A DNA stretch of 64,000 bases from Parcubacteria group bacterium (GTDB lineage Bacteria; Patescibacteriota; Minisyncoccia; Phycocordibacterales; 21-14-all-47-15): positions 15,827 through 79,826 of the forward strand of contig JACOYO010000004.1 in NCBI GenBank assembly GCA_016181845.1, given 5' to 3'. Of this stretch, positions 1 through 64,000 are shown piece by piece. Positions within the stretch are counted from its first letter, which is position 1. Every line of letters starts with the position of its first letter. The position numbers were made by a program, and so were the translations under genes. Under the pieces are notes generated by a model. The model was not told where the DNA came from, did not search any database, and saw only the letters and a program-made list of their open reading frames with translations.

Positions 1-4
1 GCAT

Positions 5-406
5 GTGGTTAGTGGCATCACCTATCGCACAGGACTTTCCAAAAAAATTGTATATAACCAGGGGAAACAGATACTGAAGCCGGAAACATCGGAAACGATT
101 ACCCGAATGCTTGTGCGCGTTGTTGATGAAGCGCTTTTGGGTGGAACAGTAAAGTTGCCGCAGTATAGCATTGCGGCAAAGACCGGTACCGCGCAGATTG
201 CCAAAGAAAACGGACGTGGGTACTATGAAGACCGTAATCTCCATTCCTTTTTTGGGTATGTTCCGGCGTACGACCCGCAATTTCTGATATTTTTATATAC
301 TGTAAATCCGAAAGACGTCAAATACGCGTCGCAGACGCTTACCATGCCGTTTATGAATATAACAAAGTTTTTGCTCAACTATTATGAAGTGCCGCCTGAT
401 AGATGA
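5..406 (+). CDS. Penicillin-binding protein (transpeptidase), C-terminal part; the 5' end lies before the window
   Basis: The ORF runs from the window edge. It has the KTG(T) motif (AAKTGTAQ) typical of PBP transpeptidase domains, and murF lies directly downstream as in the ftsI-murE/murF arrangement. Confidence 0.75.
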   Translation: MVSGITYRTGLSKKIVYNQGKQILKPETSETITRMLVRVVDEALLGGTVKLPQYSIAAKTGTAQIAKENGRGYYEDRNLHSFFGYVPAYDPQFLIFLYTVNPKDVKYASQTLTMPFMNITKFLLNYYEVPPDR

Positions 407-455
407 TTATGAATTCGGCTTTCGCATAGCCGAATTTCTGAGGCCGGACGTCTAA

Positions 456-1802
456 ATGACACAAAAAAACATGATACGACACATATTTAAAAAAATAATT
501 ATTTTTATACTCACGCTTGAAGCGCGGCTGGTGTTGCGCAAATACCACCCGACGATTGTCGCCATCACCGGCAGTGTGGGCAAGACATCAACCAAAGATG
601 CTATTTACGCGATTCTTTCAAAACAATTTTACGCGCGGAAAAGCGAAAAAAGTTTCAACAGCGATATCGGTATTCCGCTTACCATCTTGGGATGCTCAAA
701 TGGATGGTACGATGTGCGTATCTGGCTTTCCAATATATGGGAGGGATTACGTCTCATTATTACTAAAAATCATTATCCAAAATGGCTCATTCTTGAAGTG
801 GGAGCCGACAGGCCAGGGGATATTCAAAAAGTGGCAGAGTGGCTCTCGCCTGATATTGTGGTAGTAACCCGTTTTGCCGACGTGCCGGTACACGTGGAGT
901 TTTTCGCTTCTCCAGAAGCGCTGGTGCGCGAAAAAACATATCTGGTGGAAGCTCTGAAGCCGGGCGGTCTTTTGGTGTTGAATCACGACGACAAGCAATC
1001 GGCGGCGCTTAAAGAAAAAACACAAGCGCGAGTGATTACCTATGGATTTGGTGAGGGGGCGCGCATTCGCGCGTCTCATCAGGAAATTTTTTATGACACC
1101 GGGAATGGCGCTGGTTCCGGTAAAATCGCTTTTAACGTGCCCGAAGGAACCATATTTAAAGTAAGTTACGTCGGCAGTACCGTACCCGTGCGGTTAAATA
1201 GCGCGTTTGGCATACAGCATATCTATGCCGCGCTTGCCGGTTTTGCGGTTGGCGTATTGCATGGCGTTAATATGGTGGCGATTACAGAAGCGCTTGGGGA
1301 GTATGTTCCTCCGCCAGGCCGCATGCGGATGGTTGACGGACAAAAAGAGAGTATCATTTTAGATGATTCATACAACGCTTCTCCGGTTGCAACCGAGGCG
1401 GCACTTGAAACTCTTTCTGCTATCCGCACAAATGAACACGCAAGAAAAATTGCCGTGCTTGGTGATATGCTTGAACTGGGAAAATATTCCGGCAAGGAGC
1501 ATGCACGCATCGGAGAACAGGCGGCAAAGACAGCCGATATTCTCGTCGTCGTCGGCGTGCGCGCGAAGATGATTGCAGAAAGCGCGCTTTCCATGGGCAT
1601 GTCTTCGTATAATGTGCATACGTTTGAAACATCGCGCGAAGCGGGGGAATTTCTCAAAACTTTTATCGCGAAAGGCGATATTATTCTAGTGAAGGGCTCG
1701 CAGTCAATGCGCATGGAGCATGTCGTTCTTGCGCTCATGGCGCATCCCGAAGAAGCCCCGCTCCTTTTAGTCAGGCAAGAAGCAATTTGGAAAGAAAAAT
1801 AG
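456..1802 (+). CDS. murF: UDP-N-acetylmuramoyl-tripeptide--D-alanyl-D-alanine ligase
   Basis: 448 aa with the Mur ligase P-loop ITGSVGKTSTKD, the central DDSYNASP motif and C-terminal Mur ligase features. The true start may instead be the internal Met at 471. Confidence 0.85.
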   Translation: MTQKNMIRHIFKKIIIFILTLEARLVLRKYHPTIVAITGSVGKTSTKDAIYAILSKQFYARKSEKSFNSDIGIPLTILGCSNGWYDVRIWLSNIWEGLRLIITKNHYPKWLILEVGADRPGDIQKVAEWLSPDIVVVTRFADVPVHVEFFASPEALVREKTYLVEALKPGGLLVLNHDDKQSAALKEKTQARVITYGFGEGARIRASHQEIFYDTGNGAGSGKIAFNVPEGTIFKVSYVGSTVPVRLNSAFGIQHIYAALAGFAVGVLHGVNMVAITEALGEYVPPPGRMRMVDGQKESIILDDSYNASPVATEAALETLSAIRTNEHARKIAVLGDMLELGKYSGKEHARIGEQAAKTADILVVVGVRAKMIAESALSMGMSSYNVHTFETSREAGEFLKTFIAKGDIILVKGSQSMRMEHVVLALMAHPEEAPLLLVRQEAIWKEK

Positions 1803-1803
1803 T

Positions 1804-1888
1804 TTACTTGGACACCCGACGTCCAAGTAAGACATCCGATTAAATAGTTACTTGGACGTCGGGTGTCCAAGTAACGACGTCCAAGTTT
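1804..1888. repeat. Tandem pair (plus one half-site) of 27-bp palindromes TTACTTGGAC-N7-GTCCAAGTAA (family P1)
   Basis: Read directly: 1804-1830 ttacttggacacccgacgtccaagtaa, 1848-1874 ttacttggacgtcgggtgtccaagtaa, then gacgtccaag. The same palindrome recurs at 27400-27433 and 51047-51073. Confidence 0.6.
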
Positions 1889-1959
1889 GAATAATTTACG
1901 CAAAATTTCCGTCGCTCGGTCATCACGAAAATAAATTTTCGCGTGACCTTGCTAGGAAA

Positions 1960-2012
1960 TATAAAAAACAGAAACCTTGCGATATATCGCAAGGTTTCTG
2001 TTTTTATTTTCT
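1960..2012. terminator. Bidirectional rho-independent terminator between convergent murF and rnr
   Basis: Perfect 16-bp stem aacagaaaccttgcga/tcgcaaggtttctgtt with a 4-nt loop, preceded by an A-run and followed by a T-run. Confidence 0.6.
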
Positions 2013-2043
2013 ATAACTATTCCAGTATATTGGAACAGTGAAA

Positions 2044-2142
2044 GACGTCCAACCTCTGTGTGCGAGACGCCCGACTTCTGAAGTGGTAAAACATCGGCAT
2101 TTGCCACAAATAAAGTAATTACCACAGCAGAAGTCGGACGTC
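2044..2142. repeat. Long-hairpin repeat element (family P4), copy 1 of 2
   Basis: Outer arms gacgcccgacttctg / cagaagtcggacgtc and inner arms gtggtaa / ttaccac surround a conserved core atcggcatttgccacaaataaa. The second copy is at 48141-48217. Confidence 0.55.
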
Positions 2143-2193
2143 TAAATCTAAACTGCCAATGCCGATGTTTTATTATTTTATAACCACCACTAT

Positions 2194-2227
2194 GCCAGTA
2201 TACTGGCATAGTGCCATGGCCAACATC
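2194..2227. repeat. Palindromic hairpin repeat CTATGCCAGTATACTGGCATAG (family P3), copy 1 of 2
   Basis: Perfect palindrome just after the rnr stop. The second copy is at 4927-4964. It generates the spurious ORFs that start MPVYWHSGG. Confidence 0.5.
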
Positions 2228-2240
2228 ATTAGTATTTAAT

Positions 2241-4193
2241 TTACACAATCACGAAATCAATCGTTTTTCTTTTTATATCTGCGCCGATGACTTTGATACG
2301 AATTGGGTCGCCCAGCCGGTAGGTCTTTTTGGTCCGCTGTCCGCGGAGCACGTGATGTTTTTCATCAAGCACGTAATAATCATTTTTGAGAGAGCTTAAT
2401 TTTATCATGCCTTCCGATTTCGTCGCGGTTGTCTCGGCGTAAATGCCCCACTCGGTAACTCCGGTGATGGTGGCGTCAAAAGTATCGCCTACACGCTCGC
2501 TCATGTATTCGGTTTGTTTGTATTTAATAGACGCGCGTTCGGCATCGGTCGCCGTCTGCTCCATACGTGAAGCGTAATCGGCGACACTTCTAAAATTGGC
2601 GAGCTCTTTTTCTGACACGCGCTCGCCTCCAAGATATTTTGAAAGGAGGCGATGGACGAGAGTGTCGGGGTAGCGGCGGATAGGAGAGGTGAAATGCGTA
2701 TAGTGCTCAAACGCCAAACCATAGTGGCCGATGTTGTCGGTGGAATATATCGCTTTCGCCATAGAACGGAGTGTCGCCATGTTGATAAGCGCTTCTTCGG
2801 CGGTGCCTTGCGCTTGCGCAAGCAGGGCGTTGATGTCTTTTGATTTCACTTTTCCGTTTTCGTGTTTCAACGTATAGCCAAGCGTTTTTAGAAAAAGGCC
2901 AAGCTCTTGTATTTTTTCTTCGTTTGGCAAATCGTGAATGCGATAGAGGAACGCTTTTGCCGCGTGTTCGTCTTTTTTCCCGATAAATTCCGCGACGCGC
3001 TTGTTGGCAAGAAGCATCCACTCCTCAATGAGCTTGTTGGTTTCAAGACGCGGCTTCGTATGAATGGCGATTGGTTTGCCTTCTTGGTCAAGTTCAAACC
3101 GTACTTCTGTTGAATCAAAATCTATCGCGCCTTTTTCAAAACGCTTTTTTCGCAAGTGCCGCGCTATATCGCGCACCATTTCAAGCGCGGAAGAAAGAGC
3201 GCTTCCGTCTGGCGCGTCCAAAAGTGCTTGCGCATCTTCGTAGGTAAAACGCTTGGCGGAATGAATAACCGTCTTTCCAAACCATTCTTTTTTAATCGTC
3301 GCGTCTTTAGTGATGGTAAAAATAGCAGAGAAGGCGAGGCGGTCTTCATTTGGGCGCAGACTGCAGAGGTCGTTTGAAAGACGCTCGGGGAGCATGGGGA
3401 TGGTGCGGTCTACCAGATATATGGAAGTGGCGCGTTTGAGCGCTTCTGTATCAAGCGCGGTATTTTCGCGCACGAAGTGCGACACGTCGGCAATGTGGAC
3501 ACCCACTTCAAATTCATGCTCGGAAATTTTTTTGAAAGAAAGCGCGTCATCAAAATCTTTTGCGTCTTTCGGGTCAATGGTGAAAGTGAGCGTGCTCCGC
3601 ATGTCGCGCCGCGTGTCTATTTCTTCTTTTGATATGGCGCTCGGCAGGAGATCGGCTTCTTTTTCCACCGCGACAGGGAAGCTCGTATCAAATCCGCGCT
3701 CAAGCACGATAGCTTCCATTTCCGTTTCGTTGAGCCCCGCTTTGCCGATGCGCTTGATGAGCTCGCCAACTGGATTTTCTTTCGGGTCATCCCATCTGGC
3801 GATTTTTACATATACTTTGTCGCCCGACGATATGCCTTTTATTTCATTTGGAGGAAGAATAATATCCGCGTACATTCTCGGATTGTCGGTAATGACAAAA
3901 AAAACGCCGCTTTCTTCCTTGAGTGTGCCGACAAACCGCATACGTTCGCGGTGAAGAATTTCCACAACTTCTCCGGAAGGACGTTTCCCGTCAATGTGCG
4001 GAAATAGCCGTACCTTCACGCGGTCGCCGTGCAAGCCGGTGTTCAAATATGCCGGACCGATTTCAATATCTTGTTTCAATCCTTCCGCCGAAACAAAACC
4101 GATACCCTTGCTCGTCATAAAAAGAGAGCCCTCTATTTCATTTTGTTTATTTTCCTTTTTCATGTCAGATGTCAACATGAGCGTAACACACAA
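2241..4193 (-). CDS. rnr: Ribonuclease R (RNB family 3'-5' exoribonuclease with cold-shock and S1 domains)
   Basis: 650 aa with RNB catalytic-region motifs and a C-terminal S1-like region (GKTVIHSAKRFTYEDA...). The start could be one of the internal Met codons (about 4163 or 4118). Confidence 0.85.
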   Translation of the reverse strand: MCVTLMLTSDMKKENKQNEIEGSLFMTSKGIGFVSAEGLKQDIEIGPAYLNTGLHGDRVKVRLFPHIDGKRPSGEVVEILHRERMRFVGTLKEESGVFFVITDNPRMYADIILPPNEIKGISSGDKVYVKIARWDDPKENPVGELIKRIGKAGLNETEMEAIVLERGFDTSFPVAVEKEADLLPSAISKEEIDTRRDMRSTLTFTIDPKDAKDFDDALSFKKISEHEFEVGVHIADVSHFVRENTALDTEALKRATSIYLVDRTIPMLPERLSNDLCSLRPNEDRLAFSAIFTITKDATIKKEWFGKTVIHSAKRFTYEDAQALLDAPDGSALSSALEMVRDIARHLRKKRFEKGAIDFDSTEVRFELDQEGKPIAIHTKPRLETNKLIEEWMLLANKRVAEFIGKKDEHAAKAFLYRIHDLPNEEKIQELGLFLKTLGYTLKHENGKVKSKDINALLAQAQGTAEEALINMATLRSMAKAIYSTDNIGHYGLAFEHYTHFTSPIRRYPDTLVHRLLSKYLGGERVSEKELANFRSVADYASRMEQTATDAERASIKYKQTEYMSERVGDTFDATITGVTEWGIYAETTATKSEGMIKLSSLKNDYYVLDEKHHVLRGQRTKKTYRLGDPIRIKVIGADIKRKTIDFVIV

Positions 4194-4295
4194 CCACAGA
4201 AAAGTGAATTTTCCTTGGGAACTTAGTTCCCAAGGGAATCTTTATAGGCGATAGTGATGTTGTGGTAGCCATTAGATTGTATTACACTGGTTGGT

Positions 4296-4916
4296 ATGAG
4301 CGTGGCAAAAAACAAAGCAAAAAACAAAAATAACAAAGAACGCATCGTTGATTTTCTTTTTGAAGTCGGGATTCTTTCCAAAACGCCGCGGAGCGGCTTT
4401 TATTTTTTGGGTAGCGGAGACCAAAGCGTCGCCGAGCACTTAAATCGCGTGATGTTCATCGGCTACGCGCTTGCCATGCAGGAGAAAAATGTTGACACGA
4501 CAAGGATATTAAAAATGTGCCTTTTCCACGATTTGCCAGAAGGGCGCACTTCCGATTTGAATTATGTGCATCAAAAATATGCCAATGTGAACGAGCGGAA
4601 AGTGGTTGAAGACATGACTGAAACTCTGCCGTTTGGCGACGACATAAAAGCGGTGTGGGAAGAATATGTGGAACGAAAAACACGAGAGTCAATTATCGCA
4701 AAAGATGCTGATATTCTTGAGTGGATATTGTCGTTGAAAGAACAGGTTGATACGGGCAATGTTCGCGCGCGTGAATGGATTACGGTCGCCGCGAAGCGGC
4801 TGAAAACTGATAATGCTAAGAAGCTTGTGCCATCAATTCTCAAAACCGAATCTGACCACTGGTGGTTTAGCGATAAAAAAGATACGTGGTGGGTCAATCG
4901 CAACAAGGAAAAGTAA
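4296..4916 (+). CDS. HD-domain phosphohydrolase (YfbR-like 5'-nucleotidase family)
   Basis: H...HD...D motif region (VAEHLNRV..., CLFHDLPEGRTSD) typical of the HD superfamily; 206 aa. Confidence 0.65.
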   Translation: MSVAKNKAKNKNNKERIVDFLFEVGILSKTPRSGFYFLGSGDQSVAEHLNRVMFIGYALAMQEKNVDTTRILKMCLFHDLPEGRTSDLNYVHQKYANVNERKVVEDMTETLPFGDDIKAVWEEYVERKTRESIIAKDADILEWILSLKEQVDTGNVRAREWITVAAKRLKTDNAKKLVPSILKTESDHWWFSDKKDTWWVNRNKEK

Positions 4917-4926
4917 ACAAAAAAAT

Positions 4927-4964
4927 CCCCACCACTATGCCAGTATACTGGCATAATGGCGGGG
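4927..4964. repeat. Family P3 palindromic hairpin, copy 2
   Basis: ccccaccactatgccagtatactggcataatggcgggg; the hairpin extends to about 19 bp. Confidence 0.5.
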
Positions 4965-5043
4965 AGATTGAGCTAGTTTACTCGCGGTATTCGCGGCAGA
5001 GTTTTTAATTGACCGATTTTCTCGTATCTGCTATATTTCTCGT

Positions 5044-5499
5044 ATGTTAAAAATCAGACTACAACGCGTTGGACGCAAGCATGACCCGTCATTTCGGGTT
5101 GTTTTGACCGACTCGCGGAGCGGACCAAAAAGCTTGAAACACATTGAGATGCTTGGTTCGTATGACGCGCGCGGCGGGAGAGTCCCATCATTGAAAGGCG
5201 AGCGCATTACACACTGGATTGCGAAAGGAGCACAGGTTTCCGATACAGTGCACAATCTTTTGATAAAAAATAAAGTAATCCGCGGCAAAAAAATTGCAGT
5301 AGCTTCTAAAAAAAATGCAGGCAAAAAACAACAAGAAGAGGCGAATGCGGCGGTGCCGGCCCAAGATGTGAATGGCGGGACGACACAGACATCTCCGACC
5401 GAAACCGCGGCCGAAGAAAAAACATCCGACGCCGCAGTCTCTGGCGCGTCGTCAGACGAAGTTATGCCTGAAGCAATGTCAGCTGAAGTGAAAGAATAA
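5044..5499 (+). CDS. rpsP: 30S ribosomal protein S16 with an Ala/Lys/Glu-rich C-terminal extension
   Basis: The N-terminus MLKIRLQRVGRKHDPSFRVV is canonical S16. The roughly 70-aa C-terminal tail is low-complexity. Confidence 0.9.
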   Translation: MLKIRLQRVGRKHDPSFRVVLTDSRSGPKSLKHIEMLGSYDARGGRVPSLKGERITHWIAKGAQVSDTVHNLLIKNKVIRGKKIAVASKKNAGKKQQEEANAAVPAQDVNGGTTQTSPTETAAEEKTSDAAVSGASSDEVMPEAMSAEVKE

Positions 5500-5603
5500 G
5501 CGCACTGCATGCATTGACATAGCGCCATAGAAGGCGTATATTAGTCAGTAAAGCAATTTTGGTTTTGATGAATTGCTGTTTTACAAGAATATTACTAGCA
5601 TAG

Positions 5604-5924
5604 TTGAATGTATTTATGCAAAAAGATCAGGAATTTCTTGAGTTCGTTATCAAATCACTCGTCGACCATCCGGAAACAGTGAAAGTGAATCGGAATGTTG
5701 ATGAAATGGGAGTGCTCTTAACGCTTGATATTCATCCGGAAGACATGGGGAAAATTATCGGACGCAAAGGCGCAACCGCGAAATCAATCCGAACCCTGCT
5801 TCGCGTCGTAGGAATGAAAAACAGCGCGCGGGTAAATTTGAAAATCAACGAACCGGAAGGTGGCAAGGGGCCGCGAATGGCGGATATGTCAGTTGAACAA
5901 GCAATGGAAGATTTGAAAATGTAA
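5604..5924 (+). CDS. KH-domain RNA-binding protein (UPF0109/YlqC family)
   Basis: The GxxG KH motif (IGRKGATAKSIRTLLRV) and its conserved position directly after rpsP. Confidence 0.8.
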   Translation: MNVFMQKDQEFLEFVIKSLVDHPETVKVNRNVDEMGVLLTLDIHPEDMGKIIGRKGATAKSIRTLLRVVGMKNSARVNLKINEPEGGKGPRMADMSVEQAMEDLKM

Positions 5925-5939
5925 TTGTATCTATTAAAA

Positions 5940-5972
5940 ACAAAATCCCGCTATTGGCGGGATTTTGTTTAC
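5940..5972 (+). terminator. Rho-independent terminator after the KH-protein gene
   Basis: Stem aaaatcccgc/gcgggatttt with a tatt loop, followed by a T-run. Confidence 0.55.
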
Positions 5973-6027
5973 ACAATGATTTCATCAAGTCCTGCAATTT
6001 ACAACCATAACCTAAAAAGCTAACATC

Positions 6028-6732
6028 ATGATTACTTACCATATCATCACCCTATTTCCGGAAATTGTACGCGCGTATACCGACGTGTCTATCATCGGGC
6101 GGGCGCAGGAAAGGAAAAAAATAAAAGTGCGGGTATACAACACGCGAGATTTTACGCGCGACAAGCATAAAAGAATTGACGGACGACCGTACGGAGGCGG
6201 TCCAGGTATGGTGATGCAGGCGGAGCCCATTTTGAAAGCTGTCAAAAAAGCGATTGGCGGAAAAAAGAATAAAAAAGTAAAAATTGTTTTGCTCTCGCCA
6301 AACGGAAAGCAATTTACCAACAAGACGGCTCTTGATTTTTCAAAAAAATATACAGATATTGTTTTCATCGCCGGACGATACGAGGGGATTGACGCGCGCG
6401 TGAAAAAAATCCTGTCCGCCCAAGGCGGATCCGCCTTGGGCGGAAAAGCTTCCATAGAAGAATGGTCAGTCGGTCCATATATTGTTACCGGCGGGGAATT
6501 GCCATCACTCATCATGCTTGATGCGATCACTCGTCAGATTTCTGGCGTTTTGGGCAAAGATGAATCTGTTGAAGAAAAACGCATTGCCGGAAAAGAAGTC
6601 TATACGCGCCCGGAATCGCTTGTGTTTGCCGGCAAAAAATATATCGTTCCAAAAGTCCTCCGCTCCGGCCACCATGAAAAAATAGAAAAATATCGCCGAA
6701 AAAATAAAAAGTTATCCACACTTATACAATGA
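6028..6732 (+). CDS. trmD: tRNA (guanine37-N1)-methyltransferase
   Basis: SPOUT/TrmD signature (ITLFPE..., GRYEGIDARV, VGPYIVTGGELP). rimM is missing between the KH gene and trmD. Confidence 0.9.
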   Translation: MITYHIITLFPEIVRAYTDVSIIGRAQERKKIKVRVYNTRDFTRDKHKRIDGRPYGGGPGMVMQAEPILKAVKKAIGGKKNKKVKIVLLSPNGKQFTNKTALDFSKKYTDIVFIAGRYEGIDARVKKILSAQGGSALGGKASIEEWSVGPYIVTGGELPSLIMLDAITRQISGVLGKDESVEEKRIAGKEVYTRPESLVFAGKKYIVPKVLRSGHHEKIEKYRRKNKKLSTLIQ

Positions 6733-6781
6733 ACAGGTAATAATGCTACATACTAGGCGCTAAATACGCTATAATAAAAGC

Positions 6782-7768
6782 ATGTCAACCATACGAGTTG
6801 GTGTCGTGCGCGGAGGGCCGTCTAGTGAATATGATGTGTCGCTCAAAACCGGCGCGTCAGTATTACAAAATCTTCCAGAGCGTTATGCGCCGGTGGATAT
6901 TCTCATTTCTAAAAATGGAGAATGGCACGCGGGTGGTCTGCCCACACGACCTGAAAAAATTCTCCCGCATGTTGATGTCGTGTTCAACGCGCTTCACGGC
7001 GCGTACGGAGAAGACGGCATATTCCAGCAAATGCTTGAAGCGCATGGAGTGCCGTATACCGGTTCTGATTCGCTTGCTTCGGCAATAGGTATGAACAAAG
7101 TACTTGCGCGGAAGCGTTTTGCCGCTATGGGAATGAAAGTTCCGTACGGAATGGAATTGCAAGCCGAGGCGCGTGAGGAAGAAGAACCTGTCCATATGGA
7201 CGAGCGTTTTGTATTTGATTTGTTCCGAAGATTCCCACAGCCGTCGGTGGTGAAGCCGATTTCTGCTGGCTCCTCTGTCGGTGTTCGCGTTGCACACACG
7301 CTCGGAGAACTTTCAGAAGCGCTGGAGTACGCTTTTTCATTCGGCGATACGGTGCTGATTGAAGAATATATCCGTGGCAGGGAAGCGACTTGCGGAGTTG
7401 TGGACGATTTCCGCGGACACGATACCCACGCGCTATTGCCTATTGAAATTATCAAACCGCAACACTCGCGCTTTTTTGATTATCAAGCGAAATACGGAGG
7501 AGAATCGCAAGAGATTTGCCCGTCGCCCAATTTTTCTCAAGAACAAAAACAAATGATAGAAAAACTTGCCGTCCAAGCGCATCGCGCCATCGGAGCGCGG
7601 CATTATTCGCGTTCAGATTTTATCATATCTCCTCGCGGCGTTTATATTTTGGAAATCAACACGCTTCCAGGGCTCACGAGCGAATCGCTCTTGCCGAAAT
7701 CGCTTGCCGCTGGCGGCACCCAATTTGAACAATTTTTAGATCACATTCTTACGCTCGCTATGCGCTAA
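6782..7768 (+). CDS. ddl: D-alanine--D-alanine ligase
   Basis: ATP-grasp Ddl motifs (HGAYGEDG, EINTLPG..., the C-terminal SLLPKS...) and an acidic insertion near residue 140. Confidence 0.9.
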   Translation: MSTIRVGVVRGGPSSEYDVSLKTGASVLQNLPERYAPVDILISKNGEWHAGGLPTRPEKILPHVDVVFNALHGAYGEDGIFQQMLEAHGVPYTGSDSLASAIGMNKVLARKRFAAMGMKVPYGMELQAEAREEEEPVHMDERFVFDLFRRFPQPSVVKPISAGSSVGVRVAHTLGELSEALEYAFSFGDTVLIEEYIRGREATCGVVDDFRGHDTHALLPIEIIKPQHSRFFDYQAKYGGESQEICPSPNFSQEQKQMIEKLAVQAHRAIGARHYSRSDFIISPRGVYILEINTLPGLTSESLLPKSLAAGGTQFEQFLDHILTLAMR

Positions 7769-7909
7769 AAAAATGGTTACAAAAATGGCGGCGTGATTTC
7801 TCACACCGCCTCAAGCAATTATATTACAACACAACAACATTTGTTTCTTGACCGATTTTCAGTTGTTTATGGCGCGTACAGCCGAAGAGAATATACAACA
7901 TAATCAATT

Positions 7910-8428
7910 CTATGATGAAAAACACGATTGGTTGAGCCGCCGCGTCAAATGTCCATCGCGGAATCGCCGCGACCGCGCATGCACACGAAACAAAAAAATA
8001 ATCCAGGCGGTTTTGTTTTCACGGCTCGGGTCTTCCAATGCTGACGCAAAAGTGGGGATTGAACCGATGAATATGGCCGCGAGACTTGTCGCGATGCCGA
8101 TGGTCGGATTGTTAAAAGTACTCCACAGAACGACACCGATAACCGCGCCGCCGATAGAGCAGAGGTCAATGTTTGTCCACCCAGATTTTCCACACTTTAA
8201 CGAAAGAGCGCTCACCAACCACGCGCATACGGAAGCGACCAATATCAGACCGTTTACCGCATCTTTTATATACATGCCTACAAGAGCGATGCTATCAAGA
8301 CATGCCCATATGAGCCATGTCGCTTTGGCGGGGATTGTGTTGCCTCGCATAATGTCGGTGATATAAAAAACATATCCGATGGCGCAGAATATGCCCGCCA
8401 ACGCGGAAAAAATTTCTTGTATGGACAA
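7910..8428 (-). CDS. Hypothetical multi-pass membrane protein
   Basis: Four or five hydrophobic segments. The C-terminal part overlaps an antisense ORF, so the true stop is uncertain. Confidence 0.4.
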   Translation of the reverse strand: MSIQEIFSALAGIFCAIGYVFYITDIMRGNTIPAKATWLIWACLDSIALVGMYIKDAVNGLILVASVCAWLVSALSLKCGKSGWTNIDLCSIGGAVIGVVLWSTFNNPTIGIATSLAAIFIGSIPTFASALEDPSRENKTAWIIFLFRVHARSRRFRDGHLTRRLNQSCFSS

Positions 8429-8500
8429 TTGGTTTCCCCCCTCTCAATTTTCAAAGTTCAAAAAAGTTATTCATACCGTAGCAGAAAAATCTCTTTTTTG

Positions 8501-9214
8501 CTATGTTTTGCTTTCAACATTCAAGATAGCGCGCGAAAGATACATAAACGGAATATCAACTATGCCGACAAGCCATTTTATTGCGGAAAGACCGATGATA
8601 AGCGGAATGACAGGCATCACTCCGTAAAAAGCAAGTGTGATAAAAAGCACGCTGTCCAAAAGCATTGCTGGAATGGAACTAAACACATTGCGTATCCACA
8701 AGTGCTTACCTTCGGTAAGTGTACGGAACCAGTGAAAAAGATACGCATCAACATTTTCGCTAATAAAAAACGATATCAAACTGGCAATGACTATGCGCGG
8801 CACGTTGCTTAACAGCGCTTCAAACGCGAATTGATTTTGGAAGAACGGCGCGCCACGCGCTTTCAGTACCAAATATGAAAAACAAATAAGCGCGATTTGA
8901 GCAAAAAGGGCAATCAAAATCATTCGCTCCGTTTCTTTTTTCCCGAATCGCTCGTTCACAATATCGGTCAAAAGAAATGTGACGGAAAAAATGAGGACGG
9001 TTGCCGGCGCGAAGAACTGAATAAATCCAAAATCAAAAGAAATAGTTTTTGATACGGCAATGTTTGAAAAAACAACCAGCGTAACATACAAGGCGATAAG
9101 CGCATCGGGGCGATTGTATTGCCGCGCATACCACGCGCCCAAAACGCCAAAAAGTGAAACTATGATTATCCAAAAAATCGCAAGTGATACGGTCATATAT
9201 TTATGGCGAAGCAC
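8501..9214 (-). CDS. Queuosine-precursor transporter family membrane protein (YhhQ/VUT, DUF165)
   Basis: Collinear similarity to E. coli YhhQ (TDIVNERFG vs TDLTVRIFG, the acidic-loop motif ENVDAYLF, the C-terminal LAFYG region); about 6 TM segments. Confidence 0.65.
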   Translation of the reverse strand: MLRHKYMTVSLAIFWIIIVSLFGVLGAWYARQYNRPDALIALYVTLVVFSNIAVSKTISFDFGFIQFFAPATVLIFSVTFLLTDIVNERFGKKETERMILIALFAQIALICFSYLVLKARGAPFFQNQFAFEALLSNVPRIVIASLISFFISENVDAYLFHWFRTLTEGKHLWIRNVFSSIPAMLLDSVLFITLAFYGVMPVIPLIIGLSAIKWLVGIVDIPFMYLSRAILNVESKT

Positions 9215-9242
9215 CGAGGCAACTTCTTCGGCAAATCTGAAA

Positions 9243-9316
9243 TGGTGGACCTACGGGGAGTTGAACCCCGGACTCGGCAATGCGAATGCCGCGTAATACC
9301 ACTTTACTATAGGCCC
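9243..9316 (-). tRNA. tRNA-Ala (anticodon CGC), CCA encoded
   Basis: Read as the reverse complement: GGGCCUAUAGUAAAGUGGUAUUACGCGGCAUUCGCAUUGCCGAGUCCGGGGUUCAACUCCCCGUAGGUCCACCA. It has the G3:U70 Ala identity pair and the GGUUCAACUCC T-loop. Confidence 0.85.
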
Positions 9317-9415
9317 TTTGTTTTAAAAATTTTTAAATTTTTTCTCCTCCAATCTCTACAAATTTCTTTTTAAAATTTCCGCAAATACCAATGAAACATC
9401 AGGTCAAGTTTCGTG

Positions 9416-9486
9416 TCGGGGCGCCGGGAATCGAACCCGGTCTCTACGCACCCGAAGCGTATGTACTACCGGTATACTACGCCCCG
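9416..9486 (-). tRNA. tRNA-Pro (anticodon CGG), no encoded CCA
   Basis: A C1:G72 acceptor stem CGGGGCG/CGCCCCG, the anticodon loop UUCGGGU and the GGUUCGAUUCC T-loop. A further 10 bp of leader/trailer complementarity extends the acceptor helix. Confidence 0.75.
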
Positions 9487-9512
9487 ACACGAAACTCGAC
9501 CCTGAAACCCTA

Positions 9513-9584
9513 TGGGCGCTGCAAGGATTGAACTTGCGGCCTTTCGCGTGTGAAGCGAACGTTCTACCACTGAACTAAGCGCCC
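9513..9584 (-). tRNA. tRNA-Val (anticodon CAC), no encoded CCA
   Basis: Acceptor GGGCGCU/AGCGCCC, anticodon loop UUCACAC, T-loop AGUUCAAUCCU. Confidence 0.8.
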
Positions 9585-9606
9585 CGCGCATCTATCCAAG
9601 AGCGGG

Positions 9607-9677
9607 TGGACCTATGGGGAGTCGAACCCCAGCTTCAGCCATGCCATGGCCGCGTAATACCGCTTTACTATAGGCCC
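9607..9677 (-). tRNA. tRNA-Ala (anticodon GGC), 3' end CCC rather than CCA
   Basis: Acceptor GGGCCUA/UAGGUCC with G3:U70; anticodon loop AUGGCAU. Confidence 0.8.
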
Positions 9678-9754
9678 GATAAAAACAGCATGTACCATAA
9701 AACATATCATGAAAAAAACTCCTATACAACGCAGTGTGTCCATAAATACTGCAA

Positions 9755-9782
9755 TTGATTTATTCAAAAAATTTGATATGAT
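9755..9782 (+). promoter_or_regulatory. Sigma70-like promoter for tRNA-Ala(UGC)
   Basis: TTGATT -35, a 16-nt spacer and TATGAT -10, ending 13 nt before the tRNA 5' end. Confidence 0.35.
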
Positions 9783-9795
9783 GAATCACATTATC

Positions 9796-9868
9796 GGGCC
9801 CGTAGCTTAGTTGGTAGAGCGCCGCATTTGCAATGCGGAGGTCAGGAGTTCGAATCTCCTCGGGTCCA
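9796..9868 (+). tRNA. tRNA-Ala (anticodon UGC), no encoded CCA
   Basis: GGGCCCGUAGCUUAGUUGGUAGAGC...UUUGCAA...GGUUCGAAUCUCCUCGGGUCCA; G3:U70. Confidence 0.85.
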
Positions 9869-10006
9869 CAATTCTGAATTTTTTGAGCCGGACGGAAGCA
9901 TTTCGTACCGCTGAACTCGGAATACCTTGTCAAAACGAGTCTTTTTCAAAGAGTTGATATCCACATTGCATATATCAACTAAATAGCATATAATGTTGAT
10001 ATCCAT

Positions 10007-11197
10007 ATGAGCAATGTCAACCAACCAAAAATAGGTCGCTACATAACCCAGAAAGACGGCTATAAATCCTTTACCCATTTTGATTTTCCTCCAAAGGCCG
10101 GTTTTATTATACCTCCAAAACTTCATAAAAAACATGAGGAGGCTATCAGACTGGTCGGTAAACTCGATGGTATAACTCGACTCTTACCGGATAAGGACTT
10201 TTTCCTACTCATGTTTATCAAAAAGGATGCCGCATATTCGAGCCAAATAGAGGGCATAAAAGCGACATTGCAAGATGCCGTTGCGGCACAAGTTACTGAA
10301 GAAAAATCTCGCCTCCATCCCGACGTGGACGATATCGTTCATTATGTTGAAGCCGTAAATTACGGTATTAAACGAGCCGAAACACTCCCGATTTCTCTAC
10401 GACTTATACGCGAGATTCACGAAAAGCTGATGGTTGGAGCGCGTAGAACACAGCATGCGTATCCGGGAGAATTTCGACGCTCACAAAATTGGATCGGTGG
10501 GAAAACGCCGCACGATGCTTCTTTTGTGCCACCTGCTCCAGATGACATGAACAAGTCACTTGATGATCTTGAGAAATTTATTCATGCCAAAGATGACTAC
10601 CCATCTCTTATAAAAGCCGGACTTTTGCATGCGCAATTCGAGACAATCCATCCCTTCATTGACGGCAATGGTCGTACCGGACGCATGCTTATTGCCATGT
10701 ACATGCATCATGCCGGACTTTTAGAGTTGCCGGTACTCTATCTCTCAAACTACTTCAAGAAATACCAGAAGCTTTACTATCAGAAATTGCAAGGTTATCA
10801 CGATGAAGATTCGGATATAGATGCTTGGCTTGAATTCTTTCTTGAGGGTGTGGCTGAAATCGCTCTCGCATCTATTGAAACATGCACCAAGATTACCGCG
10901 CTTCGTGATCGTGACTTTGCCAAGATGCAGAAGCTTGGCAAGAAGTCGGCTCTGTCCACACTTCCGATCGTCTGCAAGCTTTTCGGTCAACCGATTGTCG
11001 GTGTTGCGGAAATAATGAAATGGACCGGCTTCAGCCCGCAAGGTTCCTATAATGTGATCAATCGACTCAAGGGTTTAAAAATTCTGGAGCCTCTTGGTGA
11101 TGCTGATTATGGGCAGAAGTATATCTATGCCGATTACTATGAAATCTTTGACGACGCATTTCGCGATGCTCGTGCAAAAGAAAGATCCACTCGTTAG
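10007..11197 (+). CDS. Fic/DOC family protein (AMPylator-like) with a C-terminal winged-helix region
   Basis: Canonical Fic motif HPFIDGNGRTGR. The gene is preceded by direct repeats GTTGATATCCA(C/T) at 9953-9964 and 9992-10003. Confidence 0.85.
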   Translation: MSNVNQPKIGRYITQKDGYKSFTHFDFPPKAGFIIPPKLHKKHEEAIRLVGKLDGITRLLPDKDFFLLMFIKKDAAYSSQIEGIKATLQDAVAAQVTEEKSRLHPDVDDIVHYVEAVNYGIKRAETLPISLRLIREIHEKLMVGARRTQHAYPGEFRRSQNWIGGKTPHDASFVPPAPDDMNKSLDDLEKFIHAKDDYPSLIKAGLLHAQFETIHPFIDGNGRTGRMLIAMYMHHAGLLELPVLYLSNYFKKYQKLYYQKLQGYHDEDSDIDAWLEFFLEGVAEIALASIETCTKITALRDRDFAKMQKLGKKSALSTLPIVCKLFGQPIVGVAEIMKWTGFSPQGSYNVINRLKGLKILEPLGDADYGQKYIYADYYEIFDDAFRDARAKERSTR

Positions 11198-11316
11198 ATA
11201 AATAGGCATGAATTCAAATTTAACACTGGATAATGTTTTTTACTTAACCTATGAAAAGGTATGAAATTTCATAAAAAGTTTGACAATAATATGGCACCCA
11301 TGATAACCTATGAAAT

Positions 11317-13026
11317 ATGAAGAAAACATCAAGCGAAAAGGCGTTGCTTTCAATCAGTGAAGTTTCAAGTATTTTTGGTATTCATCAAGACACGCTTCGT
11401 AATTGGGAGAAAAAAGGACTCATCACTCCGCTTCGCGTAGGACCTCGTAAAGACCGTAAGTACAAACCAGAAGATATTGAGCGAATTGCAAACGATAAAA
11501 GTATCGTAAAAACTTTTGATGCTCCACTCACCGATGATTCAGGAAAAATGAACCTCACCCAGCTCAAACAATTTCTTTGGAAAAGTGCCGACATCTTGCG
11601 TGGAAAAATTGATAGCTCTGACTACAAGAAATATATTTTTGGACTCCTTTTTTACAAACGCATCAGCGACTCATGGGATGAAGAATATAAAAAAATTCTT
11701 GATGAATATCACGATGAAGAAATTGCTCGCGCAGATCATAATCACCGTTTTCAAGTTCCGAAGGACTGTCGATGGGAAGTAATTCAGAAACAAGCGGAAG
11801 GAATTGGTCACAAACTCAATGAGATTTTTGACAAGCTCACGAATGCAAACAGTCCGAAGCTGGACAAAATTTTTGACGACCTTGATTTTGCAAATAAAGA
11901 CAAATTTCCAAACGAAACACTTCAGCGTCTCATCAATCATTTCTCACGGCACAATTTTGGAGATAACTACATTAGCTCCGACCTTCTCGGCGATGCATAC
12001 GAATACCTTATTGAGCAATTTGCGGCGGACGCGGGGAAAAAAGGTGGGGAATTCTACACCCCTCGCGAGGTTGAGCGCATCATTATAAATATTCTCAAAC
12101 CACACGAGAAAGACCACATCTACGATATGGCGGTGGGTTCGGGCGGTTTCCTCTTGGAGGCATATCATCATCTCAAAAACGAAGCGGGAGAAAAGAAAGC
12201 TCGTTCGCTCTATCTATACGGGCAAGAAATAAATATCGGTACATACGCGATTGCAAAAATCAATATGTTCCTCCACGGACTTGATAGCGCCGATATTCAA
12301 CGCGGAGATACACTCGCCGATCCAAAGTTCCTAAATCCAGACGGCTCGCTCAAAACATTTGATATCTGCGTTGCAAATCCTCCATATTCAATCAGCGAGT
12401 GGGAGTACGAGATATTTAAATCTGACAAATACGGACGAGTTGCCGGTTACGAAATGCCTCCGGCAAAAAAAGCCGACTACGCTTTTGTGCTTCACATGGT
12501 GAAGTCAATGAATGAAAACGGACGGGCTGGAATTGTGCTCCCGCACGGCGTACTTTTCCGTGGCGGCGCAGAAGGCCGCATTCGTGAGAATCTGATCAAG
12601 AACGATCTTATAGAAGCAATTATTGCTCTCCCTGCAAAGCTTTTCTACGGCACGGGTATTCCAGCGGCAATTGTGATATTCAACAAAAACAAGCCTGAAG
12701 CTCATAAGAACAAAATCCTCATCATTGATGCCGAACAGGATTACGAGGAAGGCAAAAATCAAAACCGTTTGCGCAAGAAAGATATTGAGAAAATTGTGAC
12801 AGCGTTTGATGGTTATCGGGATATTGAGAAATACGCTCGCGTAGTTGATGCGAAGGAGCTGGAAGAAAACGAATTCAATCTCAATGTGCGTCGTTACGTA
12901 GAAAATGGCGAGGATGAGGAAGTGGTGGATGTAAAAACCGTATGGAGCGAAGTAAAAGAAATTGAAAAAGCTCGCGAAGCTATTGATAAAAAGGTTGCAA
13001 ATTATTTATCAGAATTAAAATATTAA
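11317..13026 (+). CDS. hsdM: Type I restriction-modification N6-adenine DNA methyltransferase subunit M with an extra N-terminal MerR/excisionase-like HTH
   Basis: HsdM N-domain (LWKSADILRG...LLFYKRISD), the AdoMet motif (DMAVGSGGFLLEA) and the NPPY catalytic motif (VANPPYS). The first ~70 aa resemble an HTH_17/MerR helix-turn-helix (LLSISEVSSIFGIHQDTLRNWEKKGLI). Confidence 0.9.
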   Translation: MKKTSSEKALLSISEVSSIFGIHQDTLRNWEKKGLITPLRVGPRKDRKYKPEDIERIANDKSIVKTFDAPLTDDSGKMNLTQLKQFLWKSADILRGKIDSSDYKKYIFGLLFYKRISDSWDEEYKKILDEYHDEEIARADHNHRFQVPKDCRWEVIQKQAEGIGHKLNEIFDKLTNANSPKLDKIFDDLDFANKDKFPNETLQRLINHFSRHNFGDNYISSDLLGDAYEYLIEQFAADAGKKGGEFYTPREVERIIINILKPHEKDHIYDMAVGSGGFLLEAYHHLKNEAGEKKARSLYLYGQEINIGTYAIAKINMFLHGLDSADIQRGDTLADPKFLNPDGSLKTFDICVANPPYSISEWEYEIFKSDKYGRVAGYEMPPAKKADYAFVLHMVKSMNENGRAGIVLPHGVLFRGGAEGRIRENLIKNDLIEAIIALPAKLFYGTGIPAAIVIFNKNKPEAHKNKILIIDAEQDYEEGKNQNRLRKKDIEKIVTAFDGYRDIEKYARVVDAKELEENEFNLNVRRYVENGEDEEVVDVKTVWSEVKEIEKAREAIDKKVANYLSELKY

Positions 13027-13030
13027 ATTT

Positions 13031-13384
13031 ATGGAACTAAAAGATTTTGTTAAAAATGTACTTAAGGATGTCACAGAAGCAGTTGATGAATATCGATCTG
13101 AATCAAGTCGTGATATGCACTTGGACAACATGAAAGATCAGCGCACAGTTGAGTTTGATGTTGCTGTGGCTGCAGAAGATGTAACTTCTGCTACCGGTAA
13201 GGCAGGAATTAAAGTTTTCTCTCTGATTGAGGGTGGTGGTGAAGCATCAAAAGAAGTCAAAAACTCAACCGTCAGCCGGATTAAATTTGGTGTTCATGTT
13301 AATCGCTTTACGAAACAAGAGAATGCAGGTTTTGAAGCACAAAATCGAGCATTGAATTCAAGAAATCATAATGAATACATCTAA
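13031..13384 (+). CDS. Hypothetical small beta-rich protein embedded in the Type I RM operon (possible Trypco2-like effector-associated domain; this assignment is from memory and unverified)
   Basis: 117 aa. Starts 5 nt after the hsdM stop and overlaps the next ORF by 14 nt. Alternating hydrophobic pattern VEFDVAVAAEDV...GKAGIKVFSL...SRIKFGVHV. Confidence 0.5.
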   Translation: MELKDFVKNVLKDVTEAVDEYRSESSRDMHLDNMKDQRTVEFDVAVAAEDVTSATGKAGIKVFSLIEGGGEASKEVKNSTVSRIKFGVHVNRFTKQENAGFEAQNRALNSRNHNEYI

Positions 13385-13988
13385 TATACAAAAAAAATCT
13401 GATGATGTAGTAATGGCAAATAAACATCAGGTGCACCTGCTTGATAATATTGATAAAGCTCAAAAATCCTTGAGCCTTTTTGAGTTATTGAGAAATAAAA
13501 AATTCACAACCGGCACAGTTAAGCAAGATAATTGGCTGGAGGAAATTTTACTTTCTTTTATTATTCTTAAAATACATACGGTTTTTGACAAAACCAGAGA
13601 TACTGTTTGTTTTGAGAATTTTCTTAAAAATAACGCTCAACATATCACAAAGAAAAAATATATAGAAGATATATCTAGTAAATTTGAAGCGTTAAAAACA
13701 AAACATAAAACACTTATTGAACAGATTAAAAATAATCGCCATGAATCAGTGGCGCATATTCCTAAAAAAACAAAACTTGGCGTAACCGAGAAAGTAGCAG
13801 TTAAAATAAGAGAATTTGGACATCAGATCGGCAGTGAAGATTATAAAAATCAAAAGTCAGTATCTGATGACAAAATGAGGTTTTCTGTTGGCAATTTTCC
13901 GATAGATAATGTAAAAGATTTAACAACAAAATTATTAAAACTTATTTTTGGAGTAAAATATCCTAAAACCATTGGTAAATTGATATGA
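13371..13988 (+). CDS. Hypothetical protein with an Rx5H HEPN-like motif (candidate RNase/abortive-infection effector) embedded in the Type I RM operon
   Basis: 205 aa, predicted helical, with the motif NNRHESVAHI (R-x5-H). Its stop overlaps the hsdS start as ATGA. Confidence 0.5.
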   Translation: MNTSNIQKKSDDVVMANKHQVHLLDNIDKAQKSLSLFELLRNKKFTTGTVKQDNWLEEILLSFIILKIHTVFDKTRDTVCFENFLKNNAQHITKKKYIEDISSKFEALKTKHKTLIEQIKNNRHESVAHIPKKTKLGVTEKVAVKIREFGHQIGSEDYKNQKSVSDDKMRFSVGNFPIDNVKDLTTKLLKLIFGVKYPKTIGKLI

Positions 13989-15178
13989 AAACTGACACAC
14001 AACAACAGAATATTCCGAACGGATGGCAACTCAAAAAACTGAGCGATGTTTTAGACTACGAGCGTCCAGATAAATATATTGTTAAAAGTAAAAGTTACAG
14101 CAATAAAGAAAAGACTCCAGTGCTCACAGCCAACAAGTCCTTTGTTTTAGGTTATACAGACGAAGATTTTGGTATTTATAGAAACTTGCCAGCAATTATT
14201 TTTGATGACTTTACAACTGACAGTAAACTTGTGAATTTCCCTTTTAAAATTAAGTCTTCGGCAATCAAAATTTTAAAAGAAAAAAATAAAGACATAGATT
14301 TGCGGTTTGTTTTTGAAAAAATGAAGTCAGTAACTTTTCCTACGGGAAGCCATAAACGCTTCTATATTTCACAGTACCAAAATTTAGAAATAGCCGTGCC
14401 TCCAATCAAAGAACAGCAAAAGATTGCGGAGATTTTGGGGGCGGTGGATGAGGATATTACTAAAACGCAGGAAGTGATTGAGGCGACAGAAAAGCTCAAG
14501 CGCGGATTGATGCAACAGCTTTTTACTCACGGGATTAGTCATACGAAATTCAAGGAAACAAAAATCGGACAAATTCCGGAATCATGGAGTATGGTGTCGG
14601 TTTCTGAAGTAGTAAAGAAAATCGTCGATAATCGCGGAAAAACTCCTCCACTTGCTTCGGATGGTATAGGGATAATTGAGGTTAATGCTATCGATAGCTC
14701 ACAAAAATATCCGAATTATTTGAAAATATCAAAATATGTAAGCCAAGAAACATACAATTCTTGGTTTAGAAGTGGTCATCCGGAAAAAGGAGATATTTTA
14801 ATACCAACAGTCGGGACAGTCGGCGTAGCTGTGATAATGAATGAAAACAAGGGATGTATTGCGCAGAATATTATTGCTGTTCGTGTAAAAGATACTATTT
14901 TACCGGATTTCTTTTATTATCTCGTCATAAGTCCTTTGTTCGTAGATCAAATTAGAAAAGTTTTAATGGGAGCTGTTCAGCCAAGTTTGAAAGTACCGCA
15001 TATGTTGGCGTTTAACATTCCATTACCGGCAAAGCCAGAACAACAAAAAATTACAGAAATTTTTTCCGCAGTCGATGAAAAAATCTCAGTCAATAAGAAA
15101 TTAAAAGAAAAACTTACTCTCCTCAAAAAAGGTCTGATGCAGGATTTGTTGAGTGGGAAAGTTAGGATAAATATATGA
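13985..15178 (+). CDS. hsdS: Type I restriction-modification specificity subunit S (two target-recognition domains)
   Basis: Duplicated TRD architecture with the conserved central and C-terminal helical repeats (KIAEILGAVDEDI... / KITEIFSAVDEKI...), typical of HsdS. Confidence 0.85.
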   Translation: MKTDTQQQNIPNGWQLKKLSDVLDYERPDKYIVKSKSYSNKEKTPVLTANKSFVLGYTDEDFGIYRNLPAIIFDDFTTDSKLVNFPFKIKSSAIKILKEKNKDIDLRFVFEKMKSVTFPTGSHKRFYISQYQNLEIAVPPIKEQQKIAEILGAVDEDITKTQEVIEATEKLKRGLMQQLFTHGISHTKFKETKIGQIPESWSMVSVSEVVKKIVDNRGKTPPLASDGIGIIEVNAIDSSQKYPNYLKISKYVSQETYNSWFRSGHPEKGDILIPTVGTVGVAVIMNENKGCIAQNIIAVRVKDTILPDFFYYLVISPLFVDQIRKVLMGAVQPSLKVPHMLAFNIPLPAKPEQQKITEIFSAVDEKISVNKKLKEKLTLLKKGLMQDLLSGKVRINI

Positions 15179-15792
15179 TTTTAATACAAGAAGTTTATTG
15201 TGGAATATGGGAACTTTTATCTAAGGTATCGCTTTATACAGTTATTCAATTAGGATTGCTTGTTGTTGCTGGCCTTGCTTTAAATACATGGAGAAAGCAG
15301 TTGCATGGCGGAAATGAGTATCAGACAGCATTTGATCTTTTGTTAAGGGTAAGACAGTTGGAGAAAAAGATCCAGAAGGAAATAAGAAACCCATTCTTAC
15401 GACCAGTCAATAATAAAAGTTTTGATGATTGGAATTGGGAAAGAGAAGTTTATATGTCTAGATTTAATGATTTTTATGATTTTAAAAATAAATTTTACGA
15501 TGAGGCAGTTTTAAAATCAGAAATTTTATTTGGTAAAGATATCGAATTATTTTTTAAGAATATAGAAGATAGGATTGTTGAAATTCGCATGGCGTACGAG
15601 GTTGCTTATAAGATTTTTAGAGGAAGAGATAAATATGACGATGAGAGTATGTATAGACAATATGCTGAGAAAATAGAGAAAAACAAAGAGCTTTTATGGA
15701 ATCAGGATGGCGATAACTATTCTGTTCGATTACGAAGTGCTGTTAAGGCATTGGAAGAGGTTCTATACAAAAAAATGAACAAAAAAATATGA
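15175..15792 (+). CDS. Hypothetical protein with an N-terminal TM helix, translationally coupled to hsdS
   Basis: ATGA overlap with the hsdS stop. One hydrophobic segment (VIQLGLLVVAGLAL), then a helical Lys/Glu-rich domain. I know of no assignable family. Confidence 0.5.
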   Translation: MILIQEVYCGIWELLSKVSLYTVIQLGLLVVAGLALNTWRKQLHGGNEYQTAFDLLLRVRQLEKKIQKEIRNPFLRPVNNKSFDDWNWEREVYMSRFNDFYDFKNKFYDEAVLKSEILFGKDIELFFKNIEDRIVEIRMAYEVAYKIFRGRDKYDDESMYRQYAEKIEKNKELLWNQDGDNYSVRLRSAVKALEEVLYKKMNKKI

Positions 15793-15856
15793 AATTCAAT
15801 GAATAAGCTATAGTAGAAAATTGCATCGTTAAATTATCAAATAATGCTATAAAAAT

Positions 15857-16723
15857 ATGAAAAAAGAAATCATACAATCACTGACCAATAATTTTGAATC
15901 ATACTCAAACAAGACAGAAAATGGGGTGGAGTTCTGGCTTGCGCGAGATTTGCAGCAACTTTTGGGGTATGACAAGTGGGACAACTTTTTAGGGGCTATC
16001 TCAAAGGCTAAAATAGCCTGTGAAAACACAGGTCACAAGGTAACCGATCATTTTGCCGACGCCGGGAAAACGATCCAAATGCCCAAGGGCGCTCAGAAGG
16101 AGATTTTGGACATAATGCTTACAAGATACGCTTGTTATTTGATTGCTCAAAACGGCGATCCAAGGAAAGAACAGGTAGCTTTTGCGCAAAACTACTTCGC
16201 GGTACAAACACGAAAGTTTGAAGTTATCGAGAAGCGCATACAGGATTCCGAGAGACTGCTAGCTAGATATAAATTGACCGAAACTGAGAAGAAGTTATCC
16301 GGTGTTATATTTGAGCAAACAGGAAGTGATAGAAATTTCGCGCTTATTCGGAGCAAGGGAGATAAGGCCCTATTCGGATATACCACGCAAGAAATGAAAA
16401 ACCGTCTTGGCGTTCCGGGGAGCCGAGCATTGGCGGATTTTCAACCGACAATTTTGCTCAAGGCAAAAGATTTTGCGACAGAGATCACCATTTTCAACTC
16501 AAAAGAAAAAGGATTGCGATCAGAACAATCTATTTCCGAAGAACATATCACAAATAATCGAAGTGTGAGAAAGACACTTTTGAGTCGGGGAATTACGCCT
16601 GAAAGATTGCCGGTGGAGGAAGATATCAAAAAGATTGAACGGAAACTTAAGTCCGAAGAGACTAAAGGTTTGAAGAAACCAGTTAAATTAAGAGAGGTAA
16701 ATGAAAAGGGGCCATCGTCCTAA
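15857..16723 (+). CDS. dinD: DNA-damage-inducible protein D homologue (DinD family)
   Basis: Collinear similarity to E. coli DinD: EFWLARDLQQLLGYDKWDNF, LTRYACYLIAQNGDP, YFAVQTR. Confidence 0.75.
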   Translation: MKKEIIQSLTNNFESYSNKTENGVEFWLARDLQQLLGYDKWDNFLGAISKAKIACENTGHKVTDHFADAGKTIQMPKGAQKEILDIMLTRYACYLIAQNGDPRKEQVAFAQNYFAVQTRKFEVIEKRIQDSERLLARYKLTETEKKLSGVIFEQTGSDRNFALIRSKGDKALFGYTTQEMKNRLGVPGSRALADFQPTILLKAKDFATEITIFNSKEKGLRSEQSISEEHITNNRSVRKTLLSRGITPERLPVEEDIKKIERKLKSEETKGLKKPVKLREVNEKGPSS

Positions 16724-16741
16724 CGGTCGACGCCCCTTTTC
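16704..16741 (+). terminator. Hairpin with a T-run overlapping the dinD stop
   Basis: aaggggccatcg...cgacgcccctttt. Confidence 0.4.
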
Positions 16742-16808
16742 GATACTGTATTTATAGTGTATAGAATTCACCCCATAAAGTCAAGAGTTATCCACAAGTA
16801 GAAAATAT

Positions 16809-19724
16809 ATGAAATTTAACGAACAAGTCACAGTAGAAAATTACATCATCAAGTTTATTAAAGATAAGCTTGGATTTGAGTACATAAAGCCAGAGGAATT
16901 TGCGAAATATCGCGAACTTGAGACGGAATACATTATAACTCCTCTTTTGGAGCGCGCTATTAGTACGCTGAATCCTACTGCGAACGAGAGTGAGATTAAA
17001 AATGTAATTCGCGAAGTGAGGAAGATTGATAATAACGAGGCATTTTTGAAAGCATTGCGAGATGGAATTAACCTCAAGAATTCCGTCACAGGCAAAAAGC
17101 ACGATTACAAACTGCTTGATTTTGATACTCCCGAGAATAATCAATTTGTTGTCACCAATCAATTCTATTTTGAGGGAGATACCGAAAATATCCGTCCCGA
17201 TATTTTGATTTTTGTGAACGGGCTTCCGCTTGTAGATATTGAGGCAAAAAGTCCAACGGCTTCGGAGGGAGTGAGTTTTGAAAATGGCATTGACCAGCTC
17301 AAACGATACGAGAAAGTAGCTCGAAAGTTGTTTATCCCGAACTGTTTCAATATTGCCAGTGATGGACTCAAAACTGTATATGGGGCAACGGGCGCGCCAA
17401 AGCAATATTTCCTACAGTGGCGAGATGACGATGTTGAGAAAGAGCTTGGTGGCGAGCTTGAGATGATGCTTTTCTCACTTCTCTCAAAGCAGAACTTTTT
17501 GGATATTGTTCAGAACTTTATTTTGTTTGAAAAAGAAAAGGAGAAATTGGTGAAGAAAATTGCTCGCTATCAGCAGATGCGAGCAACAAATAAAATTGTG
17601 GAGCGTGTAGTAAGCAAAGAGAAGCGACAAGGGCTTATCTGGCACACCCAAGGGTCCGGCAAGACACTCACAATGTATTTCACTGCGTGGAAACTACGCT
17701 TCAATAAACAGCTCGCTAATCCCAAGGTATTTATTTTGGTTGATCGGGTAGATTTGGACGACCAGATATTTGAGACATTTACCAATGCAGGTGGAAAAAA
17801 CATCGTTCGTGTCACTTCTCGAAAAGATTTGGAGGAAAAAATTCAATCACCGGAGAAAGGCATCTTCATCACGACCATTCAAAAGTTTTCTGAACTTGGC
17901 GACAAGGTAGAAAATCTTGATGAAAATGTGATTGTGCTTTCTGATGAGGCGCACCGAGGCGACGAAGGTGTATCGGGTATTAATATGCGAAATGCATTCA
18001 AAAAGGCATTCTTCTTTGGGTTCACCGGAACGCCAGTTGATAAAACACACACGAACACTTTCCGAAATTACGAAGGAGACGGAAAGCGATATCTAGACTA
18101 TTACTCTATCCAGCAAGCTATTGATGACGGAGCGACAATCCCAGTGACCTACGAGGCGCGACTTTCAAAGTTTTCTATTGATGAAGAAAAACTAGACCAG
18201 CAGTTTGAAGAAATTGCTGGCGATTTGCCTGATAAACAAAAGACCGAACTCGTTAAGAAATATGGCAAGAAAGCGGCGCTAGTAAAGCTTCCAAAGCGTA
18301 TGGAAGCCGTTGCCAGGGACATTGTGGAGCATTACAAGCTCTATGTGGAGCCGAACGGCTTTAAGGGGCAGGTCGTTCTGTATGACCGCGAAGCGGTAGC
18401 AACCTACAAAAAACTCCTTGATAAGCTCGTGCCTGCCGAGTGGTCGGCTGTGGTGTATTCACCCGGAGACCCAAATAGCGATGCGGATGATTTGAAAGTC
18501 TATAACACGAGCAAGCGTGAGCGTGAGCAAATCATTGAGAAATTCAAAGATCCAAAGTCATCACTCAAGTTTTTGCTCGTGTGCGACATGTTGCTCACTG
18601 GTTTTGACGCACCGATTGAGCAGGTGATGTATCTTGATAAGCCACTTCGCGACCATAACCTCTTGCAAGCTATCGCGCGTACGAATCGTGTCTATAAAAA
18701 TAAGGAAGCAGGAAAAATTATTGATTACTACGGAATCACACGCAACCTTTATGACGCACTTGATTTTGACGAAGATGTAGTTGATTCTGCGATGATTGAT
18801 ATTGATCGTGTGAAGGCACGATTTTCCGATGTCTTGAATGATGCAATAAAGATATTTACAGGAGTGAATATTGAAGACCCATCGATGAATAATCTTCGCC
18901 GATGTCTGAAGATTTTTATTGATAATCAAGATAAGCAAAAATACTTTATTGAGAAGTATATGAAGCTCAAGAGCTTGTTTGAGTTTCTTTCTCCTGACCC
19001 ATTTTTGAAGCAATATATTCGTCAGTTTGAATGGGTGACAAGTTTCTATTTGGCATTTTTGAAAGAATTCCGAAGTGAGGATGATAGATACTTACTTGAA
19101 GAATACGGTGAGAAAGTCCGTGAGCTAATACAAAAGAGCAATATCATTGACTACGAAGGAATCACAAAGAATTTCCGCGAGCTTCGTGTGAATGATTTGT
19201 ATACACTTGAGCGACTCAAAGGAATGGATGAGGAAGAAAAGGCACTCAATCTTGAGAAGATGCTCAAACAAGAGATATCAATCAATCTTGATGAAAATCC
19301 CACCTATCAAAAGTTTAGCGAACGACTAACCGCCATTCGCCGTGAGTTTGAACAAAATCAAATTGACCTTGCGGAACGAATTCGTCGATATGAGGAATTA
19401 ATGAAGGATATAAGGACGAAGGGAGACGAGGCAAAAGAGATGGGGCTCGATCTCAAAGAATACGCGCTCTATGTGATATCGCAAGAGTTTATTGAGGGCG
19501 GAAATATCGAGGACATCAAGGAGTTTGTAAAGGAGTTGCGAACCCGTATTGAGGATGAGCTGGACTCTGGTTGGCAAGAATCTTCAAAGCGAGATGTGTT
19601 TGTGAAAGATATTAAGCAAACATTGCAGGAGCTTATTTTACGCGATTACAAATGTCGATTTACTGTAAAAGACTTCCCGAAATTCTTGAATCGACTGGTG
19701 GACATAATCACTAAAAAATTCTAG
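16809..19724 (+). CDS. hsdR: Type I restriction enzyme R subunit (SF2 helicase-nuclease)
   Basis: 971 aa with helicase motifs I QGSGKTLT and II DEAHR, later SF2 motifs, and an N-terminal PD-(D/E)xK-type nuclease region (DILIFVNG...DIEAK). Confidence 0.9.
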   Translation: MKFNEQVTVENYIIKFIKDKLGFEYIKPEEFAKYRELETEYIITPLLERAISTLNPTANESEIKNVIREVRKIDNNEAFLKALRDGINLKNSVTGKKHDYKLLDFDTPENNQFVVTNQFYFEGDTENIRPDILIFVNGLPLVDIEAKSPTASEGVSFENGIDQLKRYEKVARKLFIPNCFNIASDGLKTVYGATGAPKQYFLQWRDDDVEKELGGELEMMLFSLLSKQNFLDIVQNFILFEKEKEKLVKKIARYQQMRATNKIVERVVSKEKRQGLIWHTQGSGKTLTMYFTAWKLRFNKQLANPKVFILVDRVDLDDQIFETFTNAGGKNIVRVTSRKDLEEKIQSPEKGIFITTIQKFSELGDKVENLDENVIVLSDEAHRGDEGVSGINMRNAFKKAFFFGFTGTPVDKTHTNTFRNYEGDGKRYLDYYSIQQAIDDGATIPVTYEARLSKFSIDEEKLDQQFEEIAGDLPDKQKTELVKKYGKKAALVKLPKRMEAVARDIVEHYKLYVEPNGFKGQVVLYDREAVATYKKLLDKLVPAEWSAVVYSPGDPNSDADDLKVYNTSKREREQIIEKFKDPKSSLKFLLVCDMLLTGFDAPIEQVMYLDKPLRDHNLLQAIARTNRVYKNKEAGKIIDYYGITRNLYDALDFDEDVVDSAMIDIDRVKARFSDVLNDAIKIFTGVNIEDPSMNNLRRCLKIFIDNQDKQKYFIEKYMKLKSLFEFLSPDPFLKQYIRQFEWVTSFYLAFLKEFRSEDDRYLLEEYGEKVRELIQKSNIIDYEGITKNFRELRVNDLYTLERLKGMDEEEKALNLEKMLKQEISINLDENPTYQKFSERLTAIRREFEQNQIDLAERIRRYEELMKDIRTKGDEAKEMGLDLKEYALYVISQEFIEGGNIEDIKEFVKELRTRIEDELDSGWQESSKRDVFVKDIKQTLQELILRDYKCRFTVKDFPKFLNRLVDIITKKF

Positions 19725-19729
19725 AAAGT

Positions 19730-20278
19730 ATGGAAAAGAAAATCTCATACAAACTCAAAAGAAGTAAAAGAGCAAAAAGGATGCGACTTGCCGTGTATTG
19801 TGATGGCAGTGTCGTTATCACAAGTCCTTTTGGGGCAGAGCAGTCGTTGATTGAAAAATTTCTCACTGATAAGAAGCAGTGGGTATGGGATAAAATTCAA
19901 TTTTTCAAAAGCGTTGATAGTAAAGCAATCCGCACATTCTCACACAAGGACTATTTAGAAAATAAAGATAAGGCGCTTGCTCTCGTGCATGAACGGGTGA
20001 GATTTTATAATAAAATTTACGGATTTTCTTTCAATAAAATCTTTATTAAAAATCAAAAGACCCGTTGGGGTAGCTGTTCGTGCAAGCAAAATCTAAATTT
20101 GAATTACAAAATAGTGTTTTTGCCAGAGAAACATCAGGATTATATTATCGTGCACGAAATGTGTCATTTGAAGGAGTTTAATCATTCAAGAAAATTCTGG
20201 GCGCTTGTGGAGAAGGTTCTTCCTAATTATTTAGATATTAAGAAAGAGCTTCGCAATCATGAGTTGTTTTATAAATAA
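19730..20278 (+). CDS. YgjP/DUF45-type zinc metallopeptidase (WLM/SprT-like), commonly linked to Type I RM loci
   Basis: HEMCHLKEFNHSRKFW (an HExxH...H zincin-like motif); starts 5 nt after hsdR. Confidence 0.7.
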   Translation: MEKKISYKLKRSKRAKRMRLAVYCDGSVVITSPFGAEQSLIEKFLTDKKQWVWDKIQFFKSVDSKAIRTFSHKDYLENKDKALALVHERVRFYNKIYGFSFNKIFIKNQKTRWGSCSCKQNLNLNYKIVFLPEKHQDYIIVHEMCHLKEFNHSRKFWALVEKVLPNYLDIKKELRNHELFYK

Positions 20279-20290
20279 AATATTAAATCT

Positions 20291-20782
20291 ATGCGTATAA
20301 ATAATTTTTTCAAACTCATCATCGCGATCGTAGTTTCTGAGCTTGCCGGCATCATCGGCTCGGTGTTTACCACTCCGTCCATTGGCGGATGGTATGCAGG
20401 GATCGTCAAACCGGCTCTTAATCCTCCGGCGTGGGTATTCGGACCGGTCTGGACGACACTTTTTGCGCTTATGGGCATCGCGGCTTTTCTTGTTTGGTCC
20501 TCCTACGCTGAAGCTTCGGCGGATAAAAAGAAAAGGATTAAGTTGGCGTTGATATTGTTTGGTATTCAACTGATCTTGAACATGCTCTGGTCAATTATCT
20601 TTTTCGGTCTGCATAGCCCTGGCGGCGCGCTTATTGATATCGTATTTCTCTGGCTCGCCATCCTCGCCACGATCATCGCTTTTGCAAAAATCTCTAAACC
20701 AGCCGCTTGGCTCTTGGTGCCGTATATCCTCTGGGTCAGTTTTGCTTCATATCTAAACTTTGCTATCTGGTCGCTGAATTAA
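20291..20782 (+). CDS. tspO: TspO/MBR tryptophan-rich sensory protein
   Basis: Five TM helices and the conserved Trp/Pro-rich motifs (GWYAGIVKPALNPPAWVFGPVWTTLF). Confidence 0.85.
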   Translation: MRINNFFKLIIAIVVSELAGIIGSVFTTPSIGGWYAGIVKPALNPPAWVFGPVWTTLFALMGIAAFLVWSSYAEASADKKKRIKLALILFGIQLILNMLWSIIFFGLHSPGGALIDIVFLWLAILATIIAFAKISKPAAWLLVPYILWVSFASYLNFAIWSLN

Positions 20783-20892
20783 ATCCAAGTCAAGCAAATC
20801 GTCCCACGCTCTAAAATTTGGTTTCACTGCTCGTTAGAATTATTTGGAGCGAATGGTATAATTATTGTCTGTTAAGAGAAGCAGACATCTAT

Positions 20893-21498
20893 ATGACAAC
20901 TGAAAACAAAAATTATTTTGCGGTGATATCGGCGGGGATTTTTGTCGGCGCGGCGCTTTTTGATGCCTTGCCGGAGACGGCAAAAACACTCGGGTTTTGG
21001 TATGCGATTCTTGGTTTGGCAGTGGGAATGTTTTTGTGGTGGCTTCAAAAAAATATCTTGCATCAGTTGGAGAAGCCGGAGATGCCGATACTGGTAACGA
21101 CGGCGCTCTGGCTTCATTCTATTTTGGAAGGGGTGGTTACAGGCTTGGCATTTGGAGTGTCAAATTTTGTCGGCTCTATCGTGCTTATTGCCATGATTTT
21201 GCATCTCTTGCCGGAATTTTTTGCCGCCGTTTCGCTGATGAAAGGCGGCGGCGCGAGCAATCGGGCGGCTCTTTTTACCACGGTTGCTGGATACGCTATT
21301 CTTTTTTCAAGTTTTTTCATAACGCGCGCGTATCTGCCGAGCATGGAGGGGATTCTTCCCGTGATGATTGCTTTATCGGGAGGAGCTTTTCTCTACATCG
21401 GCACAAAAGTGTATCTTCGCAATCGCTCTTTTCAATCAACACTCATTTTTCTTGTCGGCGTGCTCATCCCGCTCATTCAGAAAATCATATCTGGATAG
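20893..21498 (+). CDS. ZIP-family metal cation transporter (ZupT-like)
   Basis: Multi-TM protein with the ZIP signature HSILEGVVTGLAFG. The start is set at the internal Met MTTENKNY rather than the ORF-track start 20818. Confidence 0.65.
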   Translation: MTTENKNYFAVISAGIFVGAALFDALPETAKTLGFWYAILGLAVGMFLWWLQKNILHQLEKPEMPILVTTALWLHSILEGVVTGLAFGVSNFVGSIVLIAMILHLLPEFFAAVSLMKGGGASNRAALFTTVAGYAILFSSFFITRAYLPSMEGILPVMIALSGGAFLYIGTKVYLRNRSFQSTLIFLVGVLIPLIQKIISG

Positions 21499-21543
21499 CG
21501 CGAGCAATTTTGGTTATTCGCCCATGTTCGTTATAATGAACAC

Positions 21544-22578
21544 ATGACCCACAAAATTATCACGTTTGTCATTTCCGAAGCCACGAGCGCCAAGCGCGGC
21601 AAAGAATCTCCCATGCCGCAGCTCAAAAGCGCGCCGCACTATCTGGAGCAGACGGTCCCGAGCCAATATATTTTAAAATCGCAAGAGGTCGCAATCGGAG
21701 ACAGACAGGCAAAGGTAAATGTCAAAACGTATCATCCCGATGCGATTCTTGTAGAGGGGATTTTAGAAGTGCCCGATATTTTTAATGACGATACGCTGGA
21801 ATTGAAAAAAGCATTGCTTGCCGTTTGCTACAATGTCGCCAAAAAATACGGAGTCAAGGCGCAACCCGCGGAAGAATACACCATTTATCAGATATCGGGA
21901 TATGATGCGGACCCGGATGTGTTTATGGAAGATAGGGGCGCGCGGATTGCAGGCCTGCTGAAATCAGAAAAGATACCGCTTGATGATAAAGAGGTTGAGT
22001 ACACGCTATCATCGCAGTTAAAATACAGCAAAAACGACCTCATAATTATTGACTGGGATGGCGCGTTTGTGTTTGACCCCGACGGGAACATTGATGAGGC
22101 GCTGGAGATATTTGAAATCGCCAATTACCAGCTTTTGCGCTATCGCGTATTTGACCGCGACCTTGATGTCCGTCTTGAAAAAATAGTGAAATTGTCGCAG
22201 TCGGAAAAAAAGCCGCAAAAATTATTTTCATTCAGCAACACCAAAGAGGTGGAAAAAGAATTTCGGGGGCTTATCAATTTGCGTTCTGAATCAATCAGTC
22301 ACTTTGAGGCGATGGAGCGCGACATCAAGCTCATTGGCGAATGGTATTCGGCGCGGCTCTACGAACTCACCTCCAAAAAATTCCGTCTTGAAGAATGGCG
22401 GAGAACCATCAAAGACAAGCTTGATTCCATAGAAGATGCGTACTCAATCACTTCAGAAAATCTGGGCTTTTCGCGTATCCAACGGCTGGAGCTTGTGCAA
22501 ATCTGGCTTTTTTTCCTCCTCCAAATCGGCTGGTTTATTTTGATTATTCTTGAGTTATTGCAAATGGTTGAGAAATAA
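21544..22578 (+). CDS. Hypothetical protein with a C-terminal TM anchor
   Basis: 344 aa; the only hydrophobic segment is at the C-terminus (IWLFFLLQIGWFILIILELL). No recognisable motif. Confidence 0.5.
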   Translation: MTHKIITFVISEATSAKRGKESPMPQLKSAPHYLEQTVPSQYILKSQEVAIGDRQAKVNVKTYHPDAILVEGILEVPDIFNDDTLELKKALLAVCYNVAKKYGVKAQPAEEYTIYQISGYDADPDVFMEDRGARIAGLLKSEKIPLDDKEVEYTLSSQLKYSKNDLIIIDWDGAFVFDPDGNIDEALEIFEIANYQLLRYRVFDRDLDVRLEKIVKLSQSEKKPQKLFSFSNTKEVEKEFRGLINLRSESISHFEAMERDIKLIGEWYSARLYELTSKKFRLEEWRRTIKDKLDSIEDAYSITSENLGFSRIQRLELVQIWLFFLLQIGWFILIILELLQMVEK

Positions 22579-22649
22579 TGTTACCGTTTCCAATAGGTAT
22601 GAACCCGATACGGGGCAATTGCACTTTTCAAATTATATGAGGAAATATC

Positions 22650-23312
22650 ATGGAATACAGAGCTGTTGGAAACCGCTGTGCGGTGAATATGGACTCTCTT
22701 AATGTGCCGCTTTCCCGCAAAGATATTTTGACGATATTGATACATGAAGGTTTTATCATGACACCGATTGATATTATGGCGCTTGCAAGAGGTTGTGTCG
22801 GTGCCTCGCAATATCGCCGCGGGGCGAGACCATCTGAAGCTCCGAGTGTCGTTGATTGCTCCAGTTTTATCAAGTGGCTTTTTGGAATGCGCGGCATTTG
22901 GTTGCCACGTAGAACTATTCAGCAATGCAAACTCGGCGAGGTGGTTTCTTTTTATAATATTGTTGACGGAGACGTCGTGTTTGTTTCAGGGCGTATCAAT
23001 TATTACGAGCATAACTCTGACGGAGGTGTCGGTCATGTGGGGATTGCCGCTGAAGGCGGAAAGACAATAATTCACGCCTCTGCAAAAGACGCAGTGGTTG
23101 CGGAAGTTCCCTTTAGCGAGTTTGTTGATAAAAATACATTTCGCGGCGCGCGGCGCTACATCTCAAAAAATCCAAACAATACCTCAATCATGACGTTTGA
23201 AACTCCGGTCAGTAGGGAAGTGGAGACGTCTGATGATATACGGTGGATTGTTTTGGAATCGGAATTATTCTGTAAATTTGAAAAATTTAAAAACAAAAAA
23301 ATGAAGAAGTAA
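22650..23312 (+). CDS. NlpC/P60 (C40) family cell-wall peptidase
   Basis: Catalytic Cys in DCSSFIKW and downstream His in GHVGIAAEGGKTIIHAS, the typical C40 arrangement. Confidence 0.75.
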   Translation: MEYRAVGNRCAVNMDSLNVPLSRKDILTILIHEGFIMTPIDIMALARGCVGASQYRRGARPSEAPSVVDCSSFIKWLFGMRGIWLPRRTIQQCKLGEVVSFYNIVDGDVVFVSGRINYYEHNSDGGVGHVGIAAEGGKTIIHASAKDAVVAEVPFSEFVDKNTFRGARRYISKNPNNTSIMTFETPVSREVETSDDIRWIVLESELFCKFEKFKNKKMKK

Positions 23313-23324
23313 CCCAAACACAAA

Positions 23325-23365
23325 AACCATCGCGCGACGGCGGTGGTTTTTTCTTTTTTATCAGG
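23325..23365 (+). terminator. Rho-independent terminator after the NlpC/P60 gene
   Basis: aaccatcgcgcgacggcggtggtt stem followed by a T-run. Confidence 0.5.
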
Positions 23366-23384
23366 CATGATATAATACAAAAAT

Positions 23385-23624
23385 ATGCTGAAAGAATTTT
23401 TGATGAAACAAATGCTCAAGTCACAGTTGAAAGACGTGCCAGCCGATGAGCAGGAAAAAATAATCAAATTGGTAAGCGAGAATCCTCTGCTTTTCCAAAA
23501 AATCGCGCTTGAAATTCAGGCGAAAATGAAAGAGGGGAAAGACCAAATGTCAGCATTGCTTGAAGTCATGCAAAATTACAAAGACGAATTGCAAAAACTT
23601 ACAACAAAGACGATTTCCCAATAA
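23385..23624 (+). CDS. Small hypothetical helical protein
   Basis: 79 aa, Met/Gln/Lys-rich. Confidence 0.4.
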   Translation: MLKEFLMKQMLKSQLKDVPADEQEKIIKLVSENPLLFQKIALEIQAKMKEGKDQMSALLEVMQNYKDELQKLTTKTISQ

Positions 23625-23652
23625 GCTAATTTCTAAAAGCTAGCAAGCTAAA

Positions 23653-24147
23653 ATGGACTGGCATACTTTTTTAATCATTACGCATATTATCGGCACGGTG
23701 CTTGGCGTCGGCGGGGCGACCTTTGCCGAGGTTTTTTATTTGAAAGCGATTAAAGACGGCGCAATAGACCCAACTGAAAGCAGTTTTCTCAAAACAACAT
23801 ATTTTATTTTACGTCTCGGCATTATCATTTTAGTGCTTTCCGGTTTTGGTCTTCTCTTATTAAATCGTCTTGAGGGCGCAACGCAATATCTCTACGATCC
23901 GCGTCTTTGGGCAAAACTGACACTGACGCTGGTCATCGTGGTAAATGCGATACTGCTTCAGATTCGTTTGATTCCGTCGTGGCTCGGATTTTCACTCTCA
24001 TTTACATCATGGTATGCCGCGCTGGTGTTGGGGCTTTGGCGCGGGGCGAGCGCCGCGGGATATGTGACCATTATGCTCTGGTATGTTGTCGCCGTGTTTG
24101 TTGTCGCATTTATTTTAGACCGCATTAAAAAATGGTATAGTAAATAA
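23653..24147 (+). CDS. Hypothetical membrane protein (4 TM)
   Basis: Hydrophobicity pattern only. Confidence 0.45.
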   Translation: MDWHTFLIITHIIGTVLGVGGATFAEVFYLKAIKDGAIDPTESSFLKTTYFILRLGIIILVLSGFGLLLLNRLEGATQYLYDPRLWAKLTLTLVIVVNAILLQIRLIPSWLGFSLSFTSWYAALVLGLWRGASAAGYVTIMLWYVVAVFVVAFILDRIKKWYSK

Positions 24148-24148
24148 C

Positions 24149-24604
24149 ATGATTGCTTTTCTTTCACAATTATTGATTGCGCATGTCATCATCGGGCTTA
24201 TCGGTGTGATAGCATCGTACGCACTGCTCATGGGGCTTTTGAAGCGCAAGGTATCAATTCCTTTTTTGAAAGGTGCCGCGCTTATCGCGGCGGTTTCATA
24301 TATTATTACCTGGTTTACCGGCGGATATTATTATGTGGTTTTTTACGGCAAAGCGATAAAGCCGGTTATTAAAGCGGGCGCGTATCCGTGGGCGCATACT
24401 TTTTTTATGGAAACAAAAGAGCATCTTTTTCTTTTCTTGCCGATTTTGGCGATCATTTTGCTTGTATTAATAACCCGATGCAGTGTGGCGTTTGATACTC
24501 ATCCTGTTTTGAAAAAATACACCGCGCTTGTCGCGGCGCTTACGGTGACCATAGGCATTTTTATAGCGCTTGCCGGAGTCGTGATTTCGGGCGCGGTGCG
24601 TTAA
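24149..24604 (+). CDS. Hypothetical membrane protein (4 TM)
   Basis: Tightly spaced after the previous gene; hydrophobic helices. Confidence 0.45.
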   Translation: MIAFLSQLLIAHVIIGLIGVIASYALLMGLLKRKVSIPFLKGAALIAAVSYIITWFTGGYYYVVFYGKAIKPVIKAGAYPWAHTFFMETKEHLFLFLPILAIILLVLITRCSVAFDTHPVLKKYTALVAALTVTIGIFIALAGVVISGAVR

Positions 24605-24613
24605 AATATTTTT

Positions 24614-24940
24614 ATGCAACTACTTGTACAGAAAAAAATAGATAAAACGGCAAATATTCTTATCGGGGCGAGTGTCGCGGTAGTTTTTATCGCTGTCGTC
24701 ACCATTGGCGGAGAATTGTATACACCTATTAAAGATTGGCTTGCCGGCGTCTTTTCTCATCATTGGATTGGAAAAGGAATTTTAACGATGCTCGTTTTTG
24801 TTATCGCAAGCATATTGCCATACACACGAGAGGCGACCGTGGCCAGCCTCGCGCGGCTCACCGCAGTACTTTTCTTTATATCACTGTGCTCGGCGCTTGC
24901 GATAGCGGGATTTTTCGGATACGAAATATTTATCAAATAA
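24614..24940 (+). CDS. Hypothetical membrane protein (3 TM)
   Basis: Hydrophobicity pattern only. Confidence 0.45.
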   Translation: MQLLVQKKIDKTANILIGASVAVVFIAVVTIGGELYTPIKDWLAGVFSHHWIGKGILTMLVFVIASILPYTREATVASLARLTAVLFFISLCSALAIAGFFGYEIFIK

Positions 24941-24957
24941 TTTTATATCAAACAAAT

Positions 24958-25533
24958 ATGCGCAAAGACACAAAAAAAGTGTTAATTATGTTAGGTCATC
25001 CCGACACCGAATCCCTCGCTGGTTTTTTAGCAGACAGGTATGAAGCTGGCGCAAAAGCGGGCGGCTATGAAGTGAAGCGCGTGAATGTTGGCGATTTGAA
25101 ATTTGACCCCATCTTGCACAAAGGGTATCGGGAAATCCAAGCGCTTGAGCCGGATTTGGTCTCGGCGCAAGAAATGATTACATGGGCAGACCATATCGTG
25201 CTCGTGTATCCAAACTGGTGGGGGTCCATGCCGGCGATTTTGAAGGGATTTTTTGACCGCGCGCTTTTGCCCGGCTTCGGGTTTAATTTTCGTGATGGAA
25301 AAATTATCAAACGACTTGCTGGTAAAAGCGCGCGAGTGATTATCACCATGGACATTGTGCCGACGTTCTTTTTTCACACTCGAGCGGCGCTCACTATGAA
25401 AAACAGCATCCTTCGTTTTTGCGGCATTGAGCCGGTGCGCGTTACCGAAATCGGGCCGGTGAAAGAGGTGGTGGACAATAAAAAAGATGAGTGGGGCCTA
25501 CGCGTGTTCAAATATGGTGAAGCTGGGATTTAG
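24958..25533 (+). CDS. Flavodoxin-fold NAD(P)H dehydrogenase (quinone) family protein (KefF/MdaB-like)
   Basis: VLIMLGHPDTESL... and YPNWWGSMPAILKGFFDR are typical of the Flavodoxin_2 family. The start is at the internal Met 24958, not the overlapping ORF-track start. Confidence 0.7.
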   Translation: MRKDTKKVLIMLGHPDTESLAGFLADRYEAGAKAGGYEVKRVNVGDLKFDPILHKGYREIQALEPDLVSAQEMITWADHIVLVYPNWWGSMPAILKGFFDRALLPGFGFNFRDGKIIKRLAGKSARVIITMDIVPTFFFHTRAALTMKNSILRFCGIEPVRVTEIGPVKEVVDNKKDEWGLRVFKYGEAGI

Positions 25534-25684
25534 TCAGCTTGTTAGAAAATTAGCTTATTAGGATTTTAGGTGCGTGCCGCAATGGTCAAGTTTTTTGTTG
25601 TTTACTTGCGGTTTTCTGAGTTTGTGATATAGTATTTTTCAACAAGCAATAAGAACGTTGTTCTTTGAAGGGAGGTGAAATGAA

Positions 25685-25978
25685 TTGTTAGAACCAGACG
25701 AGATTATTGCCGTCATTACGAAAGCCATTTCTAGTGGAGGCAAAGATTTTTATGTTACTGACCCAAAAAGTGGCGAAGATAAAAAATTTGCCAATGGGTC
25801 AATAACATTCGCCGCCGCTTACTGGAATGGCGGGTTAAAAAAACCTCGTCCTGGCGATGAGGTCGTCTTGGGGATTCTCCGCAGGACGCCGAAGGGGTTA
25901 AGGTCTGAAAGCGCAAGGCCAAGTACAGTGGCTGACTTGCGCATAAAACAGCAACAGCAAATCGGAGGCGTACGATAA
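25685..25978 (+). CDS. Hypothetical small protein (TTG start after a GGGAGGTG RBS)
   Basis: The ORF is preceded by a strong Shine-Dalgarno and an extended -10 promoter (tgatatagt). Confidence 0.35.
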   Translation: MLEPDEIIAVITKAISSGGKDFYVTDPKSGEDKKFANGSITFAAAYWNGGLKKPRPGDEVVLGILRRTPKGLRSESARPSTVADLRIKQQQQIGGVR

Positions 25979-26184
25979 TGTCACAAGAATACCATAACCC
26001 GCAGTGCGGAAACTTTGCAGAAAAGATGCGTGAGTGCCGTGAGTGTTACTGTGCTCACAAAGAACCGCCTCGCATCAAGGTTCATTTACCGTTGTCTGAC
26101 GGGTGTATAACATCCGCGGATATCAAGGTTGCACGAGGAAAGGTTGAAAAGACGCCGTACTGCTATGTGTCGACACGGTGCTAA
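25978..26184 (+). CDS. Hypothetical small Cys-rich protein (overlapping TAATG coupling)
   Basis: 68 aa with CxxxxxxxxxCxxCxC spacing and another Cys pair. A terminator follows at 26191-26235. Confidence 0.35.
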   Translation: MSQEYHNPQCGNFAEKMRECRECYCAHKEPPRIKVHLPLSDGCITSADIKVARGKVEKTPYCYVSTRC

Positions 26185-26246
26185 CTGTTTATTTTGGGGC
26201 GTCTGCCATTTGGTAGGCGCCCTTTTTTTCTGTATACTCTTTTAAT

Positions 26247-27392
26247 ATGGCTTTGGGAATCGGCATCGTTGGTTTACCGAACGTGGGGAAGTCCACGCTT
26301 TTTAACGCGCTTACCAAAAAATCGGTGCCGGCGGAAAATTATCCTTTTTGCACAATTGATCCTTCGGTGGGCGTGGTTGCTGTGCCGGACCTACGGCTTT
26401 CTAAACTTTCGACATTGTCAAAATCTGCAAAAACAATTCCCGCGGCGATAGAATTTGTGGATATTGCGGGATTGGTGAAAGGCGCTTCAGCGGGCGAGGG
26501 ATTAGGAAATAAATTTTTGGCGAATATCCGCGAAGTAGATGCCATTTTGGAAGTGGTGCGGATTTTTCCCGCCCAAGGCGGGTCCGCCTCGGGCGGAGAC
26601 GTTGTTCATGTATATGGAGAGATAGACCCAATGAGAGATATTGAAGTTATCAATCTTGAATTGATGATGGCGGATTTAGAGACGGTTACAAAAAGACTTG
26701 GAAATTTAGAAAAAGATGTGAAACGTGGAGACAAAGATGCTTTGGATGAAAAAGAAGTCCTTGAAAAAATTGCCGCGACACTAGAGGCCGGGAAGCTCGC
26801 GAAAGATATTTTCCAAAATGTTGAAAATGTTGGACATCCGATGTCCAACATTGAAGGAGTGGTTAAAAAACTTCATTTACTTACCATGAAGCCGATTTTA
26901 TACGCGCTCAACAAAAAATCCGGAGCAAAAAATCTTGATGAAGCGAAAGATGAACGCTGGGAGAAGCTCATGCGGTTTTTCAAAGATAAGAACGCTCAAT
27001 ATGTCATTTTTGACGCGAAGGTGGAAGACGAGCTGAAAGAATTTGCCGGAGAAGAAAAAGAAACATTTCGCAGAGAGCTTGGCGCAGAAGAGGGCGACGG
27101 GATAGACGCGCTTATTTCCGCAAGCTATACGTTGCTCGGATTGATTACTTATTTTACGACCGGTGAAGACGAAACGCGCGCGTGGACGATTAAAAAAGGA
27201 TGGACGGCGCCCGAGGCAGGCACGGCGATTCATACCGACTTCAAAGATAAATTTATTCGCGCTGAAGTGATTTGGTGGCAAGATTTGCTCACTGCCGGTT
27301 CTTATGTTGTTGCTAGAGAAAAAGGGCTTCTTCGCACCGAGGGCAAGGATTACATTGTGCAAGACGGAGATGTAATTGAATTTAAGATTTAG
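26247..27392 (+). CDS. ychF: Ribosome-binding ATPase YchF (Obg-like GTPase family)
   Basis: G1 GIVGLPNVGKSTLFNALT and the C-terminal TGS domain. It contains an in-frame copy of palindrome family P2 at 26826-26852. Confidence 0.9.
   Translation: MALGIGIVGLPNVGKSTLFNALTKKSVPAENYPFCTIDPSVGVVAVPDLRLSKLSTLSKSAKTIPAAIEFVDIAGLVKGASAGEGLGNKFLANIREVDAILEVVRIFPAQGGSASGGDVVHVYGEIDPMRDIEVINLELMMADLETVTKRLGNLEKDVKRGDKDALDEKEVLEKIAATLEAGKLAKDIFQNVENVGHPMSNIEGVVKKLHLLTMKPILYALNKKSGAKNLDEAKDERWEKLMRFFKDKNAQYVIFDAKVEDELKEFAGEEKETFRRELGAEEGDGIDALISASYTLLGLITYFTTGEDETRAWTIKKGWTAPEAGTAIHTDFKDKFIRAEVIWWQDLLTAGSYVVAREKGLLRTEGKDYIVQDGDVIEFKI
26826..26852. repeat. Family P2 palindrome AATGTTGGACAT-CCG-ATGTCCAACATT lying inside the ychF coding sequence
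   Basis: The same palindrome (with its spacer inverted) as the intergenic copies at 38472-38494 and 61353-61379. Here it encodes NVGHPMSNI. Confidence 0.55.
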
Positions 27393-27399
27393 TTACCTG

Positions 27400-27433
27400 T
27401 TACTTGGACGTTGGACGTCCGACGTCCAAGTAA
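27400..27433. repeat. Family P1 palindrome immediately after the ychF stop
   Basis: ttacttggacgttggacgtccgacgtccaagtaa. Confidence 0.55.
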
Positions 27434-27518
27434 CTAAAGTTCAAAATATAAGCCTTCTTTTCTGACATACTTATGCACAAAAATCCCTTTCTTTTTTAAG
27501 GGATTTTTGATATAATGG

Positions 27519-29639
27519 ATGTATGAAATTGTGCCGATTTTGGCGCAATTTTCTATCTATTTTATGACCCCAAACGAACATCATTATAGAGCCGAAGATA
27601 TCTCTGTCTTGGAGGGGCTTGAGCCGGTGCGTAAACGCCCGGGCATGTATATCGGTACGACCGGCCCCGACGGTCTGCATCATTTGGTGTGGGAAATTTT
27701 TGACAACGGCCGCGATGAGGCGATGGGGGGGTTTGCCGACCATATTGAGATTGCGCTTTTGCCGGGCAATCGGGTGCGTGTGGTAGACAACGGCCGCGGT
27801 ATTCCTGTTGATATTCACAAACAAACAAAAGTTTCGGCTCTTGAGACAGTTATGACCACCTTGCACGCCGGCGGGAAATTCGGTGGTGAAGGATATAAAA
27901 TTTCTGGCGGTTTGCACGGAGTCGGCGCTTCGGTGGTCAACGCGCTCTCTATTTACGCGCGGGTAGATGTGCATCGCGATGGCGGCGTCTACATGCAGGA
28001 ATACAAACAGGGCAAAAGAAAAGCGGCAGTTAAAAAAATCGCTTCTTCAAAATCAAACGGCACGATTGTCACCTTTGAACCGGATGCAGAGATTTTTAAA
28101 GAAATCGTGTTTGATTGGAAAAAAATTATTGACCACATGCGGCAACAGGCATATTTGGTCAAAAAACTTCATATTACGGTGATTGACGCTCGCGCGTATG
28201 TAAAAAACATTGATACCGAATCGGCTTTTTATCTTTCAGAGCTTAATCTTGAAGTGCCGTCAATGTCCTTTTATTTTGAAGGAGGTTTGGAATCGCTTGT
28301 AAAATTTTATAATGAACACCAAAAACCGGTCCATAAAAATGTGTTTTATACTGAAAAAGAGAAAGACGGCGTAATGGTTGAAGTCGCGTTGCAGTATGTT
28401 GATGATATTTCTTCCAGGGAAGTTGCTTTTGCAAATAATATTTATAATCCGGAAGGTGGCATGCACGTAACCGGATTTCGCACCGCGCTAACCCGCATTC
28501 TAAATGATTACGGCAAGAAAAATAATTTACTCAAAGAGGCCGACGGCGCGCTCTCTGGGGACGATGTGCGAGAAGGTATGACGGCGGTTCTCTCGGTAAA
28601 ACTCCGCGAAATTCAATTTGAAGGGCAGACGAAAGGGAAGTTGGGGAGCGTTGAGGCGCGCGGTGCTGTTGAATCGGTATTCGGCGAAGCGTTTGCCGCA
28701 TTTCTTGAAGAAAACCCAGATGATGCGCGCGGTATTTTAAGCAAGGTGCTCTTGGCGCTTCGCGCTCGCAAGGCGGCAAAGGCGGCAAAAGACAGCGTGC
28801 TCCGCAAAGGCGCGCTTGAAGGCATGACATTGCCCGGGAAGCTTGCCGATTGTCAGACCAAAGACGCCGCGGAATCGGAGCTCTTTATCGTGGAAGGAGA
28901 ATCTGCCGGCGGTTCATCAAAACAAGGGCGCGACCGGCGTACACAGGCGGTGCTTCCGCTCAAGGGCAAAATCTTGAATGTAGAACGCGCGCGTCTTGAT
29001 AAAATGCTTGTATCGCAGGAAATCAAATCACTCGTCATTGCTTTGGGGACCGCGATCGCCGATACGTTTGATATTTCAAAATTGCGGTATCATAAAGTTA
29101 TTATTGCAACCGATGCCGATGTGGACGGCGCCCACATTCGCACGCTACTCCTCACGCTTTTTTATAGATATTTCAAACAGCTTGTTGAAGACGGGTATAT
29201 TTATATCGCACAGCCGCCGCTCTACAAAATCCAAAAAGGAAAAGAGATTCACTATGCCTATTCGGAAGAGGAAAAAATGAGTGTCTTGCGAACGCTCGGT
29301 ATCAAAGAGGAGGAAATAAAAGAAGATGAACCCGATGAGGAAGACGCTGAAACAAAAACAAATGAAAAAGAGAAAGATGGGGAAGAGAAAGATGGGGAAG
29401 AGAAAGAAATAAAGAGGACGCCGAAAGTTGGCATCCAGCGTTACAAAGGATTGGGAGAAATGAATCCGGATGAATTGTGGGAAACTACGATGAATCCAGA
29501 AACGCGTATTTTGAAGCAAGTGACAATAGAAGACGCGCAAGATGCCGACCGCGTGTTTGATACGCTCATGGGGACTGATGTGCCGTCGCGCAAACTATTC
29601 ATTCAAAACAACGCCAAGATGGCAAACATTGATGTTTAG
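27519..29639 (+). CDS. gyrB: DNA gyrase subunit B (type IIA topoisomerase ATPase/TOPRIM subunit)
   Basis: GHKL ATPase and TOPRIM motifs (RPGMYIGTTG, EGDSAGG-like EGESAGGS, PLKGKILNVE). Contains a Glu/Lys/Asp-rich insertion with an 18-bp tandem repeat. The true start is probably the Met at 27564. Confidence 0.85.
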   Translation: MYEIVPILAQFSIYFMTPNEHHYRAEDISVLEGLEPVRKRPGMYIGTTGPDGLHHLVWEIFDNGRDEAMGGFADHIEIALLPGNRVRVVDNGRGIPVDIHKQTKVSALETVMTTLHAGGKFGGEGYKISGGLHGVGASVVNALSIYARVDVHRDGGVYMQEYKQGKRKAAVKKIASSKSNGTIVTFEPDAEIFKEIVFDWKKIIDHMRQQAYLVKKLHITVIDARAYVKNIDTESAFYLSELNLEVPSMSFYFEGGLESLVKFYNEHQKPVHKNVFYTEKEKDGVMVEVALQYVDDISSREVAFANNIYNPEGGMHVTGFRTALTRILNDYGKKNNLLKEADGALSGDDVREGMTAVLSVKLREIQFEGQTKGKLGSVEARGAVESVFGEAFAAFLEENPDDARGILSKVLLALRARKAAKAAKDSVLRKGALEGMTLPGKLADCQTKDAAESELFIVEGESAGGSSKQGRDRRTQAVLPLKGKILNVERARLDKMLVSQEIKSLVIALGTAIADTFDISKLRYHKVIIATDADVDGAHIRTLLLTLFYRYFKQLVEDGYIYIAQPPLYKIQKGKEIHYAYSEEEKMSVLRTLGIKEEEIKEDEPDEEDAETKTNEKEKDGEEKDGEEKEIKRTPKVGIQRYKGLGEMNPDELWETTMNPETRILKQVTIEDAQDADRVFDTLMGTDVPSRKLFIQNNAKMANIDV

Positions 29640-29719
29640 ATGTACTATTGATCAAAAGGGTATGTGAATGGAATCTTTGTTCTTTATAAAAATATAAAAA
29701 TTAAAAAAGGAGAAACGCC

Positions 29720-30406
29720 GTGACGAATCTTGAAGAAAATCGTGCGAAAGCGCTACGTTTAGAAGACGCGCTTAGCATGAGTTATAGCTCAATTGTAAAA
29801 AAAATTATCGTCATTGCCAAAGAAGCTTATAATGGCGCTATCAGAAAAAATACTGACGAATGGTATCTTTTGCACGCGTTTCGTGTCGGGCTCATTCTAT
29901 GGCAATTAAAAGCCAACGAATATGTCATCTCGGCTGGGTTATTGCACGGCGTATTGGAGCACACAAAATGGAAAAAAGACGACCTCGCGCGGCGGCTCGA
30001 TGAGGTATTTGCTCATAATACGGTCAAACAAATCATCGCGCATATTGCCGCGGTCACGGAATATTTTGAAGGAAATGTGTCGTGGCGGGAACGCAAGGAA
30101 AAATTTTTACAGCACCAACGCACCAAGCCGACCGACGTGCTTTTGATTGTGTTTGCAGACAAGCTTGATATTTTGGCGTCTCTTGCTGCAGATTTTGAAA
30201 AACGAGGAGATAAGATATGGGGCACATTGAGTACTTCCGACACGTCAACGCGCGGCGACTACTATACAAATCTCTATCATTTATTTACCGTTCGTCTTGT
30301 GGAAAAAAATGGCATCTTGAAATTTTTTAAGCAGTATGAGACGTATTTAAAGGTTCTTTTCCCTTCTGTTCCTGACCACAATCAAACGAACATAACCCCT
30401 ATCTGA
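29720..30406 (+). CDS. HD-domain protein related to the (p)ppGpp hydrolase (SpoT/RelA HD) fold
   Basis: GTG start after an AAGGAG RBS; HD-region motifs LLHAFRVG...GLLHGVLEHT. Confidence 0.55.
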   Translation: MTNLEENRAKALRLEDALSMSYSSIVKKIIVIAKEAYNGAIRKNTDEWYLLHAFRVGLILWQLKANEYVISAGLLHGVLEHTKWKKDDLARRLDEVFAHNTVKQIIAHIAAVTEYFEGNVSWRERKEKFLQHQRTKPTDVLLIVFADKLDILASLAADFEKRGDKIWGTLSTSDTSTRGDYYTNLYHLFTVRLVEKNGILKFFKQYETYLKVLFPSVPDHNQTNITPI

Positions 30407-30423
30407 AAAGATAGGGGTTCTTG

Positions 30424-32169
30424 CTATTTTTCCAGAGAAATCATCTGAATAAATTTTTCTATTGGCATTTGTCCAAGCGAGCCGCCATCACGGCTTTCAA
30501 CAGTGACAGCCAGCGAAGCTTTTTCTTTGTCGCCTACGACTAATAGATAGGGAATTTTTTGCAGTTTTGCGTTTCTGATTTTTTTGCCCAACGTTTCATT
30601 GCTTTCGTCAAGCATAGCGCGAGCGCCCGATATTTTCAATTGCTCATGTACTGATTGCGCGTAGGAAAGATGCGCTTCGCTGATAGGGATGATGATTGCC
30701 TGCACAGGAGCAAGCCAGACTGGGAAATTGCCGGCGAAATGTTCAATAATGACCGACAGGAATCGTTCAATAGAGCCGGCAACCGCGCGGTGAATCATGA
30801 CGGGCGTTTTTTTCTTGCCGTCTTTGTCGTTGTATTCCAAACCGAATCGCGCGGGCATATTGAAATCAATCTGAATGGTCGCCAATTGCCACTCTCGTCC
30901 GATGGCATCTTTAAACATGAAATCAAGTTTTGGTCCGTAGAATGCCGCCTCACCTTCAATCCGTTTGTACGGGAGCTTTTCTTCTTTTGCGACTTTTTCA
31001 AGCATATGCTCGGCGGTATCCCAGTTTTTGGCATCGCCCAAATATTTTTCTGGAAGCTTCGGGTCGCGTACCGAGAGCGACACCCAATATGAATCTTTTT
31101 CAAACATACCGAGCGAAGTGTAAAACTCGCGTATAACTGTCACGATATTTTTTGCCTCCGTTTCCACTTGGCCAATCGCGCAAAATACATGGCCGTCGTC
31201 TTGCGTGAGCGAGCGGACACGCGAGAGCCCCAAAAGCTCGCCCGGCTGTTCGTCGCGGTAGTTGGTAGTCACTTCCATGAAGCGCACCGGTAAATCTTTG
31301 TAACTTCTCTGCGCCGAAGCATAAATCTGCGTGTGGTGCGGGCAATTCATCGGCTTCATCACGAATTCCGCGTCTCCTTTGCCTTTGACATGAAAGAGGT
31401 CGTCACGGAATTTATCCCAATGGCCAGATGTTTGGTAGAGTTCTTTTTTGGCGATGTGAGGAATCCACACGCGCTCATATCCGAAGCGTATTTGAATGCT
31501 ACGGATTTTTTCGGCAATGACATCGCGAATGATGGTCCCTTTGGGGGTGAATAAGGGAAGCCCGGGACCTACCAAATCAGAGAAGGTGAAAAGCCCCAGT
31601 TCTTTTCCGATTTTTCGATGGTCGCGTTTTGCCGCTTCCTCGCGGAATTTTTTATATACATCAAGCGCTTCTTTGTTTTCAAACGCAAGCCCGTAGATGC
31701 GCGTGAGCATTTTGTTTTTCTCGTCGCCGCGCCAATATGCGCCGGCGATATGCGAAAGTTCAAATGCGTCGGTATTTATTTCTTTTGTATTGGCAACATG
31801 CGGCCCTTCGCAGAGGTCGGTAAAATCGCCGGTTTTATAAACAGTGATTTTTTCGCCCGCTTTTGCAAATTCATCTATGAGTTCTAATTTATACGGCTCA
31901 TTTTTGAAAAATGCCCGAGCTTCTTTTTCATCAAGCTCTTCTTTTTTGAAATCAAGATTTGATGAAGCCGATTTCTTCATCTGCTTTTGCAAATCTTTCA
32001 AATCTTTGTCCGCAGGAGCTTCTCCTCCTGAGAAATCAAAATCGTAATAGAAACCGGTATCAATGACCGGACCGATGGCGAGCTTCGCGTGCGGATATTT
32101 TTTCTTTACCGCGATGGCGAGCATGTGAGAAAGCGAATGGCGGATGTTGTAGAGGTTGTCGTTCCGCAT
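30424..32169 (-). CDS. thrS: Threonine--tRNA ligase lacking the N-terminal TGS domain
   Basis: The second additional domain with HxxxH/CxxxH (RHSLSHM, CEGPHV), the class II core (RDHRKIGKELGLF, FRGL motif, HRAVAGSIERF) and the anticodon-binding domain; 581 aa. Confidence 0.9.
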   Translation of the reverse strand: MRNDNLYNIRHSLSHMLAIAVKKKYPHAKLAIGPVIDTGFYYDFDFSGGEAPADKDLKDLQKQMKKSASSNLDFKKEELDEKEARAFFKNEPYKLELIDEFAKAGEKITVYKTGDFTDLCEGPHVANTKEINTDAFELSHIAGAYWRGDEKNKMLTRIYGLAFENKEALDVYKKFREEAAKRDHRKIGKELGLFTFSDLVGPGLPLFTPKGTIIRDVIAEKIRSIQIRFGYERVWIPHIAKKELYQTSGHWDKFRDDLFHVKGKGDAEFVMKPMNCPHHTQIYASAQRSYKDLPVRFMEVTTNYRDEQPGELLGLSRVRSLTQDDGHVFCAIGQVETEAKNIVTVIREFYTSLGMFEKDSYWVSLSVRDPKLPEKYLGDAKNWDTAEHMLEKVAKEEKLPYKRIEGEAAFYGPKLDFMFKDAIGREWQLATIQIDFNMPARFGLEYNDKDGKKKTPVMIHRAVAGSIERFLSVIIEHFAGNFPVWLAPVQAIIIPISEAHLSYAQSVHEQLKISGARAMLDESNETLGKKIRNAKLQKIPYLLVVGDKEKASLAVTVESRDGGSLGQMPIEKFIQMISLEK

Positions 32170-32302
32170 AGATTATATAGTATCATTTATGCCAAAAATC
32201 TCGAAGGGGTTGACAGTTCTAATTACCCATGTTACACTTGAAAAAATCTTGTAGTTGTTTGAGAACATAAAAATAACACTATTTTTTGGAAAGGGGCAGT
32301 AT

Positions 32303-32713
32303 ATGGAGCTTATTGGCATACTTGGTCTTGGTTTCGGCGCACTCGTTTTTTTTATTATATTTATGATAGATGACAAGCCTTGTGGGGTTCAGGAGAGAAT
32401 CCTGGCAGGGGTAAACCAATGCGGTATCTGTCAAAAAAAAGGCGAGGCAAGAAAGGGATATATCCTCGACTATGATTGGGATGGTCCAAGCGCAGTCTCT
32501 TATGTGCATGAAGAGTGTCTGGCATCCGTCAAAAGAAATCCTGAAAAATTTGACAAATCGACGGTAATTTTTGTCAACAGGATTTTCAGTGCGAGTGCGT
32601 TGGAGCAAAGTAGTGAGGAAGATTTTTCAGAAGATTTTTCACAGTATTTGGCGAGAATCTGGGGTAAGAGCCCGGAAGGAATAAGGAGGGGTGGAGTTTT
32701 ACCCCAGTCATAG
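32303..32713 (+). CDS. Hypothetical protein with an N-terminal TM helix and a possible Cys4 zinc-ribbon
   Basis: The start is set at MELIGILG (RBS aaagggg). Cysteines CGV...CGIC...EEC. Confidence 0.45.
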   Translation: MELIGILGLGFGALVFFIIFMIDDKPCGVQERILAGVNQCGICQKKGEARKGYILDYDWDGPSAVSYVHEECLASVKRNPEKFDKSTVIFVNRIFSASALEQSSEEDFSEDFSQYLARIWGKSPEGIRRGGVLPQS

Positions 32714-32725
32714 TACCTAAAATTT

Positions 32726-32770
32726 AGCCTCATTTGTTTTGTTTTGAAACAAATGAGGCTTTTATTTTTT
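32726..32770 (+). terminator. Rho-independent terminator
   Basis: 11-bp stem agcctcatttg/caaatgaggct followed by a T-run. Confidence 0.6.
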
Positions 32771-32788
32771 AATTTTTTAATGTTATTT

Positions 32789-32886
32789 TTACAACTCTTT
32801 CACCGCTTCGGTGATGAGCGATAGCTCGTCGTTTCGGTCTGAAAGACGGCCTTTGATAACGACGCATTTGTCGGGCGTGAGCATGC
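32789..32886 (-). pseudogene. Diverged duplicate of the dnaE 3' end (last ~32 codons plus the stop)
   Basis: About 84% identical to 33602-33699; its reverse complement translates to ...PDKCVVIKGRLSDRNDELSLITEAVKEL*. Confidence 0.6.
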
Positions 32887-32992
32887 GCGCGAAAAGATGT
32901 TTATCTAGTCTAGAGCTTTTAATATCCCAGAATAGTGTCGACACTATTCGGTGGATTATTTTGTTTAATTGAATTCAGGGTACCACATGATA

Positions 32993-33020
32993 TTGACAAA
33001 ATAATATTTTCATATATAAT
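32993..33020 (+). promoter_or_regulatory. Near-consensus sigma70 promoter inside the cassette
   Basis: TTGACA, a 16-nt spacer and TATAAT. Confidence 0.45.
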
Positions 33021-33092
33021 AACACTCAGATTTTGCGACAGTTAGTTGAAAATAATAACCCCACTTAATTCATAAGCAAAAGGAGGATCGCA

Positions 33093-33533
33093 ATGTTTCA
33101 GTTAGAAAGTTCGTTAAATGATGGTGATAGAAGAAGTGCGTTGTTTGAGTGTTTTGAGAACATATTGAGCTTAGCGATTTTTCTTTCTGTTTGTCGTGTG
33201 TTATATGGTCTTTGCACTGAAGAATACTCAACTTCTTTTAATGGGGTAGCGCCAATAAATATTATTGATGGTTTTGCTGCTCTAACACTTTTTTTCTGTG
33301 TATTCATTATTCCAATTTTGCTGTTAGTAAATGCACTAATCATTTTGATAATAGATTTACCAAAACAGCTTATCGCAATTTGGAAAAAATCCGGAGTCAA
33401 TAACATAGTGATTGAATGTATGGTTGTGTTTATGGTGTTGCTATTGATCCATCCTTTTTTTTGGAGTACACCATGGTTGTATCTTGCGGCTTATGATATA
33501 TGTTGGTTTTTTGCTTGGAGGGTCATAACGTGA
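33093..33533 (+). CDS. Hypothetical small membrane protein encoded by the cassette between the dnaE 3' repeats
   Basis: 146 aa, 4 TM, very AT-rich codon usage. A terminator follows at 33543-33590. Confidence 0.5.
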   Translation: MFQLESSLNDGDRRSALFECFENILSLAIFLSVCRVLYGLCTEEYSTSFNGVAPINIIDGFAALTLFFCVFIIPILLLVNALIILIIDLPKQLIAIWKKSGVNNIVIECMVVFMVLLLIHPFFWSTPWLYLAAYDICWFFAWRVIT

Positions 33534-33601
33534 CCCTCAAAAAAAGCCCTTGTCACTAAGAAGACATAAGGGCTTTTTCTTTTATGAAAATCATCACGAC
33601 G

Positions 33602-36600
33602 TTACAACTCTTTCACAGCTTCGGCGATGATAGAGAGTTCGTCGTTCCTGTCAGAAAGACGGCCTTTGATAACTACGCATTTGTCTGGCGCGAGCATCAT
33701 TTTATATTCTGTAAAAGTGCGCGGGAATACGACTGCCTCTATGGTTCCGCTAAAGTCGGCAAATTTCAAAAACACCATACGCTCGCCTTTTTTGGTGACC
33801 ACTTCGCGCGCTTCTTCAATGATACCGCCGATAATCACTTGCGCGCTAGTGGAGCCCGCCTCTCTTAATTGTTTAATGCTGGTGCCGCTTTTTTCTAATC
33901 GTTCGCGATATTTTTCAAGCGGATGACCGGAGATATAGAGCCCGAGCAATTCTTTTTCCCACCCCAATTTTTCTTCATTTGAAATAGGAGGCGTGTTTTT
34001 GAGAGTGAGTCCGGGTATAGATGAATCGCTCTCCATCAAACCAAAAAGCGATTCTTGCGAAGCCGAGTGCTGTAAAGATGCGCGGTTGTAGACGAGCGCT
34101 TCTTCAATATTCCCAAAAAGTGAGCCGCGTTCTCCAAGCGTGTCCATGGCGCCCGATTTTACCAGCGCTTCAAGCGATTTCTTGTTCAAATTTTTATGCT
34201 TCACGCGGTCAAGAAAATTGGAATATGAAATAAAGGCGCCCGATTTTTTTCGCTCGGCGATGATGGCGTCAGCGATATCTTGACCCAAGTTTTTGATTGT
34301 GTACAGCCCAAAGCGGATGGCATCGCTGGCCGTGGTTTCTCCTTTGATGGCTGTAAAATCTCCGAAGCTTTCGTTGATGTCTGGCGGAAGCACTGGAATT
34401 TTCATCCGCTGGCACTCATGGATGATTTCGGCAATTTTTTCCACGTCGCCTGATTCTGCGGTAAGGACGGCGGTCATGTACTCGGTCGGGAAATTCGCTT
34501 TCATGTAGGCGGTTTGATAAGCGACGAGCCCGTAGCTGACCGAATGCGCTTTATTGAAGCCGTATGCGGCAAACGGCTCAATCCACGACCATATTTGCTC
34601 GGCTTTTTTCTTGCTCCAGCCGCTGGTCTTGATGCAGCCGTTGATAAATTTATCTTTCTGCGCCTGCATTTCTTCGGGGATTTTTTTACCGACGGCTTTT
34701 CTGAATTTATCTATTTCAAGCCATGAGTATCCGGCAAGCTCCCGCGCCATAACGAGCAGGTCGTCTTGGTATACTAAAATCCCGTAGGTTAGTTTCAAGA
34801 TTTTTTCCAGCGCTGGGTCGAGATAGCGGATGAGCTCCGGATTGTGTTTGCGCGCGATGTAGTCGGGGATAAACTGCATCGGACCCGGGCGGTAGAGCGC
34901 CACCATGGCGTTGATGTCGTGGATCGTGGTCGGTTTCAATTCTTTCAAATATCGCGTCATGCCGGAGCCGTTCAATTGGAAAAGCCCCATGGTTTCTCCG
35001 CGCGCGAGCATCTTGAATGTTTTTGGGTCGTCGAGCGGAATGTGCTCAATATCAATATCAGCATCACAGAATTTTTTTGTAAGACGAACCGCGTCCGAAA
35101 GAATGGAAAGGTTTCTAATTCCCAAAAAATCAAATTTTAGGAGCCCCGCGTCTTCTATTGAATACATGTCGTACTGCGTGATAATTTTTCCACCTTTGGG
35201 GTCAAATTGGAGCGGCGCAAATTCGGTGAGCGGAACTGGAGAAATGACGACGCCCGCGGCGTGAATAGAAATATGGCGGGCGCACCCTTCGATTTTTTTT
35301 GCCAAGTCAATGATTTCTTTGGTAGTGGTATCTTCTTTGTATAATGTTGCGAGTTCAGGCGTGATTTCCAACGCATGGTCAATCGTCATCGGGAATCCCT
35401 GTGAGCCCATGGGGATGAGTTTTGCAATTTTATCTCCCACCACATACTCATGTCCGAGCGAGCGGGCGATGTCGCGCACAGAACCGCGCGCCATCATTGT
35501 GCCGAATGTGCCGATTTGCGCGACGCGGTCTTCGCCGTATGTTTTTTTTACATATGTAAGCATTTCGTCGCGGCGATTGTCGGCGAAGTCCATATCAATA
35601 TCAGGCGCCGAAGGGCGTTCCGGATTCAAAAATCGTTCAAACGGAATTTTATACTCCAGTGGATTGACATTAGTTATGCCGGTAAGATAAGTGACGAGCG
35701 AACCGGATACCGAACCTCTGATGTTTGTCAAAATATGATTTTCCCGCGCGTACCGGAGGAGGTCAGACACCACAAGAAAATAGGGCGCGTAACCTTTATC
35801 GCGGATAATTTTTAATTCATACTCAATACGTTCTTTTACCTCGTCTGTTTCGCCGACACCGCGTTTCGTAAGCCCGCCATAGGCAAATTCACGCAATTTT
35901 TGGTCGTAGCTAACGCCGTCTTCAATCGGCAAATCAGGAAACACCCATTTGCCGAGCTCAAGCGTCACATTGGCGCGGTCTGCGATGCGGCCGGTGTTTT
36001 CTATCGCATCGGGAATGTTGCCGAAATATTCTCTCGCTTGCGCTTCGGAAATAAACGAGGTGTCAACATCGCCAATCTGCATGTCGGCCAAGTCGCGGCT
36101 TGATTGAATGGCGAGCATGGTATCGCGCGCGCGCTTATCTTCTGGATTCAAATAATAAAAATCTTGCGCCGCGACGATAGGTATTCCTATTTTTTTTCCG
36201 AGTTCTGTCAATTTTTTTTGTACTTCCTCATGACCTTCTATTTCCGGATGATGGGTTATCTCAAAAAAATAATTGCCGGAGCCGAAAATTTGGAGATGTT
36301 CTCTCGCGACTTGCTCGGCTTTCTCCCAATCGTTGTTGCGGAGCGCGCGCGACACCTCTCCGCCGAATGTGCCTGAAAGACAAATCAATCCTTCATGATA
36401 TTTTTGTAGGAGTTCTTTATCAATGCGTGGCTTGTAGTAGTAACCCTCAAGGTGGGATTGGGTGACGAGTTTGAGTAGATTTTTATAGCCGATATTGTTC
36501 TCTGCCAAAAGCACCAGATTGAAACGACGGTTGTCGACGCCCGCCTGCTTGTCGTGGCGACTGCGGACTGCAACATACGCGTCAATACCGAAAATCGGTT

Positions 36601-36784
36601 TTATGTTTTCTTCTTTGCATTTTTTATAAAACTCAATCGCTCCGTAGAGATTGCCAAGGTCGGTCAGCGCGATGGCATCCATGTTTTCTTTTTTTGCGCG
36701 CCGGACAATCTCTGGTATTTTTGGCAAGGCTTGGAGGAGGGAATAGTGGGAATGGGTATGGAGATGTACGAAGCGTGAAGCCAT
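33602..36784 (-). CDS. dnaE: DNA polymerase III alpha subunit
   Basis: 1060 aa with an N-terminal PHP domain (HLHTHSHYSLL), the polymerase core and a C-terminal OB fold. Confidence 0.9.
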   Translation of the reverse strand: MASRFVHLHTHSHYSLLQALPKIPEIVRRAKKENMDAIALTDLGNLYGAIEFYKKCKEENIKPIFGIDAYVAVRSRHDKQAGVDNRRFNLVLLAENNIGYKNLLKLVTQSHLEGYYYKPRIDKELLQKYHEGLICLSGTFGGEVSRALRNNDWEKAEQVAREHLQIFGSGNYFFEITHHPEIEGHEEVQKKLTELGKKIGIPIVAAQDFYYLNPEDKRARDTMLAIQSSRDLADMQIGDVDTSFISEAQAREYFGNIPDAIENTGRIADRANVTLELGKWVFPDLPIEDGVSYDQKLREFAYGGLTKRGVGETDEVKERIEYELKIIRDKGYAPYFLVVSDLLRYARENHILTNIRGSVSGSLVTYLTGITNVNPLEYKIPFERFLNPERPSAPDIDMDFADNRRDEMLTYVKKTYGEDRVAQIGTFGTMMARGSVRDIARSLGHEYVVGDKIAKLIPMGSQGFPMTIDHALEITPELATLYKEDTTTKEIIDLAKKIEGCARHISIHAAGVVISPVPLTEFAPLQFDPKGGKIITQYDMYSIEDAGLLKFDFLGIRNLSILSDAVRLTKKFCDADIDIEHIPLDDPKTFKMLARGETMGLFQLNGSGMTRYLKELKPTTIHDINAMVALYRPGPMQFIPDYIARKHNPELIRYLDPALEKILKLTYGILVYQDDLLVMARELAGYSWLEIDKFRKAVGKKIPEEMQAQKDKFINGCIKTSGWSKKKAEQIWSWIEPFAAYGFNKAHSVSYGLVAYQTAYMKANFPTEYMTAVLTAESGDVEKIAEIIHECQRMKIPVLPPDINESFGDFTAIKGETTASDAIRFGLYTIKNLGQDIADAIIAERKKSGAFISYSNFLDRVKHKNLNKKSLEALVKSGAMDTLGERGSLFGNIEEALVYNRASLQHSASQESLFGLMESDSSIPGLTLKNTPPISNEEKLGWEKELLGLYISGHPLEKYRERLEKSGTSIKQLREAGSTSAQVIIGGIIEEAREVVTKKGERMVFLKFADFSGTIEAVVFPRTFTEYKMMLAPDKCVVIKGRLSDRNDELSIIAEAVKEL

Positions 36785-36823
36785 GATGTATGATTATAGG
36801 TAAATGAATGTAAATCTCAAAAC

Positions 36824-36958
36824 TCTTTCTTCGTCATATATTTTTGATAGACGCGCATTCCGCCCTGGGCGGATGCCATGCTCCTCCGACAGTATCGTCG
36901 GGGTCCGCAATGTCTCTCAAAAATTATGATTCAGAGCGAGTTTTGTAATCTTAGATAA
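36824..36958. mobile_element. MITE-like element, copy 1 (terminal inverted repeats CAAAACTC / GAGTTTTG)
   Basis: Shares the framework ...aaaactct..tttttgatagacgcgcat.c-[hairpin]-...cgcaatgtctctcaaaaa.tatgatt...gagttttgtaat with 40684-40822. Its internal hairpin is ccgccctgggcgg. Confidence 0.5.
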
Positions 36959-37038
36959 TGGTAAAGTTTTATGTATACAGATTACATGAAGCTAGTATAT
37001 AATCTGCTCTCGCTCGAAAAAATAAAAAGCACACTTTT

Positions 37039-37065
37039 TATTTTCACTCGCTCGTTTAATTATAC
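37039..37065 (+). promoter_or_regulatory. Conserved upstream motif TTTTCACTCG-TCGTTTAATTAT (also found before nusB)
   Basis: A near-identical 25-nt motif recurs at 39011-39035. Confidence 0.35.
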
Positions 37066-37092
37066 TCTCATTTTTTATACGTTGAAACTTGT

Positions 37093-37719
37093 ATGATGCG
37101 AAAAAAGAAAGTGAAATATATTGTTGGGATTGATGAAGCCGGGCGCGGGCCGCTCGCTGGGCCTTTGGCGGTTGGGGCGGTGGCGTGGCCGGTTTCGTAC
37201 GCATTTCAAGAACGGTTTGCGAATGTCCGTGATTCAAAACAGCTTTCAGCGGACCAGCGTGAATACTTTTTTAGAGAGCTTCGCCTTGAACAGGCGCGTG
37301 GTATTATTATATGCCGTGTTGCATTTATTACGCCGCGCATGATTGATGCGCATGGCATGACCAAAGCGCTGCGGTTGGGTGTCTCTCGCGCTCTAGAGAA
37401 GCTTTGTATTGATACATCATTAATGGACGTGATACTCGACGGTTCTCTTTTTGCTCCGTCGGAATATAAACAACAGACAATTATTAGAGGAGATGAGACC
37501 GTACCGATTATTTCTGCCGCGTCTATTATCGCAAAAGTATCACGCGACAAACACATGATGAAAATTGCAAAAAAGTATCCGCAGTATGGTTTTGAAAAGC
37601 ATAAAGGGTATGGCACAAGAGCGCACTATGAAGCTCTGGAAAAATATGGAGTGTTGCCCATACACCGAAAGCTCTTTTTACGCAAGTGGAGTAGGCGCAT
37701 AATAAAACTTGACAGATAA
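37093..37719 (+). CDS. rnhB: Ribonuclease HII
   Basis: GIDEAGRGPLAGPL catalytic motif. Confidence 0.9.
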   Translation: MMRKKKVKYIVGIDEAGRGPLAGPLAVGAVAWPVSYAFQERFANVRDSKQLSADQREYFFRELRLEQARGIIICRVAFITPRMIDAHGMTKALRLGVSRALEKLCIDTSLMDVILDGSLFAPSEYKQQTIIRGDETVPIISAASIIAKVSRDKHMMKIAKKYPQYGFEKHKGYGTRAHYEALEKYGVLPIHRKLFLRKWSRRIIKLDR

Positions 37720-37793
37720 GTACTTTTAGAGTATTATTAAAAAATAAACGTAAATTGAAAATTTAATACAAATACTAAAGAAAGAAGGTTCTT

Positions 37794-38387
37794 ATGAAAG
37801 AACAAGGACGAAAGATAGATATTTACGACCCGGATTTTATACCTGGGGTTAATGAGCCACTTCTTGACGGCATGAGTTGTTTTTGTGCCGGTATTCCGTT
37901 TGAAATTGCAAGAGCTTCAAACGGTCACCCTAGAAAAGTTTACTTCCGGGTGATTCCCTACACCACGAATAGTGGTAGAACGCAAATCAAATTTTCTGGG
38001 GGGACAAACAAATCCCCACACGAAAGCCCTCTCAATGTCCTTAGGCGGGAAATCAAAGAGGAATTAGGGGTGGATGGTTTGAAAGCCGAATTAATATATT
38101 CGGCTAAAAAAGTGGATAAAGATGCCCATGTCAAATACTTTTTTTTGCTGAACCATTGGGAGGGATGTTTTTTCCCAAACCAACGGCAAATTAGGGATGA
38201 CCAAGTCGGGCCATCCTCATGGGAAGAACCTATCGTTCTTGAGAAGGTTCTTTTTAGAGGGCATCTTCCAGCACTCTATGCGGCGGTGGGCCATTTGGCA
38301 AAGGACCCGCTGTTGTTCAAATTCTTTGACGAACAAAATTTGTTGGTCAAAGACCCAGCTGTATATGCCCCCGTGTATAGGTATTGA
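37794..38387 (+). CDS. NUDIX hydrolase domain protein
   Basis: Nudix box approximated by GGTNKSPHESPLNVLRREIKEELGV. Confidence 0.55.
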   Translation: MKEQGRKIDIYDPDFIPGVNEPLLDGMSCFCAGIPFEIARASNGHPRKVYFRVIPYTTNSGRTQIKFSGGTNKSPHESPLNVLRREIKEELGVDGLKAELIYSAKKVDKDAHVKYFFLLNHWEGCFFPNQRQIRDDQVGPSSWEEPIVLEKVLFRGHLPALYAAVGHLAKDPLLFKFFDEQNLLVKDPAVYAPVYRY

Positions 38388-38471
38388 AGCATCCAAGCAA
38401 GACCTAATGCGCCACGGAATGATGTCCCGTGGCGTTTTTTTATCCCACTATTCCACAAGGCAAAACCTAAT

Positions 38472-38494
38472 TGTTGGACATCGGATGTCCAACA
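38472..38494. repeat. Family P2 palindrome TGTTGGACATCGGATGTCCAACA upstream of rpmF
   Basis: Perfect palindrome. Confidence 0.55.
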
Positions 38495-38547
38495 TATGTT
38501 GTAATCGGGTTGCGTATTTTTTCAAAACAGGTTATGATATAAAAACT

Positions 38548-38853
38548 ATGTCAGTACGAATGCGGCACACTAGGGCTCATACCAAAAACCGGCGAGCGCA
38601 CCATGCGCTTGAGATGCCTCGGCTTTCTGCGTGCCAGAAATGCGGCGCGGCACAGTTGCCGCATCATATGTGCGGAAATTGCGGGTATTACCGCGGGCGG
38701 CAGGTTATTGACATGGCGGCAAAAACAGCGACGCGGGCAAAGCGTCGGCAGGAAAAGCTAAAGTCGTTTGGAGAAATAAAGAAAAAAGAAGAAGATGGTG
38801 GAAAAGAAAATGCTCTTTCGGCTGAAACATTGTCGGCAAAGAAGAAAAAATAG
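38548..38853 (+). CDS. rpmF: 50S ribosomal protein L32 with a Lys-rich C-terminal extension
   Basis: MSVRMRHTRAHTKNRRAHHAL...CQKCG...HHMCGNCGYY matches L32, including its zinc-ribbon cysteines. The ORF-track N-terminal extension (from 38197) is rejected. Confidence 0.75.
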   Translation: MSVRMRHTRAHTKNRRAHHALEMPRLSACQKCGAAQLPHHMCGNCGYYRGRQVIDMAAKTATRAKRRQEKLKSFGEIKKKEEDGGKENALSAETLSAKKKK

Positions 38854-39031
38854 GGCAGTATAGTATATTGTTCTTTTGATATTTATTGTGGGATGGAAAT
38901 AGTAAACTAGCCGGGGTGGTTCATGGTTCATAATTTTTATTTCATAATATCACACGCGAATCATACAAAGCATGATTCGCGCTCACTCTGAAAAGAAAAT
39001 TGATATTTTCTTTTCACTCGTTCATTTAATT

Positions 39032-39952
39032 ATGGCAAACAGGCACCTTTCACGAAGTATCGTCATGCAATCGCTCTTTGAGTGGGATTTCCGCAATGCG
39101 TCAAAAAAAGAACTTGAGACGATTTTAGAGAAAAACATAAACGAATTCGGCCCCGGACTTGGGGATGATGTGTTTATGCAAACCCTGTTGCACGGGGTTA
39201 TTTCAAAACAGAAAGAAATAAACCGTATCATAGAGAAAGCGGCGCCGGAGTGGCCGATTGATAAAATTTCAATTGTTGACCGAAACATCTTGCGCATCGG
39301 ACTCTACGAACTGCTCTTTGGCGACAGAAAAGAAGTACCCCCAAAAGTCTCTATCAATGAAGCGATTGAGCTTGCAAAAACTTTCGGCGGAGAAACGAGC
39401 GGGAAATTTGTAAACGGCGTGCTTGGCGCTGTCTACAAAGAGATAGGCGAACCGGGGAAAGAAGAACAATCAAAACATAAAAACAATAATCATCACAAAG
39501 AGCCGGTTGATATTTCAAAACTTCCAATTGAGAAATTGGGAGGAGCGGTGGCATACGCGCGGGACGAAAATAATATTATTCATTTGGCGCTGGTGCACGA
39601 TGTGTTCGGCTACTGGACTCTATCAAAAGGGCATATAGAAGCGGGGGAAACGCTTGAAGAAGGCACCAAGCGTGAAATCAAAGAAGAAACCGGGCTCACG
39701 ATTTCCATTGAAAAAGATTTGGGAAGCAATGAATACATCGCTTCCGACCCAGAAAAAGGCAAAATCAGAAAACAAGTTTCCTATTTTCTCGCGTCGTCTC
39801 CGTTTGTTGAAGTGAAGTTAGAAAAAACGGGCGGCGGACTTGATGACGTGCGCTGGTTTTCGCTTGAAGAAATACCGGAGCTTCGCATTTACGACGATAT
39901 CATTCCTATTATTACCAAAGGAATTAATCTGCTCATGAAACATAGAGAATAA
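39032..39952 (+). CDS. nusB: Transcription antitermination factor NusB fused to a C-terminal NUDIX hydrolase domain
   Basis: NusB core (VDRNILRIGLYELLF, GKFVNGVLGAV), then a linker, then the Nudix box GHIEAGETLEEGTKREIKEETGL. The start may instead be 39065. Confidence 0.75.
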   Translation: MANRHLSRSIVMQSLFEWDFRNASKKELETILEKNINEFGPGLGDDVFMQTLLHGVISKQKEINRIIEKAAPEWPIDKISIVDRNILRIGLYELLFGDRKEVPPKVSINEAIELAKTFGGETSGKFVNGVLGAVYKEIGEPGKEEQSKHKNNNHHKEPVDISKLPIEKLGGAVAYARDENNIIHLALVHDVFGYWTLSKGHIEAGETLEEGTKREIKEETGLTISIEKDLGSNEYIASDPEKGKIRKQVSYFLASSPFVEVKLEKTGGGLDDVRWFSLEEIPELRIYDDIIPIITKGINLLMKHRE

Positions 39953-39964
39953 AACATCTGTAAT

Positions 39965-40663
39965 ATGAAAAACTTTTCAAAGATTGAACAAAAAATTAAT
40001 ATCACTTTTAAAAACAAAGATTTATTACAGCAGGCATTTACGCATCGTTCGTATATCAACGAATATCGCGGCAAAAAACTTGAGCACAATGAGCGACTTG
40101 AGTTTTTGGGCGATGCAGTGCTTGAATTGGCTGTAACGGAATATCTGTACGCAAAATATCCAAAGAGGCCTGAAGGGGACCTGACCTCTTTCCGCGCGGC
40201 GCTCGTGAACACAAACACGCTTTCGCAGGTTGCTTCGGAGTTGAACTTCAATGAATTTCTCCTGCTTTCAAAAGGCGAAGCAAAAGACGTCGGTAGGGCG
40301 CGACAGTATATTCTCGCAAACACTTTTGAAGCGTTTACGGGCGCTTTATATCTTGACCAAGGATATGACGCGGCTCAAAAATTTATCGGCGCGCATCTTT
40401 TTCCATTGATTGACGATATTGTGTCAAATCGGCTCTGGCAAGACAGCAAAAGTTATTTCCAAGAACAGGCGCAGGAATATGTGAACATCACGCCCGAATA
40501 TCATGTCTTGCGGGAGGAAGGTCCAGACCACGATAAGCATTTCACTATCGGCGTATATCTGGGCGAAGAACTCGTCGCGGAAGGAGAAGGCAAATCAAAA
40601 CAGGAAGCGGAACAGGGCGCCGCCGAAGAAGCGCTCCGCAAAAAGGAGTGGGGGAAGAAATAA
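39965..40663 (+). CDS. rnc: Ribonuclease III
   Basis: ERLEFLGDAVL signature plus a C-terminal dsRBD. Confidence 0.9.
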   Translation: MKNFSKIEQKINITFKNKDLLQQAFTHRSYINEYRGKKLEHNERLEFLGDAVLELAVTEYLYAKYPKRPEGDLTSFRAALVNTNTLSQVASELNFNEFLLLSKGEAKDVGRARQYILANTFEAFTGALYLDQGYDAAQKFIGAHLFPLIDDIVSNRLWQDSKSYFQEQAQEYVNITPEYHVLREEGPDHDKHFTIGVYLGEELVAEGEGKSKQEAEQGAAEEALRKKEWGKK

Positions 40664-40683
40664 TCATCTTATACTATCTTGAG

Positions 40684-40822
40684 TTACAAAACTCTACTTC
40701 ATCATGAATTTTTGATAGACGCGCATAATCCTGCTTGCGAGCAGGATTTGCTATGCTCGTTTTGCTTGAGAGCAAAACTCCGCAATGTCTCTCAAAAACT
40801 ATGATTTCATCGAGTTTTGTAA
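40684..40822. mobile_element. MITE-like element, copy 2
   Basis: TIRs ttacaaaactc / gagttttgtaa. Its internal hairpin is atcctgcttgcgagcaggat, differing from copy 1. Confidence 0.5.
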
Positions 40823-40839
40823 TTTAATATATCACATCA

Positions 40840-43080
40840 ATGCACCTCAAGCGTTTGGAATTAAACGGCTTTAAATCTTTCAACAAAAAAACGGAGCTTG
40901 TTTTTGACGCGCCTATTTCGGCGATTGTGGGACCGAACGGCTCCGGTAAATCAAATGTCGCAGAGGCGATGCGGTTTGTGCTGGGAGAGCAGTCTATCAA
41001 ATCAATGCGCGGCAAACGCGGAGAAGACCTCATCTTCAACGGTTCTGCCGGAGCGTCGCGTATGGGCAAGGCGTCGGTCGCAATCATTTTTGACAACAGT
41101 AAGCGTGAGTTCAACGTTGATTTTGATGAAGTGGATATCGCGCGCGTGGTGCATCGCGACGGAGTGAACCAATATTTTATAAACAAAAGCCAGGTGCGGC
41201 TGAAAGACGTGATAGAAATTCTTTCGGCGGTGCATATCGGCGCTTCAGGACATCATATCATTTCACAAGGCGAAGCAGACCGTATTTTGAGCGCGTCTGC
41301 CAAAGACCGGCGAGTAATGATTGAAGACGCGCTTGGATTAAAAATTTATCAATATAAAAAAGCCGAGAGCGAGCGCAAACTTGAAAAGACCGCGGAGAAT
41401 ATAAAAGAAGCCGAATCGCTCCGTCGCGAGATTGCGCCGCATATTAAATTTTTGCAAAAACAAGTAGAAAAAATAGAACAGGCGCGAACGCTCCGCGAAG
41501 AATTAAGCCGCGAATACCGCGCGTATTTCAAACGTGAAGCGTTTCATTTGTCGCATGTAAAACAAGCGCTCGCGAATGAAAAAACACCGCTCGCGGATGA
41601 AATCAAAACTCTTGAAAAATCGCTTGAACACGCGCGCGAAAAAGCTGCCGAGGGCAAAGATGCCGCCGCTATCAACCGCCTCGTATTTCTTGAAGGCGAA
41701 TTGGCGCGCGCGAATGAGGAAAAAGATATGCTTTCGCGCAAGCTTGGGCGGCTGGAGGGAATGATTGAATATGCGGAAAAAATGCGCGCGAAAGAAACAC
41801 GCGCGCGAGAAGGAGCAGTCATTTCTTTGAACTCTGTAAAATCTTTGTATGAGGAGATAGCCGCGCCGCTTGCTGAGGCCGGAGCTTCTTCCGATATTGA
41901 ACATATTCGCGGGTTTCTAAAAAAAATAAAAGACTCGTTTGCTTCTTTTTTTGCTCGGGAAGAAGGTCAGCACAATATAGCCGATGGTGAAGAGGAAGAT
42001 AGCGCAGTTCGGCTTAAAGAAAAAGACGCGCTGGTAAAAGATATAGCTAAAGAGGAGGGTGTTATCGCTGGGCTTGTGTCTGAACACGCGCGCCTGAAAA
42101 AAGAAATTGAATCAAAAGAAACGCTCTCGCGCGATGCCGAACGAAAAGTATTTGAATATTTGAGCGCGCTTGGCGAAAAACGAATGTCACTGCAGGCGCT
42201 TGCGGGCAAAGAAGAAACGTTGTCGCTTGAAGAAGAAGATTTCAAGCGCGAGCTTGGAGAGGCGGGCGCCCTTTTGGGGAGGGCGATTGTGGCGTATGAG
42301 CACGAGCAGATTGATACTTCTGAAATGACTGGCGAAGACCGCACGCTTCAGAAAGAACGCCGCAAACATATAGAAAAAATGAAAGTCCGCGTGGAAGATA
42401 TGGGCGGAAGCTCCGGTGAAGACATAATGAAAGAATACACGGAAACGAGCGAACGCGACCAATATCTTATGCGTGAGCTTTCCGACTTGCACACGAGCAG
42501 TGAATCGCTTCGGCACTTGATAGACGACCTGTCGCAACAAATAGACGAAAAATTTAAAACCGGTATTACAAAAATAAATGCCCAATTTCAGGAATTTTTT
42601 GCGCTCATGTTTGGTGGCGGCAGAGCGGCGCTCTCTCTAGTAATAGAAAAAAAGAAAAAAAATATTGATGAGAGCCTTGATATTGACGACGTGAGCGCGC
42701 TTGAGTTTGAAGAAGAAAAAGAAGAAGCGGGCATTGATATCGCAGTCAGCTTGCCGCACAAAAAAATCAAAGGCCTGCAAATGCTTTCGGGCGGGGAACG
42801 CGCGCTCACTTCCATCGCGCTTCTTTTTGCTGTGTCTCAAGTAAATCCGCCGCCGTTTCTGGTGCTTGATGAGACCGATGCCGCGCTCGATGAAGCAAAC
42901 TCGCGTAAATACGGCGACATGCTGGAAAATCTAGCGAAGTATTCCCAGCTTATCGTGATAACACACAATCGCGAGACGATGTCCCGCGCGGGGATTCTCT
43001 ACGGTGTTACGATGGGTTCGGACGCCACATCAAAACTGCTTTCAATCAAATTTGACGAGGCGGTGCAAATTGCCAAATAG
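40840..43080 (+). CDS. smc: SMC-family chromosome segregation ATPase (short form)
   Basis: N-terminal Walker A GPNGSGKSN, a long coiled coil and the C-terminal signature LSGGERALTSIALLFAV...LDETDAALD. At 746 aa it is shorter than canonical SMC. Confidence 0.8.
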   Translation: MHLKRLELNGFKSFNKKTELVFDAPISAIVGPNGSGKSNVAEAMRFVLGEQSIKSMRGKRGEDLIFNGSAGASRMGKASVAIIFDNSKREFNVDFDEVDIARVVHRDGVNQYFINKSQVRLKDVIEILSAVHIGASGHHIISQGEADRILSASAKDRRVMIEDALGLKIYQYKKAESERKLEKTAENIKEAESLRREIAPHIKFLQKQVEKIEQARTLREELSREYRAYFKREAFHLSHVKQALANEKTPLADEIKTLEKSLEHAREKAAEGKDAAAINRLVFLEGELARANEEKDMLSRKLGRLEGMIEYAEKMRAKETRAREGAVISLNSVKSLYEEIAAPLAEAGASSDIEHIRGFLKKIKDSFASFFAREEGQHNIADGEEEDSAVRLKEKDALVKDIAKEEGVIAGLVSEHARLKKEIESKETLSRDAERKVFEYLSALGEKRMSLQALAGKEETLSLEEEDFKRELGEAGALLGRAIVAYEHEQIDTSEMTGEDRTLQKERRKHIEKMKVRVEDMGGSSGEDIMKEYTETSERDQYLMRELSDLHTSSESLRHLIDDLSQQIDEKFKTGITKINAQFQEFFALMFGGGRAALSLVIEKKKKNIDESLDIDDVSALEFEEEKEEAGIDIAVSLPHKKIKGLQMLSGGERALTSIALLFAVSQVNPPPFLVLDETDAALDEANSRKYGDMLENLAKYSQLIVITHNRETMSRAGILYGVTMGSDATSKLLSIKFDEAVQIAK

Positions 43081-43123
43081 CAGAAATAACAAAAAAACCC
43101 GATGAAATTTTTTCCATCGGGTT

Positions 43124-43699
43124 TTACGATAGCGGATGCGTTTCCTCCCACGCCGTCTTGGCAATTATAGTTGCCCAGGCGGGGTCATGGAGAGCGAATG
43201 AATGTTCAGTGATGGCGTCTGTCTGATGACAGCCGACATCGTGCTGGAGGTAGCGCGAATCATTGCCCGTGTACCCTTTCTTTCCTTGGTCTCCCCAAAA
43301 ATGAAAGGGAATCCATTTCGCCCAGGAGACCACCTCATCGCACGCATTGTAAAAAATATGAATCCATTTCACTTGCGGCGCTATCACTTTGTCGGCATCA
43401 AGCGCCGGGTCAATCAAGATTGCTCCGGTAAATACCGCGCCATGTTCGGCGATGAGCCATGCCAATGCCGCGCCGTTGGAATGACCGATGATGATATCAT
43501 CCGGCTCAATTTGCTTGGCGATGCGCCGCGTGATGAATGGGTTGCGGAGCCATGCGGTCCCAAACACAATAGGGAAGCCGTACGGATGAGCGACGATTTC
43601 TTTTTCATCAAAGCCAGCTTTTTTTAGTTTTTCTGCGATGAGCCCCATGCTTTTTTGAGTGCCTAACGTGTTGATACCGGAAAGCAAGTGTACTTTCAC
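43124..43699 (-). CDS. Alpha/beta serine hydrolase (RBBP9/YdeN family)
   Basis: IIGHSNGAA nucleophile-elbow motif in a ~190-aa single-domain hydrolase. Confidence 0.6.
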   Translation of the reverse strand: MKVHLLSGINTLGTQKSMGLIAEKLKKAGFDEKEIVAHPYGFPIVFGTAWLRNPFITRRIAKQIEPDDIIIGHSNGAALAWLIAEHGAVFTGAILIDPALDADKVIAPQVKWIHIFYNACDEVVSWAKWIPFHFWGDQGKKGYTGNDSRYLQHDVGCHQTDAITEHSFALHDPAWATIIAKTAWEETHPLS

Positions 43700-43840
43700 G
43701 ATATACCACCTCCTTCGTTTTTAAATTTTCAACGATGTTGAAAAATCTTTTTTAACCATATCTTATTTTTAATAAAAGTCAATATTTTCATCAAAAAAGC
43801 TAGATTTTTAACTAAAATCTGTGGTATGATTTTTTTAACT

Positions 43841-43916
43841 GGCCCTATCGTCCCCGCCCAGGGCGGGCAGGTAACGGTTAGGACATCGGCTTTTCAAGCC
43901 GGTAATAGTAATATAT
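43841..43916 (+). pseudogene. tRNA-Glu(UUC)-like 5' portion with a 19-nt GC hairpin insertion in the D-region and no T-arm or 3' acceptor strand
   Basis: GGCCCUAUCGUC-[ccccgcccagggcgggcagg]-UAACGGUUAGGACAUCGGCUUUUCAAGCCGG, then AU-rich sequence. The first 12 nt and the D-loop are identical to the downstream tRNA-Glu. Confidence 0.4.
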
Positions 43917-43988
43917 GGCCCTATCGTCTAACGGTTAGGACACCGCCTTCTCAAGGCGGGAATCAGAGTTCGATTCTCTGTAGGGTCA
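43917..43988 (+). tRNA. tRNA-Glu (anticodon CUC), no encoded CCA
   Basis: Acceptor GGCCCUA/UAGGGUC, anticodon loop UUCUCAA, T-loop UUCGAUU. Confidence 0.8.
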
Positions 43989-43990
43989 AA

Positions 43991-44036
43991 AATTGCGTAA
44001 AGCAGGTAAACTGCTTTACCTGCGGGCAATTTTTGA
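43991..44036 (+). terminator. Nested hairpin plus T-run after tRNA-Glu
   Basis: aattgc-gtaaagcagg-taaa-ctgctttac-ctgcgg-gcaatttttg. Confidence 0.4.
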
Positions 44037-44276
44037 AGCCGTAGCCATGTCGCTCAATTTTGTCGCCACTCCTCCCATCGTCTCATTAACGCAAAAGGAT
44101 TAAGGCATTTAAAATTTAAAACAGATAAACAAGCACGACCGAGTCACGATCAATATACTAGATTAAAACTGCTCCATCTTGCACCGCAGATTCTAAAAGA
44201 ATCGCACACCCTTCAGGGGGTTTGGAAAACCAAACAGTTTGAAATACAAAAAACAAACAATCGCTGGGAACGAATT

Positions 44277-44453
44277 ATGAAAGAAGTCATTTTTTATGAA
44301 TTCATTGCTGTTGTAGATACTATTCGTGCAAAAGTTATTGTAAAACAAATCTGCGGCGGGGAAAAGCATTTTTGGAGTGTGATACCTTATTGGGGAATAA
44401 ACAAAAATAACAGTAAAAGAATTTTACATAGTGGCAATCCTACAGATGATTAA
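44277..44453 (+). CDS. Small ORF (58 aa) inside an otherwise non-coding 600-bp stretch
   Basis: ATG..TAA encoding MKEVIFYEFIAVVDTIRAKVIVKQICGGEKHFWSVIPYWGINKNNSKRILHSGNPTDD, followed by a hairpin/T-run at 44461-44487. It is below the ORF-track length cut-off. Confidence 0.3.
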   Translation: MKEVIFYEFIAVVDTIRAKVIVKQICGGEKHFWSVIPYWGINKNNSKRILHSGNPTDD

Positions 44454-44657
44454 ACTAAAAAACACCGCACAAAGGCGGTATTTTTTAGAGGTGCTTGGGT
44501 ACAGCTTGGATAGCCGTGACAGGGCCAAGGCCCTCCAAACACCAGTTTCAACATATCATACTTGGAGCTGAAAAGCCAATGGATTGTGTGGGTAAGTTTC
44601 AGAATTAATTGCAACACTTGATTTAGCAATTAAACTGGTCAATATGCGCGTTTCTAT

Positions 44658-45026
44658 TTAGAATTTATTCACGAATGGGAAATAGGTGTGCAAGACGTCC
44701 CATGTCATGCTGACGGTGTAAAATGCCGGATTGGTGATGACGCAGTTTGTTCGGTAAAAAGCCGGACAAAAATCAAAGTGACCTTTTCCGTCAGTAATGA
44801 CTGTTTTTTGCGTAATGACCGGCAGTTTGTTTTTCTCTGAAGATGAGTTTTCTAGTGCTCGAGCGCGGTCTTTTTGGTAGTCCGCGTCGTTGAAACAGGC
44901 AATCAACACCCCTTCGTTGTAACTCGGGTGGTCCGGAGCGTTGCACACCGTCGGATATGATGCCGCCGATGCGATGCCCGCGCTAGCGCTAAAAAATAAC
45001 GCGACTAAAAATAAGATTTTTTTCAT
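44658..45026 (-). CDS. Hypothetical secreted protein (signal peptide)
   Basis: MKKILFLVALFFSASAGIASA signal sequence; 122 aa. Confidence 0.5.
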   Translation of the reverse strand: MKKILFLVALFFSASAGIASAASYPTVCNAPDHPSYNEGVLIACFNDADYQKDRARALENSSSEKNKLPVITQKTVITDGKGHFDFCPAFYRTNCVITNPAFYTVSMTWDVLHTYFPFVNKF

Positions 45027-45124
45027 ATAGTATACTGACTATTTTGATTGATAGTTTTTAATATCTCTTTTTTAATGAGTATCGACCTTCTGATAAATAG
45101 TTTTTAGGATTTACAACTTAAAAA

Positions 45125-45245
45125 AATGAAAACAAAAAGCCCACCACGGGTCTCCGCCGAAGCGGACATACCGGTTTCCCGGTATGGCCAGTGAAGCAAC
45201 CCCATGATGGGTTTTCTATGCTTCACTGGTCTTTTTTCACCATGC
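45125..45245. ncRNA. Candidate structured RNA or complex terminator (four consecutive stem-loops)
   Basis: Hairpins agcccaccacgggt, ccgccgaagcgg, ccggtttcccgg and an 11-bp stem ccagtgaagca/tgcttcactgg around an inner cccatgatggg hairpin, followed by a T-run. No protein-coding potential. Confidence 0.3.
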
Positions 45246-45429
45246 CCGACAAAAAATTGTCTTGCCGAGTTTAGGCTACTTTTTGATTAAATTGTATTTC
45301 CTATAATTTTATAGTAGCATCAAAGGCAATGTTCGTCTACTCAATCAAGTTTCCTGTTCTGGACCAATGATAAAAATGAAAAACAAAGGGTAGCCCTTTG
45401 TTTTTCCGTATACTGGAGTAAATAAAAAC

Positions 45430-46059
45430 ATGAGAATTACAGAACTTCCAACTATGGATCGTAAAGTCGTTAAGGATCTGAAAATTGCACTTAAGGATTT
45501 TGAACGGCTGGTAAAAAACCCTCAATTCCTCTGGAATGGGCGAGAGTTTACGAATTTTAGTTTGCGACCACGCGAAGCATGGGCTAATTGGCTTGTATGT
45601 GTTGTTTTGCGCAAAATACACGGGAGGGATATTAGCTTTATGGAGGATAACGAGGGGGACGGATTTATTGTTGATAGAGAGCTGGGACTTGCTTTTCAAA
45701 CGGAGCACGTATCAGCACTTAACGTTCCGAAAGGAAAGCAACTGCCTGATGGAGAGCAACGAGTGCTGGACGCTATAAATCTAAAAATTGCACGGGGCCG
45801 CGACTATGCACACGAAAAGCTACTTGTCGTTTTCTTCGATGGTGCCGGTCAGTTCTTCAGGAGCAAAATCCGCGAGAATATCTTTGGACGACACGATTTC
45901 GAAGCGGTGTTTTGTGTTGGTCTATTGGATTCGGGTCCGAATGGTTATTCCTATTCGATTACTGAATTTAGAGATTCCTTCGGTCATCAATCCGTAACCC
46001 ATAAAGTGGAAATAGACATAGATTTTAGTGATTGGAAAATAACGCAAATCATGCAGTAA
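45430..46059 (+). CDS. Hypothetical protein (209 aa)
   Basis: Longest ORF in the region, with an upstream GGAG. I know of no assignable family. Confidence 0.5.
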   Translation: MRITELPTMDRKVVKDLKIALKDFERLVKNPQFLWNGREFTNFSLRPREAWANWLVCVVLRKIHGRDISFMEDNEGDGFIVDRELGLAFQTEHVSALNVPKGKQLPDGEQRVLDAINLKIARGRDYAHEKLLVVFFDGAGQFFRSKIRENIFGRHDFEAVFCVGLLDSGPNGYSYSITEFRDSFGHQSVTHKVEIDIDFSDWKITQIMQ

Positions 46060-46335
46060 AAACAATGTCTGACCCAAAAAACCAACATATCATTCCCGTT
46101 CTGGGCACTGACTTATAATGATCAAGGAGAATATTTTGTATTGCACAAACTCTACCCTGAGTATTGCCACATACTCATGGCGCTTGACTATGGTTTAGCA
46201 CGATTTCGAGGTGATATTTAACTTTCTCTATGGGCGAAGAAGATAAAATTATACTCAACGAGGGAGGTTACATAGGTCTGACCTATGTAAGCGGGACGCG
46301 GTTCTACGTATATGCTGTTATGGTAGAATTATACA

Positions 46336-47058
46336 ATGAACAAGGAAGAACAAAAAAATTCCGATGCAGCGATTGAATATGTGAAAAAACACAGTGATGA
46401 AATTATACAAAAATTTGCCAGCATCAAAACGTTTCCACTAAGTGAATATCCAGTGTCAGTGTTTATGGCGGGCTCTCCCGGGGCTGGGAAGACAGAATTC
46501 TCACAAGAAGTGTTGGATGTGTGGTTTGGGGACTCCGACATACAAGATGCGGTGCGTATTGACCCGGACGAAGTGAGGAAAATAATCCCTGGTTATGATG
46601 GTACTAATGCGTATCTTTTCCAGGCAGCTGTTTCTGTGGGTGTGGAAAAGATACATGATAGTGTTCTAAAATATGGACAAAACTTTATTCTTGATGGTAC
46701 ATTATCTATATTTAAAAAAGCAAAAGAAAATATTCAGCGTTCCATTGATAAACATAGATTAGTTTTTATTTTTTACATATATCAAGACCCTCTGGTAGCA
46801 TGGGCGTTTACCAAAGAGAGGGAGGTCAAAGAGGGGCGTAAAATTCCAAAGCAAGCTTTTATAGAACAATTCTTTGGTGCCAGGGATTCAGTAAATCAAA
46901 TTAAGGAATATTTCGGTGACAAAATTAAAGTATATTTGGTGGAAAAAAATTTTGAAAATAAGATTCAAAAAATAATGATAAATATAACAAAAATTGACTC
47001 CCATATATCATTTGGTTATAATAAAGAAACTCTTACAAAAGCATTGAAAAATATATGA
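46336..47058 (+). CDS. P-loop kinase of the zeta-toxin / AAA_33-like family
   Basis: Walker A FMAGSPGAGKTEF near residue 40 and a downstream ILDGTLS motif, in a ~240-aa protein. This is the zeta/PezT-like architecture. Confidence 0.5.
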   Translation: MNKEEQKNSDAAIEYVKKHSDEIIQKFASIKTFPLSEYPVSVFMAGSPGAGKTEFSQEVLDVWFGDSDIQDAVRIDPDEVRKIIPGYDGTNAYLFQAAVSVGVEKIHDSVLKYGQNFILDGTLSIFKKAKENIQRSIDKHRLVFIFYIYQDPLVAWAFTKEREVKEGRKIPKQAFIEQFFGARDSVNQIKEYFGDKIKVYLVEKNFENKIQKIMINITKIDSHISFGYNKETLTKALKNI

Positions 47059-47213
47059 AATTTTTAGATTTCTTTAAAAAAGCAGAGAAACCAAAGACAT
47101 TCTCCGGACTTTTCCGAGAAACATCCGAACGGGAGCAGGTACAGATTTTTGAAGAAGCGGCGCGGCGAGCAAATGAAGAACAGCGCAAAGTTTTTTACGG
47201 GTCAAAATCATAA
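47055..47213 (+). CDS. Small ORF (52 aa) overlapping the previous stop (ATGA)
   Basis: MKFLDFFKKAEKPKTFSGLFRETSEREQVQIFEEAARRANEEQRKVFYGSKS, followed directly by a terminator. Confidence 0.3.
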   Translation: MKFLDFFKKAEKPKTFSGLFRETSEREQVQIFEEAARRANEEQRKVFYGSKS

Positions 47214-47219
47214 CATCAA

Positions 47220-47246
47220 AAAACCACTCCAAAAGGTGGTTTTTTG
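47220..47246 (+). terminator. Rho-independent terminator
   Basis: aaccac-tccaaaa-ggtggtt followed by a T-run. Confidence 0.6.
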
Positions 47247-47409
47247 ATACTATAAAAAATCATTAACCCAAAAGGTTCAATTATTGGCGCACATATAAAG
47301 ACTTAGTCGCTTGGTTACTAAGCACAGTTTTGCAATATGCTATAATAGGACTAAATAGGATTATTCCTACCTGTGGTTGCGGGATTATTGACGTTATTTT
47401 CTGTTTTTC

Positions 47410-47438
47410 TTGACTCTATTAAAAAACTAGGTTATATT
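47410..47438 (+). promoter_or_regulatory. Sigma70-like promoter for grpE-dnaK (no CIRCE element seen)
   Basis: TTGACT, a 17-nt spacer and TATATT, ending 11 nt before the grpE ATG. Confidence 0.4.
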
Positions 47439-47448
47439 ACTATTCACC

Positions 47449-48042
47449 ATGCAAGATAAAGATAAAAAAAATACGGAGGAAAACGGCGAAGACGTTGTTT
47501 TTGATGAATCTTTGGCCGAAGAAGGGGAAGCGGGTTTCGGAAAAGGAAGCGTGGAAAAAATCAAAAAACTGAAAGACGAGCTGAAGGCGTGCCAAAAAGA
47601 AAAGCAGGAATATCTTGATGGCTGGCAGAGGGCCAAAGCGGATTTTATCAACGCGAGGAAAGAAGAAGAAAAAAATCGCGCGCAAGTGGCGCAATTTGCC
47701 AAAGAGGGGATGCTTCATGAGATATTGCCGGTTGTGGATAGTTTTGATATGGCTTTTCGCGATAAGGAGGCGTGGGCGCGGGTTGATGAAAATTGGCGCA
47801 AGGGTGTAGAATATATCTATCAGCAGTTTGTTTCTATTTTGGAAAACAACGGCCTTGCGCCGATAGAATCCTTGGGCAAACATTTTGACCCGACGCTTCA
47901 TTCGCCGATAGAATCGGTGCCGGTGGAAGAAAAAGATAAAGACGGCATCGTGCTTGAGGTGGTGCAGAAAGGGTATCGGATGAATGACCGCGTTCTTCGG
48001 CCGGCGAAAGTGAAAATCGGGGTTTTTGGTAAAGTATCGTAA
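47449..48042 (+). CDS. grpE: Nucleotide exchange factor GrpE
   Basis: Coiled-coil N-terminus and the GrpE core (LPVVDSFDMA, the C-terminal beta domain). Confidence 0.9.
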   Translation: MQDKDKKNTEENGEDVVFDESLAEEGEAGFGKGSVEKIKKLKDELKACQKEKQEYLDGWQRAKADFINARKEEEKNRAQVAQFAKEGMLHEILPVVDSFDMAFRDKEAWARVDENWRKGVEYIYQQFVSILENNGLAPIESLGKHFDPTLHSPIESVPVEEKDKDGIVLEVVQKGYRMNDRVLRPAKVKIGVFGKVS

Positions 48043-48053
48043 ATTATGAATTT

Positions 48054-48138
48054 GAAAAACTCTTTCTGAATCATAGTTTTTGATAGACGCGTATTCCGCC
48101 CAGGGCGGATGCTCTGCTCGAAACACTATTTTGTAATT
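48054..48138. mobile_element. MITE-like element, copy 3 (internally truncated)
   Basis: aaaaactctttctgaatcatagtttttgatagacgcgtattccgcccagggcggatgctctgctcg...attttgtaat; it lacks the cgcaatgtctctcaaaaa segment. Confidence 0.45.
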
Positions 48139-48140
48139 AA

Positions 48141-48217
48141 GACGTCCGACCTCTGGGTTGGTAAAATATCGGCATTTGCCACAAATAAAATAATTACCAC
48201 ATCAGAGGTCGGACGTC
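48141..48217. repeat. Family P4 long-hairpin element, copy 2, directly upstream of dnaK
   Basis: gacgtccgacctctg-ggttggtaa-aatatcggcatttgccacaaataaaataa-ttaccacat-cagaggtcggacgtc. Its arms differ from copy 1 by compensatory changes (T:A to C:G). Confidence 0.55.
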
Positions 48218-48252
48218 TTACATAAAGTAAATAAATAATTGATAAAAAACGT

Positions 48253-50148
48253 ATGTCAAAAATTTTAGGAATAGATTTGGGGACAACTAATTCGGCAATG
48301 GCCATTATTGAAGGAGGCGTGCCGAAGATTATAGAAAACGTGGAAGGCAACCGCACGACGCCGTCTGTTGTCGCGCTTGGAAAAGGAGGGGAGCGGTTGG
48401 TTGGCTTGCTTGCGAAAAGGCAGGCGGTCACTAATCCTGAAAACACGATGTATGGCATCAAGCGGCTCATCGGGCATCGTTTTGATGATAAGGAGGTGCA
48501 AAAAGATAAAGCGTCGGTGCCGTTTCATATAGAGAAATCCGATGACGGCGGGGTGAAGGTGAAGATGGGCGATAAATGGTATCGGCCGGAAGAAATCTCG
48601 GCGATGGTGCTTCAGAAGCTGAAGCAGGACGCGGAAGCAAAGCTCGGAGAAAAAATCACCGAAGCGATTATTACCGTGCCGGCATATTTCAGTGATTCAC
48701 AGCGAAAGGCGACCAAAGACGCGGGTAAAATCGCTGGGCTTGAGGTAAAGCGTATCATCAATGAGCCGACGGCCGCGGCGCTTGCGTATGGTTTTGATAA
48801 AAAGAAAGATGAGAAAATCGTGGTGTACGATTTTGGCGGAGGCACGTTTGACGTGTCGGTGCTTGAAGTGGGCGCGGACGTGATTGAAGTGAAATCCACA
48901 GATGGCGATAGCCACATGGGAGGCGAAGATATAGACCGCGAATTGGTGAAATGGATAGGAGAGCAGTTTAAAAAAGAAAGCGGCATTGATATTTTGAAAG
49001 ATACCCTGGCGCTTCAGCGCCTTAAAGAAGCTGCGGAAAAAGCGAAGCACGAACTCTCCACGACCACTGAAACGGAAATCAATATCCCGTTTATCACTTC
49101 TGGAGCGGATGGGCCAAAACACTTGCTTTTGAAACTCTCGCGCGCGACGCTTGAAATACTCACTAAATCTTTCATTGACCGGTCTATTGAAATCACCAAG
49201 CGCGCGATGGAAAATTCGCCGTTTAAGATAGGTGATATCGATGAGGTGGTGCTTGTCGGTGGGCAGACCAGAATGCCCGCGATTGTCGCGGCAGTAAAGA
49301 CCTATTTCGGCAAAGAGCCAAATCTTTCTATCAATCCTGATGAAGTGGTGGCGCTCGGCGCCGCGGTGCAGGCGGGGATATTGCAGGGGGATGTGAAAGA
49401 CGTGCTTTTGCTTGATGTTATACCGCTTTCGCTCGGGATTGAGACGATGGGCGGAGTGGCGACAAAATTGATTGAGAAAAACACGACGATACCGACTTCA
49501 AAATCACAGGTCTTTTCAACGGCTTCTGATAGCCAGACGAGTGTTGAGATTCATATCACGCAGGGAGAGCGGCCGATGGCGGCAGACAACAAAAGTCTCG
49601 GGCGATTTATTTTGGACGGTATTCCGCCGGCGCCGCGCGGTATGCCGCAAATTGAAGTGACCTTTGATATTGATGCAAACGGGATTTTGCAAGTGAAAGC
49701 GAAAGACAAGTCTTCAGGTAAAGAGCAGTCAATCCGGATTGAAGCAAGCTCGGGACTCACCGATGCCGATATTGCGCGCATGAAGCAGGATGCCGATATG
49801 CACGCGGAAGAAGACCATAAAAAGAAAGAGACGGCAGAGGCGCGCAATCTTGCCGAACAGCTCGCATACACTGCCGAAAAAGCGCTCAAAGACGCGGAAG
49901 GAAAAATTACTGATGAGATAAAGACGAGCGTACGGGCAAAAATTGATGAGGTAAAGAAAGTTAAAGATGGTGTTGACGCAGAAACGATTAAAAAAGCGAC
50001 CGAAGCACTTTCAACCGAGATGCAAAAAATCGGCGAGCATATGGCAAAAAATACCCCGCAACAAGGAGGTGCCCAAGAGGGGAACGTCCGCGATGCAAAA
50101 GTAGAAGAGGACAAAAAAGACGATGGCGGTACTGCTGAAAATAAATAA
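48253..50148 (+). CDS. dnaK: Molecular chaperone DnaK (Hsp70)
   Basis: [22 protein letters not shown] and the other Hsp70 signatures; 631 aa. Confidence 0.95.
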
Positions 50149-50195
50149 TCTTCTAACACGTTTCAGAATTTTTTACTGAGAGAAAATCAGAAACA

Positions 50196-50230
50196 AAAAG
50201 CCAAACAAATTTGTTTGGCTTTTTGTTTAC
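50196..50230 (+). terminator. Rho-independent terminator after dnaK
   Basis: aagccaaacaaa/tttgtttggctt followed by a T-run. Confidence 0.55.
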
Positions 50231-50393
50231 TCGGAGGTGCTCGGTCAATATTTATTGAGAAGGGGGGCCTCTCTGACGAGGCTTACTGTGGATAACTTTT
50301 TGACTACCATGTCGCACAATATATCTTTTGCGACATTGTTGTTGCGTAATTTTAAGCGACCTCTATACTTTATTATAGATAGATATATTTGAC

Positions 50394-50906
50394 GTGTTTA
50401 CATTGATACGTATACATAAGGAGACCTCCATGAATATACGCTTTTTGGTCATTTTTATATTTGCTTTTCTGATTCCCTCATATGACCTGCCATGCGCCGC
50501 CGCGCCTCCAGACGTACCTTCAGACACACCTTTAGCCGCAATACCAGACGCACCTTTAGCCACACCTTCCGATAAACCTACTGATAATTTATTCGGGACC
50601 GACATCACCTTTCGTATTGAAACAAGTCCGGAAGCATTTAAAGAGGCGCTTGAGAGAGCCCGGAATAAGAAAAATGATGACGGTATCTTAATCAATGAAA
50701 AGTTAAAACATGGCGTCACGTTCAAGGGTTTGGCCGAATGGAGCATAAAAGAAAAAAGATGTATAATATATTGGCCGAATCCGGAGTTTGAAAATCCAAA
50801 AAAAATGGATTTTAACAATGAAAACGAAGAAAAAGAAATCGGCTATAAATTTAAAGTGCTTGGGCATGAAGCATACCATTGTATGGTCGGACAGTTTCAT
50901 GACTAA
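50394..50906 (+). CDS. Hypothetical secreted protein with a C-terminal HExxH motif
   Basis: Signal peptide, a Pro/Ala/Asp-rich repeat (PLAAIPDAPLATPSD, from a ~21-bp DNA tandem repeat) and HEAYH near the C-terminus. Confidence 0.45.
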   Translation: MFTLIRIHKETSMNIRFLVIFIFAFLIPSYDLPCAAAPPDVPSDTPLAAIPDAPLATPSDKPTDNLFGTDITFRIETSPEAFKEALERARNKKNDDGILINEKLKHGVTFKGLAEWSIKEKRCIIYWPNPEFENPKKMDFNNENEEKEIGYKFKVLGHEAYHCMVGQFHD

Positions 50907-51012
50907 GAAGAATTTCGGATTATTAAAAAGACCCGTAATATAACCGCGACAAGCGGCAAATCGCGGGTCTTTTTTTGCTATGTCATTCGTAATTTACAAT
51001 ACGCCATTATAT

Positions 51013-51396
51013 TTAAGGCGCAGAAGTGGCAATGTTATGCCAGTAATTACTTGGACGTCGGGTGTCCAAGTAATTCCAAATTGAGGCGGAATTAAAATTA
51101 CCATCGCGCAAAGCATTAATCCCCTGCAGAAAACTTTTCCAAAGGACTTCAATAAAAATATTTTGCCAGAAATAAAGGATTGGTTTTGATAAGTAATTGT
51201 CCCAGAGCGGTTTAAGCCAGGCATTCCATGTATTGATAGTCAGTTCTTTCACGTAGCTGATATTTTGCTGTGTTTGCGGAGATTCAACGATAGCTCGTAA
51301 ATCAATATTAAAATAACTTAAAATCAGGATAAAAAGAATGAGCAAAAGAATAAATTTGACGAACCCTTTTTGTGTTTGTTGTTGCCAGGGAATCAT
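51013..51396 (-). CDS. Hypothetical membrane protein; a P1 palindrome copy (51047-51073) lies within its 3' end
   Basis: N-terminal TM segment. The final ~20 codons are encoded by the repeat, so the native C-terminus is uncertain. Confidence 0.4.
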   Translation of the reverse strand: MIPWQQQTQKGFVKFILLLILFILILSYFNIDLRAIVESPQTQQNISYVKELTINTWNAWLKPLWDNYLSKPILYFWQNIFIEVLWKSFLQGINALRDGNFNSASIWNYLDTRRPSNYWHNIATSAP

Positions 51397-51418
51397 TGTT
51401 TTTTATTATAACACGTTT

Positions 51419-52702
51419 TTATAGGTATTGGATTGGGTCAAGATATGCGTTGAGTGGCGCGACAGGTATACGCGCGTTGGCGCAGTTGGTCACGGTTTTA
51501 ATGTCTCCCAACCGAACGATTTGCACTCCTTGTGTCGCGTATACGCTAAAATGCAGATGCGGACCAGTCGCATAGCCGGTCGCTCCGGAATAACCGATAA
51601 GCTCACCGGTTGATACTTCTTGTCCCGGAGATACTTTTATTAGACTAAAATGCGCGTAGAGTGTTGAAAGACCGGTATTGTGGCGAATAAGCACCCATTT
51701 GCCGTAAGAATAGCATCCTTTTATCGTGTCGGTATTGCCGGTAGCTGTAACGATACCGTTGCCTGCTGAAAACACTTCAGTACCGACGCTTGCGCGAAAA
51801 TCAATGCCGTTATGTCCTTGCCCGTTGTAGGCGCCGCTTTTTGCAAATTCGGTATTTCCAAAATATTGAGTTATTTTGATGCTTTTTAACGGCCATGCGA
51901 GGACTCCTTTTCCGGCCTTAGGAATACTGGTCGGATCAATTTCTATGCGAAGCGCTGATTCATATTCCGCCAACTCTCTTTCAAGAGCTTCCCTTTTTGC
52001 TATCTTTTCATTAATGAGGGCGGTATAGTTTGACTCTTTGTTTTTTGTTTCTTTAAGCAGGATATCTTTTTCTCGTCTATTTTGGTCAACAATGATTTTT
52101 TGGTCAGAAAGTGTGTTTTTGAGCGAGAGCAATTTTTTGCGTTCCGCTTCCTGTGTCGTTTTGGTGTCTTCAAAATCTTTTTTTAATACTTTTAATACTG
52201 TCACGTGCTGATTTACCCCGCTTTGAAACTGCCGGATGCTTTCTACGGTATTCCACACATCAGATAGCCGTTCATTCGCAAGAATTATTTCTAAGAGCGA
52301 CGTATCGTCAATCTCGCGCATCAATTGGACGCTATCGGCAAGCGCGTCTTTATTTTGTTCTATTTGCTCGCTTTTAGCAGAGATGTTTGACGCAAGTTCT
52401 TCAATAGTACGTTCTGTGACGGTAATTTTTTTCTGGGTTAGTTGAATATCAGCAGATAACTTTTTAACAGTTATGTCAAGTGTTTTGATTGCGCTTTGCA
52501 GAGTTTGTTTTTCTGCACCGATGGACGTGAGCTGTTCTTGATAACCGGCGATTTCTTTTTCAAGAATATCAATCTCACTTCCCTTTTCAGAAATTTTTGT
52601 TTGGAGCTCTTCTTTTGATGCGTATGCGGAGGTACTAAAAATAATCAGCAGAAAGAATGCCGTCCAAACAAAAGAAAACAAATGCGGATTTTTTCTGCGC
52701 AT
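51419..52702 (-). CDS. M23/LytM-family peptidoglycan metalloendopeptidase with an N-terminal coiled coil (EnvC-like)
   Basis: HxxxD (HNGIDF) and HxH (HLHFSV) M23 motifs, a long coiled coil and a signal/TM anchor. Confidence 0.8.
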   Translation of the reverse strand: MRRKNPHLFSFVWTAFFLLIIFSTSAYASKEELQTKISEKGSEIDILEKEIAGYQEQLTSIGAEKQTLQSAIKTLDITVKKLSADIQLTQKKITVTERTIEELASNISAKSEQIEQNKDALADSVQLMREIDDTSLLEIILANERLSDVWNTVESIRQFQSGVNQHVTVLKVLKKDFEDTKTTQEAERKKLLSLKNTLSDQKIIVDQNRREKDILLKETKNKESNYTALINEKIAKREALERELAEYESALRIEIDPTSIPKAGKGVLAWPLKSIKITQYFGNTEFAKSGAYNGQGHNGIDFRASVGTEVFSAGNGIVTATGNTDTIKGCYSYGKWVLIRHNTGLSTLYAHFSLIKVSPGQEVSTGELIGYSGATGYATGPHLHFSVYATQGVQIVRLGDIKTVTNCANARIPVAPLNAYLDPIQYL

Positions 52703-52729
52703 GATTCTATTATGCCATATTGTTGGCTG

Positions 52730-54211
52730 TTAGTGCGGTGCCAGTACTATTTCCGCATTTTTAAGGCGGCGAAGCGTTTCTTCTTTTCCTAAAATTTCAG
52801 CTAGTGTAAACGGGTCGGGAGATTTTTCTTGTCCAGAGAGCGCGTAGCGCATTGGCCAAAGGATGTTCCCTCTCCCCTCTTTTTCGGCATAATCCCAAAG
52901 CGCGGTTTTTATCGGTGTGTTATAAAACTGTTCTATTGTAGCAAGTATTTTTTCTATGTGTTTAATATACTCAATTGTTTTATCTCGCGGGGTTTCTTTC
53001 CATGCAATCTTTTGCGGGTCAAGTGTTGGTTCTCTGAATATATAATCTATTTCGCCTGACATAAATTTGTCTCGCGTGTCCGTATACGTATACCCTCCTG
53101 AATAGACCAAAGAAGCAAACGCATCGTTCGCTTTTTTAAGCGAATATCCGCTGGCGCTTTTGATGCTTTCGTGAATTTTTTCTTGCATCTCATTCAAAGG
53201 AATAAATTCGGTTCCTTTTTCTTTTACACTGCGTTCTTCCGGATTAAAAGATGCAAACCATTTATTTTGAAGTGAATCCAGTTTATCTTTATTAAAAATA
53301 GCCGCGCTTTTTTGTACTTTTTTGAAGTCAAACAACGGGATTAATTCTTCCATATCGTAAATTTCTTTTTCAGTCCCCTCTTCTGATTGAGGCGACCAGC
53401 CCATCAATGCCAAAAAGTTTACCATGGCTTCTTTTTCATAGCCAAATTTTCGGTATTCATTGATAGACATTGCGCCGTGGCGTTTTGAAAGCTTTGATTT
53501 ATCGGGGGCTAAAATAAGCGGGATATGGGCGTATTTTGGACTTTTTGCGCCGATAGCTTCCTGTATAAGTATTTGCCGCGGGGTATTTGAAATGCCGTCT
53601 TCCCCGCGAATCACATGCGTGATGCCCATTTCAAAATCATCCACCACTACCGCCAAGTGATATAAAGGCGTCTCTGGGTCTTTGGCAATAACAAAATCGC
53701 CAAGCTCGGTGGTGTCAAACGTAATATCGCCGCGGATTTCATCATGAAAGGTAATTTTTTTATTTTGATTTTTTAATCGGATGACCTCGCTTCTTTGTCC
53801 TGCTTCCGCCGGCTCTTCTTTTGATACATACGCAGTGCCATCCGCAATCATTTTAGCGAGATATTTTTTATATATATCGGTGCGTTCTGATTGACGGTAG
53901 GGCTGTTGGTACGCAATATCTCCGTTGATTTCATCACCTATGTCTTTTTTTTGTAATTTTTTTGACGGGTCTCCTGTCCACCCGATACCGAGCCAGAGCA
54001 ACCCTTCAATGATATCGTCTTCGTATTCTTTTTTTGAGCGTTCTTTGTCGGTATCTTCTATGCGTAAAATCATTTCTCCTTCCCCGCCTAGATGTTCGGC
54101 GTTTTTTGCAAAAAGATAATTAAAAAGCGCGGTTCTTGCGGAACCGATATGCAAAAAGCCGGTTGGCGACGGCGCGAATCTAGTTTTTACTTTGTGAAGT
54201 TTTTGCGGCAT
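52730..54211 (-). CDS. gltX: Glutamate--tRNA ligase
   Basis: Class I HIGH (FLHIGS) and KMSKS (KLSKRHG) motifs, plus a GluRS-type anticodon-binding domain. Confidence 0.9.
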   Translation of the reverse strand: MPQKLHKVKTRFAPSPTGFLHIGSARTALFNYLFAKNAEHLGGEGEMILRIEDTDKERSKKEYEDDIIEGLLWLGIGWTGDPSKKLQKKDIGDEINGDIAYQQPYRQSERTDIYKKYLAKMIADGTAYVSKEEPAEAGQRSEVIRLKNQNKKITFHDEIRGDITFDTTELGDFVIAKDPETPLYHLAVVVDDFEMGITHVIRGEDGISNTPRQILIQEAIGAKSPKYAHIPLILAPDKSKLSKRHGAMSINEYRKFGYEKEAMVNFLALMGWSPQSEEGTEKEIYDMEELIPLFDFKKVQKSAAIFNKDKLDSLQNKWFASFNPEERSVKEKGTEFIPLNEMQEKIHESIKSASGYSLKKANDAFASLVYSGGYTYTDTRDKFMSGEIDYIFREPTLDPQKIAWKETPRDKTIEYIKHIEKILATIEQFYNTPIKTALWDYAEKEGRGNILWPMRYALSGQEKSPDPFTLAEILGKEETLRRLKNAEIVLAPH

Positions 54212-54228
54212 GTGGTTTTGCTGGGGCG

Positions 54229-55362
54229 TTATTGTCCGTTGTAGTGAGTTTGTGCAATGCGGATAATTTCTGCCGCTATTTTTTCCGCCGCGTCGCGTTT
54301 GGAAAAAAGTAGAGCCGCTTCCCGCATCTTTGTTTTGCGCGCCTGACTATTCAAAATATTTTCAATAGTTGCCGAAAGCAGATGCGGGCTTAGATTTTCT
54401 TCCTCAAGCACCTCGCACGCGCCGGTGCGCGCGTAAGTGAAAGCGTTTTCGCGCTGGTCGTGGGCGACTGATTCCGGAATAGGAATGATAATTGATGGGA
54501 TGCCCCAGGCGGCAATCTCAAAAATAGTGGAACCGGCTCGTGAAATGACAAGGTCTGCAATGCCTGCGGACATGCGGAGCGCCGAGGTGTCCAAATATGC
54601 AAATGGTTTATATCTAGTTTTGTATTGATTTTTTTCAAGCGCGATACCAGCGATGCCAGTTACCTCGTCTATATTTTTTACTCCGGTTTGGTGAATAACC
54701 TGATAGTGTTCTAATAGAAGCGGAAGCGTATCAATAAGTGTTTCGTTGATGTGTTTGGCGCCTTGCGAACCACCCAATACAAGAATGGTTGGGATGTCTT
54801 CTTCCAGTTTTAAAAACTCACGGGCGCCGTGTTTTATCGGGGTGAGAATTTCTTCACGGATAGGATTGCCGGTCCACGCGGCGATTCCTTTCGGAAAAAA
54901 TTTTTCCGCTTCCGGATACGATAGCGCGACACGTTTTGCAAAAGAGCCCGCCCATCGGTTTACCTTTCCCGGGAGCGAGTCGGACTCATGAATGATAACC
55001 GGAATGCCGAGAAATTTTGCGGCAAGAAGCGTCGGGAAACTTGCGTATCCGCCCTTCCCTATCACAACATCTGGAAAAATAGCGTAGACGGTCCACAACG
55101 CCTTAAGCACACCGAGCGCTGTTTTGAAAAAATCAAAAAAATTGCTGACAGAAAAGTAATTACGAATTTTCCCCGCGGGCACATGCCTGTAAGAAAGTTC
55201 ATGGCGGAAGAGCATTTCTTTATTGTATGGAACTGGCGCCAAATAATACATTCTGATATCAATCAGTTTTTCTTTCTCTGTAATTTTTAATAATTGTTCG
55301 GCGATGGCGATAATCGGATAGAAATGTCCGCCTGTACCGCCGCCGGTAAATATGATTTTCAT
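54229..55362 (-). CDS. murG: UDP-N-acetylglucosamine--N-acetylmuramyl-(pentapeptide) pyrophosphoryl-undecaprenol N-acetylglucosamine transferase
   Basis: FTGGGTGGHFYP N-terminal motif and the GT28 C-terminal domain. Confidence 0.9.
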   Translation of the reverse strand: MKIIFTGGGTGGHFYPIIAIAEQLLKITEKEKLIDIRMYYLAPVPYNKEMLFRHELSYRHVPAGKIRNYFSVSNFFDFFKTALGVLKALWTVYAIFPDVVIGKGGYASFPTLLAAKFLGIPVIIHESDSLPGKVNRWAGSFAKRVALSYPEAEKFFPKGIAAWTGNPIREEILTPIKHGAREFLKLEEDIPTILVLGGSQGAKHINETLIDTLPLLLEHYQVIHQTGVKNIDEVTGIAGIALEKNQYKTRYKPFAYLDTSALRMSAGIADLVISRAGSTIFEIAAWGIPSIIIPIPESVAHDQRENAFTYARTGACEVLEEENLSPHLLSATIENILNSQARKTKMREAALLFSKRDAAEKIAAEIIRIAQTHYNGQ

Positions 55363-55365
55363 GTT

Positions 55366-56460
55366 TTATGAATTTACATATCGTGAAATATGCAACACCA
55401 CGCCGACTTCCGCAAGAGAGACGAGCATTGCCGTACCTCCATGGCTTATAAAAATAAGCGGCAGTCCGGTGAGCGGAAAAACGCCAAGCATAGCCGCGAT
55501 ATTCGTGTATGATTGGACTGTAATTAGTATAACAATTCCCGCGACCAGTAGTCTACTGAAATAATCAGGCGCGCGCTCGGCAATAATAAATCCGCGCAGG
55601 GCAAACAAAAGAAATAAAAGCACCAGACCGACACTTCCGACAAAACCAAATTCTTCAGCCGCTACGGCAAAAATAGAATCACCCACAGGTTCAGGAAGAT
55701 AGCGAAATTTTTGTACGCTCTGTCCAAAACCGCGTCCGAATAATTCGCCGGAACCCACTGCAATAAGCGATTGTCGTATCTGATATGAAGAACCCTGCGG
55801 GTCGTTCCCGGGATTAAAAAATGTAGTGATACGGTCTTTTATATATGGTTTGAATAAAGCGAGAAGCAATAGCCCGATACAAGCAATAAGCACAAGTCCT
55901 CCAACATGGCGCCATTTGCCGCCGCTTGCGACAAGCATGCCGAGTCCGGTTATAAAAATGACCGCAAATGTGCCGGTATCGGGCTGTTTTAGTAAAATAG
56001 CCCCGATAAGAGCGAGCATAATGCCCAATGGAATAACTCCGTATCGAAGCGTGCCGATACGCTCTTTTGCGGCGGAGAGCCACGCGGCGAGATATACCAC
56101 AAAACCGAATTTTAGAAGTTCAGATGGTTGAAAAGAAAAAGAGCCGATTTCAATCCAGCGAGTGGCGCCACCGTGATTTAATCCAAGTCCCGGGATAAAT
56201 ACCGCCGCAGTGAGGATGAGTGACCCGACAAAAAGCGCAAGCGAATAACGCCTCCAGAATTTATACGGGACATGAAGTGCTCCAAAAAGCATACCGGTGC
56301 CGAATATAATTCCAAATAAGAATTGATTTGTTGCCACATTTGCCGCCTGTTCTGTACTGCGCGCGAGCAGTCCGAGCGCCGCGGAAGAAAAAATGAAAAT
56401 CCCCGAGAGCATGAGGAGGGCAATAATCCATAAAAACGGTTTATCTATTGTTTTTTTCAT
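55366..56460 (-). CDS. ftsW: SEDS-family peptidoglycan glycosyltransferase FtsW/RodA
   Basis: 10-TM SEDS pattern. The start is set at MKKTIDKPF (56460) to avoid overlap with mraY; the ORF-track extension is rejected. Confidence 0.85.
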   Translation of the reverse strand: MKKTIDKPFLWIIALLMLSGIFIFSSAALGLLARSTEQAANVATNQFLFGIIFGTGMLFGALHVPYKFWRRYSLALFVGSLILTAAVFIPGLGLNHGGATRWIEIGSFSFQPSELLKFGFVVYLAAWLSAAKERIGTLRYGVIPLGIMLALIGAILLKQPDTGTFAVIFITGLGMLVASGGKWRHVGGLVLIACIGLLLLALFKPYIKDRITTFFNPGNDPQGSSYQIRQSLIAVGSGELFGRGFGQSVQKFRYLPEPVGDSIFAVAAEEFGFVGSVGLVLLFLLFALRGFIIAERAPDYFSRLLVAGIVILITVQSYTNIAAMLGVFPLTGLPLIFISHGGTAMLVSLAEVGVVLHISRYVNS

Positions 56461-56516
56461 GAAATTTGAAGCATTAAAATAACCGCCTTCGCTTGAGTTT
56501 CGTAATTCATGATAAT

Positions 56517-57572
56517 CTATGAAATAAGAGCAATCACCATGCCGATAACGGCAAACATGACACTCAATACCCAATATCGCATGGTGACTTTATATGGCGG
56601 CCAGCCGATTGCTTCAAAATGGTGATGGAGCGGCGCGACTAGAAAAATTTTTTTACCATGGCGCAATTTTTTTGAAACTACCTGAATAATAACCGATGCG
56701 GTCGTGGCAAGGAGCGGAAAAGCAATGAGTGGCAGGAGCACCACTTCGCCGGTGAGAAAGACGATGACAGCAAGCGTGGTGGTGAGTCCTAACATGCCGG
56801 TTTCAGACATGTAAAAACGCGCGGGCGGAATGTTGAACCATAGAAATGCCAAAATGCCGCCGACTAGAGTTGCCGAAAACGCCGCAAGGTCAATTTGATT
56901 ATTGAAAAAAGCGATGCCAGCGTAGGCGGCAAAGATAGATGCCATCACACCGCCCGAAAGACCGTCTATGCCGTCTATGACACCGCTTGAAAATAAAGCG
57001 AGCATCACGAGCATAAAAAATGGAATAAAGAGCCAACCGAGATTAAGAATACCGTCAAATGGAATGGCGATGGATGATACTCCCAGTTTGAAGAAAAACC
57101 ACCATCCGCCGATGGCTCCTATTATAAGCACTGTGATAATGCGTTTCCACAATGACAATCCGCCGGCAATGTATCCTCCACCGCCACGCACTTGAAGTAC
57201 GTCATCAACCAATCCAACCAAAGAGGCCGCGATGAGAGTGAAGAGAGGAAGCCATGTTTGATTGCGCGAGAGAAAATTTAATTTTGCCGAGATGTCCGAT
57301 GGGAACCAGCCGGAGATGAGCCACAGCAGAAAGATGGTACAAAGCACGCTCGTCCACACAACCACGCCTCCCATGCGGGGCGTCTTTTTTTCCTCATCGC
57401 GGTGAATTGAAGCAGAGATTGGAGCCGCGCTACCGTCTATGGCGCGAGGGACGCTTTGTGTTTTCCAGAGTTTGCGGGTATATAAAAAATGCGCGACCAA
57501 AGGCGCGAGTGCTATTCCTATCGCAAAGGCGGCAACCGCCGGCACCAATACTTTCACAACATCCAAAATCAC
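56517..57572 (-). CDS. mraY: Phospho-N-acetylmuramoyl-pentapeptide transferase
   Basis: Conserved MraY motifs (GLVDDV, NAINLTDGLDGL-like IDGIDGLSGG) and about 10 TM segments. Confidence 0.9.
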   Translation of the reverse strand: MILDVVKVLVPAVAAFAIGIALAPLVAHFLYTRKLWKTQSVPRAIDGSAAPISASIHRDEEKKTPRMGGVVVWTSVLCTIFLLWLISGWFPSDISAKLNFLSRNQTWLPLFTLIAASLVGLVDDVLQVRGGGGYIAGGLSLWKRIITVLIIGAIGGWWFFFKLGVSSIAIPFDGILNLGWLFIPFFMLVMLALFSSGVIDGIDGLSGGVMASIFAAYAGIAFFNNQIDLAAFSATLVGGILAFLWFNIPPARFYMSETGMLGLTTTLAVIVFLTGEVVLLPLIAFPLLATTASVIIQVVSKKLRHGKKIFLVAPLHHHFEAIGWPPYKVTMRYWVLSVMFAVIGMVIALIS

Positions 57573-57657
57573 CTATTTATTATACGGGATTTTTGATGTT
57601 TGTACATCTATAGGTGCTGTAAGTTCTGTTGAAGTTTGACTTCAACGGAGGCTATTT

Positions 57658-58608
57658 CTATTGCGCAATCTTCTCAATGCTTGCCCACGCGAGTTTTTCT
57701 ACATCGTCAAAGCGGCCGTCAACAGTTGAGCCGAGAACTGAGACGATGATGGGGCGCATCGGTCCTGCTTCAAACGCGATGACAAGATTACCGCCCGCCA
57801 AATCGGTAAATCCGGTTTTTGACGCAAGCAATTCCGGCAAAGCGCCGACAAGCTCGTTTGTGTTTTTTTCAATATGTTTAAAATCGCTCAAGGATTCAAA
57901 AGAGCGTTTGCGGTATTGCGTCGCTTCAAACAAATCGGGATATTTTTTTATGGAATACAGAACTAGAAGCGCCATGTCTTTTGCGGAACCATACGCCCCG
58001 CCCAATGATTGTGTGGTATCAAGGCCGGATTCATTTAAGAAAAAAGTTTGCGCCATACCGAGCGAGGTTGCTTTTTTGTTCATAGCGTCAATAAAATCAG
58101 CCGGAATATCAGTCGTCGCGCTCTTTTCGTTTAAGAATGCATTTATGACGCCGGCAATTGCGTGCGCGCCGTCGTTTGAAGACGCAATCAGTGTAAGGTC
58201 GGAAATATCAGAAAGACGCCACTTTTCATTTTCAAACAACCCGCTGTCTCCTTCTTGTTTTATCGCATCTTTGCTGATGGTGATGGTGGTTTCTTTCGGC
58301 ACGAGCTCGCGCGCAAGGAGCGTCGTCATTACTTTGGTGAGCGATGCGAGCGGCAGTTGCGCTTCCTCATTCATCGCGTAGAGCGCCAGATTATTTTTTA
58401 CATCATATACGTATGCCGATTTTGCTTCCAATGAGATTAAGGCAAACGGGTCGGTTGCTTCTGAAACATGCGGTTCAACCACGGCGGATTTTTCCGGTAT
58501 TTTCGGTATCAAGATAGATTGTCGTACGCTCATAAGCAATACAAAAAGCATGAGCAAAAGCAAAGCAAGTGAGAGATAATTTTTCTTTGGTTTCAAATCG
58601 GTATTCAT
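57658..58608 (-). CDS. Serine-type D-Ala-D-Ala carboxypeptidase (PBP5/DacB-like, S11)
   Basis: SxxK (ASLTK), SxN (SSND) and KTG motifs; N-terminal membrane anchor. Confidence 0.8.
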   Translation of the reverse strand: MNTDLKPKKNYLSLALLLLMLFVLLMSVRQSILIPKIPEKSAVVEPHVSEATDPFALISLEAKSAYVYDVKNNLALYAMNEEAQLPLASLTKVMTTLLARELVPKETTITISKDAIKQEGDSGLFENEKWRLSDISDLTLIASSNDGAHAIAGVINAFLNEKSATTDIPADFIDAMNKKATSLGMAQTFFLNESGLDTTQSLGGAYGSAKDMALLVLYSIKKYPDLFEATQYRKRSFESLSDFKHIEKNTNELVGALPELLASKTGFTDLAGGNLVIAFEAGPMRPIIVSVLGSTVDGRFDDVEKLAWASIEKIAQ

Positions 58609-58617
58609 AATATATAT

Positions 58618-59235
58618 TTACTCGTCTGCTTTCTCTGCTTCATCAGACGTGGTGCTTTCTTCTTCTGCTTCTTTTATTGCGTCGTCCGTCTTTTCTTCAA
58701 TGCCGTGAAATGCCGCTATCTCGCTTTGCACCGCGTCGTATTCCGGTAAGTCTTCAATTTTGGATATTCCCAAATGTGAAAGTAATTCAAAAGTCGGACG
58801 ATACAGAAAACTTCGCTGGTCTTTCGGATTGGGTATTTTTTCAATTAAACCTCGGATTAATAAATTGCGCAATATAAAAGTGGAATTAACGCCTCGGATA
58901 TAATCAAGCTCTGCTCGCGTAAGAGGACCTTGGTATAGAATTGCAGAAAGCGTTTCAAGCCCAGCTTTCCCCAAATCGCGCGAAAGTTCGTCTTTCATTA
59001 TGGCCTCAATAAGAGCGCTTGCTTCATGGGTTGTCGCAAGCGACACCTCGTCGTCTTTTGACAGTAGCGCCACCCCCCTTCCCTGCAGTCTTTCTTTTAG
59101 GGTTTCAAGAGCCGCGCGAATCGCATGTTCTTCCGCATGAAGTATTTTTGAGAGCGCGCTGACAGACATCGGTTCTGATTTAAAAAAGAGAATCGCTTCA
59201 ATTTTCGCATCCAAAGCAATCGGAGTGTTTGTCAT
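58618..59235 (-). CDS. scpB: Segregation and condensation protein B
   Basis: Tandem winged-helix ScpB pattern (EAILFFKSEPMSVSALSKIL...), directly after scpA. Confidence 0.8.
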   Translation of the reverse strand: MTNTPIALDAKIEAILFFKSEPMSVSALSKILHAEEHAIRAALETLKERLQGRGVALLSKDDEVSLATTHEASALIEAIMKDELSRDLGKAGLETLSAILYQGPLTRAELDYIRGVNSTFILRNLLIRGLIEKIPNPKDQRSFLYRPTFELLSHLGISKIEDLPEYDAVQSEIAAFHGIEEKTDDAIKEAEEESTTSDEAEKADE

Positions 59236-59984
59236 ATATATCGTGGTGTATTAACGGCGTGTGTTTCCATTTCAATATCGTGGAATTCTTTTTCTTGTGT
59301 TACCGACAGAATGCCTTGTTTGACTAATTCAAGCATGGCAAGGAAACTCACGATGATATGCACTTTTTCTTTTTTGCCGCCGCCCGAAAACTCTTTGAAA
59401 CTCATTTTGACGCTCAACTGGATGCGCTCTGTCAATCGGTCAATCATTTCTTCCAAGCTCACGACCTTTTTAATGACTTTTTGCGAAAGAGGAGCGGCGG
59501 TTTTTGGAAGATTTTTTATGAGTGACAAAACAGCTTCCGCAAGTGTTTTGACGGAAAGGTCGTTGCTTGGAGCAAATACCGGAATTTGAGCGCCACCATC
59601 TTCACGAAAGAAAAGCGGCTGTGTTCCGAAGCGTTCGCGGACATGCAAGCTTGCCGTTTTTATGCGCTGGTATATTTTCAAGCGCCGTTCCAAGTCGCTT
59701 ACGTCGGCTTGTTCCTCAAGTGAAAGTGAAAGCGATGGCAGAAGAGATTTTGATTTTATCAAAAGGAGCGTGGCGGCAACAAGAATAAAATTGGCAGTTT
59801 CTCCAATAGGAAAATGTTCCAGCTGTTTTGTGTACGCGATATAGTCGTCTGCGACTTGCGCAAGGGCGATGTCGCTGATATGGAGTTTCCGTTTTTCTAT
59901 GAGCGTCAAAAGGAGGTCAAGCGGTCCTTGAAAAACGTTTGTTTTTATTTTGTATTGCGTGTCAGAAATACTCATGTGGTTCAA
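59232..59984 (-). CDS. scpA: Segregation and condensation protein A (kleisin)
   Basis: ScpA N- and C-terminal kleisin motifs; overlaps the scpB start. Confidence 0.8.
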   Translation of the reverse strand: MNHMSISDTQYKIKTNVFQGPLDLLLTLIEKRKLHISDIALAQVADDYIAYTKQLEHFPIGETANFILVAATLLLIKSKSLLPSLSLSLEEQADVSDLERRLKIYQRIKTASLHVRERFGTQPLFFREDGGAQIPVFAPSNDLSVKTLAEAVLSLIKNLPKTAAPLSQKVIKKVVSLEEMIDRLTERIQLSVKMSFKEFSGGGKKEKVHIIVSFLAMLELVKQGILSVTQEKEFHDIEMETHAVNTPRYI

Positions 59985-59989
59985 AGAGG

Positions 59990-61378
59990 CTATTGAGAGA
60001 GAAGTTTGTCAATGCGGTTGATATCGCGCGGGAAAAGCGCGGCTTCTTTCACGTTTTCAAGCCCGAGCAATTTCGCGGTAAGGCGCTCAAGCCCCATGCC
60101 AAATCCACCATGCGGTGGCATACCGTATTTGAATGCCTGCAGATAAAAAGAAAACTTTTCCGGTTCCAATCCTTTCTTTTTGATACTTTCCACGAGCGTC
60201 TGATATTCATGAATACGCTGACCGCCCGTCGTGATCTCAATGCCGCGGAAAAGCAAATCAAAACCGCGCGCATAGTCTTTGTCGGCAGGGTCTTCAAATG
60301 TGTACATCGGTCTTTTTGACATAGGGAAATGAGTGATGAATATAAAATCGGAACCGTATGTTTTTTGAGCATACTCGCAAAGCCATCGTTCGTGCTGTGG
60401 TTCAAGGTCGGGTTCGTTTGCGCAGTCAACACCAAGAGCTTCGCTCAAGAGTTTTTGCGCTTCGCGTAATTTCAAAGAAGGAATCTCTTCCGGCACGACA
60501 GGAATTTCCGCGCCCAAAAGCGCGAATTCTTTTTTTGATGTTTCTTCAAGCACGCGCATGATGTGCGCAAGCAAGGCGCGTTCTGTCCGCATCACGTCTC
60601 TATGGTCATTAATAAACCCCATTTCAAGGTCAAGACTTGTATATTCGTTCAAGTGTCTCGTTGTGCTGTGTTTCTCGGCGCGGTAGACACTCGTGGTGGT
60701 GAATACTTTTTCAAACACGCCAACCATGATTTGTTTATAAAATTGCGGGCTTTGCGCCAAATGCGCCGTGTGGCCGAAATAATCAAAGGTAAATGAATTG
60801 GCGCCGCCCTCGGCATCTTCGCCGATAATTTTTGGCGGTTGTATCTCCACAAAATTATTCTCGGTCAAGAAATTGCGGAACGCGGCGATAATATTTGCCT
60901 GCACGGAAAAAATCGCGCGGCTTCGCTCGGTGCGCAAAGTGAGCGGCAAATAATCAAAATAAGTATCAAGGTTGAGCTCACCGTCTTTATCAAACGGCAA
61001 TTCTTCAGCGCGTGAGAAAATTTCAATAGAAGTGATTTCAAGCTCAATATCACCGGTCGGAGAATCTTGGTTTATCATTTTTTCGGGGCGTTTGTTTGCG
61101 ATGCCCTTAATAGACACAACCCATTCAGGACGCAATTCTTTCGCGGCGTCATGTGCTTCTTTGTGCGAAGGAAGAGCCACTGCCTGAATGATGCCGGTAG
61201 CATCTCGCACGTCAAGAAAAATGAGCTTCCCGTGGTCGCGGCGGACATTCACCCATCCGGCAATGACTATTTCTTGCCCGATTTTTTCGTGTGCGTTTTT
61301 TATATAAGTTCGTTCATTCATAAATTTGCATAAATTTGTAAGTTTAAATCTAAATGTTGGACATCGGATGTCCAACAT
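59990..61378 (-). CDS. aspS: Aspartate--tRNA ligase, archaeal/short type (probably non-discriminating)
   Basis: Collinear with archaeal AspRS: LAQSPQFYKQIM, FRGIEITTGGQRIH, EKFSFYLQAFKYGMPPHGGFGMGLERL, LFPRD; 462 aa. Confidence 0.8.
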   Translation of the reverse strand: MLDIRCPTFRFKLTNLCKFMNERTYIKNAHEKIGQEIVIAGWVNVRRDHGKLIFLDVRDATGIIQAVALPSHKEAHDAAKELRPEWVVSIKGIANKRPEKMINQDSPTGDIELEITSIEIFSRAEELPFDKDGELNLDTYFDYLPLTLRTERSRAIFSVQANIIAAFRNFLTENNFVEIQPPKIIGEDAEGGANSFTFDYFGHTAHLAQSPQFYKQIMVGVFEKVFTTTSVYRAEKHSTTRHLNEYTSLDLEMGFINDHRDVMRTERALLAHIMRVLEETSKKEFALLGAEIPVVPEEIPSLKLREAQKLLSEALGVDCANEPDLEPQHERWLCEYAQKTYGSDFIFITHFPMSKRPMYTFEDPADKDYARGFDLLFRGIEITTGGQRIHEYQTLVESIKKKGLEPEKFSFYLQAFKYGMPPHGGFGMGLERLTAKLLGLENVKEAALFPRDINRIDKLLSQ

Positions 61379-61379
61379 T
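61353..61379. repeat. Family P2 palindrome between trpS and aspS
   Basis: aatgttggacatcggatgtccaacatt. Confidence 0.55.
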
Positions 61380-61383
61380 GCTT

Positions 61384-62358
61384 TTAAAGCAAGCCGGTGG
61401 CGCGTTTTACCTGTGCTATTTTAAGAAACGCGCTGTGTTTTGCCGTCTGACCGCCTTGTTTTAATATCTCAATAACCGGCTCTGTATTTTCGGCAATCTT
61501 TTTTCTTTTTTCTCGCAATGGTGTAATAAAATCTTTCATATTTTTGATGAGTATTTCTTTTGATTCTTTGTAGCCAATACCTCCATCGCGATAGCGATTC
61601 TCAAGCTCTGGCAATTGTTCCATGCTGAAAAGACGATGATAGGCAAAAAGCGTATCCTTCTCCATTTCTTTTGGTTCCCCTACTCCCTTTGAATCAGTGA
61701 CAATCCCCATAACTTGCTTTTCTATCTCTTCGTCTGAAGCAAAAAGAGAAATGGTATTGCCGTAGCTCTTGCTCATTTTTTTGCCGTCAATCCCCGGGAT
61801 AGTCGCGACATTCTCGTCAATGAGCGGCTCCGGAAGTTTGAATGTTTCCCCGTACGCAAGGTTAAATTTCTCCGCGGTGTCGCGCGCGATTTCCACGTGT
61901 TGTTTTTGGTCTTGCCCCACTGGTACGACATCGGCATCTTGAATCAAAATATCCGCCGCCATAAGAATCGGATAATCAAACACGCCGACATTCACTTCTT
62001 TGTTTTTAGCGAGTGCATCTTTGTACGCGTGCGCGCGTGAGAGAAACGGCATTGTCGTCAGACAATTAAAAATCCACGCAAGCTCGGTCACTTCCTGCAC
62101 ATCCGATTGCTTAAAAATAATTGTCTTTTTTGGGTCAAGCCCGATAGCCAGATAATCAATGGCTATGTCAAGCGATTCTTGGCGCAATTTTTTCGCGTCG
62201 CGTTCTGTCGTGAGCGCATGATAATCGGCAATAAAAATCATCGCCCGATAATCGTCTTGCAAATCCACAAATCTCTTCATCGCGCCGAAATAGTTGCCGA
62301 TGTGCGGGCGTCCGGTCGGCTTAACGCCGGAAATAAGAATTTTCTGCTCTTTTGTCAT
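61384..62358 (-). CDS. trpS: Tryptophan--tRNA ligase
   Basis: HIGH-like PHIGNY and KMSKS (KMSKSYGN); 324 aa, the usual TrpRS size. Confidence 0.85.
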   Translation of the reverse strand: MTKEQKILISGVKPTGRPHIGNYFGAMKRFVDLQDDYRAMIFIADYHALTTERDAKKLRQESLDIAIDYLAIGLDPKKTIIFKQSDVQEVTELAWIFNCLTTMPFLSRAHAYKDALAKNKEVNVGVFDYPILMAADILIQDADVVPVGQDQKQHVEIARDTAEKFNLAYGETFKLPEPLIDENVATIPGIDGKKMSKSYGNTISLFASDEEIEKQVMGIVTDSKGVGEPKEMEKDTLFAYHRLFSMEQLPELENRYRDGGIGYKESKEILIKNMKDFITPLREKRKKIAENTEPVIEILKQGGQTAKHSAFLKIAQVKRATGLL

Positions 62359-62457
62359 TACTTTCTATCATAGCAAAATAATATGAGAAATCATAGATTA
62401 TCGCGGTAGAAAAAAGTAGCGCTGGGCATTAACCAGTTGAATCGCAGGCTAGTTTAT

Positions 62458-62485
62458 TTGACAAATAAAAGATATATGCTATATT
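62458..62485 (+). promoter_or_regulatory. Near-consensus sigma70 promoter with a ~100-nt structured leader before 62593
   Basis: TTGACA, a 16-nt spacer and TATATT. The leader contains hairpins ggaaacgatgtttcc and gggagctccc, and a GGGAGGG RBS. Confidence 0.4.
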
Positions 62486-62592
62486 GACAACGGAAACGAT
62501 GTTTCCCCTCTTCATGAGAGAAAGGAATCTACTCTCAAGGGAACCTGCGATGCGGGAGCTCCCGAGTTCTTTGACGATGTCAGGGAGGGTTT

Positions 62593-63369
62593 ATGTCTGT
62601 GTTAAAAGTTACAGAGGGCACAATTTTTATTGATTCAATTGTTACTCAACAATGCGAGTTCCTTGGCTCTACCGCGAAAGGAACCTATCCTCCTCCCGGG
62701 TTTGTGTACAAGTCTTTTTTTTGCAAGCCCAAAAATGGAGAAAGTGGAATTTTGGTATTTTCAGGCTTCAACTCTAACAGTGATGCCTCTTATTTTTTCC
62801 AATTTTGGTGGGAGAAGGACAAATTAATTGTGGCGGTAGAGATAGAACGGCCAGCGCATGGTTACAATCTAAGCAAAGAGTTTGGGCTCATGGTGCAGGT
62901 GCGGGACCTGCGTTATGTCACCAAGATTCCCACAGATTTCGGAGCGGAGCGTTATGAATCTACATACGGAAGTTTTCTGTTGGTCGATCTTATTGATATA
63001 CTAAAGTATATCAACGGCCAATCCGAGCTCAAAGATTTGGATAAGGCGGCCTCTTCACTGTTTCGCAAAACGCAGGCGTTCGTCAGGATGAAGCAAGAGA
63101 ATCAAGAGAAAGAAAAAGAGCTTGCTAATGTAAAGCAAGCACTGATGCAACATGAGATGCAACATGAAAAAGACGAGGAGATTATTTTCAAGATGAACTC
63201 AAACTTGAAAAAATCTTTCTGGTATTTTCTCGTCGTCAAACAACTTTTGGAAAATATTCAACAAAAGTTTGTTTGTCACCTGCTTCCACGACACATAAAA
63301 GAGGAGATTGCATCAACACTTTCATCCATCACAAAATTTTTGGAGGAATACAAAGAGGAGACAAAATGA
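62593..63369 (+). CDS. Hypothetical protein (258 aa) with a C-terminal coiled coil
   Basis: ORF with a strong RBS. I know of no assignable family. Confidence 0.5.
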   Translation: MSVLKVTEGTIFIDSIVTQQCEFLGSTAKGTYPPPGFVYKSFFCKPKNGESGILVFSGFNSNSDASYFFQFWWEKDKLIVAVEIERPAHGYNLSKEFGLMVQVRDLRYVTKIPTDFGAERYESTYGSFLLVDLIDILKYINGQSELKDLDKAASSLFRKTQAFVRMKQENQEKEKELANVKQALMQHEMQHEKDEEIIFKMNSNLKKSFWYFLVVKQLLENIQQKFVCHLLPRHIKEEIASTLSSITKFLEEYKEETK

Positions 63370-63809
63370 AAAAAGTCATTTTCTTCATCGTTTTTCTTTG
63401 TTTTTCAATCAGTAGTAGCATTGCTGAAGCAAAGGTATTAGAAAGATACTCAAAATCCTTTTCTTCCAGTGGTGTTATCGCGCATGTTGATGTATATCAA
63501 GAGCAAGACGATAATTTCCACGACTGGGTTACAGAACGAGTTGATGGTGGGTGGGTTTGGAATAAGAACCACTATCCAGTGAGGATAGAAAAGTTTCTCA
63601 TTAGATTAACGGCAAACCCGCCACACGAAGAAACCGAAGTGTTTATTGGGTATCTAGAATTAAAACCCAATGAACAAAGAACCATTGTGGGACTCGTCAC
63701 GACAAATGTGAGTTTCCACATTTATCCGCTTAATGTTGATAAATTCTCTGAAACAAAAGAAATTGGGGTAATTAAATTCGGCAATGTACCCATTGCCGCG
63801 ATACCATAA
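63366..63809 (+). CDS. Hypothetical secreted protein (ATGA-coupled to the previous gene)
   Basis: The start is set at MKKVIFFIVFLCFSISSSIAEA (signal peptide). A terminator follows. Confidence 0.5.
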   Translation: MKKVIFFIVFLCFSISSSIAEAKVLERYSKSFSSSGVIAHVDVYQEQDDNFHDWVTERVDGGWVWNKNHYPVRIEKFLIRLTANPPHEETEVFIGYLELKPNEQRTIVGLVTTNVSFHIYPLNVDKFSETKEIGVIKFGNVPIAAIP

Positions 63810-63828
63810 AACGGTTTCTCTTATAAAA

Positions 63829-63861
63829 GACCAGCTTGCGCACGCATGCTGGTCTTTTTTT
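63829..63861 (+). terminator. Rho-independent terminator (probably bidirectional)
   Basis: agaccagc-ttgcgcacgcat-gctggtct followed by TTTTTTT. Confidence 0.6.
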
Positions 63862-64000
63862 AATACATTTTTTTATTTTATTTAACCGAATCGCCGGAGA
63901 ATTCAATGAAGAAGGTGGAGCCCTTGCCTTCCCCGGGCGATTCCGCCCAGACACGGCCTTTGTGCGCTTTCATGATTTCTTTGGCGACGTAGAGTCCTAG
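63858..64000 (-). CDS. Sensor histidine kinase, C-terminal HATPase_c portion; its 5' end lies beyond the window
   Basis: The reverse complement translates to ...LGLYVAKEIMKAHKGRVWAESPGEGKGSTFFIEFSGDSVK*, which carries the G2/G3-box region of histidine kinases. Confidence 0.6.

Follow-up and report, generated by a model that had tools for sequence, protein, structure and literature searches.

Genes embedded in defence systems often defend when tested, as reported in a 'guilt-by-embedding' study (Payne et al., 10.1101/2024.01.29.577857), and the rule that genes embedded in Type I restriction-modification (RM) loci tend toward defence is established (10.1101/2024.01.29.577857). One of them, HEC-08, is a solo HEPN protein that needs the Rx4-6H His for its defence (10.1101/2024.01.29.577857). 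HEPN domains of the AbiU2 family had already been catalogued in R-M operons in 2013 (Anantharaman et al., PMC3710099). Another relevant family, Trypco1/2, was renamed Pepco in a 2025 preprint (Evans et al., bioRxiv 10.1101/2025.11.14.688446). The protein SsPepco (117 aa) forms an SDS-resistant 9-10-mer beta-barrel, its toxicity requires an amphipathic N-terminal helix, and the barrel permeabilises membranes only after the neighbouring Avs4 trypsin-like protease cuts behind Ile97 and removes a 20-aa tail (10.1101/2025.11.14.688446). This pore-forming toxin is the sole experimentally tested member of the Pepco family (10.1101/2025.11.14.688446). Trypco2 has also been termed an effector-associated domain (10.1101/2023.09.22.558884). 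In the literature consulted here, Trypco2 is tied to proteases, STAND/VMAP systems or DGR loci.

The window studied here, which is the whole stretch of 64,000 nt that was analysed, comes from a Parcubacteria group bacterium (assembly GCA_016181845.1, contig JACOYO010000004.1, positions 15,827 to 79,826) and carries a Type I RM operon with two additional genes, ORF-A and ORF-B, between hsdM and hsdS. The ORF map, the sequence and the family profiles give the order hsdM, ORF-A, ORF-B, hsdS, ORF-C, DinD, hsdR and YgjP, all on the forward strand (Table 1). They bear out the layout of the original prediction, which was made from the sequence alone and described two coupled ORFs between hsdM and hsdS. 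A spacer of 4 nt follows the hsdM stop codon, placing the ATG of ORF-A 5 nt past the stop; the last 14 nt of ORF-A are shared with ORF-B, and the stop of ORF-B overlaps the start of hsdS as ATGA. Residues 121-129 of ORF-B read NNRHESVAH and include R123 and H129. Scans for promoters and terminators returned nothing informative in this AT-rich DNA.

Several features around these genes deserve mention in their own right. The MerR_1 domain of hsdM covers residues 12-58 (window 11317-11500), the fusion is kept in the sister loci L009 and L010, and this MerR-type HTH may provide self-regulation of the operon. The segment directly 5' of the Fic gene and the RM operon (9243-9869) contains five tRNA genes, of which three encode tRNA-Ala and differ in their anticodons, and the combination of tRNA cluster, Fic and RM operon looks like a tRNA-adjacent defence island. 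Fic genes are also found 3' of the HEPN gene in three other loci (L003-L005).

Table 1. Features of the RM operon and of the gene just 5' of it, in positions of the window. L009 is a sister locus.
Feature	Position	Strand	Evidence or remark
Fic/DOC protein, SoFic-like, just 5' of the RM operon	10007..11197	+	Pfam Fic 1.3e-19 and Fic_N; PADLOC SoFic 1.2e-101
hsdM with N-terminal MerR-type HTH	11317..13026	+	Pfam N6_Mtase 3e-109, HsdM_N, MerR_1
ORF-A, 117-aa Trypco2/Pepco-family protein	13031..13384	+	Pfam PF19631 22.9 bits (cut-off 24.2); AF2; dN/dS 0.035
ORF-B, 205-aa AbiU2-family HEPN protein, predicted catalytic R123 and H129	13371..13988	+	core from M15 (13413)
Relic of ancestral hsdS 5' end, now start of ORF-B	13371..13412	+	ATGAATACATCTAA, identical to the L009 hsdS start
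hsdS, two target-recognition domains	13985..15178	+	Pfam Methylase_S 5e-29, 2 stretches
ORF-C, 205-aa orphan, hydrophobic N-terminus, ATGA-coupled to hsdS	15175..15792	+	7 homologues only
Relic copy of hsdR 5' end (MKFNE*)	15782..15835	+	direct repeat of 16802-16855; aligns with the L009 hsdR start
DinD / Bro-N protein (PADLOC PDC-S13) inside the hsdR 5' end	15857..16723	+	NCBIfam DinD 2e-105; PDC-S13 4.5e-113
hsdR	16809..19724	+	81.5% nt identity to L009 hsdR (product: HSDR_N, ResIII, T1RH-like_C)
YgjP-like Zn-metallopeptidase, operon end	19730..20278	+	Pfam YgjP-like 3.3e-43

ORF-A matches the Pfam family Trypco2 (PF19631) with E=1e-4 and 22.9 bits over profile positions 1-74 of 78, a score that falls just short of the gathering cut-off of 24.2 bits. 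PF19631 is the sole family matched by 36 of the 48 aligned relatives of ORF-A (best E 3.4e-7), several homologues carry a precomputed match to it, and one of these proteins is named 'trypco2 family protein' by NCBI. Hence, the initial guess of a trypco2-like domain in the 117-aa product holds at the family level. ORF-A has more than 176 homologues and a dN/dS of 0.035-0.11 relative to its orthologues, while ORF-B has 30 homologues among 5.8 billion proteins (word-indexed search) and a dN/dS of 0.14-0.36; these counts and values rule out that the two are spurious ORFs. The AF2 model of ORF-A has helices at residues 3-24 and 95-116 and strands at 27-32, 39-47 and 81-94. The N-terminal helix is amphipathic, the beta strands carry a Gly-rich loop, and the C-terminal tail is polar and variable. 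The hydrophobic moment of the N-terminal helix is 0.576, a value attained by about 1 in 1000 shuffles. In the monomer model the pLDDT is below 50 across residues 49-79, and this weak central part presumably indicates that folding would need an oligomer. The SsPepco sequence (supplement of 10.1101/2025.11.14.688446) scores 65.6 bits against PF19631, and an hhalign comparison of the ORF-A family with this single sequence gave a sensible register at E=0.19, a match that alone is not significant; the sequence link between ORF-A and SsPepco is thus at the profile level only.

The operon in the window has no trypsin-like or caspase-like protease. Trypsin and Peptidase_C14 were also absent among the listed Pfam families of the scanned neighbours in 80 loci of ORF-A relatives, where the scan covered the unlabelled adjacent genes in the close set and genes of at least 150 aa within two positions in the distant set. 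Searches with phmmer and two protease queries revealed nothing significant around ORF-A relatives. Moreover, the alignment of these relatives has no conserved Ile past the last strand, i.e., no cleavage-site Ile of the Pepco type, and its conservation ends at [FWLM]93-T-K95-x-E97, after that strand. Considering the lack of both a partner protease and a conserved cleavage-site Ile, the Pepco activation route is not simply transferable to ORF-A, and a clade without a partner protease must be switched on some other way. The operon's metallopeptidase YgjP is a candidate protease, but its role as a dedicated partner was rejected for want of specific support, and YgjP shows a general link to Type I RM. 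Using HMMs, we found YgjP after hsdR in L009, L021, L051 and the window, whereas the remaining embedded loci with sequence beyond hsdR do not have it there.

The match of ORF-B to Pfam HEPN_AbiU2 (PF18734) has E=1.7e-5 and 24.8 bits, just below the gathering cut-off of 26.8 bits. Three distant relatives score above it (P0155 with 33.7, P0157 with 27.9 and P0159 with 36.8 bits), and on these profile scores the link of ORF-B to HEPN_AbiU2 is transitive, not direct. R and H of the motif R123-x5-H129 do not vary across the 30 close homologues, nor across 18 representatives whose identity is 17-53%. When the alignment is extended down to 17% identity, R123, H129 and G137 are the sole invariant residues, with N122, F72 and D73 near-invariant, a pattern that matches the Rx4-6H signature of HEPN domains. 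The HEPN guess for the 205-aa product therefore stands, again at the family level. ORF-B belongs to a tiny and divergent clade, since a full HMMER scan with its profile found only 18 of 1.84 billion cluster representatives; the sources are mostly uncultured groundwater-type bacteria, and a MAG of the Parcubacteria group has a recorded protein identical to ORF-B.

Structure prediction had been proposed as a check. The AF2 model of ORF-B is confident (pLDDT 86) and all-helical, although the motif loop is poorly modelled. Designed helical bundles score equally well. Foldseek found no match to the model in the PDB at E<=0.001, and a profile search among PDB sequences gave only chance matches to centrins. 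The fold evidence is compatible with HEPN without being decisive, so the HEPN assignment rests on the profile link and the invariant motif. In its 205 aa, ORF-B has no NTPase match in Pfam, PADLOC or NCBIfam, which agrees with the earlier remark that it lacks the ABC ATPase of PrrC/RloC. We found no HEPN relatives in viral contigs and no relatives of ORF-A or ORF-B in plasmids. For the three proteins ORF-A, ORF-B and ORF-C, no useful match came from PADLOC, NCBIfam or PHROGs, and neither ORF-A nor ORF-B fits any PADLOC v2 model.

Comparison with the sister locus L009 sheds light on the history of the operon. The nucleotide identity between the two is 85% over hsdM and ORF-A (94% aa identity for hsdM) and 81.5% over hsdR and YgjP, and the homology ends exactly at the stop codon of ORF-A. 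In L009, hsdS comes directly after the Trypco2 gene, with the same 14-nt overlap. ORF-B begins at the ancestral hsdS ATG, both genes starting with MNTS..., and its first 14 codons are a relic of the hsdS 5' end, whereas its homologues start at the position of M15. In the sister locus L104, the 5' end of the HEPN gene retains the hsdS motif ACAAAAGAATATTCCGA, encoding QKNIP. Since ORF-B reuses the hsdS ATG and the L104 gene carries an hsdS motif, the HEPN gene was inserted a few codons into hsdS, and since the hsdS 5' end was duplicated in the process, translational coupling was preserved. The original prediction had the pair inserted as a unit between hsdM and hsdS, which does not fit L009, where the ORF-A gene is present without HEPN. 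Judging from these alignments, ORF-A is the older resident of this operon type and only ORF-B was inserted next to hsdS.

A similar event can be read at hsdR. The direct repeat listed in Table 1 spans 54 nt with 80% identity, DinD lies between its copies, and the ATG of the upstream hsdR relic overlaps the stop of ORF-C as ATGA. Lying between two copies of the hsdR 5' end, DinD was inserted into the first hsdR codons with target duplication, and this insertion signature is common to DinD in hsdR and HEPN in hsdS. The block of HEPN, hsdS and ORF-C (13400-15800) has a GC content of 29-36% (31% in ORF-C and 28.5% in ORF-B) versus 43.6% for the window, and such low GC is consistent with all of the DNA between ORF-A and DinD having been acquired recently. 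ORF-C has no family match and 7 homologues in 5.8 billion proteins. One of them (P0170, in L107) likewise lies directly after hsdS in an RM locus, and ORF-C may be another embedded accessory gene.

We then studied the distribution of relatives of the two genes. The 80 loci of ORF-A relatives were taken from species-dereplicated genomes, and their neighbours were labelled with HMMs built from the window's own proteins. The closer set consists of 43 relatives (42-76% identity), mostly from Patescibacteria and Omnitrophota; in 13 of them, same-strand hsd genes lie no more than 5 kb away, 11 of these 13 have hsd genes on both flanks, and none of the 43 has the HEPN gene nearby. Within RM operons the ORF-A relative has no fixed slot (it can follow hsdM, DinD, RhuM or hsdS, or precede hsdR), and about 70% of the relatives are outside RM loci, e.g., directly after dnaK. 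In L009 and L014 the order is hsdM-Trypco2-hsdS with no intervening gene, and the ORF-A relative is tightly coupled there and in L027. ORF-B relatives occur in approximately 11 contexts, mostly adjoining other DNA methyltransferases: they are found beside a Type IIG methyltransferase, EcoRI-type methylases (two contexts), or AAA_15/21 and DUF2130 genes, or 5' of hsdM-hsdS. Trypco2 is missing from every one of the contexts just named, and from about 9 of the 11 in total. The two families occur together only in the window and in L104, a close sister locus with the closest HEPN homologue (78% identity) and the order DinD-Trypco2-168 aa-HEPN-hsdS. Hence, examination of the neighbourhoods, as had been suggested, places each gene in RM/defence contexts, but otherwise without the other. 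ORF-A and ORF-B are accessory genes that are independent of each other and under selection. Both have the orientation of hsdM and hsdS and are coupled with them, and each is enriched in RM/defence neighbourhoods.

These neighbourhoods contain other recurrent arrangements. The gene directly 5' of Trypco2 encodes DinD/Bro-N in four separate contexts (L012/L013, 5150-6351; L016; L051; L104, 1-960), and DinD/Bro-N is one gene away in L019 and L021, making the DinD-Trypco2 adjacency commoner than that of Trypco2 and HEPN; it may merely reflect a common RM niche. In three CPR genomes from the lineages Peribacteria, Paceibacteria and Saccharimonadales, a Trypco2 relative is found 25-53 nt 3' of dnaK (HSP70) on the same strand (L020, 5039-7360; L029, 5050-7354; L041, 5043-7351), an arrangement reminiscent of the EACC1 protease-effector module, for which DnaK-like fusions have been reported. 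L001 (8620-9348), L097 (226-990) and L098 (559-1323) encode a 242-254-aa protein beside HEPN that has a weak match to Abi_alpha. These represent two unrelated contexts, once 3' and once 5' of HEPN, and this HEPN neighbour is more recurrent than Trypco2. Finally, in L006 (region 936-3478; also L007, L008 and L100) a HEPN homologue is preceded by genes for an HTH protein and for a Trypsin_2 protease whose N-terminus is hydrophobic, and by two small unknown ORFs of 49 and 189 aa, and the whole set is 5' of hsdM-hsdS. This type of locus may be a protease-effector module of another kind.

Several explanations of the two genes have to be weighed. The one closest to the original prediction is a dedicated module, in which the HEPN protein would be a toxin and the small beta-rich protein its antitoxin, sensor or partner, or the reverse. 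The two genes are indeed adjacent in the window, with a 14-nt overlap, and both are present in L104, the closest sister locus. However, a 168-aa gene separates them in L104, no HEPN gene accompanies the Trypco2 relatives in any of the 43 genome loci, and most HEPN contexts (about 9 of 11) are without Trypco2. L009 has the same operon without HEPN, the 14-nt overlap goes back to the earlier junction of Trypco2 with hsdS, and the GC content of ORF-A (37.9%) differs from that of ORF-B. The gene distribution thus strongly disfavours a toxin-partner pair, which we regard as very improbable. It is also quite unlikely, although less so, that the cassettes are selfish hitch-hikers or addiction genes at recombination-prone hsd 5' ends, with no anti-phage function. 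Such an origin would agree with the duplicated hsdS and hsdR 5' ends that flank the HEPN and DinD insertions, with the shuffling of cassettes between sister loci, and with the low GC of the inserted block. Yet, ORF-A and ORF-B are under purifying selection, both families have defence-validated relatives (10.1101/2025.11.14.688446; 10.1101/2024.01.29.577857), and tests of embedded genes find a high proportion of them active in defence (10.1101/2024.01.29.577857).

The main rival reading concerns ORF-A, which might be non-toxic and serve as a structural or regulatory accessory (e.g., an adaptor) of the methyltransferase/specificity complex, with ORF-B as an unrelated embedded RNase. Its purifying selection is like that of hsdM (dN/dS of 0.035 versus 0.03), it is tightly coupled between hsdM and hsdS in L009, L014 and L027, it has neither a protease partner nor a conserved cleavage-site Ile, and Trypco2 has been described as an effector-associated domain (10.1101/2023.09.22.558884). 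On the other hand, the variable slot in the operon and the location of some 70% of the relatives outside RM loci, such as those after dnaK, are a poor fit with an obligate RM subunit, and the sole tested member of the family is a pore-forming toxin (10.1101/2025.11.14.688446). We therefore consider this reading fairly unlikely.

We give a little better than an even chance to a Type I RM operon with independent accessory defence cassettes, in which ORF-A would be Pepco-like, ORF-B would be a HEPN RNase, and both would act as separate second-line effectors. The operon core comprises MerR-hsdM, hsdS, hsdR and YgjP, with accessory cassettes gained independently. By homology to SsPepco, ORF-A probably forms a 9-10-mer beta-barrel with amphipathic basal helices that would damage membranes. 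ORF-B would be an AbiU2-family HEPN RNase with R123 and H129 as putative catalytic residues, and it came later, as a low-GC cassette entering the first hsdS codons and taking over the hsdS start codon. The two genes are translationally coupled with hsdM and hsdS and would be co-transcribed with them, and their products would most likely act as separate effectors of the abortive-infection type when restriction fails, following the logic of PrrC. The families of ORF-A and ORF-B each include experimentally validated suicide or defence members. The two proteins are probably back-up anti-phage effectors, not a matched pair, and RM-coupled abortive infection by them is plausible by analogy. The data themselves show how the genes are laid out, their profile-level family membership, purifying selection, the independent distribution, the enrichment in RM loci and the insertion scars; pore formation, RNase activity, the defence role and the trigger are what we infer. 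A Pepco pore that is protease-independent, or cut by an unrelated enzyme (e.g., the YgjP-like metallopeptidase of the operon end), and whose firing depends on the state of the RM complex seems to us unlikely.

CPR/Patescibacteria have few known defences, mainly RM systems, and are poorly covered by defence catalogues. The protease-less Trypco2/Pepco clade that sits in Type I RM operons of these bacteria appears not to have been described before, and our literature search found no paper pairing "Pepco" with "restriction-modification". ORF-B is a new and divergent representative of a type already described, since HEPN domains in RM operons have been catalogued (PMC3710099) and an embedded solo HEPN has been found to defend (10.1101/2024.01.29.577857). 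A sizeable protease-less Pepco clade in Type I RM operons implies a second control route for this effector, and raises the testable question of what gates a pore effector when its protease is absent. If ORF-A is a pore, the PrrC-style logic of "restriction plus suicide" would extend to a pore-former. If this pore is in addition RM-gated, it would be a restriction-coupled pore-forming suicide system in CPR, on top of which the HEPN RNase would add another layer. The 5'-end duplications of hsdS and hsdR around HEPN and DinD also show how accessory genes embed in RM operons while translational coupling is kept.

Among known systems, SsPepco is the closest to ORF-A. Both are 117-aa members of PF19631 in which the N-terminal helix is amphipathic, beta strands alternate, a Gly-rich loop is present (IEGGGE vs VEAGGGGG) and the last 20-30 aa form a polar tail. 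Unlike SsPepco, ORF-A has no adjacent serine or cysteine protease, and its tail has no conserved cleavage-site Ile and no Pro, with a conserved [FWLM]-T-K-x-E instead. While Pepco is associated with Avs/STAND or VMAP sensors in actinobacteria and cyanobacteria, the ORF-A clade belongs to CPR and Omnitrophota, where it is embedded in Type I RM operons. The embedded genes of Payne et al. resemble this locus in being single genes nested in multi-gene defence systems, and the DinD gene found here is their PDC-S13, whereas HEC-08 differs from ORF-B in its HEPN family (DUF3644) and its Zn-ribbon domains. HEPN-MNT toxin-antitoxin pairs of types II/VII are a poor match for ORF-B, because no MNT nucleotidyltransferase adjoins it here or in 11 homologous contexts. 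The AbiU2 family (PF18734) has in common with ORF-B the Rx4-6H motif, a solo helical protein of approximately 190 aa and the association with R-M operons, but ORF-B has no Sel1-repeat partner, scores just below the Pfam cut-off and represents a very small divergent clade. Finally, PrrC/RloC in Type Ic RM loci are like ORF-B in that a HEPN nuclease gene lies inside an hsdMSR operon. ORF-B is roughly half their size, has no N-terminal ABC/Rad50-like NTPase and belongs to another HEPN family, yet the logic of a second line of defence is plausibly common to both.

Follow-up and report, generated by a model that had tools for sequence, protein, structure and literature searches.

Within the window (the whole 64-kb stretch of DNA that was analyzed), the 3′ end of the DNA polymerase III alpha gene, dnaE, occurs twice, and the two copies flank a small gene cassette (Table 1). 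We refer to the copy that is now joined to the gene as Ta and to the distal, displaced copy as Td. The initial annotation had described the last ~98 bp of dnaE as recurring in a direct repeat of ~84% identity, with a promoter, an AT-rich 146-aa open reading frame (ORF) with four transmembrane segments, and a terminator between the copies. The duplication and the intervening cassette were confirmed as real, with each of these features present. The two copies are spaced 813 nt apart and match at 84 of 96 nt (87.5%; positions 32789 to 32884 versus 33602 to 33697), while the 98-nt span originally given (32789 to 32886 versus 33602 to 33699) contains 14 differences (85.7% identity). A repeat search of the 64-kb window identified no repeat of the dnaE end other than this one, and its local alignment score lies ~41 standard deviations above that of shuffled sequences. 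The TAA stop codon is the exact end of both copies, which encode MLTPDKCVVIKGRLSDRNDELSLITEAVKEL (distal) and MLAPDKCVVIKGRLSDRNDELSIIAEAVKEL (attached) before the stop.

TABLE 1 Features of the window between thrS and dnaE
Feature	Position	Strand	Basis or remark
dnaE (DNA polymerase III alpha, 1060 aa)	33602..36784	-	Pfam PHP, DNA_pol3_alpha, finger, HHH_6, and OB-fold domains
Ta, dnaE tail that the gene now carries (31 terminal codons and the stop)	33602..33699	-	..LSIIAEAVKEL, outgroup-like
Bidirectional intrinsic terminator, common to dnaE and the cargo ORF	33540..33579 (about)		Hairpin with flanking A and T runs
orf146, 146-aa hydrophobic cargo protein, convergent to dnaE	33093..33533	+	ORF list, hydropathy
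Cassette promoter, 5′ UTR, and Shine-Dalgarno sequence	32993..33086	+	Consensus match; conserved in L084
Perfect 20-nt palindrome GAATAGTGTCGACACTATTC, near the distal insert end	32930..32949		Unique in the window
Non-dnaE part of the insert, 715 nt	32887..33601		GC 34.0%; no counterpart in outgroup loci
Td, displaced, probably native dnaE tail (31 codons plus stop), frame intact	32789..32886	-	Sister-like derived codons
Bidirectional terminator hairpin after Td and orf152, older native context	32726..32760		16-bp stem plus T run
orf152 (called with a start at 32303, 136 aa); older accessory gene of the dnaE-thrS slot	32255..32713	+	Homologue in L091
thrS, ancestrally directly after dnaE	30424..32169	-	Conserved gene order

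The inserted unit comprises 813 nt (the 715-nt non-dnaE part plus Ta). Its promoter (TTGACA-16-TATAAT, 32993 to 33020) agrees with the consensus at 12 of 12 positions (−35 at 32993 to 32998 and −10 at 33015 to 33020), and a Shine-Dalgarno sequence (AAGGAGG, 33080 to 33086) is located 6 nt upstream of the orf146 ATG. By hydropathy, orf146 has about four hydrophobic segments that are predicted to span the membrane. The hairpin of the terminator shared with dnaE folds at −25.7 kcal/mol (z = −5.0) on the minus (dnaE) strand and at −17.5 kcal/mol (z = −4.0) on the plus (ORF) strand, and the older hairpin beyond Td folds at about −20 kcal/mol on both strands and has a homologous hairpin in the sister genome L091 (6896 to 6930). 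The palindrome, for which 0 chance matches are expected in the window at ≤3 mismatches, folds at −13.9 kcal/mol (z = −4.4) and is a candidate operator or recombination-related hairpin. The composition of the insert is foreign to its surroundings, with a GC content of 34.0% compared to 47.8% in dnaE, 46.6% in thrS, and 43.6% in the window; GC3 is 31% in orf146 and 54% in dnaE.

The 12 differences between Ta and Td are distributed unevenly over codon positions (8 third, 4 first, and 0 second). Nonsynonymous changes affect 3 of the 11 changed codons, compared to 8.5 expected under random substitution (P ~ 0.0002). As nearly all of the differences are synonymous, the copies represent two functional dnaE alleles and not a decayed local duplication. 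The C-terminal OB-fold domain of DnaE spans residues 983 to 1059, which places the duplicated tail inside a folded domain. Over both copies and both junctions, the window matches three separate Logan run assemblies with 100% identity, and Ta and Td share identical runs of at most 20 nt; together, these exclude an assembly artifact.

To place the insertion, we compared the dnaE 3′ regions of relatives, as had been proposed initially. Relatives were retrieved with full-length DnaE, as a 249-aa C-terminal query returned only short fragments of ≤59% identity and missed a 96%-identical full-length protein. The closest outgroups (DnaE 72 to 75% identical) have thrS directly after dnaE, with gaps of 31, 111, and 132 nt, i.e., an empty site. 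The order rnhB-dnaE-thrS is found in about 45 of 80 Paceibacteria loci, and the dnaE-thrS gap is often just 16 to 100 nt. Outgroups aside, the content of the slot differs from genome to genome. The sister L084, whose dnaE is 91.4% identical to that of the window at the nucleotide level (96% at the amino acid level), carries orf159 (P0122; 29 to 31% amino acid identity to orf146) at the same site, and the sister L091 has two unrelated small ORFs in the slot. A homologue of orf152 lies at the same place in L091 (7033 to 7383), with none in the outgroup loci. None of these slots contains mobility genes. The spacer between dnaE and thrS acts as a variable slot, with small cargo genes that differ between sister strains. 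An ancient duplicated arrangement with a conserved intervening gene, the scenario named at the outset as speaking against an insertion, was not seen in the relatives.

The two tails differ in their affinities. Td has derived codons (CTC ATC ACC, TCG, and GCG) in common with the tails of L084 and L091, and four derived sites are common to Td and these sisters, including Leu-Ile-Thr, where Ta encodes the Ile-Ile-Ala of the outgroups. The attached tail is like those of outgroups L085, L087, and L090, whereas the sisters end in ..LSLITEAVKEL. The 4 nt past the Ta stop are CGTC, compared to AAAT or TAAT in the sisters. An uninterrupted alignment (83% over 132 nt) joins Td and the 28-nt spacer downstream of it to the L084 tail and the sequence that follows, and Td differs from the L084 tail at 10 of 96 nt (gene-wide mean, 8.3). 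The middle of Ta, on the other hand, is sister-like (AGG and TCT), where Td has an outgroup-like CGA. This mosaic fits a reciprocal crossover inside the tail: with an assumed crossover at nt 51 to 63, the reconstructed native tail would differ from L084 at 8 of 96 nt, equal to the gene-wide mean, although the fit involves a handful of sites and is better by 2 substitutions only. Judging from these affinities, at least the 3′ half of Ta probably arrived with the insert, and Td is probably the native copy. No donor sequence for the insert was found.

Similar scars are present in other lineages. Duplications of the dnaE tail with synonymous-only differences also occur in six other Paceibacteria lineages (L052, L095, L097, L116, L120, and L152), and over the seven cases the repeats have lengths of 7, about 17, 20, at least 24, and 31 codons, with a 5′ boundary that differs in every lineage. 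The same type of scar is found at thrS (L027), gyrB (L054), a GAPDH-like gene (L074), and another gene (L044), which indicates that the process is not specific to dnaE. Together with the variable repeat lengths, these scars point to a generic homology-driven process. One candidate was discarded: in L004, an apparent tail duplication was a scaffold gap between identical sequences. The cargo of L074 resembled the gene next to it, but the two are not paralogues. Cargo in comparable slots elsewhere includes a HicAB addiction module and secreted proteins.

The clade of L052 offers a closer view of the displaced tails. There, the distance from displaced tails to the functional tails in other genomes equals that among the functional tails themselves, and all five displaced tails encode a perfect EPSI(I/V)IEAVKEL followed by a stop despite 8 to 14 nt differences among them. 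A conserved GC hairpin adjoins the displaced tail in L052, L097, L116, and L152. In the L052 clade, it always accompanies the tail and could be a recombination site; it differs at 3 of 45 nt, compared to 10 to 11 of 39 nt in the tails. We also observed cargo-less units of 95 to 107 nt in which the hairpin lies beside a displaced tail. No decayed tail was seen beside the conserved hairpin, in a search by intact motif that favors intact copies.

We searched for signatures of known mobile elements. No recombinase domain was found in any window ORF of ≥110 aa, in agreement with the initial statement that no integrase remains, and recombinases were likewise absent from the dnaE-thrS gaps of other lineages and from L097. 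The insert shows no similarity to any phage family (PHROG) and has no inverted repeat at its ends. The dnaE tail was absent from viral contigs in searches by peptide or degenerate pattern. Rfam yielded no match above noise in the region from 31500 to 34500 and none at the gathering score in the L052, L095, L116, and L152 loci, and nothing relevant on dnaE as an att site was found in the literature. The GC hairpin motif occurred once among the viral contigs, as the arms of an inverted repeat on an unrelated high-GC contig, which we read as a generic REP-like sequence. An insertion sequence or MITE was rejected, as there are no terminal inverted repeats and the flanking repeat is 96 nt long and 12% diverged, with no short identical target-site duplication; an integron cassette was rejected outright.

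With moderate confidence, we interpret the locus as a homology-anchored (Campbell-type or HFIR-like) insertion of a relative's DNA into the variable slot at the dnaE end. An 813-bp segment, consisting of the last ~96 nt of a dnaE, a terminator, an orphan membrane protein gene with a strong promoter, and ~100 nt beyond the promoter, would have come from a related lineage of Paceibacteria and entered at the dnaE 3′ end, with its distal junction at 32886/32887. Recombination would most likely have been anchored in the dnaE tail itself, either through one reciprocal crossover with a donor fragment that was circular or had circularized (Campbell-type insertion-duplication) or by a one-sided homologous and illegitimate join (HFIR-like). 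The incoming tail would complete dnaE, and the native tail would be pushed 813 nt downstream, where it would persist as a recent in-frame relic. As the last 31 codons are part of the C-terminal OB fold, only insertions restoring them would be viable. No dedicated integrase is needed or present for the insertion. Excision would be expected to leave a circle junction in which ..CTTTTCGCGCGC is joined to the tail, followed by CGTCGTGATG... A 98-bp anchor at ~88% identity is a poor RecA substrate, which counts against a homology-driven insertion.

Known systems resemble parts of this arrangement. A single crossover with a circular molecule bearing a truncated gene end gives duplications of 109 to 950 bp (PMC3240628), and in Campbell-type and HFIR events the truncated end likewise recombines with the chromosomal copy and leaves the insert flanked by a 0.1- to 1-kb duplication of the gene end. 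HFIR requires homology on one side only, as may be the case here, and its illegitimate junctions use 3 to 10 bp of microhomology (PMC3240628). Those events, however, were laboratory-made with plasmids or defined fragments, whereas here we see a fixed outcome in a natural population, with an anchor of just 98 bp that is 12% diverged. The minimal mobile elements of Neisseria (Saunders and Snyder 2002; described in PMC3787668) also occupy a slot between conserved genes (here, dnaE and thrS) with different whole-gene cassettes in the closest relatives; these cassettes have no mobility genes and presumably move between strains when DNA that has been taken up recombines homologously through the flanks. 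Unlike in Neisseria, the gene tail is duplicated here and one junction lies inside the flanking gene, with no clean double crossover; moreover, the host belongs to the Paceibacteria (CPR), in which competence and strain-to-strain exchange are putative. Natural competence, with integration of DNA by homologous recombination, is documented in Saccharibacteria, a different lineage (PMC10633639), and uptake by competence may have delivered the segment to the present host.

A possible, although less likely, alternative is that the insert is the remnant of, or a nonautonomous form of, a site-specific integrative element (CIME-like), with a tyrosine or serine recombinase encoded elsewhere, an attP that carries a dnaE tail, and the two tail copies as attL and attR. 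Integrative and mobilizable elements (IMEs) and their decayed derivatives (CIMEs) in the 3′ ends of housekeeping genes (PMC5704250) are bounded by direct repeats, and the target gene is completed by one of these; the elements can lack an internal integrase, carry small cargo, and accrete successively at one site. The present locus is similar in that direct repeats flank the insert, Ta reconstitutes the dnaE end, and Td is displaced. Duplicated dnaE tails in at least seven lineages, a conserved hairpin by the displaced tail in four of them (the insert of the window has a palindrome at the corresponding end), and an addiction module among the cargo elsewhere would also suit such an element. The orf146 family has two known members, each at the dnaE end of one of two sister genomes, which fits a site-specific cassette as well. 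In contrast to IMEs and CIMEs, the insert has no homology to a known element, no recombinase in the 64 kb or at any comparable locus, and no phage family match, and the tail is on no viral contig searched. The 20-nt identical run holds no recognizable core, repeat boundaries vary by lineage (7 to 31 codons, though different lineages may hold different element families), and many target genes are scarred alike.

A closer analogy to islands and prophages that target tRNA or tmRNA genes, suggested by the initial annotation, is not borne out, given the missing recombinase, the range of repeat lengths, and the scars at thrS, gyrB, and other genes. Those elements also supply a replacement 3′ end for the interrupted gene; they are 10 to 100 kb in size, however, compared to 0.8 kb here with neither phage nor integrase genes, and dnaE encodes a protein, so that only the amino acid sequence constrains the replacement, which is recoded at synonymous sites. 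The part of the initial reading that is supported, by synonymous divergence, the empty outgroup site, allele affinities, and foreign GC content, is that inserted DNA supplied dnaE with a replacement terminus and displaced the native terminus; the remnant of an integrase-driven, dnaE-targeting element is not supported.

It is improbable that the distal copy is kept by selection because it is translated, otherwise used, or functional again upon loss of the insert. The five perfect displaced tails of the L052 clade, the far stronger conservation of the adjoining hairpin, and the lack of decayed tails beside the hairpin fit such selection, but recent displacement accounts for the intactness equally well, and detection by intact motif is biased in the same direction. 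The displaced tails have neither a start codon nor an open frame leading in, with stops just upstream; they lie in differing frames relative to dnaE (offsets 0, 1, and 2); and Td in the window lies past the dnaE terminator, with no promoter or ribosome-binding site. Even less credible is a local tandem duplication of the dnaE end with subsequent divergence and later gain of the ORF. The repeats share an orientation and are close together, yet a decaying copy is expected to change at all codon positions, the attached tail retains outgroup residues that both sisters have lost, the intervening DNA is of foreign composition, and orf146 and orf152, compared as a test of this scenario, have no similarity and are not paralogues. 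Least plausible is an assembly artifact joining two strain variants or a diversity-generating retroelement with template and variable repeats: although the genome is metagenome assembled and repeats of ~88% identity lie at a gene 3′ end, a chimera is contradicted by the three identical run assemblies and offers no shared run longer than 20 nt for graph switching, and the differences involve all bases, are not confined to adenine, and are synonymous, with no reverse transcriptase found in the window.

CPR bacteria (Patescibacteria) have tiny genomes with few recognizable mobile elements, and their means of gene gain are mostly unknown. The recurrent scar (a gene tail duplicated around small cargo, with nearly synonymous-only differences) provides a sequence signature by which newly acquired DNA, and its donors, can be sought in metagenomes. 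It suggests that essential gene ends serve as safe landing pads via plain homologous recombination, and comparable scars at the ends of other genes in related bacteria point tentatively to genes being gained with no dedicated integrase involved. More speculatively, and with considerable doubt, Paceibacteria may harbor recombinase-free mobile cassettes, each with the synonymously recoded last 7 to 30 codons of a conserved host gene (dnaE, thrS, gyrB, or others). Such cassettes would loop out via the two tail copies, pass between cells as DNA, and reenter a homologous tail by Campbell-type insertion, so that the essential gene is never broken. The 95- to 107-nt hairpin units would be either their minimal form or a functional module through which the displaced tail remains under selection. 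If true, this cycling would constitute a distinct mode of mobility.

The contents of the hypervariable dnaE-thrS spacer (the orphan membrane protein, the HicAB module, and secreted proteins) are candidates for envelope, defense, or host interaction functions. Among 5.8 billion clustered proteins, the sole match to orf146 was orf146 itself, and among 1.84 billion representative proteins a single relative was found (P0122; 31% identical). The protein is present in this genome only, and its cassette was not found in any distant strain. A search for homologues flanked by dnaE-like repeats or integrases had been suggested initially as a check; the one relative sits at the dnaE end of L084, and no homologous integrase-bearing element was found. 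At an E value of 0.1 to 1 or below, orf146 had no Pfam, PHROG, or PADLOC match, and thus none of the holin, toxin, or immunity families among those curated profiles was matched; orf152 had no family match in the same collections. An AlphaFold model of orf146 was unusable (pLDDT of 51). Our guess is that orf146 is an envelope-associated accessory or defense-type protein under diversifying selection. The L084 cassette keeps the −35 and −10 regions of the orf146 promoter, with no conservation in the sequence around them.

The 3' end of dnaE is present twice in the window, as the initial annotation had claimed: the displaced tail is identical to the attached one at 84 of 96 positions, with homology that begins at the ATG CTC codon pair and ends precisely on the TAA stop of each copy, and the alignment scores ∼41 standard deviations above shuffled sequences. 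No other gene end is repeated in the window, whose source is a Parcubacteria-group metagenome-assembled genome (MAG; NCBI names). The promoter, 146-amino-acid (aa) open reading frame (ORF), and terminator that had been placed between the copies are all there, and the 715 nt separating the tails have a GC content of 34%, versus 48% in dnaE and 47% in thrS. An assembly chimera is ruled out, because the longest identical run common to the copies is 20 nt; the whole arrangement is also reproduced at 100% identity in three separate Logan run assemblies.

Features of the dnaE-thrS region, of tail duplications at dnaE and other genes (distances are stop to stop or as stated), and of the rest of the window
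Feature	Locus	Position	Strand	Description
dnaE	window	33602-36784	minus	1060 aa; complete set of domains, including an OB fold at the C terminus (residues 983-1059)
Second copy of the last 96-98 nt of dnaE (displaced tail)	window	32789-32886	minus	813 nt downstream of attached copy; 31-codon repeat; orf146 cassette between
Perfect 20-nt palindrome	window	32930-32949		close to displaced tail; unique in window
Sigma-70 promoter	window	32993-33020	plus	12/12 consensus
Ribosome-binding site AAGGAGG	window	between tail copies	plus	
orf146	window	33093-33533	plus	146 aa, hydrophobic
Hairpin with A and T runs	window	between tail copies		potential terminator for dnaE and orf146 alike
dnaE duplication	L095	198-1445	minus	≥24 codons; 1221 nt; gene for a secreted protein plus fused HicB-HicA
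dnaE duplication	L097	993-1860	minus	20 codons; 865 nt; HicB and HicA (toxin-antitoxin module)
dnaE duplication	L052	9190-9326		95 nt; cargo-less
dnaE duplication	L116	9259-9395		95 nt; cargo-less
dnaE duplication	L152	6050-6186	minus	95 nt; cargo-less
dnaE duplication	L120		minus	7 codons; 107 nt after dnaE stop; cargo-less
thrS duplication	L027	stop at 6530	plus	tail LLALLQKEIKEKK plus stop repeated 1288 nt downstream; two AT-rich ORFs between
gyrB duplication	L054		minus	tail SNAKMARLDI plus stop repeated 113 nt downstream; 10 synonymous differences
GAPDH-like gene duplication	L074		minus	repeated 461 nt downstream; 125-aa multi-TM ORF between
183-aa ORF duplication	L044		minus	repeated 1020 nt downstream
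Five-tRNA-gene cluster	window	9243-9869		defense-type island follows; whole region 9243-20278
Fic protein	window	10007-11197		defense-type island
HsdM	window	11317-13026		type I restriction-modification
AbiU2/HEPN-like ORF	window	13371-13988		interposed in island
HsdS	window	13985-15178		type I restriction-modification
Bro-N ORF	window	15857-16723		interposed in island
HsdR	window	16809-19724		type I restriction-modification
YgjP-like peptidase	window	19730-20278		interposed in island
Unannotated 209-aa ORF	window	45430-46059		precedes zeta-toxin ORF
Zeta-toxin family ORF	window	46336-47058		
79-nt self-complementary element	window	2065-2143, 48140-48218		two copies, 89% identical
Palindrome TGTTGGACATCGGATGTCCAACA	window	26819-26860, 38463-38504, 61346-61387		three copies
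CCGCCCWGGGCGG-type GC-rich hairpins	window	36841-36883 + 48077-48119; 6406-6447 + 26565-26606		intergenic; further dispersed-repeat pairs

Relatives, comprising two sister genomes and an outgroup set, were obtained by a full-length DnaE search. The dnaE of the window has identities of 96% (aa) and 91.4% (nt) with that of L084, a Candidatus Lloydbacteria MAG, and of 82.6% (nt) with that of the Logan contig L091. In the next relatives (72 to 75% aa identity), thrS follows dnaE after 31, 111, or 132 nt, and among 80 Paceibacteria loci, ∼45 keep the order rnhB-dnaE-thrS, in many cases with only 16 to 100 nt in the gap. Given these short gaps, the 1433 nt separating dnaE from thrS in the window are additions. 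Four derived sites, including the residues Leu-Ile-Thr, are common to the displaced tail and both sisters, whereas the attached tail retains Ile-Ile-Ala, the outgroup state. The 4 nt after the stop codon are AAAT in the displaced tail and L084 and TAAT in L091 versus CGTC in the attached tail, and the displaced tail and its spacer align contiguously with the L084 tail and its downstream sequence. The displaced and L084 tails differ at 10 of 96 nt (gene-wide mean, 8.3 per 96 nt). Only about two changes are private to the displaced copy, so the native tail was displaced recently. The sister-like displaced tail, the outgroup-like attached tail, and the empty outgroup sites support the core idea of the initial annotation, an insertion that brought a replacement dnaE terminus.

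Midway along the repeat, the affinities switch, with the sister state (AGG, TCT) in the attached tail and an outgroup-like state (CGA, TCA) in the displaced one. When a crossover is modeled at nt 51 to 63, the reconstructed native tail is 8/96 and the foreign tail 14/96 from L084, although this model beats the simpler one of an all-native displaced tail by two substitutions only. The mosaic is suggestive of the trace expected from a reciprocal crossover inside the tail.

The 12 differences between the copies fall on third (8), first (4), and second (0) codon positions, leaving 8 codons synonymously changed and 3 with conservative replacements (T/A, L/I, T/A). Random substitution would yield ∼8.5 nonsynonymous codons, and three or fewer arose in 0.02% of simulations. 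This excess of synonymous change shows that the two tails diverged while each served as a functional dnaE terminus. Duplication in place followed by decay is ruled out by the mostly synonymous differences, and a diversity-generating retroelement is ruled out since the changes are not adenine specific.

The cargo, orf146, has no family match, and its structure prediction (pLDDT, 51) is unusable. A search of 1.84 billion representative proteins yielded a single relative, P0122 (159 aa; 29 to 31% identity), which is encoded at the same site in L084, directly after dnaE and convergent to it. The P0122 cassette (31% GC) has the same −35 and −10 boxes as that of the window in otherwise diverged flanks. 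Because flanks that are 91% identical surround a gene that is only 30% identical, these are different alleles of one cassette family in the same slot and did not arise by vertical descent. No tail relic occurs in L084 within the 225 nt upstream of the ORF, where the contig ends, and on the L084 contig that bears thrS, another gene stands in place of orf152, the accessory ORF between the displaced tail and thrS in the window. In L091, dnaE is followed by two unrelated small hydrophobic ORFs and then, as in the window, by a hairpin and an orf152 homologue; there is no tail duplicate. Other Paceibacteria carry orphan ORFs, a MazF-like toxin, or pilin-like genes in this spacer. A motif common to L084 (95-136) and L092 (80-120), AGTGTCACC-N6-GGTTAACT-N4-5-GGGG, is positioned in the sister genome immediately ahead of both the cassette and the thrS promoters and may be a common regulator site. 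The palindrome in the window holds a related TAGTGTCGACAC.

The scar, i.e., a gene tail duplicated around an insert, recurs at dnaE. The degenerate tail pattern I-x-EAVKEL-stop, run on metagenome contigs (65 loci), matched twice on the same strand in 3 of the 65, and 7 of ∼112 distinct dnaE tails from metagenome and genome loci have a second copy downstream. Apart from the three conservative replacements in the window, the copies differ synonymously at each locus, and the changes include switches between Ser TCN and AGY and between Arg CGN and AGR. Displaced tails lack a start codon, vary in frame relative to dnaE, and form no clade of their own, their nearest neighbors being functional tails from other genomes. 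The site is empty in L099, a close relative. Either displaced tails turn over too fast for any but fresh copies to be seen, or some selection retains them. In L095, a TTGACA promoter and a structured leader directly follow the second copy, upstream of thrS; a GGTGGAACCGCG motif in this leader resembles a T-box but was not confirmed by Rfam.

A conserved GC hairpin, GCTTGCCCGTCCGTAGCTTYAGCGAAGGCGGGG, lies at one fixed position inside the displaced tails of L052, L097, L116, and L152, splitting the displaced copy between Asn and Gly codons in the cargo-less duplications, and was not found elsewhere in 157 loci. The hairpin is far better conserved than either tail: between L052 and L152, the hairpin and flank differ at 3/45 nt and both tails at 10 to 11/39 nt, the tail changes all being synonymous. 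In an unrelated high-GC viral contig (L158 3680-3880; IMGVR_UViG_3300050821_006144), the same motif forms both arms of a long inverted repeat, with ∼30/33 identity by eye to the Paceibacteria hairpin, which may thus be a generic REP-like sequence.

Across all retrieved loci, we also checked 1469 ORFs of ≥150 aa for a repeat of their final 10 residues and stop codon, and four genes besides dnaE matched; the L027 thrS insert has a GC content of 30%, versus 41 to 43% in its flanks. A seemingly perfect duplication on the minus strand of L004 (about 9700-9865 by plus-strand numbering) is an assembly artifact imitating the scar, in which the same 34 nt stand on either side of a scaffold gap filled with N. 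In an unbiased genome set, scar rates of ∼1% for dnaE and ∼0.5% for other genes (a rough estimate, assuming ∼ten genes per locus) are of the same order. As the scar occurs at other genes at a similar rate, a mechanism tied to one dnaE att site does not account for the recurrence; a generic homology-anchored process does.

A site-specific integrative element or its decayed form (CIME) is an unlikely source. Repeats that rebuild the target gene are a signature of both (PMC5704250), both orf146 family members lie at dnaE, HicAB modules are typical selfish cargo, and the fixed position of the GC hairpin also speaks for such an element. However, when essentially all ORFs of ≥110 aa in the window (64 kb) were scanned with Pfam, no integrase, transposase, or relaxase was found; the matches were to housekeeping genes, the zeta toxin, and the type I restriction-modification/Fic/AbiU2-like island. 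No recombinase was found between dnaE and thrS in eight other lineages either, and no viral contig bore a dnaE tail. Neither these results nor the scars at other genes support the proposed likeness to integrase-driven elements of the tRNA or tmRNA type.

The most likely mechanism is homology-anchored insertion of DNA from a related strain. Donor DNA that includes a conserved-gene end and a neighboring accessory gene would recombine with the recipient via that gene end, either by a single crossover with a circular or circularized fragment or by homologous exchange on one side and an illegitimate join on the other, slightly upstream of the recipient stop codon. Either route would yield the order gene, donor tail, cargo, recipient tail, and old downstream sequence. 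Selection would set the shape of the scar: insertions truncating the DnaE OB fold would be lethal, long duplications unstable, and joins past the stop codon would produce no duplicate, which is the situation in L084 and L091. In the laboratory, circles bearing a truncated lacZ end produced 109- to 950-bp duplications by single crossover, and one anchor suffices for homology-facilitated illegitimate recombination (PMC3240628). Natural competence and homologous integration have been shown in Saccharibacteria (PMC10633639), a lineage other than the present host. Variable cassettes without mobility genes in the dnaE-thrS slot resemble the minimal mobile elements of Neisseria, which are variable cassettes located between conserved genes and likewise exchanged without mobility genes (PMC3787668). 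The locus is akin to insertion-duplication scars, minimal mobile elements, and decayed integrative elements, here in a little-studied phylum. More broadly, purely synonymous tail duplications occur at several essential genes and include cargo-less 95-nt units.

Elsewhere in the window, the zeta-toxin ORF and the 209-aa ORF may form a toxin-antitoxin pair, and the dispersed repeat families look like REP-like elements or terminators.

Follow-up and report, generated by a model that had tools for sequence, protein, structure and literature searches.

A stretch of about 140 nt in the spacer between dnaE and rnhB recurs beside two other pairs of genes in the same DNA, and each time similar ends and a common core enclose a different hairpin. 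This raises the question of whether the repeat is a mobile element that cannot move by itself or a family of small RNA genes, the two readings that the original prediction had left side by side. The DNA analysed, called the window below, is the whole 64-kb stretch in which these copies lie.

Copies of the element in the window

Three look-alike stretches are present where they had been reported, and the 15-mer core TTTTTGATAGACGCG occurs exactly three times in the window, all on the + strand, at 36841, 40709 and 48077. The three hairpins quoted for them (ccgccctgggcgg, atcctgcttgcgagcaggat and ccgcccagggcgg) are correct, and so are the intergenic neighbours dnaE/rnhB, rnc/smc and grpE/dnaK, which encode DNA polymerase III alpha, RNase HII, RNase III, SMC, GrpE and DnaK. 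The ends quoted, TTACAAAACTC...GAGTTTTGTAA, are exact in copy 2 but not in the others: the 5' end of copy 1 reads TCTCAAAACTC, and copy 3 has TTTGAAAAACTC together with a shortened 3' end, AAACACTATTTTGTAA. Comparison of all copies gave a full inverted terminal repeat of 16-18 nt with the consensus YYTTGAATTACAAAACTC. This repeat is longer than had been recognised, therefore the limits of the element are 36809-36954, 40679-40827 and 48047-48140. The ends can also be given as TTGAATTACAAAACTC, with CAAAAC/GTTTTG as the outermost letters; the terminal repeats match the consensus at 14-16 of 16 positions in the best copies and are degenerate in others. The element is 130-150 bp in size and contains no ORF beyond spurious overlaps. 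The copies, their parts and one neighbouring repeat are as follows.

36809..36954, + strand: copy 1, full length, in the divergent dnaE/rnhB spacer (covariance-model score 115.6 bits); its degenerate 5' end is TGTAAATCTCAAAACTC
36841..36858, + strand: copy 1, conserved 5' inner-stem and junction core TTTTTGATAGACGCGCAT, invariant across the canonical copies of three genomes
36860..36872, + strand: copy 1, variable hairpin P2 CCGCCCTGGGCGG
36884..36903, + strand: copy 1, variable hairpin P3 CTCCGACAGTATCGTCGGGG
36905..36929, + strand: copy 1, conserved 3' junction and inner-stem core CCGCAATGTCTCTCAAAAATTATGA
40679..40827, + strand: copy 2, full length, in the rnc-smc spacer (covariance-model score 127.5 bits)
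40679..40694, + strand: copy 2, 5' terminal inverted repeat TTGAGTTACAAAACTC
40727..40748, + strand: copy 2, variable hairpin P2 AATCCTGCTTGCGAGCAGGATT
40759..40778, + strand: copy 2, variable hairpin P3 GTTTTGCTTGAGAGCAAAAC
40812..40827, + strand: copy 2, 3' terminal inverted repeat GAGTTTTGTAATTTAA
48047..48140, + strand: copy 3, internally deleted, in the grpE-dnaK spacer
48140..48218, unstranded: separate 79-nt long-hairpin repeat (family D4) abutting copy 3; its second copy, at 2065-2143, is 89% identical
56459..56516, - strand: fourth site, a solo-end remnant TGAATTACGAAACTC with a degenerate tail, in the 58-nt mraY-ftsW spacer

Alignment showed that copies 1 and 2 match over their whole length and that copy 3 consists of the 5' half followed by a shortened 3' end, which bears out its earlier description as internally deleted; it retains the 5' end and core, then P2 and the linker TGCTCTGCTC, and finally a remnant 3' end, AAACACTATTTTGTAATTAA. 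Copy 2 fills the rnc-smc spacer: 15 nt separate it from the stop of rnc (39965-40663), and 12 nt from the ATG of smc. The three copies first reported are thus all real, but a fourth site had been missed. It was located by a search with the terminal repeat, and its 15-nt end TGAATTACGAAACTC is an exact match to the 5' end in a related genome (L022, see below), a score that 0 of 2000 shuffles reached. Covariance-model and nhmmer scans found no further copies in the 64-kb window.

The 79-nt hairpin repeat is associated with copy 3 and lies outside the element; a related hairpin sits within the element copy of another relative (L019). The window genome is also rich in other palindromic repeats.

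Predicted fold and covariation

Folding the element and looking for covariation had been proposed as a check, and both gave strong signals. The minimum free energy of copy 1 is -54.3 kcal/mol against about -29 for dinucleotide shuffles (z -7.0), and that of copy 2 is -51.6 kcal/mol against about -26 (z -6.9); in each case 0 of 200 shuffles folded as well. The truncated copy 3 folds weakly (-22.4 kcal/mol, z -2.6). The element is an imperfect palindrome across nearly its whole length, and a full copy is predicted to fold into an interrupted basal stem of about 45 bp capped by a three-way junction, which bears the hairpins P2 and P3. A single variable hairpin had been described at first; there are two, and P2 alone had been seen. 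In the outer segment of the basal stem ACAAAACTC pairs with GAGTTTTGT, in the middle segment CATCAT pairs with ATGAT, and in the inner segment TTTTTGA-T-AGAC pairs with GTCT-C-TCAAAAA, with a conserved T/C mismatch inside. The invariant nucleotides of the junction are ..GACGCGCAT[P2]TGCTATGCTC[P3]YCCGCAATGTC...

P2 and P3 differ between copies, yet their stems stay paired in each. A scaffold that is conserved while its hairpins vary would fit a family of small RNA genes that act in trans, with target specificity given by the loop of the variable hairpin. However, the loops of P2 and P3 are 3-8 nt long, and the variation consists of compensatory or swapped stem sequences, not of loop diversification, which speaks against such a family.

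Covariation was analysed on an alignment of seven distinct copies with 45 consensus pairs. In this alignment, which was fitted to the covariance model, 97.4% of the pair cells form standard pairs, and 21 of the 45 pairs are changed on both sides, compared with at most 7 when the partners were slid by 1-3 columns; 0 of 500 column shuffles reached the observed value. RNAalifold, run on an independent MAFFT alignment, gave 10 such double changes. Most of the covariation lies in P2, P3 and the outer basal stem; the canonical copies do not vary in the inner stem and junction, which are 100% identical across three genomes, and the termini are less conserved.

Strong covariation in all helices is a point in favour of a second reading, namely that the element is a functional structured RNA module acting in cis within mRNAs, either as an operon processing or stability element or as a protein-binding three-way junction (an RNase III site), and that mobility merely spread something which the hosts retained. 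Against this, palindromic DNA can covary without selection at the RNA level, through one-step template switching or copy exchange (quasi-palindrome mutagenesis). In the rnc-smc copy of L022, P2 is like that of the grpE-dnaK copy of another relative (L017) and P3 is like that of window copy 1, and neither is like its counterpart in the orthologous window copy; copy exchange therefore seems to occur. Two further observations weaken the case for an RNA module. Even the "invariant" core (TTTTTAATAGACACG) is not the same in the orthologous rnc-smc copies of the window and L022, and the reverse strand folds equally well or better (e.g. -48.9 vs -40.1 kcal/mol), with no preference for the sense strand in either folding energy or G-U pairs.

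Known structured RNAs and sites

No Rfam 15 family matched the element, whether at the gathering threshold or, over 36500-48400, at E<=10, which counts against both the small RNA family and the cis-acting module. Apart from tRNAs, the structured RNA found by the Rfam scan was an unrelated LOOT RNA (45153-45277, minus strand). Self-cleaving ribozymes (hammerhead, twister and others) were included in the Rfam scans without a match, and by eye there is no CUGAUGA...GAAA core. The CIRCE operator, TTAGCACTC-N9-GAGTGCTAA, was considered for the grpE-dnaK location and has no match with up to 3 mismatches in the whole window. The attC sites of integrons were rejected on inspection: the CAAAAC/GTTTTG ends misfit RYYYAAC ... 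GTTRRRY, and the flanking genes are housekeeping genes, not cassettes.

Relatives in other genomes

The exact two-part core pattern was scanned against one genome per species, covering 185,579 species. One genome matched, the metagenome-assembled genome Patescibacteria H43-bin012_1 (H43; accession JBBTWE010000001.1), with three places on its 701,796-bp contig. A metagenome scan with the same pattern returned H43 again and one contig, Ga0163144_10037537. The metagenome matches at L007-L009, L011 and L012 bear no features of the element and were discarded as chance. In IMG/VR, two patterns had 0 matches, and the 2 matches of a third pattern were rejected by the covariance model as chance; BLAST against plasmids and phages gave no match. 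By exact-pattern scans, the known distribution is thus three genomes: that of the window, H43-bin012_1 and Ga0163144.

A covariance model built from six copies was then run over the retrieved loci. Apart from canonical copies, these loci hold the following.

L001:1806-1892: a 3' fragment
L002:5980-6200: a copy enlarged at the junction by about 90 nt of additional hairpins
L005:4304-4407, + strand: a diverged copy, head to head with the next
L005:4414-4534, - strand: a diverged copy, head to head with the preceding one

Copies occupy four sites in the window, at least five in H43 (copies or fragments) and three on Ga0163144_10037537; these sites are non-homologous, and the flanking genes are unrelated. 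Copies at unrelated loci in other genomes refute the notion that the repeats are just locally duplicated spacers.

H43 is a distant relative of the window genome: their shared proteins are only 44-67% identical, yet the element is 77-78% identical, a difference that counts in favour of a mobile repeat. A junction that is invariant across genomes so far apart agrees with the reading as an RNA module in cis, and so does the presence of independent copies downstream of rnc in two distant genomes. The diverged copy L005:4304-4407 is another point on the same side. It keeps the junction motifs ACGCG..., TGCTCTGCTCG... and CTCCGCAAGG, while its basal stem has changed from GATAGAC/GTCTCTC to GAAAAGC/GCTTTTC, that is, by compensatory pair changes.

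Presence and absence at orthologous sites

Syntenic loci were retrieved via homologues of RNase III, DnaK and RecJ. In H43 the recJ-rnhA spacer carries the element, and the distance from the recJ stop to the rnhA ATG is 11 bp in L025 (RecJ 92% identical) and 4 bp in L026 and L027 (RecJ 90%). The empty site reads TTTTTATAAATTTATGAT and the filled site of H43 TTTTTATAAATT-ACCTTGAATTAC...GTAATTCAAAG-AAATT-TATGAT. The pentanucleotide AAATT stands on both sides of the H43 insert and once in the empty sites of L026 and L027; the chance of such a 5-nt match in an A/T-rich context is estimated at about 0.002. A search for target-site duplications, which had been suggested at the outset, gave a clear flanking repeat at this site but not at the window copies, where, as at the other H43 copies, no direct repeat is recognisable. 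An imperfect repeat, TAGGTA(G/A)AGG, flanks the copy at L005:1619-1748.

The rnc-smc and dnaE-rnhB copies of the window are absent in the syntenic loci L013, L015 and L016, whose Rnc proteins are 87%, 74% and 70% identical. The rnc-smc spacers of these relatives are 65-93 bp long and their dnaE-rnhB gaps 118, 25 and 45 bp, respectively, and no remnants of the element were detected at either site (shuffle p 0.29-0.63). In L022 (Rnc 92% identical) the rnc-smc site is occupied, and the contig ends within the copy.

The grpE-dnaK spacer presents a series of states. L017 and L018 (DnaK 94%) have the 3' two-thirds intact, from P2 onward, and the contig starts inside the element; L019 (DnaK 94%) has a degenerate copy disrupted by a foreign long hairpin; the window has the internally deleted copy abutting the related 79-nt hairpin; and in L020 and L021 (DnaK 89%) the last 35 nt are left, directly past the grpE stop (0 of 2000 shuffles). 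At mraY-ftsW, the window has a solo end where the spacer of L017 is 3 nt. Between rnhA and comEC, two genes that overlap in L025, H43 has gained about 190 nt, made up of another repeat module and a 3' fragment of the element.

Altogether, the element is absent or decayed in close relatives at five polymorphic sites: recJ-rnhA, rnc-smc, dnaE-rnhB, mraY-ftsW and grpE-dnaK. No further copies were found in about 110 kb of relatives that lack the element at these sites. The contigs of L017, L018 and L022 break inside the element, as expected because it is a repeat. On these sequence comparisons, the element is an insertion and not a conserved gene. Copies that close relatives lack at the orthologous site, and that have been deleted or disrupted time and again, are dispensable, and this is evidence against the cis-acting RNA module; the same lack of conservation between relatives argues against a family of small RNA genes.

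Genomic context, orientation and transcription signals

All neighbours are housekeeping genes of a reduced genome, among them those for PBP1, a class I W/Y-family (TyrRS/TrpRS-type) tRNA synthetase, RecJ, RNase H, ComEC, MetK and a glycosyltransferase. None of the genes next to the copies encodes a transposase or recombinase, about 0.3 Mb of examined sequence contains neither a transposase nor a longer element with the same ends, and the searches of IMG/VR, plasmids and phages brought up no partner either. The ORFs downstream of two of the H43 copies (b and c) are unrelated, so a link to a gene family in H43 was rejected.

Copies sit 12-20 nt from start or stop codons, a position that would suit an RNA module in cis. 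The left flanks are often WAWTT (AAATT, AAATT, TAATT, ATATT, AGATT), which suggests a target preference for A/T-rich spacers. Six sites have co-directional flanking genes, namely those of window copies 2 and 3, of the mraY-ftsW remnant and of H43 copies a, b and c, and at all six the element runs in the direction of these genes (two-sided binomial p about 0.03, with H43 copies b and c sharing a module and perhaps not fully independent). This bias, too, is in keeping with an RNA module. Given the stem covariation and the sense orientation at six of six sites, the element is therefore probably co-transcribed with its flanking genes.

The orientation bias, the recurrent WAWTT flank (reminiscent of target-specific insertion), the lack of a clear duplication at most copies and the palindromic hairpin form, in a genome rich in other such repeats, would also be compatible with a structured site at the DNA level. 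It could be of the REP/BIME kind, a PATE of the IS200/IS605 type or a protein-binding cruciform, either spread by a HUH transposase (RAYT/TnpA) or used by nucleoid or replication proteins. We hold this to be very unlikely. The element has true terminal inverted repeats that pair together, unlike the separate subterminal hairpins of IS200/IS605 or REP; it has no GTAG-type REP head, and no HUH gene (Y1 or RAYT) is found among the neighbours, so that REPs and IS200/IS605 PATEs were rejected as its identity. GC skew is non-negative across the window and weaker past 52 kb, where the genes run on the minus strand, and the minus-strand remnant at 56.5 kb follows the gene direction with no obvious change in replication direction; this single data point favours transcription over replication as the correlate.

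A consensus scan revealed no consistent promoter or terminator at the copies. At copy 1, upstream of dnaE, the end of the element supplies a -35-like TTGAGA with a TATAAT 16 nt away. In H43, a non-coding, promoter-like module of about 170 nt is common to copies b and c; it is absent from the window. Another module precedes H43 copy c and the 3' fragment at L001:1806-1892.

With no consistent promoter or intrinsic terminator flanking the copies, and with copy 2 filling an operon spacer from just past rnc to just before smc, the small RNA family with a specificity loop, one half of the original prediction, is not supported and extremely improbable, the short loops, the stem-based variation, the non-conserved orthologous loci and the Rfam result pointing the same way.

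A probable mobile palindromic repeat

We consider it quite probable that the element is a family of non-autonomous, mobile palindromic repeats, MITE-like and in the style of ERIC and Correia elements, in some Parcubacteria/Patescibacteria genomes. The other half of the original prediction, a MITE-like non-autonomous element, is thus upheld by the terminal inverted repeats, the non-coding and dispersed nature of the copies, their presence or absence at orthologous sites and one 5-bp flanking repeat. Individual lineages have gained copies at new sites. The copies land in very short A/T-rich spacers, just past the stops or before the starts of housekeeping genes, and are later eroded by internal deletions or interrupted when other hairpin repeats insert. 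The observations behind this reading are the anatomy, the covariation, the dispersal over three genomes, the gain at orthologous sites, the single flanking 5-bp repeat and the decay series.

As for the mechanism, insertion may be catalysed in trans by a transposase encoded elsewhere, with AAATT, at the one site that could be checked, as the putative 5-bp duplication. Sense copies inside operon spacers would then be co-transcribed and would fold in the mRNA, where they are most likely neutral; at most, they might affect mRNA processing or stability, for example as a long double-stranded substrate of RNase III. The covariation of the stems could be kept up by selection on the fold, or by palindrome-correcting template switching together with copy exchange.

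Certain features suggest something uncomfortable for purely selfish DNA: the junction and inner stem are the most conserved parts, which would be unexpected if the ends were constrained by transposase binding and nothing else, the covariation is strong and the orientation is biased. These features keep selection on the transcript fold alive as an explanation, and we regard the functional RNA module in cis as unlikely, though with a chance large enough to be taken seriously. Its more specific form, a mobile RNA module particular to CPR/Patescibacteria whose junction is recognised in the transcript (e.g. by RNase III or another RNA-binding protein), we likewise think improbable but worth keeping in mind. 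If it were true, every new copy would bring a ready-made signal for processing or stability to the boundary between cistrons, and the six-of-six orientation, the covariation and the conservation of the junction beyond that of the host proteins would reflect selection on RNA, not transposition.

The genomes of Patescibacteria are about 0.7 Mb in size and have very short spacers. In such a host, the mobile repeat can wedge 140 bp between a stop and the next start just 4 bp apart. It is a marker of recent genome dynamics, a practical cause of breaks in the assembly of metagenome-assembled genomes, as in the three relatives whose contigs end inside it, and it may also provide operons with new regulatory structure. 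Should the transcript-level reading be true, the element is a compact, portable RNA three-way junction; if it is false, it is an ordinary selfish repeat in an unusual host.

Comparison with known repeat families

Prokaryotic MITEs are described as shorter than 500 bp and bounded by terminal inverted repeats of 4-30 bp; their direct repeats fade with age, they target AT-rich intergenic DNA, and their transcripts fold stably; mRNAs containing Correia elements are cleaved by RNase III, and ERIC has RNase E effects (PMC10969869, PMC11602168). The features of the present element fit these published descriptions. We found no literature linking MITEs to Patescibacteria in substance, and a survey of 183,232 genomes is silent on the phylum; as far as our literature search shows, small palindromic mobile repeats are new for Patescibacteria.

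The likeness to ERIC/IRU (127 bp) takes in several features. Both are non-coding and, along almost all of their roughly 130 bp, imperfectly palindromic, they occupy transcribed intergenic spacers (here probably so, judging by position), their copy number varies between related genomes, and some copies carry extra internal insertions (here the roughly 90 nt at the junction of L002:5980-6200). Neither has a known transposase, and in both the flanking duplications are ill-defined. An influence of ERIC copies on mRNA decay has been reported (PMC10969869). In contrast to ERIC, to which it has no sequence similarity, the present element has a host in the phylum Patescibacteria, a defined three-way junction that bears two hairpins and is invariant in sequence, and a far narrower distribution, three genomes by exact-pattern scans.

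Correia/NEMIS elements of Neisseria, MITEs of 100-155 bp, share with it the terminal inverted repeats, the insertion beside genes and, in a manner that here is only probable, co-transcription with paired ends forming double-stranded RNA, which in Neisseria is cut by RNase III (PMC10969869). The ends of Correia elements can also supply promoter hexamers, as the TTGAGA of copy 1, spaced 16 nt from TATAAT upstream of dnaE, may do here. However, Correia elements number in the hundreds, contain an IHF site and regularly duplicate TA, whereas here a 5-bp duplication was seen once and a handful of copies are documented.

The pneumococcal RUP, BOX and SPRITE repeats and the Rickettsia palindromic elements (RPEs) are likewise small dispersed hairpin repeats of reduced or compact genomes, modular and often decayed (PMC3049150, PMC10969869). 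Unlike the present element, BOX is built of modules and lacks long terminal inverted repeats, RPEs enter genes in frame, and RUP is tied to a known insertion sequence (IS630-Spn1), a partner of a kind not known for the element here. With REP/BIME and the PATEs of IS200/IS605 it has in common that palindromic extragenic repeats form mosaics with other modules (here those of H43) and show an orientation bias. REPs, however, are 20-40 nt long with a GTAG head, which the element lacks, and a cognate RAYT, which is not among its neighbours, and PATEs differ in that they lack terminal inverted repeats and have subterminal hairpins that are distinct at the left and right ends. We conclude that the element adds a new member to a well-known class of bacterial repeats and is not a new kind of gene.

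Putative promoter at element copy 1

Directly upstream of the dnaE start (36784), a -35-like hexamer and a -10 hexamer were found which together match the consensus at 11 of 12 positions:

36793-36820, minus strand: TTGAGA and TATAAT, 16 nt apart

Copy 1 contributes the TTGAGA through its altered 5' end, and it is possible that insertion of this copy generated a hybrid dnaE promoter.

Other hairpin repeats and a structured RNA in the window

Further features were located in the window:

2065-2143 and 48140-48218: 79-nt long-hairpin repeat (family D4), 89% identity between the two copies
1810, 1854, 26832, 27406/27413, 38476, 51053 and 61359: palindromic repeat GGACRTCSGAYGTCC, within longer hairpins
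45153-45277, minus strand: full-length LOOT RNA (Rfam RF03000), score 79.4 bits (gathering score 46.4)

The differences in the stem between the two copies of the 79-nt repeat are compensatory, and the second of these copies adjoins element copy 3 in the grpE-dnaK spacer. At the same site in a relative (L019:1960-2110), a hairpin related to this repeat is inserted within a degenerate element, which suggests that the hairpin either is mobile in its own right or targets the element. Hairpins of at least four different repeats are piled up in the spacer of about 440 bp between convergent genes at 1803-2240, which contains families D3, D4 and D7 together with a terminator-like stem.

The GGACRTCSGAYGTCC family has 8 sites in the window against 0.16 expected by chance; the majority lie directly 3' of genes, and most of the hairpins look like terminators.

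The LOOT RNA is a candidate structured RNA and bears no relation to the element.

Surroundings of the element in relatives

In three relatives, metagenome contigs begin or finish within the element (L017:1, L018:1 and L022:1746); therefore, the element causes assembly breaks in these MAGs. Beside the copies of the distant relative H43, the following were found:

L002:237-420 and L003:7396-7220 (minus strand): module of about 170 nt, downstream of each of two element copies
L001:1893-2000 and L003:7540-7600: module TGCACTACAGAAATCAYGTCGGAAGATTTT...ATAAAATTTCTGACT
L002:1117-2886, plus strand: 589-aa P-loop protein (...VIGKTGMGKST...)

The module of about 170 nt contains TTGACAAAAT..ACGAATGGGTGTA, is promoter-like, precedes unrelated small ORFs and is absent from the 64-kb window. 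The TGCACTACAGAAATCAYGTCGGAAGATTTT...ATAAAATTTCTGACT module lies ahead of one full element copy and, in tandem, ahead of a 3' element fragment; thus, the intergenic repeats of H43 form mosaics. Downstream of H43 copy b, at a distance of about 0.9 kb, is the gene for the P-loop protein, which by eye resembles the ATPases of conjugative coupling or DNA translocation.

Follow-up and report, generated by a model that had tools for sequence, protein, structure and literature searches.

Free-standing GIY-YIG homing endonuclease genes are known to adjoin tRNA genes, the SegB gene of phage T4 being one example (PMC2330249; PMC13096335). Within the CPR, insertion sequences occupy rRNA genes, where they lie at the top or the base of a stem-loop, and some of them encode GIY-YIG proteins; the paper that describes them makes no mention of tRNA (PMC11270868). 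Our search of the literature for an association of GIY-YIG genes with tRNA-Glu in CPR/Patescibacteria found just these two systems.

Other known elements share single properties with the locus considered here. Classical attL/attR sites combine a duplicated tRNA 3' part with a tyrosine integrase and kilobase-sized elements, and the rtT repeats of the E. coli tyrT operon (Rfam family rtT) carry the tRNA 3' end downstream of the tRNA gene. Rickettsia palindromic elements and REP/RAYT are short palindromic repeats dispersed through small genomes, and phage homing-endonuclease genes are known in which a hairpin hides the ribosome-binding site. Finally, in Nanoarchaeum a single 3' half joins either of two 5' halves to give tRNA-Glu(UUC) or tRNA-Glu(CUC). 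Split tRNAs are discussed in PMC2237900.

The window (the whole stretch of DNA analysed here, 64 kb in length) carries a hairpin-split partial tRNA-Glu directly upstream of an intact tRNA-Glu gene. Like an island or prophage att site, this is a partial tRNA duplicate beside an intact gene that is functional after insertion. Unlike att sites, the family to which it belongs duplicates the 5' part of the tRNA, carries as cargo either 0-250 nt or one ORF of about 250 nt, and has no integrase. The element also resembles rtT repeats in being a repeated partial tRNA sequence that is probably co-transcribed with the tRNA gene, but rtT repeats have neither a hairpin insert nor a nuclease gene. GIY-YIG genes fused to tRNA 5' ends, together with hairpin-split duplicates of those ends, appear to be undescribed in the literature that we searched.

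A tRNA-Glu(UUC) 5' copy split by a GC hairpin

No tRNA gene lies at 43841-43916; the sequence there reproduces positions 1-47 of the tRNA-Glu(UUC) of the clade exactly, save for a GC hairpin between positions 12 and 13. The locus is laid out as follows.

43822-43830, + strand: TGgTATGAT, a promoter-like extended -10 site some 10 nt before the fragment (read from the sequence)
43841-43852, + strand: copy of tRNA-Glu positions 1-12 (acceptor 5' strand, positions 8-9 and D-stem 5' strand), GGCCCTATCGTC
43853-43871, + strand: 19-nt GC hairpin insert in the D-loop slot, CCCGCC-CAG-GGCGGG with a CAGG tail, CCCGCCCAGGGCGGGCAGG
43872-43906, + strand: copy of tRNA-Glu(UUC) positions 13-47, TAACGGTTAGGAC-ATCGGC-TTTTCAA-GCCGG-TAAT
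43907-43916, + strand: AT-rich 10-nt junction, where relatives hold a GIY-YIG ORF or other cargo, AGTAATATAT
43917-43988, + strand: intact tRNA-Glu(CUC) (ARAGORN; Rfam RF00005, 61.3 bits)
43989-44040, + strand: long terminator-like hairpin 3' of the tRNA, AAAAATTGC...GCAATTTTT (read from the sequence; position kept in relatives)

By reading and by alignment, the first 12 nt are identical to 43917-43928 of the neighboring gene. The longer tRNA-derived segment (43872-43906), which forms a direct repeat (D9) with 43929-43963, consists of the D-loop and D-stem 3' strand, a UUC anticodon arm (TTC at 43893-43895) and four nucleotides of the variable region, TAAT. Its anticodon arm differs from that of the adjacent CUC gene at six positions and is a perfect UUC arm. 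Once the hairpin is taken out, the fragment is free of substitutions in its 47 nt: completed with the 25 nt that end the CUC gene, it matches the intact tRNA-Glu(UUC) genes of L009 and L106 at 72 of 72 positions. The sequence therefore confirms the preliminary description of a truncated tRNA-Glu(UUC)-like gene with a 19-nt hairpin insertion.

After position 47 the sequence turns AT-rich, and the fragment contains neither a T-arm nor a 3' acceptor strand. ARAGORN makes a single call at this locus, at 43916-43989, and none in the fragment, which also fails to match the Rfam tRNA model even at E<=10. It thus lacks what marks a functional tRNA-Glu(UUC) gene, a full cloverleaf that tRNA finders can detect. 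Rfam searches of the window and 15 related loci, at gathering and E-value thresholds, returned only tRNAs and LOOT; the upstream fragment and the downstream elements therefore match no known family. An identical hairpin-split fragment is present in an independent assembly (Logan SRR12113430, locus L001), and so it is no assembly artefact.

The fragment is predicted to fold into two hairpins (-27.6 kcal/mol, z=-2.3, more stable than shuffles), the insert at 43853-43871 having a predicted fold of -10.7 kcal/mol. The intact tRNA and the hairpin downstream of it are about 82% identical over 135 nt to L028 and L008, with the tRNA itself counted in. Upstream, TGgTATGAT resembles the TGtTATAcT-type sites found at the same position before tRNA-Glu or its 5' copy at other loci, and by analogy with these we regard it as a putative promoter. 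A simple -35/-10 (sigma-70) scan misses it because it has no -35 hexamer.

A truncated tRNA-Glu(UUC) would matter for decoding if it were the only one in the genome, as the preliminary description had worried. GAA makes up 290 of the 4243 codons in nine conserved genes, and with such heavy use an intact tRNA-Glu(UUC) is to be expected in the genome. The Logan contig leads to the same expectation, since it ends exactly where its k-mers become common with canonical tRNA-Glu(UUC). The portion of the genome read comes to about 72 kb, and we found no tRNA-Glu(UUC) and no GIY-YIG gene in the roughly 8.5 kb beyond the right end of the window (L144) or in short contigs to the left. A GAA-decoding problem in this genome is very unlikely. 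We hypothesize that the fragment decodes nothing and that another locus of the genome has the intact tRNA-Glu(UUC) that reads GAA.

Partial copies and GIY-YIG genes at tRNA-Glu loci of relatives

The 31-mer at 43872-43902 occurs exactly in at least 118 Patescibacteria tRNA-Glu(UUC) genes/genomes; the 118 genome hits included no locus of the window's own genome, as judged by the window's repeats. Of 116 Patescibacteria tRNA-Glu loci read, about 36 have a partial 5' copy between a TG-extended -10-like site and the intact gene. These hairpin-split or remodelled 5' copies form a family that shares its position and is found at about one third of the loci examined. An upstream 5' copy is absent from about 70% of loci, and length and content vary widely. 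We define the family by tRNA positions 1-12, a GC hairpin, and then TAACGGTTAGGA(C), placed in the same orientation as an intact tRNA-Glu, upstream of it and downstream of a promoter-like site. In the alignment the window element has all of these features, and the same slot is found at 21 metagenome loci and several genome loci. The metagenome loci come from a scan for the slot pattern GGCCYTATCGTCC...GGTAACGGTTAG; in 21 of 21 the hairpin-split copy lies upstream of an intact tRNA-Glu, which is CUC in 10 and UUC in 6.

The slot GTC/hairpin/TAACGG with its CAGG tail recurs in L099, L051, L116, L098 and L135, among others. In L099 and L051 GC hairpins sit in exactly the slot of the window element and are followed by the same tail, with a stem in L051 of CCTACC/GGTAGG versus CCCGCC/GGCGGG in the window. 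Slot and tail are thus common to relatives with different stems, and the slot is therefore ancestral to the family. Sixteen distinct inserts occupy it, counting that of the window; G+C content is 55-90% in all except one, and clear hairpins are predicted for most. The insert nearest to that of the window, CCCGCC-TGCC-GGCGGG-CAGG of L135, bridges to the common palindrome CCTGCCTGCCGGCAGGCAGG. The junction of the window has a near-identical counterpart, GCCGGTAAT-AGTAATACAAT-GGCCC, in L076 (Candidatus Lloydbacteria), where the D-region differs and the downstream gene is UUC.

What separates the copy from the gene differs among the metagenome loci: a GIY-YIG ORF in 8, inverted duplications of the tRNA 3' flank in 5, and in 6 distinct loci just 14-38 nt, which is the state of the window. 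One of these short-gap loci, L136, shares the CUC anticodon arm of the window. Copies that reach position 47 are found in L044, L049, L104, L099, L123 and L132, where the sequence after them is an inverted duplication of the tRNA 3' flank and not the ORF. A ‘canonical’ ORF-less form with two hairpins is shared by 16 genome loci. Hairpin-bearing copies are always truncated: no locus has a full-length tRNA-Glu carrying the hairpin, and none of about 50 fragments retains a T-arm remnant. The same design is found at tRNA-Ile (L142), at tRNA-Val (L007) and, with an identical 20-nt palindrome, at a divergent type of tRNA-Glu (L143).

At 14 loci the gap holds a stand-alone GIY-YIG gene of about 83 aa and of the Slx1/UPF0213 type. 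Eight of these are genome loci in which the 5' copy directly precedes the ORF (L007, L008, L024, L042, L068, L074, L098 and L116), and 6 more come from metagenomes. A 5' copy is thus present in 8/8 ORF-bearing genome loci versus 28/108 others (Fisher p=5e-5). The ORF starts 5-11 nt downstream of an AGGA in the D-arm of the copy, which is a putative ribosome-binding site. At its other end the ORF overlaps the first 13-21 nt of the intact tRNA-Glu and stops in the D-loop, with TAA (GTC-TAA-CGG) or TAG (GGT-TAG-G) as its stop codon. The protein matches Pfam GIY-YIG (E=3e-16); among solved structures it is nearest to 1zg2 and 1ywl, which are UPF0213 proteins, followed by SLX1 and, after it, I-TevI. 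It belongs to the minimal prokaryotic Slx1-like group that Dunin-Horkawicz et al. described (PMC1564403). Among close homologues in a protein collection, 12 of 13 end in ...GPIV or ...ALSSNG, or a variant of these by one or two residues, and both tails are translations of the tRNA-Glu 5' end. The wider GIY-YIG family comprises 22,717 clusters at E<=1e-3, and strict tRNA-Glu tails are found in 11 of the best 150.

L127 and L138 have flanks, hairpin copy and tRNA in common and differ solely in that 240 nt (the ORF) in one correspond to 17 nt in the other. This presence/absence polymorphism at a conserved site is found in relatives (L127 versus L138 and L134) and not in the window lineage; no GIY-YIG ORF was detected in the 64-kb window by tblastn or HMM. 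Scans of viral contigs with two patterns gave 0 hits, and there is therefore no sign of a phage-borne cassette. The proteins of about 83 aa consist of the catalytic domain only and have no DNA-binding domain of the kind that marks a homing endonuclease; any site-specific homing is therefore putative.

Predicted folds of six ORF-bearing leaders pair CCUAUCGU with ACGG(U)UAGG below the GC hairpin and cover the AGGA, so that the hairpin could sequester the candidate ribosome-binding site. Identical palindromes of 18-20 nt adjoin nuclease proteins that are just 35-61% identical to one another, which fits a sequence- or structure-specific partnership.

In several ways the cassettes are like SegB: a GIY-YIG gene lies in a tRNA gene region, its presence is polymorphic, its distribution is patchy and selfish-looking, and a conserved tRNA sequence is the apparent target. 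Unlike SegB, the Patescibacteria proteins are putative nucleases of the Slx1/UPF0213 type, with about 83 aa of catalytic domain only; the cassettes are chromosomal and absent from the viral contigs scanned; and the ORF overlaps the tRNA 5' end, always with a hairpin-split duplicate of the tRNA 5' part. With the CPR rRNA insertions they share the phylum-level group, the protein superfamily and a location in structural-RNA genes, at stem-loop tops or bases. Those insertions lie inside the rRNA genes, whereas here the insert is in a partial duplicate and the tRNA gene itself is unbroken.

Copies of the hairpin core dispersed through the window

The 13-mer core of the insert, CCGCCCAGGGCGG, occurs exactly at 43854-43866, at 48096-48108 and, on the minus strand, at 36860-36872, and one-mismatch variants are found at 6416/6431 and 26569. 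Outside the fragment, the copies lie in the following elements.

6416-6443, + strand: 28-nt double hairpin with a one-mismatch core variant, in frame in trmD
26569-26596, + strand: 28-nt double hairpin, in frame in ychF
36860-36872, - strand: exact hairpin core in another copy of the MITE-like element found between grpE and dnaK
48096-48108, + strand: exact hairpin core CCGCCCAGGGCGG in the MITE-like element between grpE and dnaK

In all there are 9 matches on both strands of the 64-kb window versus 0.07 expected from shuffles, and the earlier claim that a 13-nt identity exceeds chance was correct. So was the exact match to the hairpin of a MITE, except that the matching core lies at 48096-48108 and not, with an offset of 3 nt, at 48099-48111. 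The preliminary description proposed a search for further occurrences of the hairpin; within the window, it recovers the exact and one-mismatch copies given above.

The MITE-like element is 110-130 nt long, and both exact copies of the core occupy one slot in it; a third copy, at 40685-40815, has a different hairpin in the same slot. The double hairpin in trmD aligns as an insertion relative to solved TrmD structures, and that in ychF is a 7-residue insertion relative to the YchF structure 1jal. A parallel exists in L138, where the palindrome of the fragment is also found in frame in a 734-aa ORF. The window thus has many copies of one short palindrome, some of them intragenic, the pattern by which dispersed palindromes are recognized. 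As in Rickettsia palindromic elements and REP, the palindromes are dispersed, and they lie in frame in the essential genes trmD and ychF; unlike these, the units in the window are much shorter (13-28 nt), very GC-rich and, in the roughly 72 kb of the genome read, without a link to a Y1 transposase. Some 8 kb past the window the same genome has a Y1_Tnp (RAYT-like) gene whose palindrome is a different one, and across the window and some 8.5 kb to its right the CCGCCC hairpin has no enzyme linked to it.

The idea that the hairpin is itself a mobile or recombinogenic module is therefore plausible, given the two MITE-like copies, the insertions in trmD and ychF, and the parallel in L138. The insert in the fragment is not a fresh hit by a MITE hairpin, however, as slot and CAGG tail are common to relatives with other stems.

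Origin and significance of the window element

In relatives, the same layout holds a GIY-YIG gene, and the fragment in the window therefore looks like a decayed form of it. We hypothesize that the window element is probably an ORF-less relic of the nuclease-cassette family, and that it is the present-day 5' leader of tRNA-Glu(CUC). Its membership in the family is given by position, slot and tail. Hypothetically, a selfish nuclease cassette would settle in a tRNA-Glu gene and restore the gene as it does so, with the 5' copy being the duplicated target sequence left behind. The insert would halve a 25-nt direct repeat that might otherwise delete the cassette. While the ORF was present, RNase P processing would strip the stop codon from its mRNA. 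Later in the window lineage the nuclease ORF would have been deleted, with 10 nt remaining. Recombination between near-identical tRNA-Glu paralogues could then have swapped the downstream gene, and through this exchange a UUC-type copy would now precede a CUC gene. To judge from the promoter-like site, the fragment is most likely transcribed as a structured 5' leader of about 80 nt, predicted to fold into a long hairpin capped by the GC insert and then the anticodon-arm hairpin, and RNase P would remove it.

Several points bear on the details of this history. The 10-nt junction contains no recognisable ORF remnant, which counts against a relic. An old neutral relic would hardly keep 47 nt unmutated, which speaks for a recent event, for gene conversion or for selection. 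The window form could instead descend from the inverted-duplication type of copies that reach position 47. The direction may also be the opposite one, with gain of an ORF into a pre-existing duplication in place of ORF loss.

One alternative to a decayed cassette is plain decay of a tandem tRNA-Glu(UUC)-tRNA-Glu(CUC) pair, in which a deletion removed the T-arm and 3' end of the first gene, that gene gained a hairpin, and no cassette was involved in this lineage. We consider this unlikely. Such a history would leave a junction of 10 nt without an ORF remnant, a window without a GIY-YIG gene and a fragment that is a perfect UUC 5' part, all of which we see; but it would have to place the hairpin in the exact slot, and with the same CAGG tail, that is used by nuclease-associated copies of many genomes. 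It also sits poorly with a junction in common with L076, whose downstream gene is UUC, and with about 50 fragments among which no T-arm remnant is left.

Alternatively, the fragment may be maintained by selection as a structured 5' leader or small RNA, a mimic of the tRNA-Glu 5' half or anticodon arm that acts as a processing regulator or decoy. The 0 substitutions in 47 nt would be explained in this way, although gene conversion can also keep tRNA-identical parts intact. Between the window and L076 the anticodon arm and junction are kept despite differing D-regions, and the 16 canonical ORF-less loci have a derived extension of the hairpin in common although their spacers cannot be aligned. 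Predicted folds are more stable than those of shuffles, and there is one compensatory pair in hairpin 1 and another in hairpin 2 of L086. Across the 16 canonical elements, however, covariation is weak (term ~0), with most pairs invariant, and is too invariant to separate function from shared descent. An element that is missing at about 70% of loci, that is highly variable in length and content and that matches no Rfam family is hard to reconcile with a conserved role, and we regard this explanation as quite unlikely.

The preliminary description also raised an attL-type remnant of the island to the right of the tRNA, left by an integrase. The region at 44.0-47.4 kb is indeed lower in G+C and holds orphan ORFs, a zeta-toxin gene and LOOT RNA. 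This reading is nonetheless highly improbable: the window has no second copy of the tRNA 3' end, the neighboring ORFs tested have no integrase domain, and the fragment is an upstream 5' part abutting the gene, the reverse of the classical geometry, in which a 3' part is displaced to the distal end of an island. A split tRNA-Glu(UUC), with the fragment as a 5' half completed in trans or by the T-arm and acceptor of the downstream gene, is scarcely credible in spite of the perfectly preserved 5' part and the precedent of Nanoarchaeum, as the window has no 3' half or other T-arm/acceptor 3' sequence, the break follows position 47 and not 37/38, there are no complementary joining sequences, the hairpin in the D-loop would disrupt the D-arm, the homologous fragments in relatives lie in the 5' UTR of a protein gene, the nuclease, and to our knowledge bacteria lack the archaeal splicing endonuclease.

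Beyond the decayed cassette, a broader scheme can be put forward, if only tentatively, and on balance we think it rather doubtful. In it, the GC palindrome would combine with the minimal Slx1-like GIY-YIG gene into an undescribed selfish system of two parts in Patescibacteria, in which a structure-specific nuclease acts on the adjacent cruciform or hairpin. The system would colonise tRNA genes (Glu, Ile, Val) at the D-loop, with the 5' duplication restoring the gene, and its palindromes would also spread alone into MITE-like elements and, in frame, into essential genes. If this is true, the window contains a decayed cassette and six dispersed palindromes.

For the window itself, the fragment is settled as not being a second Glu isoacceptor, and the worry about GAA decoding is almost certainly unfounded. 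The copy in the window is probably an ordinary relic of the cassette family. The arrangement to which it leads is a recurrent one in a very large uncultured group: tiny GIY-YIG genes, with a catalytic domain only, are fused to tRNA 5' ends, borrowing the D-arm of the tRNA as a likely ribosome-binding site and its D-loop as a stop codon. The tails ...GPIV and ...ALSSNG provide a simple marker with which more cassettes can be found in protein databases. Should the cassettes prove mobile, few known self-contained homing-type elements would be as small, and the cassettes would then also offer a handle on how the abundant ‘GIY-YIG nuclease family proteins’ of Patescibacteria genomes behave, on why the flanks of tRNA-Glu are hot spots of rearrangement, and on how GC palindromes land in frame in essential genes.

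Cassettes and hairpin-bearing elements at tRNA genes

The cassette, in which a hairpin-split tRNA 5' copy and a GIY-YIG ORF precede an intact tRNA gene, is also found at other tRNA genes. Three loci share the same order, with a GC hairpin in the D-loop of the 5' copy, followed by the GIY-YIG ORF and then the tRNA:

L142, 1440-1815: cassette at tRNA-Ile(GAU)
L007, 6600-7250: cassette around tRNA-Val(GAC)
L143, 1530-1900: cassette at a divergent tRNA-Glu type, with the identical 20-nt palindrome

Elements also lie on the other side of the gene. Two families of 130-160 nt occur 3' of tRNA-Glu at 18/116 and 23/116 of the Patescibacteria loci whose flanks were read (L014, L020, L026, L029, L037, L048, L077, L096, L099 and L100, among others), in some cases as arrays. 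Both start with the tRNA 3' end copied in inverted orientation, their internal hairpins vary in sequence from locus to locus while the pairing is kept, and neither family matched Rfam.

Palindromes in frame within protein genes

Two genes of the window carry a 28-nt GC double-hairpin palindrome in frame, and alignment of both with solved homologues identifies the palindromes as insertions:

6416-6443: palindrome in trmD, encoding SAQGGSALGG
26569-26596: palindrome in ychF, encoding AQGGSASGG

These units resemble the Rickettsia palindromic elements, although they are far shorter. A parallel exists in another genome, where the palindrome of its own tRNA-Glu fragment, CCTGCCTGCGCAGGCAGG, lies in frame within a 734-aa ORF and encodes LPAQAG (L138, 11434-11451). 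In the same organism as the window, about 8 kb past its right end, a Y1_Tnp (RAYT/IS200-like) gene (contig L144, 19245-19916) contains the REP-like palindrome ACTGAGTGGCTCAACCACTAAGT in frame twice (QLSGSTTKL) and is flanked by it on both sides. Related palindromes (ACTTGGACGTCGGGTGTCCAAGT and others) are dispersed over the window at 1801-1874, 27404, 38463, 51044 and 61346.

Other elements and breaks in assemblies

Further elements of the window are as follows:

36829-36940, 40685-40815, 48046-48120: copies of the MITE-like element (110-130 nt)
2065-2143, 48140-48218: 79-nt palindromic repeat with termini AGACGTCCGAC...GTCGGACGTC, copies 89% identical
45153-45277, minus strand: full-length LOOT RNA (Rfam RF03000, 79.4 bits)

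The flanks of the MITE-like element are conserved among the three copies, and inside it are two "slots" whose hairpins vary from copy to copy (CCGCCCTGGGCGG versus AATCCTGCTTGCGAGCAGGATT). Genes lie directly downstream of every copy, smc and dnaK being the nearest; dnaK is also directly downstream of one copy of the 79-nt repeat. Just 3' of the tRNA terminator, 44054-44085 is an inverted copy (31/32) of dnaK-internal 49440-49471, 5.3 kb away. It may represent filler DNA introduced when a break was repaired, or else an antisense element. The low-G+C stretch from tRNA-Glu to grpE contains the LOOT RNA, with orphan ORFs and a zeta-toxin gene (46336-47058) close by.

Two Logan contigs of the same organism end exactly at repeats, one (L001) at 43901, at the tRNA k-mer shared by the fragment, and the other (L146) at 6444, at the trmD palindrome. 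Such repeats therefore break up short-read assemblies.
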